DNA of 64,000 nt from Antedon mediterranea (taxonomy: Eukaryota > Animalia > Echinodermata). Every line of letters starts with the position of its first letter. The stretch's first letter is position 1. Where the stretch lies: NCBI RefSeq assembly GCF_964355755.1, contig NC_092673.1:32609648-32673647 (forward strand), in the 5' to 3' direction. Shown here piece by piece: positions 1-64,000 of the stretch. Both the position numbers and the translations under genes were made by a program. The notes under the pieces were generated by a model. That model ran no database searches. It saw nothing but the letters and a program-made list of their open reading frames with translations, and was not told the DNA's origin.

Positions 1-2214
1 GAGCCACTGCCGGAGACAACATCAATTGAACCTAGGCTCCTACAGGATAGTGAGCAGTTGAGTTTCTGTGCAGGTAGCAGGCTTCTACCAGACCCTAGCA
101 TGTTGCATGGTAGGATGTTTGTGACAGCCTGGGAGTTTGGTCTAGACCAGATTGAGGATGATACCGTCTCAATGATGGTACATGCATCAGAGGTTAGTAG
201 ATGTGGTCCTCTTAAAGAGGTATTTTGCAATTAAGTGGTCCTCCCAAAGAGTTGTTTCTATTTAAGTGGTCCTCCCAAAGAGGTGGTTTGTATTTAGTGG
301 TTCTCCTGAGTCGTCCTGACCATGAGGTTAACTAATTGACATGCAAAATTAATAGAAACAGTCTCATTGCAATCTGAAATAAGATTATGTCATAGATGTG
401 TATGTATCCATGCATACATAGACTCACTGCAGCCTTTATGTCATTGTCAAGTCTGTTGATTCTGTAAACTTTTAATTGAGTTCATTGCTTTTCATTTGTG
501 AACCTTTGTTGTTCATTAAACATACAATATACAATATACAATATACTCACTTCACCCATACAGTATCATGACATTTTTACACTGTTTTTATCATTATAGT
601 AAAGTAAATTAATAATTAATTTTTTTAGCAAATATTAAAAGATATTTTAACACGTGCCTTCTGCTTGAGAAGTGGTTATCAGGTCCGGCACGGAAACTTC
701 CGCCATGCAATAGGCACTCACACACACGTGCCATCAATGAGAACAAGACAGCGAGATCAAAGCAACTGGACTTCAACGTAAGTAATTAATTACTATATTT
801 TATTTACTAATTTCATTTCATATCTTTCTTTATTCTTGAAAACTCATTCAATACATAAGTACTGGTCTCCCATGAGCTCCAGATTTGTGACTTAACTACA
901 AAATTAAAGCATAATATAATCGATCAGAAATAAAAACAATTTAATATTCATTCATTTTTTTATATAACAAATATTAATAAATATGAAAAATGTTTCCATT
1001 GATATTGTGGCCATTGTCAAGTAAGGGAGGCTCTGTTGAAAATATAAAGGGCAAATACAATCCTGAACAAGATTTTGATTTGCTTTGCAGCATGAGTGGC
1101 ACTATAATATAAAGGGCTATGAAATCCTGTAATTTGTTGTGTAATGGCTATGAGCACTCACTGGCTAAACCCAGGGACCCAGAGTTTATTACTGCCCCTG
1201 AGCAGTGCCCAGAGGAAAAAACAGGCTAAAAACGCCCATTGCCTTTGACGTTGGATGGCCACTTAGGGTTCCTATACCATGGGTCTCAGGTCTCTCTCTA
1301 CCTTACGACACTGCCTGTAACATACACACTTTGGAACCCTTTAAAGTCATCCCAGATATCACTCAGCTGAAAATGATTTTTTTGTTCATGTGATGTCTAA
1401 TAAAATCACATTTTCTATTAAGAGTTTAATAATAACCTTTGTAATTTATTTGTTTTTAGGATGCCGACTACAGTGGATTCACTTCATGGGCAGATCGCAG
1501 GCAAGCAGCCCTCGGTAGAAGAAGCTGAGGCTCAGGCTGTGATGCAAGCAGCAATAGGAGGCATCCAACCACCACGTAAACCCATGTCACTATATGATCT
1601 GCAAGATACACTTAAGGTAGCCTAAAGTGTGTATGCCTTTCGATACTTTTCGGATGAGACTTAAAGATGTTGGTTCTAAACTGTATATTTTCCGTATTTT
1701 CGCCCATACACTGTCAACTCTAAAGAATTCCATGGAATAGAATCTTTTCCATTTTTTCACATGGAAAGCTGGTGGTTGCATACACAATTGTTAGGATTTT
1801 CTAAAAAGTTCACTCTATGGTTAATTTTAAATACTTGTTTATATCACCCTTTATTCTTTGTCTATGCTTTTATAATATTAAATTTTTCCAAGTTGAAGCC
1901 ATGAACCCAAGTATGTCCAATTTGGTCATATTTATGTAATTTTGTGTAATGTGTTTTTTTTGTGTAAATAATGTAATATTTTGGTTTTTTAATACATTTA
2001 TGTTTCTTATTAGACATATAAGAAAATGCTACCATCGCATACTATATACAGCATCAATATGGAACGTATAATAGCTGGATTATGGCATCCAAGTCACGAA
2101 GAATTAGAGCAAGATATTCTACATAGGGAAGAAAAACTGTACAAAGAAGAAATAGAGATAAGTGAAAAATGGTCAGCGCAGTGGAGAACAGATGACCTTA
2201 CCAAAGTGCTATAA
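1..2214 (+). CDS. TADA1: Transcriptional adapter 1 (SAGA subunit), 3' part; exons <1-192, 629-777, 1460-1616, 2014-2214
   Basis: Manually spliced GT-AG exons stay in frame: LLPDPSMLHGRMFVTAWEFGLD / QILKDILTRAFCLRSGYQVRHGNFRHAIG / EEAEAQA...MSLYDLQDTLK / MLPSHTIYSINMERIIAGLWHPSHEELEQD, matching the TADA1 C-terminus as I recall it ([36 protein letters not shown]). 5' end is outside the window. Confidence 0.93.
203..310. repeat. Degenerate ~30-bp intronic tandem repeat, about 4 copies
   Basis: gtggtcctc(c/t)caaagag recurs at ~203, 235, 266 and 297. Confidence 0.7.
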
Positions 2215-2763
2215 TAGGTTTGTTTATAACACACCTGATTGTGTTCTTGCAATTTGATTGGTTAATTACGCATCGCATGCCATTTGTTATTAGTTATACC
2301 AGGGAAGAGATACCTAAATGATAAATTAATTGGTTCTAATGCATGTTCAGCTTTTTTTGAACATTTTGATAATTGTTGCCATACTTGGTGTTTGACTGAT
2401 TTCGCGTTCGAAAATCAACATACATTGTGCGTCATTTATAACTGTTCTACTCTGTGTCCAAATTTAGAGCACTGCCTTTTTGAATAGCCTAGCTTTCTGG
2501 CCTAGCCTTCGTCAATGATCTGGGATGGATGCAGTATAGTGCTATGGTAATCATTGGCGTAATAAGTAATCATATTTTTATCCATTACGACGTGAAGAAA
2601 AACTGAATACAAAGTATTAAATTAGTTATGGATTTATTTCCTTAAAATCAACTTTATTCCAGGTGATGAATACAAATTATTAGTGAACAGCCATATATAT
2701 AATAAATTAATTAATTTTCTGAGATGATTGATTTTTTAACAGTGAATATTGAATGAGCTTTAA

Positions 2764-3357
2764 AGCTCAGGTACAGGCATGAATTTTAAATATAATATTT
2801 GGTTAATTGTACATAAATCAAATATTTGTAACAGAAATCGAGACGAAAAAACATGAATTTCCCTTAATATGGTCAAATACAAAATTTGGCAAAATTCTTC
2901 CATAAAAACCAGGAAGACTTTTTTTCAGTAGTTAGGTAGTTAACCTAATGTAATAACATGTCTGGTGACTCCCTAGACGGTGAAAAAAGATGGTGGATAT
3001 ACGGTGGATAATTTTTGCTATAGCATGAAAATAAAAATCTGAAGTTGAATAAAAATATCAGAAATATAATATTCAAGTTATATTACCTATATTTAGTCAT
3101 CTGATAACATTTTTTACCACACCATTTATTTTTCATAGCTTTTTAAAATGCCTCTCTATTTACAAAATTTGTGTACAAAAGAATAGAGATTTTACTGTGT
3201 AATTTGAACTATCCCCCCACTGATAAGAAAGTGCTTATTTTCAACAAGCTCGTGTAACACAAATAAAATCCCAAAAATTATGAAACATAGGGGAAACTAT
3301 AGATCGATAATTATTGGAATGTATGATCAATAGAAATTTTTTGCACGTACCTGGCCT
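2764..3357 (+). mobile_element. ~600-bp non-autonomous DNA transposon with TTAA TSD (Kolobok-like), copy 1
   Basis: TTAA|AGCTCAGGTAC...GTACCTGGCCT|TTAA; near-identical inverted copy at 22375-22971. Confidence 0.85.
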
Positions 3358-4735
3358 TTAATCAAATTTGACATCTCCAAATCCAAGTGCTGCCTTCTCT
3401 GTACAAACATACTTATGAAGTTTATTTAAAACATCTTCAACGGATGGGCGTTGGCTAGGATCCTCTGCTGTCATATCGCGGCTCAAAATCTGAAGTTCTG
3501 GTAAAAGAATGTGGTCATATAGCTCTTTAAACAAAACTCCCAGGGCGTAGATGTCAGTAGCCGTTGTCTCGACCAAGTCGCCAGTTATGAATTCTGGAGC
3601 AACTTCCGGCCAAATAGTAGAAAATCTTTCTCTTTCCTTCTCCTCCAAGTCTTCTTGGTAAAGTCTTGGTTGTTGTGTAGATGCAAGTGATACGGAACCA
3701 AGATCGATGATTCTTCCACACAGTCGTTCTTTCGTATTTGTCAAAACAATGTTGCGCGATGCAATGTTGTTGTGCAGATATCCGTGATTTTGCAAGACCT
3801 GGATTCCAGCTGTGATGTCATAAGCAATGAGAAGCCATAGTAGTAGAGAATGTTCATTCTTGATGCCTTTGCATTCTTGAAGGTACTCCTGAAGTGAAGC
3901 ATTATGAAAGAAGAGTTCCATATAAATTTATATGCCTAGTGTGTTAACATTATTGACATAATTTCAATAAACATCCACATACAGTACAACTCTTCTTAAC
4001 ATGTTTTCAATCTTCTATCATCTAAAAGTCGTAGTTACTCATGTCTCGGGTCACATTCTATGGTCACCGTATAGGCTATTACATAAGTACTTCTATGAAT
4101 GGATGACTAGTTGGTGACAATAACGCTAGTTGGTCATACCCAGTACCGTTTTCATTTTACGATCATTCTGGAAACCACCTCACGACATAATGTATGCCAT
4201 AAATCTTTGGGAAGAGTACACAATCTGATAATTTTGACAGTATTTTGGCCTCAATAAAACCTTTCCTAATGTAATAATTCTTTTCATAAATAACATTGGG
4301 TTTTTCTCCAGGACAGATGTCGGATCGATGGACTTCACTGCAATCATTTTTGCTGAACCACTTTCTGAAATTTTCAGATGTTCCATTTCCAATAATTATT
4401 TCTTTACTTTTGCATAAGACAGGTTTGATGATATCAGTAAAAGTCGGAAGGTCAAATTATAGCAGTGCTTCTAGGTCCTTCAGTCTGTAATTTACCCCCT
4501 GTTTCCACTGGGCAACTTTTCGGATCAGAGTCATGTATTTACTGATGTCTTCTTCATTTTCAGATTCACTATCTGGTTGAATGGATGATCTACTAGAGCA
4601 GCTAGATACAGATGATGTAGCTTCTGCTGCAGTTACACCTTGGTTCTTGGCAGGAGGCAGGAGTGCGTCACCACATTGACACAACATAGAGGTCATGGTA
4701 CTTGCATCATTGACTTGGCATAATCCGTTGTTCAT
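3358..4735 (-). pseudogene. Intronless protein kinase pseudogene
   Basis: Kinase motifs are spread over different frames: IIIGNGT, IAVKS, FIEAKILSKL...FPKIYG, then MEL...YLHNNIASRN...IIDLG...VAPE...DIYALG...QRPS. In-frame stops at 4457-4459 and 3928-3930, two frameshifts, an insertion at 3963-4183, and Asn in place of the catalytic Asp. Confidence 0.8.
3963..4183. mobile_element. Insertion in the kinase, flanked by 8-bp direct repeats and containing a ~160-bp dispersed repeat
   Basis: GACATAAT at 3955-3962 and 4184-4191; 4028-4186 (GTCGT...ACGAC ends) resembles 50499-50650. Confidence 0.65.
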
Positions 4736-7182
4736 TGGTGAAGTTGCTGCAGTATCTACACTTCACTTTTTAACTGTTTATGCAATTATTTTTAAAAAGC
4801 ATCTTCGTGTGAGGTGCTTGGGTGAGGTGTAATCAAACTATTTATTGTAGTGACTGTCTCGTACACTTTGAAGCAAACTAAAATCATTTGTTACATCATG
4901 AAATATATAGTTACTGCAGTAACTGCAGTAGAATAATTTTGACATGTACTGTATAATGTTGAATGACGTGTTCAAAGTTTGGTAGAAACTGCCAAATTAT
5001 CGAGAGGCTTGTGTCAGCAGGCTGCGGCCTTTTTGGCGTCAGGGTGAACTTTATTTTTCTGTTTTCTACCCATCCTTGGTGAAAAAGAAAGCTGAAAACA
5101 TATATGATAGAATTAAATAAACAATACAACAATTGAAATCTCAATGATGGAAAAATAAACAAAACAATTTTAAATTTATTTGACTTCAAATTCATTGCAA
5201 TTTTATTGAATTGCCTTTAAAAAAAATAAAAAGAAAATCAACACAATATTGTAGATGTGTTTGTAGATATGTCAATCAGGAAAATAATTTCCTATGCAAA
5301 AAATTGGTTGTGCATAGTGTATGTTGAATAACTGTACTATTATAACTATTCTATTGTGTTCAATAAACCTATGACGTACTCTCTCACAAGCTTGCCACTG
5401 AAGCTATTCTGTGCTAATAAGTATAAGTACAAACAAAAAATACAAATATAAAAGTACGACATAGGCTAATTTATAAAAAAAAATAATTAAACAAATTTAA
5501 ATACTAACTAAACTTCTACTACGTAGGCTAATACATAGCCATTAGGCTACTACTAGGCCTATACAAATTTTAACACGACATCTAGGTAGATAAACCTTTT
5601 GAAACCTAGATGATGAACCTAAGGCTAATATTCTAATTTTACCACAATTCAAAATGAATAAAAAACAAAATTGGCTACGATGATTTAAAAAAAACTTATA
5701 TGTATTGCTTACCAATGTTTGGTTGACAAACCGTGCTTTAAGATAAGAAAAACAGGCAATTTAATAGCGTAGTTTGTAAGTACGTGTACGTCTCAACTAA
5801 GCGAATTCGTAAGTATGATTATTTGTTGTGGTGAATTGTTTCACGGGGATACGTGTTTCTATGTACGCGCAATGCGTGCTATCTTCGGGCGCGCAAATCT
5901 TGACGCACCTTTCCTGTATTTCCCACAAAAAAAATGCGCCAAAATAAGGTCCAGCAGCAGCATTATGCCATTATAACGTTTTGATTTTATAAAATCATCT
6001 TAATTTCATCTTAACTTAGTATTAAGTCCATTCCATTAAGTCCAGTCCAAATCCATTCCATACGATCCACAGTACTGGTTTGATAAATTAGTTAGTTTTA
6101 AAATACAAACAGAATTGATGAAATAAACAATATAGGCATAATCATAAACGTTCTTGACAATGCAAGCAAAACGAAAGGTAAAGAATAATTAATTTTAGTA
6201 GACATACATACAATATTTTAATTTACAAAACATATCGTTGTACTTGTAGTTTGATGTTGAAACAAAATTATGTTTAATGTTAAACGAAATTTTATACAAT
6301 TATCCTTTGTCAAAAATTATAAACTTTCTTTATATTCACAGTGATGTACAAGTACAGTGCATGTAATACAAAAAAACAGTTTTTATCGTTTCAATACGAT
6401 CAAATTCATTTTCAACAGTCAAGATGGTACAAATTGTGCTGTTTTAGCTTTTGACGAATTTGGCGTCCCATATTATGCACCGCCACCATCGGCGAGTTAC
6501 ACGTCAACAAAAAATAAAAACATGGTGCTCGCTCTTCTTGTGTAGTTGTTGTAAACATTCCCTAGGTTTGGGATTTTGACGTTGTTTTACAGTAAATAAA
6601 ACAGTTTAATATTTCTACATCAGTAGCTAAGACACAGTAAAATATATATTTGTAATTGCTTGACTGTGTGTAGGCCCAACGATGATGTGATTGTAGGGTA
6701 ACTTGTAGGTAGGGCTAGCCTCCTGCCTAGCTAGCCGCCTGTCACAGTGTCAGTGTGTGAAGACTCACTCAGTCTGACTGTGTCCCCCTGCCTTATATGA
6801 TGCTAAAACCCTGCCTAGCTAGGCTGGTTCTCCTGGCCTACATAGGCTACGGTACCTCTAATTAGGCCTACATTTTTTGCACAACCTTTCTTTAGTTGCA
6901 TTGTATTGTAGGCTAGGAATTGAATAGGCTTCATAATTCATAATGAGTATTTGATGTTTCTTTTCTAGGCTAGTCTAGAATAGAAAGGCGTATGTTATGA
7001 AAATTAACAGAGTAGGTCCTACAGTACAGGTAGGTAGGCCCTTCTTTCAGTACTACCGTTTCTACATCTCTGACTAGACAATTAATATTTACATAAATTT
7101 AATTACAATTTTTTTTTCTATTTGATTTAAATTATAGTAATGCAAGTTATTCTATGTCGTGTTTGACTGTCAATGACAAACA

Positions 7183-10100
7183 ATGGAGGGTTGGTCAGGC
7201 TTCACAGATGAACAGCTGCAACGGTTGAAAGGCCAAGATGATTGTAGTATGTCAAGCATGTACTTTTAACATTAATACAGTCTCGTTATTTTTCAAGTTG
7301 TAAAGAAAAAGCTGTCTTGTTCTGTTATATTGTTTGTATGCAGTTCAGTTTTGTCTACACTATCAAAATAGTTTGACAAACCAAGTGTGATGTGCCCAAA
7401 TATAGTAGTACAGTGGTGACATCATCATGTCTATATATGGCCACCTCACAAAGTTTAGTAGTTTAGACATAGCTTTAGAGATGAGTTCACACCATAAATG
7501 ATCAAACTATCCTGGAGAAGTGAAATCACTATTTCATTGTTATCATTCCATCAGTCATTGTAAAACTTCTCTTGTGATACTGATAATTCATTGAAGCAAT
7601 TGTACCATTTAAGGGATAAGCTTAAAATCCCTTTTTTAGTGATAAAAGAACAATTCGAAAGAAACTTTAGTCGGTCTACCAACAATACCAGTTTACGACA
7701 AGTTAATTATAATAACATTAAATTATTATTAATAATATTCCATTATTTAATTATATGTCAGTTCTGTAAGAGTAACTACTTTATATTATTTCATAGAAAC
7801 TCTGCCCTATGATAAATTATATATAGATAAAATATGTTTGTAAACTGTAAAAAAGTTAAATACTCACCCCAATTAACTTGTATGTCTTTTTAAATCAGAT
7901 ACACAGAAGCCAACACAAAGAAGAAAAGATCCAAGAAGAAATCCGGCCACGAATAGAAATCGAGCGAGGGAGACATCACACCAGAGACAACAAGCGACTA
8001 ATGAAGATTCAAGCCCACCATTAGACATTAATCAAATGTTATCAGTTCCGAGTGAACGTAAAACAAAACCTAACAACCACAAACAAAGGCAAAGAAATTC
8101 AGAGTTACAAACTGGTAATGAAGCTCCCGTGACTAAGGAGAAGGTTAAAGGTCAGGAAAAGAGCTCAGTTGATAAAGAAAGTGGTAAAAAAGATAAAGAA
8201 GAGGTGAAAGATGAAGTAGAAAATAAAGAGGATGAAGTAAAGACTGTAGAGGTTAATGAAATAGATGAGGCTGAGGGTAAAAGGTAATACAAACCAAAAT
8301 TAAAGTTTAGGCTCAATCATTATCAAAATAACTGTTTTATTTGTTGTGTTTGCCATCGAGAACTGAGGATAAACAGTATATGATTTAGTTGATCGAATAC
8401 TGTAAATTAATTACATAAAAGTACTCACTGCAACATTTCACAAACACTTGATGTTATTGCTAATTACAGTCTGGCTTGATGTCACCTCAGTGTTGGTGAT
8501 GTCACTATGCTTTACTGCGTTGTAGACGTTGTCTTGTTTCTCAGGGTCTGAATAATGTTTTAATATATATGTGGAAGGTTGTGTCTGCCTTCATTTGTTG
8601 TTTTTCTTAATCCACATTGATTATCTAACTTTCGTTACAAACCATATGTTATAATAATGTAATATATAAATGTCATATAAATATATTATACCATTTGAAA
8701 GCGTCATTCTTTGAATTATCAATTTTGATTTACTGTCCTTTTGTTGTGTTTGCAGTCGAGAGCTTACCCAACTGGAACAGATTCAGAAAAAACAGATGGA
8801 AATGGAAGAGGAAAACAGAAAAAAGAAACTAGCATTGACGAAAGCAATAAATGAAAGGTGAGTGTACAGCATAATAAATACAAAATAGAAGTCCATATAC
8901 ATTTATTAATGTTGCTGTTAAAATAATACTTGTTTAATTATAGGCCTACTTTTATTTAAAGTCTTTGAATTTATCATGTGGATCTTTTAGTGGAATTGTT
9001 TTGTGGTTGATTGCTTGTCTTTGGTTCAATCCTGTCCCAGTCACAGGATCTTCCTGCCTTATACAAGCTTCGCTTTTTTTGGAATGTTGCCCCTCTTATT
9101 TTAATCATTTACTGTTAATTTTTATATTCTATGAAAGAGAAGAAAAGAAATAAATGTTACTTTGATTGATTTATTGATTGATTCCTTATAATAAAAAACA
9201 GCGTCACTACCTACAGTAAGCCTCATATGAAACTTGGTATAGAAAACATGGATTTTGTTCATGGTGAGTTATTTTTTCTGTTTATGGTGTTGAATAAAAT
9301 AATAAAAAAAAATATTTGTTTTCATTTTTCACTAGGAAGAAGAGAACGCAAGCAGAAACAAAACAACTTGCATTCATTCAAAGAGAATTAGGAAAGTTAG
9401 AGTCCTTACTTTCAGCGGATGTTAAGATATTGAGAGAGAAGATAGAAACAAGTAGTTTTGAATATAATGCTGCAAGGTATGTATAAATCCTGCCAATATC
9501 ATCCATAACTACCCAGCAGAGAACTAGATTTGCAGGTCTATTTGCTATTTTTTTATTTTATGTCTTTAGGCACATGTGGCTAAGGATTGCCAATAGTAAA
9601 TTAATCATTGTCCTATCAAATAGGCGGTAATCCCCCTGGTACTGGTGCTATTTTGTGAACCAATTCACCGTGGTAACCCCCTACTCTCGAATGATGAACT
9701 GGGTTCTTTAAAGTGCACACGGGTTATGTGTACACTGGACCTACGGTTTATAAGTCCTTATTCGAGAAGACTAGGAGCGAGTCGGCCTTGAACCCACGAT
9801 GCCGATATTGTTGACTCTTTAGGTAAAATGGCGCCCATGACTTAACCGCTCAGCCATTTGACTCACTCGATCAAACAAAAGGATAAGAGACCAGGAGCCC
9901 ACAATTTTAAATGCATGTAACAATTATATATGTACATATCAATGTTAAGTGGGTGTGGTTTAATTGGTTGGAGGGACATTTTAAGGGGTAAAAAAAATTT
10001 ATCTAGATCAGCTCAAAAGTCAAACCCATAAAATCCTTTGAAAATGAATGTAATGCATGAACATTGCCATTTTATTAGTGGAGGTGGTCCAAAAATGAAT

Positions 10101-10912
10101 TCAGCCCAAAAGTTAACTGTCTAATAAACTCATAACTATCATGCATGACTATAAGTCATCTTCTACAGAATGTGTTGAAGGCCATCACATTTTTCTAAGT
10201 TAACTATGTTGCAGACACCAAGATTCCAAGGACACTATACCCACCGATACATTATTAGAAATAATTTTTTTTATAACAATTATTATGTTTGTTTCTTGAC
10301 AGGAAACGGTACGAAAAAGCTGAGAATGAATTTGTTGCCGCTAAACTTCATCTGCATAAAGTGACAGAACATAAAGAAGCGTTAACCGAACACCTTTACA
10401 CAATAATTCAAGAAAACGAAAACAGAAAAGCGAACAAATTGGCAGAACTTATGGAAAAGTTAAATGTCGAAAACATGAATGAGTTTATTGATGAGGCAGA
10501 GAAAGAGATGGAACGTCAACAAAACAGCCAATCAAAAGAGATAGAACGACAACCAATCAGCCAATCAAAAGAGATGGAACATCAACCTACCAGCCAATCA
10601 AAAGAAATAGATTCTCATCCAATCAGCCCAACGCTAAAGACTGCTCTATCACTATCCAATGGTCAACAAAGCAGTATAAAAATTGATGACAATTTAGGGA
10701 ATGTTACTTTAAATAGTGAACCGTCTTCAAAAGACGGTGTTGAGAATTTAGTAGTTTCACCAAATATATCTCAATTTAATTCAAATCCTCATGGGCTAGA
10801 GACTATAGCTGAAGTAGACTCGGAATCACCAATAGGTGTCGATGGAGCTACTACAAATGTGAATGAACTAAAAGCACACGATCAAGAAAATATCCAATCA
10901 GTTGAAGCATAA
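7183..10912 (+). CDS. GORAB: RAB6-interacting golgin; coding exons 7183-7246, 7899-8283, 8756-8857, 9336-9476, 10303-10912
   Basis: MEGWSGFTDEQLQRLK start; spliced coiled coil MEEENRKKKLALTKAINERKKRTQAETKQL...SADVKILREKIE...RKRYEKAENEFVAAKLHLHKVTEHKEALTEHLYTIIQENENRKANKLAELM. All introns GT-AG with consistent phases; the exon-1 donor could alternatively be 3 nt earlier. Confidence 0.93.
9555..9870 (-). mobile_element. tRNA-derived SINE with a Deu/Nin-like central core, in a GORAB intron
   Basis: Minus strand: A box TGGCTGAGCGG, B box GGTTCAAGGCC, then aaaccgtaggtcc...taaagaacccag...gagagtagggg, resembling the conserved SINE core. Related fragment near 62655-62722. Confidence 0.7.
10524..10628 (+). 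repeat. Coding 33-bp repeat, about 3 copies, in the last GORAB exon
   Basis: SQSKEIERQPI SQSKEMEHQPT SQSKEIDSHPI; DNA core cagccaatcaaaaga. Confidence 0.8.
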
Positions 10913-12010
10913 AATACATATATTATTTGTTTTATTTTTGTTATACTGATAAGATATGAAAATGAGACTGCATGATAAATCTTCTAATATTATTTGAGTT
11001 ATTTTCATTCTAGGTTGGTATGAACTGAATAGATTTTACCTTCAATTTTATTTATATATAACTTTTGTTATTTAATGACTACTGAGTTTGCATGGAAAAA
11101 CTGAAAAAAAAATAGATTTTTGTATTAAACTTTGTAGGAGTATTGATTATTTTATGGTTGTAGTTATGACATAATTTGCACATGCTTACAGACCATTCTG
11201 TGCTGTGATAGCTTTCGCAATTACCCCAATTGTCAGAATTTTGAATCATTTTGTTGATTTGTATTTCCATAATTGCATCTTTGAATAACAAATGTGAATT
11301 TAATAATTGTACTTTAAGTTTTTATAGTTTATTTATTCTTTAATAACAGTACTTTACTCTGTAGATACAATTTTAATATTTATACAAACCACTTAATAAC
11401 GGTAACAGCTTTCTAATGGTCTTCATAATCGGTAGAGAATTATTTCTATCCTAGTTTTATATATAAATATTTTTTTACTTTGTATTTTTTTTTAATAATG
11501 TCCAATTAAATTACCTGATTATCTATTACTATTAGGATTAAAACTATTTAATATTACATTTTTATTTAAAAAAAATAAATAGTCCAAATCAAGTCTATCA
11601 TTGTTGTTTTTTCATTAATATATTGTTATTATTATTTACAAACAACCGTCCACTAACCTTAAACTTTATATAATCTCAAATTACTCTCCCAATTAGAACA
11701 CAAATACCGCTGTTGTCATTTTTGTAACCCGTCCTGATTTCCCCTTGTATTTTTGTATAATAATGATTTTATTATTATCATAGAACTTGCCACTTACAAG
11801 CTATATTTTGTTGACTGCGCCCTCTTCATGATTATCACTTCTTATTAAGAATACATTCTCACTTTATAATGTAACATGAGCGTATCACAGAACCTGGCTG
11901 GATGATCAGATTCCAGACGTTTATTTGAAGATAATGTTGCGAGTTGACCAATGGCAAGCGACAGTTCCAATAATCTATCGCTATCGTTTTGGTCAAATCA
12001 CTTACGTTAA

Positions 12011-13623
12011 AGGGGGGTTCCGGGTTTAAAATGAATAGTAAAAAATGTAAAATATATTTGTTTGTCTCTTGAACGGTAAAAGTTTCAATTTATATAAGCG
12101 CCCAGTGAAGCAGAACGAAGGCTGTGAACTCAGGCCAGATTACAAGTGCAGCTACGGCAAAATCACACTGTGGTTACAAAATAGGAAATTCGTGAAATGG
12201 TCCATCTTCCGACGACTCGTTATCATAAACCATATCAATTACTTTTGTAAAATTATACTTATCTGATGTAATTTTAGTCGGTCTTCCCATTTATAAAGTC
12301 AATTTTTTATGAAAATTTATCAAAACAGTGAAAAATTTGATATGTTTGCACTTTACGTTTGCCGATTTTCGCACCGACTTAGGGAAAAATCAAAATCAAT
12401 GAAGCGTAACGTATACTGTACATTCCTGCTGAGGATCGAGCGAGACGACGATACACGTGCTCTGTCTCTGCTGCCCATGCCTGGCATCGTCACGTGATAA
12501 GCAGATACAACAATACCAAACTGGTCGGGTCGAGTATACCCCGTCTATAATCACAACATGAACGATGTACAGTATTTGATTGAAGGTCGACTTGACCTAC
12601 CGGAATGGTATAGATAATATAGCTCGAATGAGAGAGTTGGAATATTTGTGTAGTGCAGCCTATAGTAAAAGGCCTGGTAGTATCAATTCGCATAGGGTCT
12701 TCTACTACACTAGCTAGCTCAATTTTTAACTGGGCCGGATCGGCTAGGTCTCCTTCCTACTACCTGGTCTACTTGCTTGATGCATGAGTATCCGCTTTTT
12801 TGGAGAGTAAACTAAGCCTATTTTATTTTAGGCCTACTTAGACGATCCATGGAGGTATATATACCTCCATGGACGATCGGGACACCATACGTGTGGACGG
12901 CGATCGGACCTTGTTTTGCTTCAATATTTACAGCCGATTTTGTAGAACGTTTTAGGTTTAGATTGTTTAGGAGTTTGGTTGATAGGATGGGTTTTGTTAT
13001 TCATGGGCCAATCGTCTAGTAGTAGGCTAGCTAGGCCCATGGGCCCCATTGTTTTAACGTAGCCATCGTGGCATGGAATCCCTAGTCAGAATGGCTCTCG
13101 CCCATATTATTATTAGGCTAGGCCTAGAGTAGTATTGTACGTGAAGCCGATAATACGATCTGTACTATAGAGTTATAAAAATAGTATAATTTATGACTCC
13201 GTATCTGTACTAAATTTTGTATTTCATTAAATGTCAAATAAATATAATTATGCTACTACTGTTATTATTACACTTTAGGCCTAGCTTAGAAAATCTACAA
13301 AAAATGTATTTCACAATGATCGGGTGGTCGTCGTTTGACAGGGGAGAGAGATGTAAATTAGTTGACAAACACAACGTACATGACGTCGTGAGTTTGGAAT
13401 CCACTGGTGACGTGATTTTGTGAATATCTCATGAATATTAATGAGCTTCCCTAAGCTGCTGAAAAACAGACTTTCCATGAATTTACCCTAAAATGTATAT
13501 GAAATTTAATTTTTTTAATTTCTCGTTATTACTTCTTCATTCTGACATGTCTATATTGTTATAATATTTTTTATTTAATAAATAAACGATATTTAAAAGC
13601 AATTTTAAACCCAGAATCCCCCT
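12011..13623 (+). mobile_element. 1.6-kb non-autonomous Kolobok-like transposon, copy 1
   Basis: TTAA|AGGGGGGTTCCGGGTTTAAAAT...ATTTTAAACCCAGAATCCCCCT|TTAA; inverted copy at 60386-62020. Confidence 0.88.
12841..12878. mobile_element. P-element-like mini-insertion or excision footprint
   Basis: GACGATC-CATGGAGGTATATATACCTCCATG-GACGATC: 24-bp palindrome with perfect 7-bp direct repeats; absent from the sister Kolobok copy. Confidence 0.7.
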
Positions 13624-16078
13624 TTAAGTTGTTTACATTACGTCAACATATTTGTTTCGTCATCGGCCTAACCTTAGTCATCAATTTGTTGACAAATCTC
13701 TGCACTAATAATGTTCTACTATGCTGGACTCAAGATTCGGTGTTATTTAGTCATGTTGCTGTTGGTTTCGTAATCTTTTTATTTCTTTCGTCATGTTTCG
13801 TCATTGTGTTAAAGTTCGTCCTCACATTAATTCGTCGTTTTTGTTTGGTCATAAATAAAAAATGAAACGTTTTTCATCGTAAACCCTCTCTGGCTTAAAT
13901 CGTAGCTACTAAAGTGTCTCAAGTTGTGATTTCATAATTATTATCAAAATGAAATTAGATTTGATATGACAACAACCCGACAACAGTCACCTATTTTTTT
14001 TTTCAAATGAAGCTGAACTCGGGAATTCGAAGTCATGTTGTTTCGTAAATTATTTTAGTTCGTCATAATTTTTAATTTTATCGCAAATGTACTGGATTAA
14101 AAAAAAAATAGAATAAATGTCACGAGACCGTTGAAGAATTAGGATGAATGGTGGGCGCTATAGTTCCGTTTCGCACCTGTCGTTTATTTCGACTCAACAT
14201 TGGTTAAGTAACTTTATCGTGAGTACCACACCTTAGAATTAGGCCTCAAAAATACTTTTACGAAGGAGATCACACAAAAAGTAAAAAACAAATCCTTTAA
14301 ATTGATGAATTTACAGACGTGTTTCTCGCACATCGGTTCGTGAATTTCGCATACTCCATGTTCAATGTTGTTGTTTCTATGGAGCGCCAAAAGAGCAATC
14401 ATAATAGAGGGCTAAAAACTCAGTAAATTTCGTATATTTAATGCATTTATTGGTAAAAATTACGTTCAATTTTATCATATTTTGTCAATGTTAATGCAAC
14501 AAAAATATTAATGTTGATACTGTACATGGTTTTTGCAGGATTTTTTAGGAATGAAAATCGACAAATTCATCATCATATTACATGTAGGGCCTACTGTAGG
14601 GGTATATCTGATCTAAATAATATTCCTCTTAGTCTTAGTATTACTCTTAGGCCTAGGGTTGGTTGCAAAACAAATTATTAGCAGTAAAATTTTACAGCAT
14701 TTTTATTGACAAAATATATTAAAATTAAACGTTTATTTCAATAATAAATCGTTAAAATTTCCGGAAGAAATTAAGTACTACATGTCGGTATAGTTCAATC
14801 AAGACATACTTATAATATCACTTCATTACATTCTTGTCTTTTTATTGTTGTCATTGATTAACTTCCAAAACCAAACAACTCTATTGTCTTACTTCCTTAC
14901 CATCGTTAACCATTGTCTTTTTCAAATTAAATAACATCTCCATTGTTGTTTTACTTCCTTACCATTGTTTACCATTGTATTAATTATAATAGGATTAACT
15001 AATGTCATCCCCTCAAGCGCCCTCTACGGGGGCTGTACCTGCATGTATTACTACTACAGTAATAATTGTTTGTTCTCTAAATGTCAATATTACTTGAAAG
15101 TGAAAGTTAAAAACCACCATAAGCCAATATACAGCGTAATTTTAAATGATCTTTTTAAATAAAATTAAGCAATTTAGCAATGCATTCATATCAATGATTT
15201 AGATCAGACTGTGTGTAAAGCACATCAGCAATAGAAAAGTCATTGTTTTGCAGCCTGTCACTGTCATGAACACAATGGTTGTCTTCCATTCTCAGTTGTC
15301 TCGAACTTCGTAGAGTTAATGCTTCAATTCAACGCTGTAATTAACAGAGCCTGTTGAAAATAAAGTTTAAAATGTTAAATAATAATTATACTCATTTTCA
15401 TTGTCATGCATACAACATTAATTTATAATGTTATGTGCTGATCATATTCCCGTTCATTTCTATGCCATTTTTGTTTGTTTTGTGACATTTTATTAAGGTT
15501 ATTAAAGTTTTTAAGCAATAGAGTAGTCACTGTTTACGTTGCTATTACTATCGTTCCATGTCACGCCGCATATCAATTACCGTTATATATAGAGGGTGTC
15601 AGAACATCAATATTATCTGTTTTTGACATATTCAATTCAATTCAATTCAATTTCTTTATTTCTGCAAATGCCATCAATGGCTAATATCCGCTTAAACATA
15701 CTACATCATACAAACATAATTATACATATTTACATTTAAAATTTAAACACATAGTCATTACTACTGTAGTGGTTGTTTTTTTTTTAATTAGGCCTATTGT
15801 AATTATTGTTATTGTGATTATTGTTATTGTTATTATAATAATTAATAAAAGAGTAATAAATTATAGGTTACATCTTAAGGGCAGTTTTAATTTCAAGCAC
15901 AGAAGAGGAAGACACGTTAAGATAAAAATATTGAGCGAGTGAGAGGGAATGAGGTAGAGTAGAGTGAAGAAAACGAGTAGTATGTCCTTTAAAGGGAAGA
16001 TGAGAAGAGAAGAGTGTCCGGATAAGCTCCTGATTGGTATTGATATTAAAATAATTAAAATAAATCATTACCTTAGTA

Positions 16079-19000
16079 TTATAGGTTGTACAAATCAATC
16101 ATATCCTTCTTTGCTGCTTCCCGTGTGATTTCTCTCCATCCAGCTGGTATGTCAGCTTCCCTGCATCCATAAAATTCGGCTAACTCTTTGTTATACTTTG
16201 TCATAAACCATTTCCAGTACAATTGTGTTTTTGGATCCAGACTTGGGTTGATTTCCCATGAATTGTAACGTTCATTGACCTCACGATAGTTTTTAAATTT
16301 GTGCCATTTTTTATCAATATTTTGTTTTTTAAACATTAGTTTAGAGTCAGATTTAACTACCGTTGTACATAGGTCTGTGACTAGTTTATCTTTACGTTCT
16401 CGTTTACCAAAATCTGAGCTCCATTTCTGACCACCCACTCCCTGAGGCCGATGACACTCGGTTCGATGTATTTTACATCCTGCAATGTTATCACATGGGG
16501 CTTCACAAAACGGACATGCCTCTTCACAGCCAATAAGATCGTCCTCAAAAAAAATAACAACTTCTCCAATCTCACTCTTTAATTCGTTATCTAAATCAGA
16601 ATGGCATTTGGCTACTAATTCTTTTTCTTCTGCTTTTAGTTCGGACGAAATTTGACGAAGAAAATCTTCACTTTTAATTTCATTATTTCCATCAAGAAGA
16701 TCAGTTGCGAGTTCCGTCATTGCCGTTGTTTTAGACGTGGAATTTATTTCTTGCATCAAACCGTTTATTTTGCAAGTAGGTCCAGTTTTATCACAAGATT
16801 TGGTGATTGCTTCAATTTCTTCTTTGATTACACTATTTACGCGTTGATAGTAGATGCTTTGTAAGATCGTTAGGCCGTTTATTGTTAATTTCAATCCTCT
16901 TAAAATGTATTCTAGCAACCAACACCGCATAATATGTGAGGGAGATACCAAATAACCTAATAATGAATCACATGAGTCCTTTTCAGCAAGATCAATGAGC
17001 ATTTTCGCATGAAAGGTTTTCTTATTGATAAACGTACATTTATGATCAACTGAGGTTCTGAAATGATTTATAACATCTCTAACAAAATGTTGTTTAACTG
17101 CTTCGCCAATAGCATTTTTTAATTTTCTGGAAAGTTTGTTAGCTGCTGTCAATGATTGTTCCACCAGAACGCATTCGTTCTTGAACATTTCCCATATTTT
17201 TTTCTTTTGAGACATCATGTATACTCTTGGATCATGTTGTTCCTTATAAGCGGCCTTGAGTGATTGCAATTCTGGTATTAATTTCCAGACAATACACACG
17301 GTATGTTTAGCTATTGCTTTTAGTGTAAATTTACCGGTAGTAAATGTAGTAGTGATTGGCGGCTTTTCCAGTGTTTCATATACTTCACTGACGGTTTTAT
17401 GTAAGAAAGGTTCATTGCAATTATTTCCCCGACGTTTGCATTCATAAATGGCAATAGTTGCCTTTCTTTGAGCATCCTCAATTTTAATTTGGGCGAACCT
17501 CTTTAGGTATGACTCTGATTTAAGGATTTTAAGTTTTATTTCTTTTTTAATATCACCGGGTTCATACTTAACTGTGTGTATACTTACTCCATTATCCTTC
17601 AGTATATCTTGAACAACATGTTTAACTTGTTCACATCTCGCACAAAGTACACGGTGAAGTGTTTGCTCAATATCTATCTCGTTAGAAAGTTCTGGTGTGT
17701 CTTTGATCCATTTATCCCATTCTGTGTTAAACCGTTTTTCTAATTCTGGATCTTTTATACCGGTCGTTCTGAGTTGGTCTGCGAGGGTACGTGATTTTTT
17801 ATTAATTTCCAGCTGGTACTTCTCCATGTCTTTGTGGACTTTAGACCTCCATGAGACGGCTTGTTTGACAAGTTTATACTCGTCTTCAAGTATACTTTGC
17901 ATTTCGGTATGTAACCAACTCATTCTTTGTTGTATGTGCTGTTTCCAATGTATCACCCTTGGACTGCTCTTAATATACTCTTCCATTTTAGTGGAGAAGA
18001 TTTCATAGTTTTCCATTAATTTACCTTTCTGTTCTTCGAATTGTTTCTTTCCCTCTGTTTGAAATGTTTCTGTTGGAATGTTTCTGCATATCCTGATAAG
18101 ATCATTGCAATTAGTCCTGCATGCTTGTCTAAAATCCCGTGAAACCTCAATATACTCGTTTTCTAAGGCAGTATAAGCTTGTATTTCCAAAGTATTTTTG
18201 AAGGAAAAGATAAAGCCTTCACAGAGAACAGCCTTCCACAGAGCACTGATTTTGTGTCTAAATTCATCAAGAGTGTTTCCACGTTTGTCCATAATATGTT
18301 TACAAATAATTCTTCTAAGATCAAAAACACCGCGGGCGTACTCAGGATTTGGAGGTGCCATTGGTGGGGCTCCTTCCCATAGGTTTGACATTAAAACTAC
18401 ATGTTCCCTATGCTCAAAACTGATAACATCTGTAAATGAAATATCGGGTTTTCCTTGTAAATCTGCAGCTATTTTTGTAGTCTCTTCGAGTAGATTTCTC
18501 AACTTTATTTTTTGCGTCGTGGTTTTCAGTGAAGCCTCTCTATCAGTTATATTCTGATGAACAAAAATACAGCTAGGTTTTAGATTTGCTATTTCTATCG
18601 TCATCAGAGCATACACGACGATCTGTAGAATATCTTGAATATCAGAATGGTTTTCACCCATGATGTTTATAACTGTGGCATCTGCCAAACCAATTATAAA
18701 CGTCGCCATTTCATTATCACGATTATTTAACGTAACATTCGATAACTCGGGAGCGCGTAAGCCCTCTGTGTCAACCACCAAGATGTAGTCACTTTTAGAT
18801 TTCTTTTTCAGTTCTTCATCAAGAGGGACTAACTGTGCAAACGCACCCTTGGTACACCTGCCAGCACCGACTGCAAACTTTAAACCAAATAAGAAGTTAA
18901 GCATGGTTGATTTCCCACTTGCTTGCACACCAAGTACTGACAAAACAAACATCTTCTTATCTCCAATCTTTGCTTTAAGACAGGTAAAAACAGCATTCAG

Positions 19001-20817
19001 CCAAGCTATAGGAACATACGTTGCGTCACCATCCATAATTTCAAGTGGCTGTCCATCGATTAACATTTCTGCAGCTATTTCCGGTAATTTCTCGATATCT
19101 CCTTTGTTCTCGATTTTCTCAATTGTTGACACTTCTGATGCCATCTCATATATTTGAGCACATTCTCTGATGACATGTTCTAAGCCAATACTTTCGTTAA
19201 AAAGTTTACTTTGAAAGTTTTTAACAAAGGATCTGTCATGTCCACGTTCGTTTTGATAAGCATTGTTGTATTCTTCTCGTATGTTTTGTAACCAGTCACC
19301 AGAGTACCTTTCTAACAGAGCACTTGTCCAGTTATAAAAGTATAACCTTTCGATAGAATCTGAAAAAGCAGACGCTATAAATTGTTTAACCATAACCATT
19401 TTAGATTTATTTTTCCATTGCTCCAACTGTGTCACTCGTAAACTGTTTAAATCTGATGAAAGCGTTTCGAGATCTTCCTCCCCTTGTATATCTTCATTTT
19501 GTTTTACCTGTAATAGTTCTCTACTTTTGGTAGCAATGTTTAATGATAGAAACTGCAATGGAAAATGCATAAGTTTTTCTTTATTTTCATGCAAGTTTTT
19601 CAGTAATTTTTTTGACTTCAACTTACAATCAGCGATGTTACCATTAGTTTTGTAATCGATTCGAATATTGGTCGAAATTGCGATATCTTCCAAATCCTCC
19701 AGATTTTTAGAACGGGTTGTTGGATTAGACAAACACTGTTTCAGTGCGTCTTCAAGCGATATGGATACATCTTTGGTTTCATCCCTGACAATTAGATGAA
19801 CCATTTTATTTGCACCGATAAAAGCTGAATTTATAGATGTAAGGAATGGTTTCCATTCATGATTTGGTTTTTTATCAAACACAAGAACAAGATGGCTTGG
19901 TTGGTCATTCCAAGATGTAATCAACTTCATCTCTTCCACGTCCGACATGTCACTTTGGCAGAAAAGAATACTTATTGATGATGTCTTCATTATGAACTCC
20001 TTTTGTACTGGGTGATTGTAAACATTACCACGTAGGTTCATCATCCCAAAAGCAGTTGAAAAGCTATCTCCATCATTTCCCATTGGAAGATACCACATTA
20101 TCTCTAGTACTCCATTGGCCATTACTTTTTTAACATTTCCACCCTTACTTTTATAATTTACAAAATGATTATGTTTCGAGTTAATGGCTTGATTGAGCAG
20201 CTCTGATTTTGATAGCGTAGGTCTTCCTACACGCAGAGCAGATACTATTGGTAATGGATACATTGCCAGTGATCGTTCACGAGATGGCTCTGAACAGGTC
20301 TTGCATAGCTTTCGTAGTGTACTCATTGCCCAAGAAAGCATTTCAATGTTGGGTGTTCTTGACGGGGCGTCTATACCTGGTAATATCAACGGAATGCCTA
20401 ACTGACACTGTGCCAACTTTTCTACCAATATTTGTCTGAGGAAGTCATCACTACATAAAAATAGTGACGTCAGTACGTCTAAGGGATGTACCTGTATTTC
20501 ATCATCTGTATCATCACCATTTGGCTCCAGGGAATCATCATCCAGAAAAAGAGACAGTGAGGTAGTACTCTTTACTGTGTGCGTTGGTCGATTAAGTTTG
20601 AACGACAATCCTTCGTAGTTGCATGCGATAATATTTTGTAGCATAAACCAAGGAAGTTGTCGCGGATGTTCGATATCTGAATGTTTAATAACATTTTCTG
20701 TAAGTTTCAGTGCTCTCTGTCTTGTAATTTTTTTTGGAAACAAGTCATGTAGTTCCAGTAATTTTAATAAACTACACTTTTCATAGTCAGGAAGAAGCGC
20801 CATTGTTTGATCATTAC
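16079..20817 (-). CDS. Very large inducible GTPase (GVIN1/URGCP-like), giant exon A
   Basis: 1606-aa ORF with G1 VLGVQASGKSTMLN, GRCTKG, G3 DTEG, HQN and a C-terminal CPFCEAPC..H...H Cys/His cluster. Probable phase-1 acceptor attatcatttcag| at 20817; the ORF portion upstream looks intronic. First internal Met is MALLPDYEK. Confidence 0.92.
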
Positions 20818-20997
20818 CTGAAATGATAATTTGTAATAATGCCCTGAAGTATTTTAGTTTATTTAGTTTGGTAGTACAGTAGTTATATTCTTTATTCATC
20901 GGGAAGAGTGAGAGAATAAGATATGAATAAATATTGTATTGTGCACATTTTTATTAGCTTTAATTGAATTTATATTTATATAGTGTTAAATTGTTTT

Positions 20998-22370
20998 TAG
21001 TCGCGTGGACGCGACTCTATAGTTCACAATGTCGGTCGGTCTGTTGGTCTGTCTGTCGGTCCGGTATCACTATGCGTTTTATCGCCTTTCTATATTTTTT
21101 GAACTGTTTTGATGTACAGACAATTAGTCGCGTGGGTGAACGCGACTCTATAGTTCACTATGTCGGTCGGTCTGTCTGTCGGTCCGGTATTGCTATGCGT
21201 TTTATCGCTTTTCTGTACTTTTTGAACTGTTTTGATGTAGAGACAATTAGTCGCGTGGGTGGACGCGACTCTATAGTTCACTATGTCTGTCGGTCTGTCG
21301 GTCTGTCTGTCGGTCCGGTATCACTATGCGTTTTATCGCTTTTCTATATTTTTTGAACTGTTTTGATGTACAGACAATTAGTCGCGTGGGTGAACGCGAC
21401 TCTATAGTTCACTATGTCGGTAGGTCTGTCGGTCTGTCTGTCGGTCCGGTATTACTATGCGTTTTATCGCTTTTCTGTACTTTTTGAACTGTTTTGATGT
21501 AGAGACAATTAGTCGCGTGGGTGGACGCGACTCTATAGTTCACTATGTCTGTCGGTCTGTCTGTCGGTCCGGTATCACTATGCGTTTTATCGCTTTTCTG
21601 TACTTTTTGAACTGTTTTGATGTACAGACAATTAGTCGCGTGGGTGGACGCGACTCAATAGTTCACTATGTCGGTCGGTCTGTCGGTCTGTCTGTCGGTC
21701 CGGTATCACTATGCGTTTTATCGCTTTTCTGTACTTTTTAAACTGTTTTAATGTACAGACAATTAGTCGCGTGGACGCGACTCTATAGTTCACTATGTCG
21801 GTCGGTCTGTCTGTCGGTCCGGTATTGCTATGCGTTTTATCGCTTTTCTGTACTTTTTTAACTGTTTTGATGTAGAGACAATTAGTCACGTGGGTGGACG
21901 CGACTCTATAGTTCACTATGTCTGTCGGTCTGTCGGTCTGTCTGTCGGTCCGGTATCACTATGCGTTTTATCGCTTTTCTGTACTTTTTGAACTGTTTTG
22001 ATGTACAGACAATTAGTCGCGTGGGTGGACGCGACTCAATAGTTCACTATGTCGGTCGGTCTGTCGGGCTGTCTGTCGGTCCGGTATCACTATGCGTTTT
22101 ATCGCTTTTCTGTACTTTTTAAATTGTTTTGATGTACAGACAATTAGTCGCGTGGACGCGACTCAATAGTTCACTATGTTGGTCGGTCTGTCGGTCTGTC
22201 GGTCCGGTATCACTATGCGTTTTATCGCTTTTCTGTACTTTTTTTAACTGTTTTGATGTACAGACAAGTTTTAACTATGTCGGTCGGTCTGTCGGTCGGT
22301 CGGTCGGTCTGTCGGGTATCACTTTGCGTTTTTCTGTACTTTTTGAACTGTTTTGATGTACAGAAAAGTT
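20998..22370. repeat. ~120-131-bp satellite, about 10 units
   Basis: tagtcgcgtgg unit starts near 20998, 21126, 21248, 21379, 21510, 21633, 21764, 21883, 22014, 22145. Confidence 0.95.
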
Positions 22371-22374
22371 TTAA

Positions 22375-22971
22375 AGGCCAGGTGCGGGCAAAACATTTCT
22401 ATTGATCATACATTCCAATAATTATCGATCTATAGTTTCCCCTATGTTTCATAATTTTTTTGGGATTTTATTTGTGTTACATGAGCTTATTGAAAATAAG
22501 CACTTTCTTATCAGTGGGGGGATAGTTCAAATTACACAGTAAAATCTCTATTCTTTTGAACACACATTTTGTAAATAGAGAGGCATTTTAAAAACCTATG
22601 AAAAATAAACGGTGTGGTAAAAAATGTTATCAGATGACTAAATATAGGTAATATAACTTGAATTTTACATTTCTGGTATTTTTATTCAACTTCAGATTTT
22701 TATTTTCATGCTATAGCTAAAATTATCCACCGTATATCCACCATCTTTTTTCACTTTGTAGGGAGTCACCAGACATGTTATTACATTAGGTTATACTACC
22801 TAACTACTGAAAAAAAGTCTTTCTGGTTTTTATGGCAGAATTTTGCCAAATTTTGTATTTGACCGTATTAAGAGAAATTCATGTTTTTTCGTCTTGATTT
22901 CTGTTACAAATATTTGATTTATGTACAATTAACCAGATATTATATTTAAAATTCATGCCTGTACCTGAGCT
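22375..22971 (-). mobile_element. ~600-bp TTAA transposon, copy 2 (inverted)
   Basis: TTAA|AGGCCAGGTGC...GTACCTGAGCT|TTAA; reverse complement of 2764-3357. Confidence 0.87.
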
Positions 22972-23349
22972 TTAAAGTACTTTTTGAAAGTTCATTTTTT
23001 TCTGAGAGCACGCGACTTATGGCTGTTGGCCTTGTTTTTTAAAAGGTAGAAATGCAAGTTTAATTCACTATAGTCCTATTCATATTCGTCAGTATGTATG
23101 CTACCTTATAGGTCTAGGTTAGTTTTGGCGCTGAGATTATCTCAGATAACATAAGGAAAGGATTATATTCGCAAATGGAATACCATTTGGATTTAATTTA
23201 TTTATTATTTATTTATTTATTAATTTGGAAATAATTATCAGAACTACTGTGCAATATGACTTATAATTATTATTATAATTTATTACTTTTATTTAAGATA
23301 AATTATAAGGTTTATAAAGGAAAAGTAGTGTTTTATATTTGATAATCAT

Positions 23350-24552
23350 ATGACACCAAATATACACCTTTTATCGTTAAATGTTAGAGGAACTGGGGAA
23401 AAACAAAAACAAATTATTATATCTAAATGGGTCAATGACAACAAAGCTGATGTCATCTTCATTCAAGAATCACATTTGACAAATGATAAAACCCAGTCGC
23501 TCGATGATATATGACAAGGTGATTCCTACCAATGCTTCGGATCATCACACTGTAGAGGAATATCCACATTTATTGAGATGGTAAATTCAACACAGGGTAA
23601 CAAAACAATACAAAGATATTAATGGTAGATTTTTACTTCTAAGAATTGAAATAGATGAAAGCTGTTTCATTCTTGTTAATTCATATGCCCAAATTATGCA
23701 AAAGATAGATGTTCTTATTTTAGGACTTTACATAAAACAATTATTGACTTCAAAGAAAGCAATAATGATAAAATAATTATAGGTGGTGATATTAATTGTG
23801 CTCTAGACAGAAAATTTGACCAAAAGGTAGTGTCTATAAAGTAGATAATTCTGTTTTTACAATAAAAAAAACCCTAATCTTAATAATATTTGAAGAAAAC
23901 ATAACCCGGTTACATGTCAATTCACATGGCGAAGGAAATCAACCCAAACTTTCAGAAAGATGGACTATTTTTTATATATCTAACGACTTATGTGAATATG
24001 TTAACACATTTTATATCAGGCCGTCAATCATGTCTGATCACCAAGCCATATCCTTAAAAATAAGTTTGACTAATGACGAAAGAGGCCCGGGATTATGGAA
24101 AATGATTAGTAGAGTTGTGGCTTGGTGGTTATGATGCTTGGCTACCGCTCAAAGGGTCCTGTGTTCAAGTCCTGTCACATGTCAGGATTAAAATTAAGGA
24201 CAAAATTACAACTCCACTCCCAAAACCTGTTAATTAGACTTTGTTTATATAGAGCATCTGTATATTTATAGGCCTGTGTGTATGTTGGTTTTGTGAACCC
24301 ATTGAGGGTCCCTAATGATCAGCAATTGCTTGACGGATCACCCTTATTAAATATGGTAAAAAAAAACAATTCTCATTTAGATAATGCAGATTATATAAAC
24401 ATTAACATTAACATTTCAATTTATATAGCGCCTTTACAAGGATCAAAGCGCTTTACAATGACCGATCATCTGGTGAACATAATTATTTCGGGAAAAGATG
24501 GGTTTTCAAGAGTTTTTTGAAAATTATGAGAGAAATGCGATATGTGAGGGTC

Positions 24553-24586
<34 letters not shown>

Positions 24587-24870
24587 AAATGTGAGCAAGC
24601 AATAAAGAAAATGAAAAAGGATGGATGTCCCTTGTCGACTCTGCTGTTTATTTTAGTAGCTGAAGTCCTAGCTACGAAAATAGGAACATGTGATATGGTC
24701 AAAAGCCTGATTGTTCCTGCAGGCAATGGTATATTTAAAGATAGTAAGATTACACAGCTAGCATGACACTGTACTTTTTCTAAAGGATATAAATAGTATA
24801 GATAACAGCATAAGCATTATTGAAAAGTTTGGAGAGGTTTCTGGATTAAAATTAAATAAGAAAACAAATG
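23350..24870 (+). mobile_element. Decayed L1/Tx1-type LINE ORF2 (APE endonuclease and RT remnants)
   Basis: NVRG...ADVIFIQESHL (23379-), IIGGDINCAL, FTWRRK, SDHQAI, RGPGLWKM; RT remnant GCPLSTLLFILVAEVLA (~24623); many stops and frameshifts. Confidence 0.85.
24110..24360 (+). mobile_element. tRNA-derived SINE inserted in the LINE remnant
   Basis: A box TGGCTTGGTGG, B box GTTCAAGTCC, A-rich tail; the 3' hairpin region resembles 36518-36560 and 45364-45404. Confidence 0.65.
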
Positions 24871-27800
24871 AACTATATATAAAACTAATACTATTATATA
24901 ATATAAAAATTAGGAAAATCTAACATTCATATTTTGAATAATGATCGAAAAAAAGATATAAAAATGTCAGCTTATTGGGTGAAGAGGGCTAAAGCAGAGT
25001 ATGCGGATCACGTGTAGTGAAACAATTTATCTTCATGATTTGGATGTATAATAATGAACCGAATTTTACATCACTTATTTCCTACAGTGGTGTATATTTC
25101 CTACAGTGGTGTATATTTCCTACAGTGGTGTATATTCAGACTATAGTTTTTTATACCCATCTGTATACTTATATTAAGGTAATTTTAGGAGCAGATCCCA
25201 AAACTGTATGCATTTTGACAGAAATTATTGGTGGATGTCCACTTATTGTGGTTTATGATTAAATTGTACTCACCATGTGTAGTATTCTTGCAAGTCTTCA
25301 AAATTTCCAATTCATTGAGAACACTTCAGTGCATCTAGCCAAGCCCGTAGAGAGTTCAGTGCATCTAGCCAATCCCGTAGAGAGTTCAGTGCTCTAGTTA
25401 AGCCCATAGAGAGTCGGATCCATGTACTTGGACCGAAGCCTAAGTATCAAATGACGAAGTTGTATTCGTAAATGTTTGATTTGGTCCCAATTTAGGTGAT
25501 TAGAAGCAGAGTAATCGACACTTCCTATGTAGACATATGATTGTTTTGTTTGTATAAAGTTGGTAGTAAATGTTTGCTTTGATTCTTTACCTGAGCAACA
25601 AACTGATACTGTATGAATTTCTTCTGGATAACAAATGTAATTGCTCTGTTTGTTGAATTTTCCTGATACTGCCATCGTCTGTAATGTTTGCTGGCAATCA
25701 TTGTAGGCATATAAACGGCCACGCCTACTTGATGACATGTTTGTTTTGATCGTATTGTATGTGATTACTGCATAACCAGGGCATCGAACTGATTGCTTAT
25801 CATTCGGCGACAATTTTATTATTTTGTTTTATAAGTTGCTAGTCAAATGTTTACCTCGATTCTTTAGTATCTGAGCAACACAGTTGATATAATCTTTTTG
25901 TCGGTAACTTCTGGATAACTTTGATTACAGTTAGTATTGACATGTACTATCATAAAAAAAAACTCATAGGTTTAAAAACTACAAGGTCATAATGACATTG
26001 CAGTGTAAAGTCACACATATGGAGATTGTGTTGCAATGTTTGAATATCTCTGTACAATGAAGCATGACCGAACGTAAAGTCATAGTGCTTAATTTATATG
26101 TATGTTGGATCGAGGGAAGAGTGAAATTTCAATCTTTCCTAGTTGGAACATGTAAGCCGAATAAAAATTATTTATCCAAATAACAAAAGTTGAATAATTT
26201 TAATTAAACTTATATAGTAGATGCTCTTCGCTTATGAATTGCCAGACAGAAATAACAATATAGCGTGGTTCCTTTAAAATTGGCCAATACTTCAAATTGG
26301 GTTAGAAGCATGATATTTGGTATGGCAAACTCGTATCGGAAATTCTTTTAAGATTTTAAGATAATTTAAATTTTACTTTTGACTTCAGATAATGTCCGAT
26401 ACCTCAGAAATAGTAAACCGTACATCCTAGAAACACGAAAACAATGGCAACTGATGTAGAAACAATACTTTCTATTCATGTTTCACCCAATACTATAAGA
26501 GATATTTAAAAATACTATATCTGGACCTATTTAGCGAACCTTCAAAATGAAAAAGATGCACTAATAAGATATTAAGTTCTGCATTGGTGATCCAACTTCA
26601 TCACTACAGTAATTATGTAAAAAGGGAAACCATTCTTTCTCATTAGTATGCTGTGTGTATCTTAAATTAAAATATAACTGTAATCCAGCCCTCTCACAAA
26701 CATTTACTTAAAAGGCAAAAAGGCCGTGCTCAGTTTAGTGAAACAATTTTACCAACCAAAAAAAGATGTTAAAATCAATAATAAATGACCAAACAATGCC
26801 ATAGGCCTATATCATTTCCAAACGTGCCACCTTATTTTCGCCAAGTATAAGTTGTGAGACCCATGAATACTTTTTAGATTTCGTTTAGTAAAAGCTTGCG
26901 TCATCCATTTTGACCACAGAATCTATTATAATCCCAATGTTTTATATTACAGTATAATATTTTATTTTCCATACAGGGTTGCATTCATTGTGCAAGCTAA
27001 CCATTCTAGATATCACAATTTTAATTACATTTAATTTTACATTTTTTTTGGTAGCTGATCATACTCTAGACCATGAATAAGCAAATGAACACATTACTAC
27101 ATGGTAACTTTAACTTTTAAACACTGGCACCAACCATGACACTAAGTATTACCATCGGCATAGATCTGTTTCAAACACGTAATTGTTTGCAAAAATAATG
27201 GTGTTATTATAAGGTTTATTTCTTGACTTGATCACATAGATCCCAGGGTCGAAAAATCTTTTAGGAATATAGACCTGGAAACATTTTTCAGAATGACTGG
27301 GCATGTGTTATCACGGTGATATTACTGTAAACGAATTATTTTAAATAAACAATACTTGATATGTGATATAATAGTTGCCAAAAAAAACCAAACTCATGGT
27401 TTAATATGACTCTACCAGAAAATGAAGCGAATTTAAGTAGAACTACATGATCAACGATATTGCACCCTCTTTTTTATTGTTAATTTTACTGTGAATAAGT
27501 ATGATAATTCATATAAGCATTGGAATTCACTTTCAGTTCTGAACCGAAAATACTCATTGAAAGTTACATAATAATGCGCACCAATTAAAAAATTTAAACA
27601 TAAATATTCATGAACTATATATATACGTATACGTATACGTGTGCGACGTTTCGACTTGTTTTTAACAAAGCTTTATCTGGCAATGACTAGATTTTAGTGG
27701 TTGCAAGGAGTACTGTTAGATTTGCTAGTTGTAGAGCAGCGCCCCATTATTCGTAACCTAGAGTCTGCTTTTTGCCGATGTTTTCGGCTTGCCAGATGAA

Positions 27801-29007
27801 GATTTGTTGAAAAGATAGTTAATATAAAAACCAGATGAAACATTTTTCGAATATTCATGAAGTTGATAAAAGTAAAGGATATACTATAAAGTTCATTCTT
27901 TTAGGGTATTGGCAAGCATAGTCAATCAGCTGCAATCAGTTGTGAAACGTCCACAACATAGTGCCATTATCTGACGTGATTCGAATTCTAAAAGCACAAT
28001 TTATTTTTAAAACATAATCACCAAACACTTTTAGTTAGTATACGATTATTGTTATGATCATATATTTAAAAATATATAAGCCTATCGTAGGCCTACAATA
28101 TTGTGAATAAAAGAATATGAATTTGTTTTGGCCGTCTTTGGAATGTTTTGTAATGATGTTGGTTGATTAGAACAAGAAGAAAACAGACTATCGGCGAAAA
28201 CTCTGCAAATTATGTCTGTATAAAGTATGTAATGTATAAATGTATGGAAATTATATCGCGTGTGATACATTTTTGCTTTTACTCTGGCTGATTAGAATCT
28301 GAACAACAAACTGACAAACTTTTGTCAACTTCTGCAGACTTTGTAACAATGCTGGTTGCGTTGTTTGATTTGTTGATAACGTTGAATTTCTGTGTTAAAA
28401 GCGGTTAAAATGATATGGTTGTCGCTGATTACACTCAGATTGACATATATTATCATCACGAAAATCCCCCAAAAGTTTTATTAGATAGAAGATCATTACA
28501 CAGGTCATACTTAGGTTATTGCAGTGTAAAGTCAGCAGACAGTAACGTTTATAGATATATTAGAGGATAGAAGAGGCACCAATCAAATGTATAGCAAATA
28601 TACACATTATTCAAACAGCCAATCAAATGATACTAGGTTTAAGGAATTAGTATGCCTCATCAGGAGAATTATTTCTTGTACCGAATTATTTCAATTTGGG
28701 TAAAGTAAGCATGTGTATATGCATTCATGTGATAATAAAATATAAACAAATATCGTTTTGATTTTAAACTATAGTGAGCAAATCTAGCATAATTATGTTA
28801 TCTAGCATAATTTTGATCCATCTAGCATCTAGCATTAATTCTAGACATAATTTTTCTAGCATAATCTGACATAGATCCATTTTGCCAAGCATATTTCCAT
28901 TATTTTCTATGGTTTCTTTGGTGAAGATTAGGCATAATTTTGTTAGGCATCGTCTTGCATAATTTTGTGCTGCCGCCTATTTTCCATCGCTGGCCATCCA
29001 GTTTTAA

Positions 29008-31559
29008 AGATGTATTGTTCCCCTGAACAAAATTTTTTTTTTTTTTAAAGGCCATTTTAATGATACATAAAAGTTATTCACTTTGAAAAAAAATTGGATC
29101 AAAAAAAAAATTATTTACCTTAGAAAATCGTAATTTAAAGTAAAAAATAGTCAACCGGAAGTCGGTTGGCTGGCAGCCAGCTGGCTTCCAGTTTAATTTA
29201 ACCCTTGACCTGAATTAGCTTATGAATTATGCATATTGTATGATTCTTGTGCGTGTATGTGACCTCTAGGTCATCAGAAAAAAAAACGACGTGATATGGC
29301 GAGACGACGATGTGGGAAAGTTCTGTAGTTTAACAACAACAAAAACAACTCCTAATTGAAGAAAAGACTATGGCTAGGCCCTAGCAGATTGGTAAGTAAG
29401 AACTGTAGTTTCTATGGTGCAGCTTTGTTAGTTAGTATAGAAAGCCTAGCTAGCCCATTACAGCTGTACTGGCTATCTAGTGTACTATCCCCTATCTATT
29501 GGCTAGGCCTAGAGTAGTAGCTAGTCTAGTAGTAGTAGTAGTACTAGGCCTAGTTGTAGGCCTGAGTGAGGGTTCACCCTGAGTGAGTAGCAGGCCTAGC
29601 TAATACTAATAGATACAACTTGTAAGCCTTATTAATAGCTATTGCCAACCTAGCTTTAAATAGGATTAGGCCTATAACATTCATCTGTGAGCGTGGAGTA
29701 AGGAATAAGGTTTTAGCATGGAGGTATAAAAATAAAATATTTTATACCTCCATGGTTTTATTGTGACTTGTGTGAATTTCGACACCACCAACTCGTCTTA
29801 TTTTTAGTATAATACTATAATATTAATAATAGTTTTTAATTTATCATTATTCATATCACTTCATTCATTTTAAAACATTTAATTTTCTTTTCTATGTAGA
29901 GTTTGTGATTTAAAAAAATTATACATAAGAGCAGCGAAACTCAAAAAGCGAAAACTTGTGAATGGCTGCCAAAAATAGAAAATAAGGTCACCACCAGGGC
30001 CAGGAGAGATTATGGTGCTTGGTTTTTCCTTCATGATTAATTAGATTTTAATGCTAATATAAATTTGTGAAAATTGTAACTAGGCCTATACTGTACATCC
30101 AATAATGTAATTATTTTAGAGAAAATGACCAAATAATCTAAGTTAAATATTTTTTGGAATGTGTACTTTACAGTACTTAGTACCGTTATGTTGAAAATTC
30201 TTCCAACGCAATAACGTTCAAACCAACATTCACACAATTAAACTTTTTATGTACATATTTTAATAAATAATGTCTTTCTTTTAATAGGTATTAACACACT
30301 TGAATGAACAATATGAGCAAGTAGTGGAAAATGGTGAAGAAATCAACACAAAATGTGGTAGCAACATTCACAATATTTATTTGAACGTTTCTTACTATGA
30401 CACTTTAAAATGGATGAACAACCACAGAAGACAAGCTATTGCTGTAATGCCACAATCAACACATCAATTAATAGTTGAAAATAAATTGTCAACAATAATG
30501 CAGAAATTCAATGAAATATACTAGTAATTAACTCATTTTTTACTGTACTGTACTGTAAATCTTCACACATTAAAATTATGGTGATTTTATCTCATGTACT
30601 GTAGTAGTATTTTTTATTTATTTAATGCTGTATACAAATGTTATTGCTCGAATTATGAAAACTATACAACATTTTAAAAGCTGGAAAACAACCAACACAT
30701 TTGCCTAATGCTTTATGATAGTCATCCAATATTTATCTTGTGTTCCACTACCGAGTCTACTGCCAGTTGCCTTTAAAATGCTGTATGGGTGTAACTTCTG
30801 TTCCAGTCTTCATTAGCTTAAGTCTATAAATTGAAAAACAATGATGTATAAATACAAAAGTCAAATAGAAAAGTATCAGTGGTACATCAACATAGTAGGC
30901 CTATTTCCTGTAGCTAGTTGTGGAGTGATGGCTTAGCTAGGTGAGTACGATATATAGGACCTAGCTAGGCCTCAAAGTGGGTTCCCGCCTACTTTTCTGA
31001 CCCGATTATCTGCCTGCCTACAGCTGCTGCTACACTACACTACACAGTAGTAAACTACAGTACTAACTAGGCCTAGGCCCTACTAGATAGTAGAAGTAGG
31101 CTTATATTATAGCCCTAGCCTAGATAGCTAAGCCTATAACTATACGCCAAAAACTATTATAGGAGGATGTGTCATTCATCTAAAATAGAATTCTACTTAC
31201 CAGCAAATTAACGGCAGAGCTTTTTACATCATACGATCAGGGAAACCCCAACACTTTTTTCTGTTCTTCGCACATGTTTGTTTACGTGGTGAACAGATCG
31301 GATCTCCCCTGTTTGGATACTCATTAACATATCATGCATATTTATGAGCTGTTAGTTAACCATCGTTATTTTGGAATTTCTGAACTTATGAGTTCGAAAA
31401 AATGGTAAACTTATTTTGATTTTTTATAAGCGAAATCAATATTTTTTCCGGATTTTTTTTTCGGCGAAAGTGAATAACTTTATTATAACTACAAAATGGT
31501 CTATTCAAAATTTGATTTTTTTCATCTTTATTTTTCATGTTTTGGGGGACAATACAACT
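29008..31559. mobile_element. 2.55-kb Kolobok-like element
   Basis: TTAA|AGATGTATTGTTCCCC...GGGGACAATACAACT|TTAA; single empty TTAA at 42909-42912 in the duplicate; related end fragment at ~41060-41239. Confidence 0.88.
29710..29761. mobile_element. Second P-element-like footprint
   Basis: GTTTTAG-CATGGAGGTATAAAA...TTTTATACCTCCATG-GTTTTAT; same termini as 12848-12871, 7-bp direct repeat with one mismatch. Confidence 0.65.
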
Positions 31560-33326
31560 TTAACCCAAAATACATACAATTTAACACAAATGTAAATTTT
31601 AAACGTATGGATAAGCCTATACAGCAATCACTACCAAAAGGTGTTTGATAACATCCTTTCCCGCGGTTTGATTTGATGGTGGCTGGGAGATACCGTACCC
31701 TTCTCCGGCACGCAGTGTACTCTTATGAAAGTTGTGGTTCACTGTTTTACCCATGGCGTATGTAACTAAATTAAAAAGTGATAGGTAAATGTAATTTGTT
31801 TTACTCTGGTTTTCTCTCTCTTATCCTTCCCACTTCCGTTAGCCTTTAACAAATTGTAACATGCCACCACCGTCTTTTCCCTCAACATTATTATCTTCTA
31901 TAGCGTTCTATTTATCGTCATGTTCAAATTTAGTTTCAGTGACTTGTTTATAACACAGCGGAAACCATCCCGATCATCATATTTGTTATATGTTACTCGT
32001 CAACTCATTTTTATTTGTTGTTTTCGTTTTTTTAATTTTTGCAGTCGGATTGTGTTTTCATCTTTTTAAAGGTTTATCTGTCATTTTTTTTTGCATTGTT
32101 CCCGTCGTCATAATTAACACTTTAAACCTGTTACTTTGTATTTATACTTTGTATTTATACAAATATAAATTTATAGTAATTTATTTATCTTCATCGTTTT
32201 TTTGTTCTACTTACTACTTACTGCTTCATACTAACACAATAAAGCACACACACAGAACGTGATTCTAATTCTAAAAGCACAATTTATTTTTAAAACCAAA
32301 TCACCAAACAAATTTACTTAGTTTATACGATTATTATTTATGAGTATATATTTTATATATTTTAAAATACTAAAGTAATAGGCTTATCCCTAATATATAT
32401 ATCACTAATATATCACTAATATATATTTATATATTTAAAATACTAAAGTAATAGGTTTACCACTAATTTGAGCATATGAGCATTACATGCAGTAACATTA
32501 ACATATCACCTAAACTACAATATTTCGATTAACTACGGTAGTTATATATTTATCATTAAAGCAAAGTTGAATATAGTAATTTACTGGCTGCTGTAATGAT
32601 AGACCAGAGGACAAGCAAAACAGCGACCTCTAGTCTAGGTTCTAGACGTACGGCAATTCGGCTTAATATATTGATAAAAAAGAAAACAATTTTGGCATAT
32701 ATGGCGTGCCATAACTATACTAGGTAAAAGAAACAAAACAAATTGCCCGCTGATGGCGCTACGTAAAATAACGAAACAATCAAGACTATAAGCGATCTCA
32801 CGCGGAAACAGTAATATAATGTAATATCATTATTGTTCATAAATTCTTCAATAAACTGGTAAAGCTTAACTAATTGCAAACATTTCTCAAAAATAGTTTA
32901 AAATTGTTACTTATTTTTCTCAAAATCATTTAAATTAATATTTCAAAACAGAGAATTAAACGTATAGGTCTACTACAAACTTGTAAACATTACACAACAC
33001 TACTAAATTAACACATTAAATGAAAAGAATAATTATTATACAATAATATAGGTAATCTACATTATATAGGTATACATTAACAATAAGAATACAATAGCAT
33101 AATGAAATGCAACTATATTAGCCTAAAACTATACAATATTACCATTACACCATTACAAACATATTAATTACGAAAATTATACGAAAAAACAACAAAATAA
33201 AATATATTTATGTTAATCAAAGGTAAAAACAAAATTTAAAAATATTTTGTTAATTCACCACGGCAAGTTAACTAATACTAATGATATACGAATTGATACA
33301 ATAAATGTGAATGGATAATTGCGAGT

Positions 33327-34385
33327 GGATACAACGTACGAGTGTGGATAATAGTAATATACGAGGGATACAACGTACGAGTGTGGATAATAGTAATATA
33401 CGACTGGATACAACGTACGAGTGTGGATAATAGTAATATACGAGGGATACAACGTACGAGTGTGGATAATAGTAATATACGACTGGATACAACGTACGAG
33501 TGTGGATAATAGTAATATACGAGGGATACAACGTACGAGTGTGGATAATAGTAATATACGAGGGATACAACGTACGAGTGTGGATAATAGTAATATACGA
33601 GGGATACAACGTACGAGTGTGGATAATAGTAATATACGACTGGATACAACGTACGAGTGTGGATAATAGTAATATACGAGGGATACAACGTACGAGTGTG
33701 GATAATAGTAATATACGAGGGATACAACGTACGAGTGTGGATAATAGTAATATACGAGGGATACAACGTACGAGTGTGGATAATAGTAATATACGACTGG
33801 ATACAACGTACGAGTGTGGATAATAGTAATATACGAGGGATACAACGTACGAGTGTGGATAATAGTAATATACGAGGGATACAACGTACGAGTGTGGATA
33901 ATAGTAATATACGAGGGATACAACGTACGAGTGTGGATAATAGTAATATACGAGGGATACAACGTACGAGTGTGGATAATAGTAATATACGAGGGATATA
34001 ACGTACGAGTGTGGATAATAGTAATATACGAGGGATATAACGTACGAGTGTGGATAATAGTAATATACGAGGGATACAACGTACGAGTGTGGATAATAGT
34101 AATATACGAGGGATACAACGTACGAGTGTGGATAATAGTAATATACGAGGGATACAACGTACGAGTGTGGATAATAGTAATATACGAGGGATATATAACG
34201 CACGAGTGTGGATAATAGTAATATACGAGGGATACAACGTACGAGTGTGGATAATAGTAATATACGAGGGATACAACGTACGAGTGTGGATAATAGTAAT
34301 ATACGAGGGATACAACGTACGAGTGTGGATAATAGTAATATACGAGGGATACAACGTACGAGTGTGGATAATAGTAATATACGAG
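33327..34385. repeat. 39-bp minisatellite, about 27 copies
   Basis: Unit gggatacaacgtacgagtgtggataatagtaatatacga with interspersed 40-bp ctggata variants. Confidence 0.97.
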
Positions 34386-34762
34386 TGATATAATAATGAT
34401 TATTACACAATTATATGTGAAACAATAATTTTGAAAATATTCTTCTATCTCAAGTTAAGGTAACTATTTCCTAATAAAGCAAATCTAACTCTAAATTTAC
34501 AATTTGTATTAAAAAAAATATTCATACATTCATTCATTAATTTATTCAATAATATGTAGGCCACTGGCCCAAGTACAATAATAGAAAATAATTAAAATAT
34601 ACATTACATTGAGTAGTGGTAACAGCAAAATAACTATTTTTTTTTTATATGCGAAAAGGGTTTACTAACTATAGACGATGTTTTAATGTTATATATAAGG
34701 CTAACATTACTTAATACCGCACAATTTGCACAGTAATATTATTGAAAACATTCATCACTGAA

Positions 34763-36343
34763 CTAGAATTTAATTCGTCACTTTGACGAATTATAGGTGA
34801 TCATTTTATCATTTTAATAAAATTAACATTTTTTAAACATGCATGTACGTTAACATACGATCGTTAAAAGTTGATGTACGCCATCCTATGACATGATGCA
34901 TATACACTTATAGTGCTGTGTTCTACCTATTATGTGTCATACAATATGTACAGTACTGTATATCTATATACAGTGTAGCATAGGTGAAATTACGGGACTC
35001 ATATCGTGTTCTAATTTTTTGGTATGATGGAATTTTCAAAATAAACTCGAAGATGACAATTTCGAAAGATAATGAATTGAGCAAATAAATATAAGGATTG
35101 GAAGAAAATTTGACACGTAGAAGCGCAATGCGCGGTCTTTGAAATGTGTATAACTTTGACTAAAGAAATTTAAAAACTACTTTTTAACTTCAACTGGCCA
35201 TATGATAACATCACAACATCCGATAGGCTTAATTTTAATATGAATTCATATCTAAATTTTATTAGCTTTCATAATAAGTTACAATCTTCAAGGTCACCTT
35301 TAATTCTGAAGAGCTATAAGATATTAAAATGTATGGTGTAGCTGAAATTACACGACCTAGGTTATTCAGGTTTTTACGCGTGATGACGTCATCAAAATAA
35401 AAATGTTGACAACTCATTAGAAGAATAATTAATTGAGCAAGCACATACTAAAAGTTGTGCAAAAATCGGGCTCAAATAACGGAGATGCGCTCTATTGAAT
35501 GTGATAAACCACACAAAAAGATAAAAATTCCTAATTTTTAAATTCAAGTGGCTATTTGATGACGTCATACCATTTTGTACGTCTAATGTGTATATACATT
35601 TGTATCTACAACTTATTGGCTTCCATAATAAAAATTGGGAGTCATCTGCCATTCTGAAGAGTTATATTCATTTTAAAAAGTCCTTATTTTTTACCATTTT
35701 TAGCACTTTTGTACAATTCGTGTGCGCATTTTGTCATTTTTAACGTGCTCGTATAGCGTTATTTTAAGTCGGAATGGACTCAAAATTGGTGAATGTACTA
35801 AGGATTGTGAGTAGAAGGTGATTTATACATCAAATTTTATTTTTTACGCATTTTAAGAATCGTGCGCACAAAAACGCATTTTTGCGCAGTAATTTTTTGA
35901 AACGCGCAAATGGCCTAATTCATGCTCTAAATTGATCAAAACCTAATTTTGCGCGTTTTAAATTTTTAACGCGCGATTTCACGTGCATGACCTTGAAACG
36001 CGCAACTTTTTAATTGCTAATATTTTTACCCTTGACCTGAAGTTTACCTGTAGTGAATTTCATTAATATGTCATAATGAATTATGGAGATATGATTGATA
36101 ATGTGATTTCACAAAATGGCGTATAAATGACGTCACGGATGAGTGATCACGATGGAAAGCTAATTAGGATTAAGTTATATTATTTGAAAGATATTCTGAA
36201 ATTTTGGTAATCATTGACATTAAACTTTTTGAGATAATTGTTACACAAAATAGTGTACAGAAACAATAAAAAGAAAAAAAATAATAATAGTAAAGATTTC
36301 ATACAATAACAATAGGTGATCATTTTATTCTAAATGATCACCT
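34763..36343 (-). mobile_element. 1.58-kb Helentron-like non-autonomous element
   Basis: Hairpin taattcgtca-ctt-tgacgaatta at one end; taggtgatcattt at 34794 and 36313 with an inverted copy at 36332-36344; empty site ctgaattaga at 45211-45220. Confidence 0.75.
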
Positions 36344-39300
36344 AATTAGATAATGATGACACCAATATTACAGAGTAGGTTTATTATTATGTTTTAATGA
36401 AAAATATAATTGACAATTGACAATGATCAAATTAAAACGTATAGATATGCCGTCACATTTTATATTGAATTGTTCTCAACTGTTACAAGTGTCGTCTTAT
36501 TAAATTGTATTGTTCCGATGGTCCCCATGATCAGCTTCAGCTGGATGGACCACCCTATTGCATAATAAGTAAACATTGATTTAATACCTATGTTAATAGG
36601 ATTATGCATAGTGTGGAATATACATTTAAATAATGTTATATTTTAAGCTTCAACATTAATCCAAGTATTTAGTACTTTACTACAATAAAATACAGCTATA
36701 AAATTCAATGTATGATGATACTATATAAATGGCAATTTGTATTGTTTTTAGACAATCTTCCAAAAACTTGCAAATTCCTGTTATTATACAACAGTGTAAT
36801 ATTTCAGAATGCCATGGAAATCCTACATGCCACTGTCCCGTACACATATAACAGTACATGTCATTCAAGTAAAAGTAATAAAATTGCAGGTCTCTCACTC
36901 AAAGGCAATACATATGCCATCCGAAACCAGTCATTGACGGACTGATACTAGGGAGCTTTTGCATCAGGACAATAAACGACAAAAATCAAAACGCCGACTG
37001 GGGGACTAACATAAAAAAGGACGATAAATGTAGACGCGTGCATTCGCTTTGTACTGATCGACCATTTTTTATTGTTGTTTCAAAATGACGTCATAAACTT
37101 TGCTAAGTAACAAATGATTGTGTTTGCTGAAGCAATCCAATCTGAACCAATTTATTTACTGAGCTGCAAACGAAATTATATTGCGACAGGTAATATTCAT
37201 TGTGGTAATTTTTTTCTAATAAAGCGCACTGTGGTTACTGAATGAGAATAAAGCACAAACAAGGCAATCTCAATCAAATGTGCGTGATATGTGGTTAGAA
37301 CAGGGAGTTCAACTCCCTGGTTAGAACTTTTAAGACTGAAAACCAAAATCAGTTTTCGCCATCTTCTGCATGTTTTGTAATGGTCTTGGTTAGTTAGCAA
37401 CAGGGCAACAAATCAATCTGTGAAAACTCTGTCAATGTGTTGAGTGTGTATAAAGTTGATAGGATTTTGAAATTATATCGGTCATGTGATGTTTCATTTT
37501 ACTCTGTCTGAGGAATTAGAAGCTGAGCAGCAAACTGATACGAATTTGTTTTCGGCAACGTCTGTATGCTTTGTTACAATGTTGGTTGCTTAGTCTTCAA
37601 AGTATGTGATACGTTACATTTCTTTGTTAATATTTGTTTAAAATCTTTGTAGGTGGTTGTCGCTGATTGATTACTAAGATTGACATATTTTACTTATTTA
37701 ATTACTTTACTTTCTTGTACTAAAACCACGAAACTAGTTATAATGTAACACAAAACAGTTACCAAACGCACAGCAATAGAGAATCAGATATTAAAAAAAA
37801 AATACTTTAATGTTCTTACATTAGAGAAATACTACGAATGATTTAAATAAACTTTGGGGCATTTGTTCTATTATGATTTTTTTTAAATTGAGGTTAAACA
37901 TTGTTTTAACTTTTGCATTTTTCATTTGTCTAATATCAGTGCGTGCTCCAAAATCGAAAAGAAAGTGTGTGCTATTTTCAACAAATATGTGCGTATAATG
38001 GGGAAGCACTTTGGCCAATGTGAATGTCCGATAAACGACCGTAAATATTTGAAGTTACTGCCTTGGCTCAGCATTGTGAAACACATTAATTTTGGCCAAC
38101 TATGCATTCATTTTAATATTATTGATCTTCATGAAGATCCGTCTCCAGCATTCTTTTACTACTGTTTGCACATTATATATCACAAAAACCAGACACGTTG
38201 ATTTCTGCTACCTTATTTAAGGATAATAAAACCGACTGTAAATCTTCCTACCTCTCGTGACCTTGTTTTCTCTTTTTAGTCATGCTAAAGTTTAGTTGTA
38301 AAGACTTGTTGTTACATAGCAGAAACATAATAATGTTGAAAGAAATAAAAAAAAAATTATTTTGACATCTTTATTATTGACAACGGTTTTCAGCGAAGCA
38401 AAAATGAAACGCTACCACAAAAAAAATGCGCAATTTAGATTGCTTTTTTATTAAAGTTTGTTATTAGTGTTTCCAATGTATGCGATAATATTGTCATCGT
38501 CCGTATGCATATTTGCTCAACAATATTATAATGTAGGGTTTATAGACAAGCGCGGTTTTCAGAGAGGAAAAATGAGACGGGACAATAATTTTATCTCTTC
38601 GATGATTCAACAAAGTTTCTAAATGTGAAAAAAATGTGCAATTGAATAAAATTACAGTAGTACGCCATTCAAGTAAGGGCAATACAATTTCTGGTTTCTC
38701 ACTGAAAGGCAATGCACAGTGTCATCCGAAACCAGTCATTGACAGCCTAATACTGCTCTCAATTATGAGGACGCCTAACAAATCAAATAACAAGTAATAC
38801 AGGCATACACTTTCAGGTGAACTGACAACAAAAATTATAATGTGACACGTAATATTCATCTCATGTTTCGTCGTAGTAGTTATTTGTCTCAATAGAGAGA
38901 TAGATTTTATATAAATATCGCACACACAAGAGACACCCTATTAACGGGTTGCTCATTATACCTTCCACAATGCGAATAAACCAAATCAGTCTTAATATCT
39001 TAATTGTATGTAAATTATATACTATAGTGAGCGAAGATAGCAACCAACCGAGAAAACATACGCTGGACACGCGAACACGCAAGTGCACACGTTCCTCCCG
39101 GGTTGACTTTACGCTGAATACATTTTTACGTTGTTTACACCGGTCTATATTTCCACATTTCTGCGTCCCGGGTACGACTCGGATTATACAATTTTTGATC
39201 ATTTCCACATGTAAAAGTGACGTATTACTGTTGCATAATCTTTTATTGATTATCCATTGAGTATTTTAGTAGGCTTACGTATAGTAACGTGATCTTTCAA

Positions 39301-42300
39301 ATCACATTCTGCTCTATGATTTTCTTATGTCCTGTTTTTTTTTTCTTTTATTATTATTATTATCCTGTTTTAATCTTTCAAAATAAGTCGGTTATTCTAA
39401 CTGTGTTTTTAAATTCAAGAATAATTTTAGTGAGTAAAATCAATTTTGTTTTAATGGAAATTTCTTCATTTTGTCTCTTTCTCTCTCTCCACTCTCTCTT
39501 TTCTATTTAGGCAAATTGCCAGGGATAACCATAAGCGAAATCATTCACATCCTTCTTAAAGGTTGCAATCCCATTCACAAGACAAATATATAAACAAAAT
39601 GCTCTGCATATTACAAGTGGAATTGTATTTTGTCAAGCATAATAACCACGACGCCACTCAAACACTTCGGCATTGTAGTTTTCGTCATCACTTTATCATC
39701 ATTATACTATTGTTCAAGAATATATATTTAAAATAATTTGAACATATCCTGTCTACGCACAATACAAGCAGACATATTTAACACACTAATCAACTAATTT
39801 TACATTTATTTAAAAAAAAAACAATTATTCGTAAAAAGACAATAATTTTGGCATTATGGAGTGGGGAGTGTCATAACTATACTTAAAAAATAAAAACGTC
39901 CACACCGATGGCGCTAGGTAAAAAGAAGTAATAACTAGAAACTTGTATAAAGGTCTAAGCGTTCTCACGGGTGATAGCCCTTAATATTAGTATTAGGCAT
40001 TATTAGTGTATAATGCATAATATTTTAGAATATAATTTCATATTCTTGAATAAACTGCAAAAGCTTAACTTAATTGTAAAATCTTACAATAATAGTTTTG
40101 AACCTTCTGATCGTTTTGCAGTCCTCCATCATACACCGTTAAAATGTGATGTTGACCAAATTAGTTTGTGTCACGTAAAACATAATTTGACTGTTTCGCG
40201 TTGTAATTATGTTTGTAAAAACGCAATTTAGTTACTGAAAGTGATTACAAATATACAAAGAACGCATTCTCAATATAATGTACGTGGTACTAGATTAGAA
40301 CTGAATTAGTTTTGGGCAACTTCTGTATGCTTTGCAACAATGGTGGTTGCAATGTTTGTTCATAGTATGTGATAATTATTATCTGTGTTAATATTTGCTA
40401 TATATCTTTGCAGGTGGTTGTCGCTGATTACAGGTTGTCGTACTCAAAAGTTTTATTTGATAGAAGATCATTAACTGGTCATAATTGGGTCATTACTCAG
40501 TAATGTCACTGATTCAACAAGTTTTCTAGATTTGACACCGAAAAACGTTTTATAGATCAGAAAATCGAAGGATAGGTCATAAATAGTTAAATTGTACTTT
40601 GCACTGAAATATGAACGACATACAGTGTTCACAATTTTCGCAAATCTGTTTATAAATTGTATCAATTTGTTCAGCTTCAAATTTTCTTATTTTGTAGTTA
40701 TAATATAGATAGTATATAAACATAACGCTTTTTCGAGTAAGCAAAGAAACAGATTTTTGCTTTGATTAAACAAAAAATAACATTCAATTAATGACATGAT
40801 GTGTCAATATGTTTTAATAATGTCGGACATACACTAAATATAAGGGACAATTGTTTGCAGCGAAAAAAAATAGATCGGCTCAAGACATTATTTCATATCT
40901 CACTCTTCTGTGATTCCACACATTTTCTACAAAAAAACCAATCCAATAAGCAGTAGTATACGTCGTCAACCAAGTAAAGACCAAAGGCATACTGCATACA
41001 GTTGCTGGTCTCTCATCCACAGGCAATACATTTATGCCATCCAAACCAGTCAAAAAAATGCTTAAATTGTCTTTTGTCAGATTGTGGTTTAAATTAACCG
41101 TTTCCTTTGTCTTTTTATAAGTGAAATAAATATTGTTTTTGGTTTTCTTATTTTACAGAAAAATTTCAAAATTTCCTATTTAAAGTCTGATTTGATTAAT
41201 CTTCATTTTTAATGTTTTTGGGGGACAATACACCTTTAACAAAACAGGAGCTAATTGACTGTGTACCTTCAGGTAATGTTATTTAAACTAAATTATTGAC
41301 TGCAAATAAAATCATATTATTGTGACACGTAATATTCATTTAACTTTTTCATCGTGATTTGTTTTAATCCACACTTAGGCATAAAGTTACTAAAGGTGAT
41401 TAAAGGTACAAAGAAGGCGTCCTCAATTTAAAAATTAATGTGTGTGGTGTGATTCGAATTATACAGACTGATATTAATGTTAGAGAGTCCACAACAACTC
41501 AGCATGGTTGAGGGCGAGTTTCGTCGATTTTAAAATTATGACACCTATGGTCGGAAATGACACTCTCACGTTATTATAAATGTATTGATATTTTAAATAT
41601 GAAAACTTAGATACTAGACTATTAAAAGGTGACCTTTTCCCCTATTTTGTGAGGATTTATTTTTAAAGGCAACATAAATAGAAATTTTAAATAGACGAAA
41701 AAGCTTTCGCGCGCGCCGACCATGGATCAACTCTGGCGAATTCGGGCTTGTTGGTTGTCTAGAAACAGGGCAGCTAACATATTATTATAATAAGTTATCA
41801 AGTTCAACTCTCCTCTCCTTTATTCTATATATAGACCACGTGGCCTTAAAACATAAAAGTTTCATAGTGTGTCAAATAAAATGTTCTTTTCTTGACAGCA
41901 CATACAATACAATTTGCTAATAACTTAATCGGTTTTGGGTTTCCAGACTTAAATAATGAAACATATTTGAAATGTAATTTGGAATGAGACGATTCAATCA
42001 AATGTTAGCAAATATACACGTCATCCAAGCAGCCAATCAAATTAGACTATGTTTAAGGCATCGGTAATCAAAATAACTATTTTCTGTAACGATTTATTTC
42101 AGTTTTGGCGAAATAAAGCATGTGAATGAGCATTCATTCGAGAATGTAATGTGTATAATGTAAATATCGTTTTGATTTTAATCCAAAATCTAGTATAATC
42201 ATTTTGGTAACAATAATTATTTTTATCTATAGCATCGTCTGGAATAATGTTGTGCTGCCGCCTAGATTTCATCGGTGGCCAACCTGTTTTAACCTAAAAA

Positions 42301-42811
42301 CCGGGCCTAAAAATACAGACAATATACAATTTCACACAAATTTACACTTTAAACTTCAAAATGTTTGATGACCCATCCTTTCCCATCGTACTACGGTATG
42401 ATTACTTAACAATGGTGGACATTAGATCCGTTATATAACCTTATCCAGCACTCTTATGAAAATGTTTGGTTTACTGTTTACGCATGGCGTATCATAACTA
42501 CAAAAATGATAGGCAGAGTTTTTTGTTTTGTTTAATTCAATAAAAAAATAGTGTTGTTCCAAATAAATATTATATTATTATTATTATATTTTCAAGCATA
42601 GATAATTATTTATTCATTTAATAATTCCCTTCGTGGTTTTACTACTACCTACTGCTTCATACTAACATACTAATACACATACACATAACGTGATTCTAAT
42701 TCTAAGCAGAATTTAGTTTTCAAATCAAATCACCAAATTGTTTTAGCTATTATACGATTATTGTTTATGATCATAATTTTATATTTTAAAATATAATCTA
42801 AGCCTCTAAGT

Positions 42812-45620
42812 CTATGGTTTCTTTGGTGAAGATTAGGCATAATTTTGTCTAGCATCGTCTTGCATTATTTTGTGCTGTCACCTAGTTTCCATCGCTGGCC
42901 ACCCTATTTTAACCCAAAATACATACAATTTCACACAAATGTACACTTTAAACGTATGGATAGGTCTATACAGCAACCACTACCAAAAAGTGTTTGATAA
43001 CTTAACTTCCCACGGTTTGATTGCTTTAACAATAGGGACTGGGAGATACCATACCCTTCTCCGGCACGCAGTGTAACTCTTATGAAAGTTGTGGTTCACT
43101 GTTTACCCATGGCATATCTAACTAAACTTTAAAAGTTATAGGTAGATGTTCTTTTTTTTACTCTTGTTTTCTCTCCCTTCCTTCCCACATCCATTAGCCT
43201 TTACAAAATTGTAACATCCCACCACCATCTTTTCCCTCAACATTATTTTCTTCTATAGCGTTCTATTTATCGTCATGTTCAAATTTAGTTTCAGTGACTT
43301 GTTTACAACACAGCGAAAACCATCCCGACAATCATTGTTGTTATATGTTACTCGTCAACTCATTTCGTTGTTTTCGTTCTTATTTATGCAGTCGGATTGT
43401 GTTTTCATCTTTTTAAAGGTTTATCTGTCAATTTTGTCTGCATTTTCCCGTCGTCATAATTAACATGGTAAAACTTTAATCCTGTTACTTTGTATTTATA
43501 CAAATCTAAATATAAATTTATAGTAATGCATTCATTTAATTTTCTCCATGGTTTTTTTTCTACTCACTACTTACTGCTTCATACTAACACAATAAAACAC
43601 ACACATAGAACGTGATTCTAATTCTAAAAGCACAATTTATTTTTCAAACCAAATCACCAAACAACTTAGTTTATAAGATTATTGTTTCTGAGTATATATT
43701 TTAAAATACTAAAGTGATAGGCTTACCACTAATTTGAACCTATGGTCAGTACACGTAGTAACAACACATCACCTAAACTACAGCATTTCGATTAATTACG
43801 GTAGGCTAGTTATACATTTATCATTAAAGCAAATTTGAATATAGTAATATACTGGCTGCTGTGATGATACACCAGTAAGTAAGTAAAACAGCGATCTCTA
43901 GTATAGGTTCTAGACGTACGGTAATTCGGCTTAATATATTAATAAAAAAGAAAACCATTTTGGCATATATGGCGTGCCATAACTATACTATATTAAAAGA
44001 AAAACTCCCGCTGATGGCGCTACGTAAAAATTAATAACAAACAATAACTGGCAAGATCAACTATAAGCGATCTCACGAGGAAACAGTAATACAATGTAGC
44101 CTAATAATATCATTATTGTTCATAAATTCGTCAATAAACTGGTAAAGCTTAACTAATTGCAAACATTTATCAAAAATAGTTAAAAATTGTTACTTATTTT
44201 TCTCAAAGTCATTAAAATTAATACAGTATTTCTAAACAGAGAATTAAAAGCATAAGTCTACTACAAACTTGTAAACATTACATTATACTAAATTAACACA
44301 TTAAATGAAAAGAATAATTATTATACAATAATTAACAATAATAATACAATAGCATAATGAAATGCAACTATATTAGCCTAAAACTATACAATTATTACCA
44401 TTACACCATTACAAAAATATTAATTACGAAAATTATATGAAAAAACAACGAAATAAAATCTAATTATGTTAATCAAAGGTAACAACAAAATTAAGAAATA
44501 TATTTTGTTAATTCACCACGGCAAGTTAACTAATACTAATGATGTACGAATTGATACAATAAATGTGATTGGATATAATTGTGAGTGGATACAACGTACG
44601 AGTATGGATAATAGTAATATACGAGGGATTTAATAATGTGAGTGAATGATTATTACACAATTATATGTGAAACAATAATTTTGAAAACATCCTTCTAACT
44701 CAAGCTGAGGTAACTATTTCCTAATAAAGCAAATCTAATTCTAAATTTACAATTTGTATTAAATGAAATTCATTCATTCATTTATTCAATAATATGTAGG
44801 CCACTGACTCAAGTGCAATAATAGAAAATAATTAAAATATACATTTCCATTTGAGTAGTGGTAACAGCAAAATAACTATTTCTCTTTTTATATTCGAAAA
44901 AGGTTTACTATAGACGATGTTCCAATGTAATGTTATGTTATGTTATTTATTTATTATTCAACATTTTTTGTTTTGTTTTTGACGTTATCAAATTGTAATT
45001 TTCTTTTAAGTTCTGTTGTTTATTTGTTAATTTCTTAGCTTCAGTTAGTTAAGATAAAAGGTACCAAGCTTGATTAGCTTCGGCTATACCTTGGCTACCT
45101 TTTGTATTGAAATTGTTTTTGTTTGATACAATAGAGAAGAAGAATATATAATGCTAACATTACTTAATACTACACAATTTGCACAGTATTATTATTGAAA
45201 ACATTCATCACTGAATTAGATACTTAAATTAGTTTCATTAAAATGTTTTAATGAAAATATAATTGTGATATGACAATGATCAAATTAAAACGCAAGGATA
45301 TACCGTTACATTTTATATTTAATTGTTCTTAACTGTCGTTGTCTTAATAAATTGTATTGTTCTGATGGTCACTAATGATCAGCTTCAGTTGGATAGACCA
45401 CCCTCGTAATAAGTAAACATTCATAATAATAGGATTATGTAATAGTGTATGTATTAAAAGTTTCAACATTAACCCAAGTATTTAGTACTTCACTAAAATA
45501 AAATACAGCTGTATGATATTGTATTGTATCGAAAAACAAGCACAATTCCTGTTATTATACAACAGTGTAATATTAAAAAATGCAGCAGAAATATTAAATT
45601 CCACTGTACCGTACAAAAAT
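42812..45620. repeat. Compact copy of the duplicated segment, directly 3' of VLIG exon B
   Basis: Colinear with 28905-36860 but lacking its three insertions; carries its own ~200-bp insertion at ~44930-45143. Confidence 0.9.
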
Positions 45621-45711
45621 GTATGCAAAATAATGAAGTTGGTACCGTACAGGTGCACGTCCAATAGCCATAGATGAACAGACAGAATTTACCAATCGAT
45701 CTATTTGTTGT

Positions 45712-48700
45712 TTAAATATCGTACCATTTTCTCATATCTCTCTTCGCGTCTTCCATTGTAATAGAATTCCATCCGTCTGGGATATCAGCCTTGTTAGCAT
45801 GGTAGTATTCAGCAAGTTCAGTATTATATGTTGCCATGAACCATTTCCAGAACGTTTCTGCCTCGCCTGGAAGTGGTTCAATTTTCCATGATGCGTAGTA
45901 GTCATTGACAGTCCTATAATCTCGAAATTTAATAAATTTGAGGTTGGTGTGTTCATTCAAAAAAGGATAATTACACAATACTGAAGTTGTGCACACATCA
46001 GTAACGAGCTTTCCAGAAAAAGTATGCTTGTATCCAGCAATTCCTTGTGGCATGTGACACTCTGTACGATGGTGATCATGTGGGCCATGAAGTTCGCATA
46101 GTGCATTACAAAATGGACACACATTCTGACAAGCTAGTAGGTCAGCTGTAAAGAAGTCACAGAAGGATGTGCTTATGTCACTGAAAAGTCTACTATCGTA
46201 GGCGTTTATTATGGTTTCTTGGACGTTGTCTAGTTCCAATATTAATTTATCACTAAGTTCTTTCACATCCAGTTCTGTCTCTTCATCAAAAAACATCATA
46301 TCTGTTTTGACGCATAACTCTTTATCAATATATTCAAGTAAGATTGACCACCATAATTTCATTGTCATACTGTCACAGTAAATCATACCGCTTGCATTTA
46401 CATTAATGATAGCCTGCTTTAATCTAGCTAATATTTCACGAACTTTACAATTGTATATTTCTCGATGTACAGAGCTACCAGAATTGTCTTTTTCCTGAAA
46501 ACACATTTTCTCTATTTGTTCAGAGGTAAACGTTTTGATGGACTGAATTGGATTAGATAAATACTGCACAAAGGATTTAAAATCACCTTTCTCTGCCATT
46601 TCAACCAGCATCCATGCATGGAGAGACATCTTACTAGAAAACCCTTTACCCGAAGTGTATCTTAGATTGTCGATTACTCCAAGTTTGCATTTCTCTGGAA
46701 GCGATGTTTTAATAGCACTCGCAAACTCCCGAGATATAGCCGATACAACTTTTACAAGTATGTTCAGATCTTTACATTCTTCTTTGAACATTTGCCACAA
46801 TTTTTCTTTCTGAGACTCCATGTACAATCTCGGGTCACTTTCCTGTTTATATTGTTCTTGCATTTTTTCCAAGCTTGGTATTAATGTAACCTTGAAATTA
46901 GACACAGCTAGTCGAATATTTGATTTTTTATGAATGCAAACTTTCTCATCCATGTTTATTTCTCCAAGTTCACTTGACAGTGAGCTGAAAAGTTGAAATC
47001 CCAGTTGTTTTGTATAACTTCTTCCATTCTGTGCATGATTTAAAATTTTTGTTTGAAGTTTTTCCAGAATATCTTGTTTAGTGGAATTGGCCTGATTCAC
47101 ATACGTTACGTTACTTCTGGATCCAGGCTTTGATAAAAATGTCAAATCCTTTTCAAGTACTTCAGTACATTTGGAACAGTCAGACAACAATACACTAGTA
47201 ACTGTAAATTTGTCGTTTTCGGTATAGTAACCCTCAGTGATTCGTTCAAAAGATTTGTGTATGTTGACGTAATCATCAACACGTGGAATTACAGAAACCC
47301 ATTCATTCCAGTTTTTAGCAAACTCGCGTTCAAGAACTTCTTCAGAAAATTGTCGCTTTCGATACACTTCGGTAAGTTTCTTAGCTTTTTGGTAAATCGT
47401 TTGTTCATGCATTTTAATGGTGGCATCAATTTCAGCTCTGCCAATTATTCTGTTTTTAATAGATGTATATACATCCCTCAGGTCTCTTTTAATTTCATTA
47501 CAAAGATCGTCGAGTTGAAGTTCCATTTTACATTTCCATTGGCATGCTTTTTTTTCTTTTTCAAAATAAGACGCCATGCTTGATTGGAAAGTCAGAATGT
47601 CTTTCTCTAATTTCATTAAGTAATCATCAAGGATTTGTTCCTCTTTAACCTTTTCAGCTGTTAGTTTTTTACATTCATTTTGAAGTCCGTAGCTGTATTC
47701 TAGTGCATTTCTTCTGAAAGTACGGGCATGCTTCACATATTCTACATTCAAAGCATTAAAAGCTTGAATCTCAAGAGAATTTTTGAAACTGAATACAAAA
47801 TCTTGACCTAATATTGCTTTCCAAAGATCAGACAGCAATATTGTGAACTCATCGATATGTTTAGGTTCTGAATTCTTCATAATTTCCAAGACTTGTTTCT
47901 TTACTTGAAGAATGCATTTGCTGTAACCGGGATTAGGGGGCGCCATCGGTGGATCTCCTTGCCAAAGGCCGGAAATGTACATTATATGTTTGTTTTCTTG
48001 AAAATGAATGACATCAGAAAACGATTTATATTTCTCACCGCAATTTTCAGCTTCAGCTGCGATTTGTGTGATGTTATCCAATATTTCTCGCATGCTTCGT
48101 TTTTGCACCGTATTCAAGTCAGATGCTGTAACATCGTTGACATTTTGGTGTACAAATAAGCAGCTGGGCTTGATATGATGAACATTTTCCATTTTCATAA
48201 AAGCGTGCACAGCAATTTGAAGTGTGTCTTGTATGTCCGTTGAATTTTCTCCCATAATGTTTATTATGGTAAGATCACCCATACCAATCACAAACGTGGC
48301 TAATTCATTGTCCCGATTATTAGTATGTTGAATTCCGGATTCAGAAGATCGCAAACCCTCAGTGTCTACCACTAGGATGTAATCACACTTTGTGTCTTCT
48401 CCTAAACCTGTATCTAAAGATACTAGCTGGGCAAAAATACCTTTCGTACATCTGCCGGCGCTAACGGAAAATTGTAAACCAAACATGGCATTCAACAAAG
48501 TTGATTTTCCACTACTTTGAATACCTAGTACAGATAACACAAACATCTTTTTATTGCCAATTTGGTATGCAAGAGATTTGAGCACGGCTCTAATCCAAGC
48601 GATAGGCACATGGACTGCATCACCGTCCATCAGCTCAATTGGATATCCATGTAGTAACATTTCAGCAGCAACTTCTGCTAAGTGGAAATTATCAAAGTCA

Positions 48701-50432
48701 AGTTTTGGTGATTTAAAATCTGGTAAAAATTCGTAATTTTGACCAATTTCTCTATTGAAATGTTCTAATCCCACTGATGCAGAAGACAGTTGTTGTTCGA
48801 GTTCATCAAGTTGATATTTCAAGGTTTCTAATTGCTCATTAGTCGTTTCTGGTGCTTTTTTTTGGTCACATAACTCATTCCACTTGCAGATGTACTCGTC
48901 ACGTATTGGTTGTAGCTTGTCGATGCTATATTGGTCAGTCATTATCTTCACAAAACCAAAGAAATATTTTCTTTTTATAAGTGTGTTTGAGAAGGAGGTT
49001 CTGAATATTTGATATGCACAAACGTTTAGTCTTTGTTTGTTAATTTCTAACTGTTGCTGACGTAGGCATGCCATCTCTTTTTGTAGTTTATCAACGTATT
49101 CTTGAATTTGCATGTTTCCCTTTCTTTCTAGACGATGTTGTTCTCTTTTTGTCTCTGCAATTTTTAGTGTTATCTTCTGCAAAGGTAGCTCGTTTGCTTT
49201 TCCTTTTAATTTAACAAACTCTAACAATTCCTTAGCACTCTGTTTTGCTTCTGAACAATCACTTTCCATTTCATCAACGTGATAATTCACTGTATGCGCT
49301 AATTCAATGCACTCTTCAATACTCCTATCAGATACAACATCCCGATGGTCTCCTTTAAAATTTCTTCCAAGCGATTTCCAAATATCTTTGCTTATTGTCA
49401 GCTCGTTCTTGCCTGTTGATATAATATATTGTACTTGTTTCTTTACATTCTTTATACTTGTTTCCATTGTATGAAGTGCCTTCCCTAAATCTTTCAAAGC
49501 ACGTTTATCTAAGATGAAAATCACGTGGCCATTTTGCATGTAAAATGATTCAAGTAACTTGGTGTCATACTCCTTAAAATCATCAGCTGCCACGAATACA
49601 ATAGACACCAGTGATATCTCAGATAGAAACTGTGCCTGCTTTTGGAAATCTGATGCATTCCCTCGCAAATTTATAAATGTGAGTGCATCTGCAAAAGCAT
49701 CCGTACGTTCCTGTATGGGAAGGTACCATGCCATTTCTAATAAGCCATCTGATAATTTTCGTACCAAATTTCCACCTTTGCACCCGTAGTGAAAAAAAAT
49801 ATCATGATTCTGCCCAATAATGACATAGTTAGCAACTTTAGATTTGGATATTTTAGGTTTACCTAGTCGCAAAGCAGAAACAATCGGTAACCTCTCTACC
49901 ACCATTGATCGTTCACACGACAAACCTGAAATCGTTTGCCATTTCTTTGTGATTGTGCTCATTCCCCACACAATCATTTCCCATTCTTTGTCCTCTACGT
50001 CTGTTACTGGAATTAGTAAAGGAATAGCTAATTGACATATCGACAATTTTTCGATCACAATTTGCCTTAAAAAGTTGTCACAACATAAGAAAGTAACTAC
50101 CAGTGCATCTATTGGACTAACTTTACTGTTTTCAGTACTGTGATTTATTGATTCTTCACTTTCTTCTAGTGCAGAAGAAAGTGAATAAGCATTTTCATGA
50201 GAAGATTGACTTTCTTCTAAATCAAAACACCTTCCTTCGTAGTTACACATAATAAGATTTTGCAGCATGTACCAAGGTATTTTGCTTGGATCATCATTGA
50301 GTTCATCTGGTAAATTTACATTTTTAGAAACTAAAAATAATACCTCACGTGTTAGTTTTCTGGGAAAATATTTCTGTAGTCCTAGATGTTTAACTATCTG
50401 CTTGTACATTCCAAATGTACTGTCCGTCTTAT
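45712..50432 (-). CDS. Very large inducible GTPase (GVIN1/URGCP-like), giant exon B
   Basis: 1589-aa ORF with VLGIQSSGKSTLLN, GRCTKG, DTEG, HQN and CPFCNALC..H...HH...H; phase-1 acceptor tatattttctttag| at 50432. Confidence 0.93.
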
Positions 50433-51224
50433 CTAAAGAAAATATACAATACAAATGTAAATAAAGAAACAAAAGTTTCAAATTTGAGTATAATAATAGT
50501 CGTTATCTCGGGACTGTTCTATGGCCACCACCAGGTAGGCTTACTTCATGAACGCTTCTATGAATGGATGAATATTTGGGAGCAGGAACGATAGTAGACC
50601 AAACCCAGTACCGTTTTTTATTACGATCATGTGGGAAATTACCTAACGACATTATATCTCTAAGATAGTTTAACAGTTCTTTAATTCCACCATTAATTCT
50701 GATAATCTTTCAATCTCCATAATCTCCGTATTTATAACAAATTACCCGATGGAAATGAAAAAAAATTAATTTTTAACTTTTCAAGTAAGGGTCTGTTTCT
50801 GCTAAAAAAATTAAAATAATTTCCTAAGTACCACAAACCATAGAATTGACCGCGTTGCAACTGAAAATTTTATCCGACGTTAATCGGTTATCTGGTAATC
50901 GCTTATCTGGTAATCGCTTTTTAAAAAGCACGTCATCCATACCCACAACACAGTTATGGAAGGCCGATGAGAGTCGGTTTGTTTACATTCTATCGCTGCC
51001 TAAATCTCTCACATGTAGGATTAAAAATTAAAAATTTAACTCTTACGTAAAGCTATATTATTTATAAAATAAACATCTAGGCCTACTACCGTACCACATA
51101 CGACAGAAAAATGATGTTAATAAGGGCACGTCGGCAAGAAAAGTTCGTTTCGCCATTGGTTCTAATCTAGGACCTAGCTAGTTTCTACCGAAACAACAGG
51201 CCTAAAAAGGACATGCAAAATATC

Positions 51225-51269
51225 GTTAGCCTGGACTTGTGGGATGTGTGTGTGTGGGTGTGTGTGTGT

Positions 51270-51301
<32 letters not shown>

Positions 51302-51678
51302 CTGTGAACATCCTGGAGGCCACAGTTTTAAAAACTAACAAAAAAATATTTTAATGCCTAGAGACCACAGTTTTTATCCGATTCTCACCAAACTTAGCCA
51401 CAATGATCAATGACTCATCATATAATTGTGGTTAAATTTTGACGGGTCAGGGTCAAAGATCAAGGTCCACAAAAAAAAAAAAAATGTAATAAAAAAAAAA
51501 ACCTCGGCGGGAATTGAACCAGCGATATCAACTGTGAGATGCTGGATGCAGTTCGCCTATTTACACTTAGAGCTAATAAAAAATAAATAAAACAAAATAT
51601 ATATATTTTCCGGGGACATTTTATGTAGGGGAATTTTACAGTAGGCGGAGGTTTGTACTCTCGGAGTACTCTCTAGTT
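51225..51678 (+). mobile_element. Helentron/DINE-like element with a (GT)n tract
   Basis: GT microsatellite 51246-51300; 3' end aggcggaggtttgtactctcggagtactctctagtt with hairpin; inverted related end at ~57720-57790. Confidence 0.55.
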
Positions 51679-52130
51679 ATTATATATTACAATATTGGAT
51701 AAGATCAGACGTCATACTCTGACAACTGTCATCTGTCTTTCCAGTATAGTATTATATATTATTCATATTGCATATCACAAATATCGGATATGAGCAGTAG
51801 TCATAATGGCAACTGACCACGCATCTCTTAATATATTATATCTTCAATATTATTAATACTATTCTATATCAGAACATCGGGTTTAATCAGCATGCAGTCA
51901 TAATTTGAGTATATACAAACGATCATAACAATTGGTATAATCCCACACAGCACCAATACCATAATTAAAAGTAAAATAGATTATGGCAGGAAATAGTGCA
52001 CCTACCATCGTTGCATTTTTAATTGGTATAGCATCACATGAATGCAATAACTAACACTAGATAAACAATAAAAAAGGGTCTTCTAAATCTAAAACTCACT
52101 ACAATATTTAACATAACGTCACTATCTTAC

Positions 52131-55100
52131 CTTGTATTACAACTTGTTCTGATGATCCCTGTTTCTTTTCAGTATCGGTTTTTGCTTGGTTTAATTCATC
52201 TGTTTAATAAAAAAAAAAGTAGATAATTAGGGAGGTTTCACAACCTTACGAATACGATAACGAAAACGGATACGTCATACATTTGTGAAACTTTTGAGCT
52301 GATCCCCATTTCATATTCGTAAAGCGTATTCGTGTTGACGAATATCACCAGTCATATTCGTAACTACAAAACGAGTATAGTTTTTGATCTATTTTGCACA
52401 TTTTGCATTTGAATCAGGAATGATTCATGATTATAATAAAATTATAGATTTATTGAAAGTAATTTACTAAAGTAATTTACTAAAATGCCAAGTCAATTTT
52501 GATAAATAGCAGTTTTTAAAGTCCTCACTCGCTTTGATGTTACGCTATGCCTAGGCAGCAAAGCACCAAGCAACACGTACCTGCGCTTCGCTAAAATTTA
52601 CCGCAGTCATATTTTGGACGCGCCTCAATATTTCGTTGCCATGCGAAACAGATTTTTTTATGGCTTACAAAAACGAATACGTGTGCGTGGCGTATCAGTT
52701 TTCGTTATCGTATTCGTAAGATTGCGAAACCGCTCTAATGTTAAATAATGGAATCAAAATATATGATGATTGTTAAATATAGAACATAGTTGTCAACATA
52801 ATTGTAACTGGAAGCGAGAGTACATTGTATTTAATGTCGGTATATTCCAAACCTCTTCTTCATTTTTTAGGTATTTTGGCCGGCATAATTGGTCGGTAAT
52901 ATTTTACTTTAACCCCAGTTAGATGTATTGTTATTAGATTTATTAATAATACTTGTTTAAAATTTGTATATACATTTGTATGCAATTTTATATAATATTT
53001 AATTAAATGGCACAAAATAATTATAAATTGCTTAGCAAACCGTTTGTTCACAAAAGTATCTCACCTGTTTCTGTTACAACCTGTTCGGGTGATTCTTGTT
53101 CCTTTTCACATGGGATTTCCAACTCCTCAGTATCTGTTTTTGCTTGGTTTAATTCATCTTTTTAATAAAACAAGAGATAACATTTTTAAATATCGATCAT
53201 CTAGTTATATTTATTGTTGTAAGATTATCATTAATTTCTAATTAGTTTTAAAATAACAGTTAATTGTATTTTATTAAAACAATCTCACCAACAGACCCTT
53301 CGTGTATCATATTTTACATACTAAAATCTGCAGTATACTAACTAACGCATTGACTCACCTGTTTCTGTTACAGCCTTCTGGGGTGATTCTTGTTCCTTTT
53401 CACACGTGGTTGCCACCACTTCAGTATTTTCGTTGAATTCGTCTGTTTAATAAAATCATTATATACAATGTTTATTAGATAAATTGTTTAGACATTTAGC
53501 CAAACATGAGTAACCATAACTTGTTACAAAATCCACCTGAATATTTAAATTCTCACCTGTATAAAGGTATATTTAACAAGACCGTTGTTGTTCGGCGTAA
53601 CAACGAAACATGTATGCACAAATGTTTTTTTTTAATCAAACTGAAGTTTAATGTTGTTATGCTGTCGGAAGTTCGACAACATTATTCATCACCTTAAACA
53701 CTTCGGTGTCAATCAAGGACTTACGAAAGTCGCAAAAGCTCTCAAAACAAATCCGTAAAAGCAACAGCTGATAAACTACTTATAAAATTGTAAAACGTTC
53801 GGCTTATTTACAAAATGTATTAATATTATTATTGTTGTTAAAATACTTGGTTCGAATGTTCTTATCATTAATTTCTATGTAGTTTATGATAATATTCTAT
53901 TGAATGTATTTTAGCAATACAATTACATTGAATGGCACATAATTATTATACATTTCTCAGCAGACCGTTTGTGAATTTCATATCTCACAATCTAACTGCA
54001 GTAACTCACCTGTTTCTGTTACAACCTGTTGGGGTGATTCTTGTTCCTTTTCACATGTTTTTTCCAACTCCTCAGTATCGGGTTTTGGTTTGTTTATTTC
54101 ATCTGTTTATACCAAGAGATAAAATGTTTAGATATTGCCTAACTGTGTAGCCGGCCAGCAAATCAATTAGATTTATTTTTACAAAATTTATAAAAAAAAA
54201 ATACTTGGTTCAAAATATGTCATATCAATTTCTATGTAGGTTTATTAAAATATTTAATTGTATCTTAGTAATACAATTACATTGAATGGCACTTAATAAT
54301 TATTATAAATTGTTTAGCAGACTGTTTGCGTGTCATATTTCACAAACTAATTGCAGTAACTCACCTGTTTCTGTTACAACCTGTTGGGGTGATTCTTGTT
54401 CCTTTTCACATGTGAACTCACCATTATCTGGTTTAAGTTGGTTGAATTCATCTGTTTAATAAAAACAATACAATTTTAACTCTTCACGGTGACGAGTTAT
54501 TAGGCTATCGCGCAACGCATGTAACACATGCTATGTATTAGGCTTAGTCTACAGTGGGCGTAAACGGTTTAGTTGACGGTTAGTTTTTATTTTACACCGC
54601 TATAAAAAAAATTTTCATATGTCTGAAGCAGAATTGTTTGAGTAATAACATATTGAAAATTGATAACGTTTACGTGATATGCGTTCTATTAAATGTGACG
54701 AACTGTCCCAAATATGTTTGATTCCACTTTTATTTATTCTTTGATTTCTATTTGAACTTTATATACTGTTTTATGCCTGTTTTAAATGTTTTTATATTTG
54801 TAAGTATCATGTAATTCAGCCATTGGCTGCGATTTTGATATGCAATAAAATGAAATGAAATGAAATGAAAAGAAAGATAAAAATCCAATTTTAAAATTCA
54901 GATGGCCATATGATGACGTTATAACATTACGGTCTAAATTTTACATAAACTAATATCTACAACTCATTAGCTTTTATATTAAGTTAAACAATAGAGAGAG
55001 AGCTATAATCGATTCAAAATAGGCATATTTATTTTTACACAAATTTGCATGAAATTATCCATTTTCAGGCGCACGATTTTTAAAGTTTGACGTACACGTG

Positions 55101-58100
55101 TGTCATTATTTTACATTCACAATATATCATAAAAGTATAAAGAACAATCAAGTACAAAAATTATCTTTCTAAGCTAAGTACGAGCTAAGTGCGCAAAAGC
55201 TCGCGCGCAACGCGATTTTTTTTAATGTGAAATAAAAAATATCCTGAAACATTTTGAAAAAATCTCCAATCTTCAAACTGTTGCTGATGATACAAAAAGA
55301 TGATTGGGATTAATGTATTTAATTTTATAAATAACTTCACTTTAGTGTATGTAGTCCTAATGTATTATATTAGATTTTTTTTTTTTATTAAATAATGTTT
55401 TTGATCACATTTACTGCCGTCATCTTGTTGTTCCTGTTGGAATCACTTTTCAGTCTGTAGTACGCCCTCTAGCCTTCGGCTTATTACACCTCTCTGGCAC
55501 AGGCGTCTATTAGTGCGTACTGCGTAGGGCGTATCTGATTGGTCGATTATCGTGTTGGTTCCTTCTCCATAAAAAATAACTTTTTGATCTTTTGCGATCT
55601 AGCCTTTGGCTTTAAAATATTTGGAATTTATATTCAATTGATTAAGAATTTCGCGAAAATCGCGCGTAGTTACGCTACGCGACCATATTTTCATTAAACC
55701 AAAGTCAATTTTTTGACAATAAAAATCAATTAAACATTTGCCAAACCCCCAAAATTATAATTGCTTAGCAGACTGTTTGCGTGTCGTATTTCAAAAAAAC
55801 TAAGTCACCTGTTTCTGTTACAACCTGTTGAGGTGATTTTTGTTCATTTTCACATGTGGTTGCAACCACCTTCTCAGTATCTGGTTTTGCGTCAAGGGTT
55901 AATTCATCTGTTTAATAAAAATGATATAAAAATGTTTAGATATTTATCAAAGTCCTCCCGTTAGATTTATTGTTATTATATAGATTTATTAAAACATATT
56001 TGGTTCGAAATGTCATATTAACTTCTGTGTAGTTCCATTAATTGTATTTTGATAATAAAATTACATTAAATGGCAAATAATAATTGTAAATGCTCAGCAG
56101 ACCGTTTGTGTATCATATCTCACATACTAATATTGCAGTAACTCACCTATTTCTGTTACAACCTGTTGAGGTGATTCTTGTTCCTTTTCACATATGATTG
56201 CCAACTCACCATTATCTGGTTTTGTGTCAGGGTTTAATTCATCTGTTTAATAACAACAATAGATAAAATGTTTAGATATTGGCCAAACCTGTGTATCTAT
56301 AAGGTAGGTTCGATTAATTAAAAATGGTTGGTTCGAAATCTCAGTTCAATTTCTAATTAATTTAATGATAAAATTTAATTGCATTTTAGTTAAACAATCT
56401 CAGCAGACCGGTTCGTGTATCATATTTTACATACTAACTGCCCCAGTATACTAACTAACTGCAGTAACTCACCTGTTTCTGTTACATCCTGTTTGGTTGA
56501 TTCTTGTTCCTCTTTACATGTGGTTTCCAACTCCTTAGTATCTGGTATTAAATATAATAAAAACAAGAGATACTTTAATTTTTAATAAATAAAAGAATTA
56601 CAAAAAATTAAATAATATATTTGCTAAACCTGTGCAACCATGGGATCTGCTTGAATGTTTTTTGTCGTTATCTGATTTTACTTCCTTTAATTCATCTGTT
56701 TAATATATTAAACAAGAGATATATTTAAACATTGGCCAAAACTATGCATCCATGAGGTCCTCCAGTTAGATTTATTGTTATTAGGTTATTAGTTTTGAAT
56801 GTTCATATAATTAATTTCTATGTAGTTAAGCCTATATAATAATATCTTAATAAATTAAATGGCTCATATTAATAAATTGCTCTGCAGACCGTTCGTGCAT
56901 CATATTTTACTTACTAATTGCAGTAACTCACCTGTTGCTGCTACAATCTGTTGGGGTGATTCTTGTTCCTTTTCACATGTGATTGCGAACTCCTCAGTAT
57001 CTGGTTTGGCTTGGTTTGATTCATCTGTTTAATATAATATAAGAAGAGATAAAAATGTTTAATATATAGATATTAAATAGATATAAATATTTGGCAAACA
57101 TGTGTAGCCATAGGGTCTGCCAGAATATCTATTGCCATTACCTGCTGATGAACAAGTAATGTTCGAATTTTTCTTAGTAGTTATGTATCCCATTACGGTA
57201 AGTATTTTACCTTTCATCAGTACAGTAAATGTAATTTACATCTAATGTGGTGCTATATAAAACTCCATCATTATCATTTTAATTCTGAATTAGACGGACA
57301 AAATGCAAATATTAAAAAAAAAATAACCGTCTCATATACTATACTAGCTGTCTCAGTAATTTCGCGAATTGGTTTGATAACATTATAGTATAACCCGACC
57401 AAATTATTTCAATCGATTCAGTAAATTTATTTACTTTAATCGGTTGCAAAACATGTTTTGTTCTTGTTTGTTTGTCATTAATTGTTAAATTTCAATTATT
57501 TTCTTATAAATATAATAGTATTATTTATGTACAATTGAAAAGGGCAGATTTGAAATTGAAAAGGGCAGATATGAAATTGAAAAGGGCAGATATGCCTCTT
57601 CCTGGACACCATCGGAATCACGACTCTGTCGTCTTTGTAACACCGGTGAGGTTGAAGATGAGCTTCACTTTCTATGAAATTGTAGTCATTATGACAACAT
57701 ACGTAAGAAACTATATAATAACAAGAAAGCCACTCTGAGAGTGCATACCTCCGCCTACTGTAAAATTCTCCTACATAAGATTTCTCCGGTGCGGGAATAT
57801 ATATATATCTGTGTGTCTAATGCTGTGTTTGATTTAGGCTAATTTCACTACAAGCATGTGTATGCGAATTTAGTGTACTGGTTATGTAACCAGCCTTTCA
57901 ACTAACAATAGTGTCAGTTGACTAACAATAGAACAGCAACGCCAAAAACAAGTCTGTTAACGTTTAGTATTTATTCGGATTGTGACGTCAGATATAACGT
58001 ACATGCGGTACGTTAATTAGTTAGGTGTGGCAGGGCTAGTTACATCATCATGTTTTGGATCGGTACAACTCCACTACAATTGACATAACTGCAGTAACTC

Positions 58101-58180
58101 ACCTGTTTCTGTTACAACCTGTTCGGATGATTCTTGCTCCTTTTTATATGTGGTTTCCATCTCTTCAGTATCCGGTTTTG
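52131..58180 (-). CDS. Array of duplicated micro-exons forming the N-terminal extension of VLIG B: 58103-58180, 56932-57024, (56630-56695), 56473-56541, 56147-56242, 55809-55907, 54365-54451, 54010-54102, 53359-53442, 53065-53157, 52131-52199
   Basis: Each is AG|...|GT bounded (mostly aaacag| and |gtgagt); lengths 78, 93, 66, 69, 96, 99, 87, 93, 84, 93, 69; all stop-free in phase 1. Consensus DELNQAKPDTEELETTCEKEQESPQQVVTET. The last joins 50432 in frame (VVIQ-DKTDS). Start exon not found. Confidence 0.82.
52230..52735. mobile_element. Harbinger-like MITE
   Basis: ~45-bp imperfect TIR ggtttcacaaccttacgaatacgataacgaaaac / gttttcgttatcgtattcgtaagattgcgaaacc with TTA/TAA flanks. Confidence 0.75.
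54470..55755 (-). mobile_element. Relative of the 34763 Helentron-like family, in a micro-exon intron (right end approximate)
   Basis: Similar terminal hairpin taactcttca-cgg-tgacgagtta; shared internal block tggccatatgat (54903 and 35195). Confidence 0.5.
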
Positions 58181-58280
58181 CTTAATAAAGGAATAGATGG
58201 GTTATCCAGTTAGACAGATTTATTTTCAAAAGAACAAGGTTCGAATTTGTTTGACCATTATCAGTTTATGACATTTTTAA

Positions 58281-59551
58281 AGGCCAATTTACATACAGGA
58301 GCGGTAACGGTAAGCGGTAAAGGTAAGCGGAAAATACAAAAATAGAATCTATGTTATTTCTTATGACCATTTACACAGAACGCGGAGAGGACGAGCGGTT
58401 GAGCGGAAATCCGCTCAGGATAGAAACAGATTCAATTTTGTAAAAATAACGCGCAGTAATTATGGATTCTGGCCAACCAACGACATGATTGATATGACGT
58501 CATCTATCAACAACTTTTTTGCTTGAGTCCGTCGAGTCAAAGACGACAATAAATACGAGTGCCGTAGTAGGCTTAAGGCCAATTTACACAGACGAGCGGT
58601 AACGGTAAGCGGTAATTGTAAGCGAAAAACCGCGTGGCTTTTTCCATTTACACAGCGCGCGGAGTTCACGAACAGAGTTGTGGAAAGTAGGTGCGTGTAG
58701 GCGGCCTCGAGGCTAATGCATGTTACAGTCACTGCTGGCCTGGATGTGACTGACTGTCAGTAGGCCTAGCACACACAGGCCTAAGTTTTAGAGGGAATTG
58801 TTGCCTAATAACGTACTAAAATGTATATTTTCTTTTCACTATCCTTATACGAACATTAGTCACGTCGTAGGTGTTTTTATTTCTGAATAAAAAGAAGAAG
58901 AAACTATAGGCTATAGGCCTACTAACGGCACTCGTATTTATTGTCGTCTTTCACTCGACGGACGCAAACAAAAATTGTTGATAGATGACGTCATTTCAAT
59001 CATGTCGCTGGTTGGCAAGAATCCATAATTACCGCGCGGTATTTTCACAAAATCGAATCTGTTTCGATCCTGAGCGGATTTCCGCTCAACCGCTCGTCCA
59101 CTCCGCGTTCTGTGTAAATGGTCTTAAGAAATAACATAGATTCTATTTTTGCGTTTTCCGCTCAACTTTACCGCTTACCGTTACCGCTCGTCTGTATAAA
59201 TTGGCCTTTAGCCTAGTTTTGGAACTTCTTATTATTCCGAAATACAAACAAACGACGACGACAAACTAGGACGTGACTGATTGTTTGTATAAGGATAGTG
59301 AAAAGAAAGTATACATTTAGGACGTTATTAGGCCCTCTAAAACCTAGGCCTGTGTGAGCTAGGCCTACTGCCAGTCAGTCACGTCCAGACCAGCAGTGAC
59401 TGTAACATGCATTAGCCTCGAGGCCTACAAGCACCTACTGTCCACCACGGGCCACTCGCGAATTCCGCACGCAGTGTAAATGGGACAAGCCACGCGGTTT
59501 TCCGCTGACAATTACCGCTTACCGTTACCGCTCGTCTATGTAAATTGGCCT
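58281..59551. mobile_element. Harbinger-like MITE containing an inverted copy of itself (58576-59207)
   Basis: Four TIRs of type AGGCCAATTTACAC..GAGCGGTAACGGTAAGCGGT; inner copy flanked by TTA/TTA, outer by TAA/TTA. Confidence 0.85.
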
Positions 59552-60385
59552 TTAGGAAAATTTTACTAGACAAATTAGTTGTATTTCCTTATACTAAATT
59601 CAAAAGCCTATTTAAAATTACAAGGAAATCGCATATTTCTACTGGTCTAATTCCATCTTCATTTTATATTCAATAACCTAATAAGATGTATACGATAGGA
59701 CAGGTTAACTCAAGATAATACACATGATGTGGTGTGACTATGATTTGAATCGAGAAAAATATTATTATTTATTTGCGAAATATTATTTTGAAGGAATACA
59801 CTACTCTTGTGTAAACAAAATAATATTTCGAGGGAACAAAATTATATTTTGATGGCAAACAACAATATTTCAAGGGAATGAAATACAAGTTTGAGGGAAC
59901 TAAATACTGGAACGATATAGTATTTTGCGGGAGCAAAATAATTATTATTTCATAATAAAGAAATAATATTTCGGGGAAAGAAATATGGCCATGTCCCTTT
60001 TTACATTAGCGTGTATATAAAAAGGTCAAAAAAGGATGTGTACTGTTTTGAGAATAGCTATTTGTATATTGAAGAGAATGCCTATCTTTGTTGTAACTAC
60101 TATTAAGAGAGAATCGATGCAAATGTGATTATGACTTCTAACGATTTCTGGTTTTATAAAAAAAAATTCAACTAGACAGCCATTGGCTCATATTGTACAT
60201 GACAACACGCATGCGCAGTGTGAAATAAATGTATTTATATGTTTAAATATTTATTAAATGACACACCCATGTATATCTAAGCATTGTGAGTGTGATTGAT
60301 GAAGAAAATCTACTCTCAGTCACATTCTCCATCAAGAGTATTTTGCCCCACCGTTATTTCGAGCTAATCTAACACATTTTCTTAA

Positions 60386-62020
60386 AGGGGGATTCTGGGT
60401 TTAAAATTGCTTTTAAATATCGTTTATTTATTAAATAAAAAACATTATAACAATATAGACATGTCAGAATGAAGAAGTAATAACGAGAAATTAAAAAAAT
60501 TAAATTTCATATACATTTTAGGGTAAATTCATGGAAAGTCTGTTTTTCAGCAGCTTAGGGAAGCTCATTAATATTCATGAGATATTCACAAAATCACGTC
60601 ATCAGTGGATTCCAAACTCGCGACGTCAAGCTTGTACGTTATGTTCTCTCTCCTCTGTCAAACGATGACCACCCGATCATTGTGAAATACATTTTTTTGT
60701 AGATTTGCTAAGCTAGGCCTAAAGTGTAATAATAACAGTAGTAGCATATATTTATTTGACATTTAATGAAATACAAAATTTAGTACAGATTACGGAGTCA
60801 TAAATTATACTATTTTTATACCTCGAATTAATAGTACAGATCGTATATCGGCTTCACGTACTAGTAGGCTAGGCCTAGCCTAAATCATTTTATTCATGCC
60901 GGGGTGAGAGCCATTTCTGACTAGGGATTCGATGCCACGATGGCTACGTTAAAACATTGCATTGGGGCCATCATTCATGGGCCTAGCTAGCCTATTACTA
61001 AACGATTGGCCCATAAATAACAAAACTCAGTGGATTCCAAACCCATCCTATCAAAACCAAACTCCTAAACAATCTAGGCCTAAACCTAAAACGTTCTACA
61101 AAAATCGGCTGTAAATATTGAGGCAAAACAAGGTCCGATCGCCGTCCGCACGTCTAATAAGTAGGCCTAGTTAGTTTACTCTCCAAAAAAGCGGATACTG
61201 CATCAAGCAAGTAGACCGGTAGTAGGAAGGAGACCTAGCTAGCCTAGCCTAGCCGATCCGGCCCAGTTAAAAATTGAGCTAGCTAGTGTAGTAGACCCTA
61301 TGCGAATTGATACTACCAGGCCTTTTACTATAGGCTACACTTGTTAAAATTAGCAATACTGTACTTATGTTTACAAATATTCCAACTCTCTCATTCGAGC
61401 TATATTATCTATACCATTCCGGTAGGTTGAGTCGACCTTCAATCAAATACTGTACATCGTTGTTCATGTTGTGATATAGACGGGGTATACTCGACCCGAC
61501 CAGTTTGGTATTGTATACTGTATCTGCTTATCACGTGACGATGCCAGGCATGGGCAGAGAGAGCACGTGTATCGTCGTCTCGCTCTCCTCGCTCAGCAGG
61601 TGGTGCAGGATTGTATACGTTACGCTTCATTGATTTTGAAGGCTTTCCCTAAGTCAGTGCGAAAATCGGCAAACGTAAAGTGCAAACTTATCTAATTTTT
61701 CACTGTTTTGATGGATTTTCATAGAAAATTGATTTTATAAATGGGAAGACCGACTAAAATTACATAAGATAAGTATAATTTTACAAAAGTAATTGATATG
61801 GTTAATGATAACGAGTCGTCGGAAGATTGACCATTTCACGAATTTCGTATTCTGTAACCACAGTGTGATTTTGCCGTAGCTGCACTTGTAATCTGGCCTC
61901 ATTTCACAGCCTTCGTAATGCTTCACTGGACGCTTATATAAATTGAAACTTTTACCGTTCAAGAGACAAACAAATATATTTTACATTTTTTACTATTCAT
62001 TTTAAACCCGGAACCCCCCT
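60386..62020 (-). mobile_element. 1.6-kb Kolobok-like transposon, copy 2 (inverted)
   Basis: Reverse complement of 12011-13623 with TTAA on both sides; the ORF track shows matching peptides at 12069 and 61962. Confidence 0.88.
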
Positions 62021-64000
62021 TTAAGTGTTTTAACATAATTTATGGTGTTATACTTTCAGTCTAGATACTACCAACATAATCTTCGCACATTTGAAATCGA
62101 TATTCTACCTAACTTATTATAACTGTATGTCTACATTATCAAAATTGCCTACTGCGTTTTAAAAAGTATGTATGCAAACAGAAGTTTAATGAATATACGA
62201 ACCTTTAATTTTTGTCCGAACTTACACAACTACAAAAGTACGTCATGTTGTCTGAGCGAAACGTATCGCAATGTGACGGTTCGTTATTGTTCGTTTAATT
62301 TTGGGAAATTCTAACTTTGCAGCAATTGGTTAATACAACAAAAGGGTATTTTTTAATAATTTGCATAACCATTTATTGTACTGTCCTACGTAACATGCAC
62401 TTTATGTTTCAATGGCAACCAAAAAAAAAATGTTTTCATGACATGAATGTAATCGATAGTATTATTCTACAGTCATTTTCCTGAATTCTTAAATATTGAT
62501 TGTATAACCTATAATTTAGATTATTATACAAAATACTAGTGATTAGTGTTAAACATCTCAAGAAACATACGTTGTTCTTTATAATAATATAAAATATGAT
62601 AATTATAGTGCAAATTAGTGAAAAATAAATAATTTCATTATGATAATTATTATTCCTACTCTTCCGAAAGGTACACGTGTATACTGGACATCCAGTTTTA
62701 ACTTCCTTGTCCGAGAAGACTTTGTAACTAGAACCAATACAATGAGAGCCTTGTGGCTATGGTTTGCGCTGCCCTTGATTTAACTGCTATACTAGTAATT
62801 TAAAGTCTTAATCGCATTCTTTTTATATCTTTCAAACTGGCATTCATTTTTTGTGTACTTTACTGGAAAAGTATAATGTATACAGAAAAGAATTAAACAT
62901 AGGAATGTATGTATTTCTCTGCCTGCGACTGCAATCATAATTATCTAATTATAGGAAAGGCTTTTCAAAACAGCAGTGTTTTCATGTAAGGCCTACGTAT
63001 GTATGTACACACAATACGTGCTCTTATTGGACGTATTTAATATATTAAGCCATGATATTACTTTATATAAAGGAATGCGTAAATGCTATGTTGGAAAACC
63101 ATAATCAACACAAGAGTGTGTAACTATATCGATACACGACCTAAACTAGGTCTTCTTAGTGTTTTTTAGGCTTAGATAACAATTTCTTTAAACTTCCGAG
63201 AATATTTAAGGTTTTTCTGGATTCATTATTCCAGTAACTTCCACAGAAAATATAAAATAAAAATCCCACTAAAAATTTGGATTTGGCGGTTTTTGGTTTC
63301 TATATCAAGCACAATTTGAACTTTAACATTATAGATAAATTTGATATTACTTTTGTTTCACCATCCATTTGGTGAGAAAGTACCATCATGGATTAAAAGT
63401 TCTTTGTAACCTGCAGCAGCATGCATCTGCTACACATCGATTGTAACAAAACTGTGGATGGAGATGCAAAAAAACAAAACAATGCCATTGATCAATACCG
63501 AACTCCAGGTAGAATATAGATCACCTTCCAAATACTGATAACAACAAAGTTATTGATTTTAATGTTCGATTCTTCTCGGAAACATTAACCTAACAAATGT
63601 CGTGAGTTTCAAAACAACATTTTGAACAACAACTTATTATCAATAAATATTGATTTGTCCGCGAAAAAAATTGTTTTACTAAACGATAATAACAAAAGTT
63701 AAACACTTTTTTATCTAGGAGTTTAGTTTTGAAAAAAATGAAGAAATTAAAAGTAATACAGGCTGCTAACTAAAATATTAAACTCGTCAAAATATAGGCT
63801 TACAAAAACGTAGGAAATATACAACATTTTCAAAACAAAACTCTCAAACTTTGGAGTGGTTTTAGGAAAACTACCCCCTGATTATTATTATTACAGGTAT
63901 TATTTAAAGCTAATCTTGAGTTCCGTCGAACTATACATTAACAACGATTTATAGGAAAAGAGGCAAAAGATTTATACTGCGGATAAATTTTGTTGTCGCT

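Follow-up and report, generated by a model that had tools for sequence, protein, structure and literature searches.

Described systems and the crinoid locus

The closest described relatives of the locus are the VLIG/GVIN GTPases, a class of 200-285 kDa proteins (PMC8286824) that have lately been shown to coat intracellular bacteria (10.1101/2025.03.24.645074). Human GVIN1 is described as intronless, with a predicted N-terminal domain, an unstructured linker and two LG domains, and its immune induction, GTP hydrolysis and coating of intracellular bacteria have been shown (10.1101/2025.03.24.645074). One list of transcripts (PMC4519954) gives a Gvin1-like transcript of a sea cucumber as decreased following Vibrio challenge. 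The Antedon mediterranea gene shares with VLIG/GVIN1/URGCP proteins both Pfam domains, the P-loop and DTEG motifs, a predicted GBP/atlastin/RNF112/Sey1p-like fold and a core contained in one giant exon, but it differs in its N-terminal part, a multi-exon acidic repeat whose only other instance, among the annotated proteins searched, is a single diverged copy in a closely related paralog.

Runs of short exons are found in several other systems. The PEVK exons of titin are short and symmetric and carry one repeat each. Together (exons 112-225) they encode a charged low-complexity spacer whose length is set by exon inclusion (PMC11040099). Titin PEVK is the closest working analogy, a charged spacer from an exon run, but there is no homology, more than 100 exons stand against 11, differential splicing has been shown for titin, and the array is no mechanical spring. 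Schistosome micro-exon genes, to which a preliminary description had likened the locus, have exons of 6-36 bp that make up ~80% of the coding region and encode secreted or membrane-anchored products (PMC5825161). The likeness is that brief symmetric exons follow one another and that skipping them would leave the frame unbroken (11/11 are symmetric in the array), but the comparison fails on size and share, with array exons of 66-99 nt that encode 309 of ~1,880 residues (~16% of the coding region); moreover, the array exons all descend from a single unit, as paralogs, and belong to a GTPase predicted to be cytosolic. Dscam resembles the locus in being an invertebrate gene with tandemly duplicated paralogous exons, and its array exons encode parts of folded domains under purifying selection. 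Those arrays are mutually exclusive (PMC1397879), whereas the units described here would be additive (seven stand in series in the RefSeq model), are disordered in composition and give no sign of amino-acid constraint (pN/pS 1.00).

In the window, the whole 64-kb stretch of DNA that was analysed, 11 paralogous exon+intron units lie on the minus strand 5' of a 4.7-kb VLIG/URGCP GTPase exon (slashes mark splice junctions):

58103..58180, minus strand: E1, 78 nt; has lost its original acceptor to a deletion and relies on a cryptic in-frame TAAG; donor CAG/GTGAGT
57200..58080, unstranded: repeats and sequence foreign to the unit, within the E1-E2 intron
56932..57024, minus strand: E2, 93 nt; intact unit
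56630..56695, minus strand: E3, 66 nt; 5' third of an exon, joined to sequence of intron origin; its donor GTTTAG is weak; probably a pseudo-exon
56473..56541, minus strand: E4, 69 nt; has lost its original acceptor to a deletion and relies on a cryptic in-frame CCAG; donor CAG/GTGAGT
56147..56242, minus strand: E5, 96 nt; intact; earliest array exon within RefSeq XP_071948937.1
55809..55907, minus strand: E6, 99 nt; intact; weaker donor GTGACT
54480..55720, unstranded: repeat-derived inserts in the E6-E7 intron
54365..54451, minus strand: E7, 87 nt; intact
54010..54102, minus strand: E8, 93 nt; intact
53470..53830, unstranded: insert in the E8-E9 intron
53359..53442, minus strand: E9, 84 nt; intact
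53065..53157, minus strand: E10, 93 nt; intact
52226..52739, unstranded: MITE-like inverted-repeat insert with 52-nt arms in the E10-E11 intron, ~25 nt 5' of the E11 acceptor; very high read depth
52131..52199, minus strand: E11, 69 nt; intact unit, the most divergent of the array; has a donor of its own, AAG/GTAAGA; downstream intron non-homologous
45712..50432, minus strand: big VLIG/URGCP exon, 4721 nt; acceptor ctttag/AT, phase 1; URGCP and URGCP_GTPase domains

Duplicated units and the GTPase exon

The array exons sum to 927 nt (309 aa), and all 11 are multiples of three with phase 1-1; the phase-1 frame is free of stops in 11/11, and each other frame contains stops in 11/11. The preliminary description had counted 10-11 such exons in units of exon plus intron, both of which hold, with the refinement that 8 of the 11 units keep both original splice sites, those of E1, E3 and E4 having suffered loss by deletion. 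Damage in 3/11 units counts against a coding spacer. Donors are mostly strong (GTGAGT at 7/11 array exons), and of the nine minus-strand occurrences of AG/GTGAG in the 64 kb, eight are at array exons. The introns are homologous (pooled identity 0.807; 10 pairs, 5 insert-free introns), units without inserts span 285-349 bp, and the paralogy of 10 copies is beyond chance (nhmmer E 7e-26 to 2e-9), with no further exon copy in the 64-kb window below E 3.5 (nhmmer). The motif previously quoted for the flanking introns corresponds to the donor plus a motif 30-60 nt behind it, read in reverse complement. Units differ from each other by 10-32%, on which ground an assembly artefact was rejected, and maximum identity is 90%; since no pair lies above this value, there has been no recent copying or copy-number turnover. 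Contigs of a single sample (X2, X3 and X5; possibly from the assembled animal) span 56457-56977 with 3 differing letters and 0 gaps, and argue against misassembly only.

The assignment of the big exon to the VLIG family was confirmed far above cut-off, with 244.8 bits for PF25496 URGCP (cut-off 27) and 401.5 bits for PF25683 URGCP_GTPase (cut-off 55). G1 (GxxxxGKS) is present as the P-loop GIQSSGKS at about 48525-48502 and G3 (DxxG) as DTEG at about 48366-48355, and the predicted fold (pLDDT 68.8, pTM 0.55) had its best Foldseek matches in RNF112, GBP1/2, atlastin and Sey1p (E 3e-8 to 3e-5). The array phase matches the acceptor at 50432 (G/AT giving Asp, then KTDSTFG), and the gene's RefSeq model XP_071948937.1 joins seven array exons, E5-E11, to the big exon. 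The protein would comprise ~1,880 aa if every unit were included; the RefSeq model has 1793 aa, and a start at an internal Met gives 1565 aa, the last falling below the 200-285 kDa class; the core is a single giant exon.

The first in-frame ATG of the big exon lies at 50409 in fair context and gives the 1565-aa form, and six paralog models (P0002, P0003, P0005, P0006, P0009, P0013) start near its equivalent. Paralog models read KMEDTF where the array gene has KTDSTF, as if a nearby start Met were unneeded. The RefSeq start at 56423 looks forced; it sits inside the repeated intron motif and uses a GC donor. A search of 58181-64000 for a start exon gave seven weak ATG-to-donor candidates, all of them lacking a good donor, and the N-terminal parts of five paralog models had no match below E 1.5 in 50001-64000. 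The internal ATG with the matching paralog starts, the forced look of the RefSeq start and the lack of a start exon weigh against the coding reading. Four sequencing runs, X1 (guessed to be RNA, share 0.06) among them, covered mainly repeats and introns, with 0 exon-exon joints among the 15 joints listed, and are uninformative on expression.

Frame, residues and a putative spacer

Under null tests that assume a star tree and one consensus, with copies that are partly non-independent (the tree groups E4+E9 and E5+E7), stops were found in 0/10 exons against 3.3-3.9 expected in neutral simulation (P 0.015 and 0.008), their absence had an analytic P of 0.005-0.018 (63 distinct variants), and, with failures counted too, the probability of at least 8/11 intact units was 0.008. 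Codons one step from a stop make up 149 of 277. The ~6 independent exonic indels, counted by eye from the exon alignment, are all multiples of three, as compared with 34 of 107 pairwise gaps in introns, which by simple arithmetic gives 0.32^6 ~ 0.001 for whole-codon indels by chance. Frame keeping thus appears to exceed chance moderately, in agreement with the earlier claim that exon lengths differ by whole codons under selection on the frame. The companion argument, that transposable elements sit only in introns, stands as to location, all visible inserts being intronic, and was dropped as a sign of frame selection (chance P 0.15-0.28 for 4-6 inserts).

The suggested comparison of exon dN/dS with intron divergence gave a pN/pS of 1.00 among exons and an exon identity of 0.847, slightly above the intron value, with variants spread evenly over codon positions (25/19/19). 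Neither positive nor purifying selection on residues was seen from pN/pS and codon positions, at the low power afforded by ~30 codons. This ratio and this even spread resemble non-coding or decaying sequence. Unless positive and purifying selection cancel each other, a pN/pS of 1.00 would suggest that the units vary length and charge and are not selected specificities. The array peptide is acidic (pI 4.05) and has no hydrophobic stretch; a charge-hydropathy plot places it with disordered sequences and the core with ordered ones. The acidic N-terminus proposed earlier is borne out, if the exons are spliced. Among 888 candidates of 218-2000 aa the repeat peptide was found in the gene's own model alone, and there was no match among 7995 candidates of 30-985 aa or among 1.84 billion representatives, nor a usable Atlas match.

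On a modest balance of probability, we read the array as a coding, length-flexible spacer that arose by tandem exon duplication and is probably spliced onto the VLIG/URGCP GTPase. One ancestral 5' coding exon of the VLIG clade would have been multiplied by unequal crossing-over in blocks of one or two units, giving an N-terminal spacer, acidic and predicted to be disordered, that may reach ~300 residues and keeps its frame as its residues drift. Stops or frameshifts that arise in included exons would cut the GTPase short and be purged, and copy gain or splice-site loss, as in E1, E3 and E4, would be harmless because each exon is symmetric. Most intact exons would be included most of the time. 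The resulting polyacidic flexible tail or linker, at a position matching the predicted unstructured linker that separates the N-terminal domain of human GVIN1 from its first GTPase domain, might control spacing or solubility, or hold back the assembly of oligomers or coats by charge-based autoinhibition.

Paralogs, rival readings and meaning

The VLIG expansion is lineage-specific (11 Antedon models), and in relatives the same core is preceded by N-terminal parts that are kinase, DED-like, CARD-like or SAM-like, or simply long; in these automated models, several of the assignments being below cut-off, the phase-1 acceptor looks like a candidate plug-in site. The paralog XP_071948942.1, which shares a clade with the array gene (SH-aLRT 95, quick tree), contains one homologous unit in the same frame and with the same donor read-through (7-12 identities over 21-29 residues). 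As this sister VLIG carries both unit and donor, the unit predates the array. It lies 3' of a truncated VLIG core there, not 5', and we infer that it is linked to the next VLIG.

It is possible, though unlikely, that the array serves cassette diversification, with exons used in many splice combinations or varying in number among haplotypes to produce an isoform ladder for immune recognition or for escape from pathogen antagonists. Symmetric phase permits skipping, weak sites at E1, E3, E4 and E6 invite partial inclusion, and the RefSeq model uses a second in-frame donor of E8, 21 nt downstream, that adds GELLQLD. The gene also stands within the lineage-specific expansion, differential use of a GVIN1 first exon accompanies disease resistance in trout (PMC8321248), and a pN/pS of 1 could mask positive selection at some sites. 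However, symmetry is the necessary outcome of surviving single-exon duplication and no sign of skipping, 7/11 donors have the GTGAGT form, recent copy-number turnover is lacking, and an acidic segment that is disordered, cytosolic and free to drift in its residues would make a poor specificity element. No description of splicing-based diversification of VLIGs was found in the literature searched. We hold just as tentatively that the array is a tunable tether of the titin PEVK type, in which 11 symmetric cassettes in many splice combinations, their number varying among VLIG paralogs and haplotypes, would adjust the length and charge of an acidic arm and yield a ladder of coat-forming isoforms.

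Somewhat more doubtful still is a relic, a once-coding array that is now decaying or 5' untranslated, with the GTPase starting at ATG 50409 or the whole gene 5'-truncated. The neutral pN/pS, the damaged units, the lack of a start exon in the window and the paralog-sized protein from the internal Met would all fit, but units keeping both splice sites have no stops or frameshifts, and the 4.7-kb exon has stayed intact. Both of these would also agree with a function lost only recently. That the exons are part of a different transcript, from a small gene nested here or lying upstream, and match the VLIG acceptor in phase by chance (1 in 3), is very improbable: the unit does lie 3' of the VLIG core in XP_071948942.1, and automated models in the VLIG cluster fuse unrelated-looking parts, but neither a terminal exon nor a further gene was found to separate E11 from the big exon (tblastn of 37 proteins had no other match in the window), another VLIG model of that clade has the unit too, and the repeat was found in no other protein searched.

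Read as a coding spacer, the locus would be a young plug-in built from one exon, with selection acting on the frame and not on the residues, and a clear natural example of how a linker can lengthen through exon duplication, set in an invertebrate cluster of immune genes that has expanded. Should the spacer be constant, this would be a modest novelty of gene structure in one species; if its splicing is variable, it would be a new diversification route for a cell-autonomous defence protein.

The GTPase exons and their family

The window has the composition of AT-rich animal DNA and carries two giant open reading frames:

45712-50502, minus strand: giant ORF (VLIG/URGCP), URGCP and URGCP_GTPase domains above cut-off
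16079-20950, minus strand: second giant ORF (VLIG/URGCP), single-exon, 1623 aa from stop to stop, URGCP and URGCP_GTPase domains above cut-off

The first belongs to the VLIG/URGCP family, as the preliminary description had proposed, with domains, motifs, and predicted fold in agreement. For residues 1-1143 of its big exon, AlphaFold2 (pLDDT 68.8, pTM 0.55) predicts a fold matching GBP, atlastin, RNF112, and Sey1p GTPases. Antedon VLIG models accounted for 11 of the 37 protein matches, including the gene's own, and 10 of these 11 lie on a single 36.2-Mb contig. A quick tree groups all 11 as one clade (SH-aLRT 100), making the array-bearing gene part of a lineage-specific expansion. The second ORF shares only ~41% core identity with the first and sits on a long branch outside this expansion; no array unit was found upstream of it, and a tandem array of ~131 bp x 9.9 copies (21005-22267) lies immediately upstream. 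Elsewhere in the window are another tandem array (33322-34390, 39 bp x 27 copies, 97% match, all three minus frames open), a low-copy stretch resembling a short terminal exon (~63260-63420, plus strand), and a 211-aa ORF (10277-10912, plus strand) with 33-nt repeats at 10502-10628 and no Pfam match, which may resemble the C-terminus of GORAB.

Structure and evolution of the exon array

Eleven units were located from 58180 to 52131, and the paralogous, stop-free phase-1 exons of 66-99 nt described earlier were re-derived (E1-E11: 78, 93, 66, 69, 96, 99, 87, 93, 84, 93, and 69 nt; total 927). The phase-1 frame is open and the other two closed in 11/11, and it continues into the big exon's acceptor at 50432. 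Since the introns are mutually homologous, the duplicated unit is indeed exon plus intron, 285-349 bp long without inserts. The array is only partly intact, however: all 11 units are in frame, but both original splice sites are retained in just eight (E2, E5-E11). E1 and E4 lost their original acceptor by deletion, the first AG past the pyrimidine run being in frame. E3 lost its 3' two-thirds and donor, and a weak GTTTAG is all it has. Units are 68-90% identical, with no additional copies within the 64-kb window. E4 pairs with E9 and E5 with E7 (SH-aLRT 87 and 92) in an otherwise unresolved tree, a pattern that fits duplication of a two-unit block. A conserved intronic motif 30-60 nt behind each donor (e.g. 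56423-56405, minus strand) could be a splicing element or mere shared descent.

The sequences point to selection of moderate strength for keeping the frame, in line with the preliminary description. With E3 excluded from these counts because its end is non-homologous, 63 distinct substitutions in 10 exons created no stop (3.9-5.1 expected, P 0.005-0.018), and a stop-free array was rare under forward simulation (P 0.015 and 0.008). Roughly six exonic indel events, counted by eye, were all whole-codon. Gaps in multiples of 3 made up 35/45 in pairwise exon alignments, the remainder necessarily compensating as net exon lengths are all multiples of 3, and 34/107 in introns (pairwise, with non-independent pairs). 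At the exonic indel rate, at least 8/11 intact units, the three damaged ones counted as failures, had P 0.008. Confinement of transposable elements to introns, previously read as further evidence, was dropped because chance suffices (P 0.15-0.28).

Residue-level selection left no sign in pooled comparisons (pS 0.173, pN 0.173; ratio 1.00, or 0.98 on distinct variants). The three codon positions took 25, 19, and 19 variants, and identity was 0.847 in exons vs 0.807 in introns. The peptide is acidic, as first noted: in the RefSeq protein, the 213 residues from the array have a pI of 4.05, with 59 acidic and 18 basic among them. Charge and hydropathy place this part, unlike the core, on the disordered side of the dividing line. 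On sequence grounds, a kept frame, free residues, and tolerated splice-site loss are the pattern of a symmetric-exon spacer.

Proposed connection to the GTPase and competing explanations

The feature is real, and automated annotation already includes part of it: the RefSeq model (XP_071948937.1) splices E5-E11 onto the big exon. Its start at 56423 lies inside the repeated intron motif, one copy of which serves as the model's first exon and has a GC donor, and its E8 donor is displaced by 21 nt; the model may thus be largely a prediction rather than independent proof. XP_071948942.1, from the nearest clade, ends in a homologous unit with the same donor read-through behind a truncated core; in a tandem cluster this unit probably belongs to the following VLIG as its 5' exon. 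Low identity to the window units (7-12 identities over 21-29 residues) implies that the unit predates the array. In the end region of that protein (residues ~1105-1177), the array-like unit and read-through follow another acidic segment, which contains a Met, has TET as its last residues, and may be the start-exon type missing from the window; no homolog of it was found in 50001-64000. Two observations stand against a link: 58181-64000 yielded no start exon whose donor was good, and translation from the in-frame ATG at 50409 would produce a protein of 1565 aa, resembling the paralogs. In sequencing runs aligned to the window, none of them catalogued as RNA, no splice joint appeared among the rows listed, a result silent on expression. 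Nested short inverted-repeat elements of one family, with very high read depth and many joints, lie just upstream of E1 (58280-59540) and may have separated the 5' exon from the array.

It seems somewhat probable that the intact exons are spliced serially onto the GTPase, where they would act as an acidic flexible spacer. Functional cassette diversification, as initially suggested, is permitted by exon symmetry, but any surviving single-exon duplication requires such symmetry anyway; with GTGAGT donors in 7/11 exons and no recent unit copying, it is unlikely. A decaying or untranslated relic is less likely still, and exons of an unrelated transcript are very improbable.

Comparison with known systems

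The proposed likeness to micro-exon genes fails, as the array gene falls outside their definition in PMC5825161. Variable first-exon use is already reported for trout GVIN1, but there it concerns one single 670-aa exon (PMC8321248). No repeated-exon N-terminus of a VLIG appeared among the papers listed, drawn from a literature with few subscription journals. Database searches found the repeat peptide in no other protein, weak evidence given a short, low-complexity query and the fact that the same searches missed the unit in XP_071948942.1.

Other VLIG relatives carry a kinase part (above cut-off) or DED, CARD, or SAM parts (below cut-off) before the same core. Six protein models (P0010, P0016, P0029, P0019, P0011, P0026) differ in this way, with a kinase, weak DED, CARD, or SAM matches, or long N-terminal regions. 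Differing N-termini suggest a modular plug-in site, although these automated models are possibly misjoined. A serially spliced spacer would occupy the position of the unstructured linker predicted for human GVIN1 (10.1101/2025.03.24.645074), and a working array would most resemble, by analogy, the PEVK region of titin (PMC11040099).
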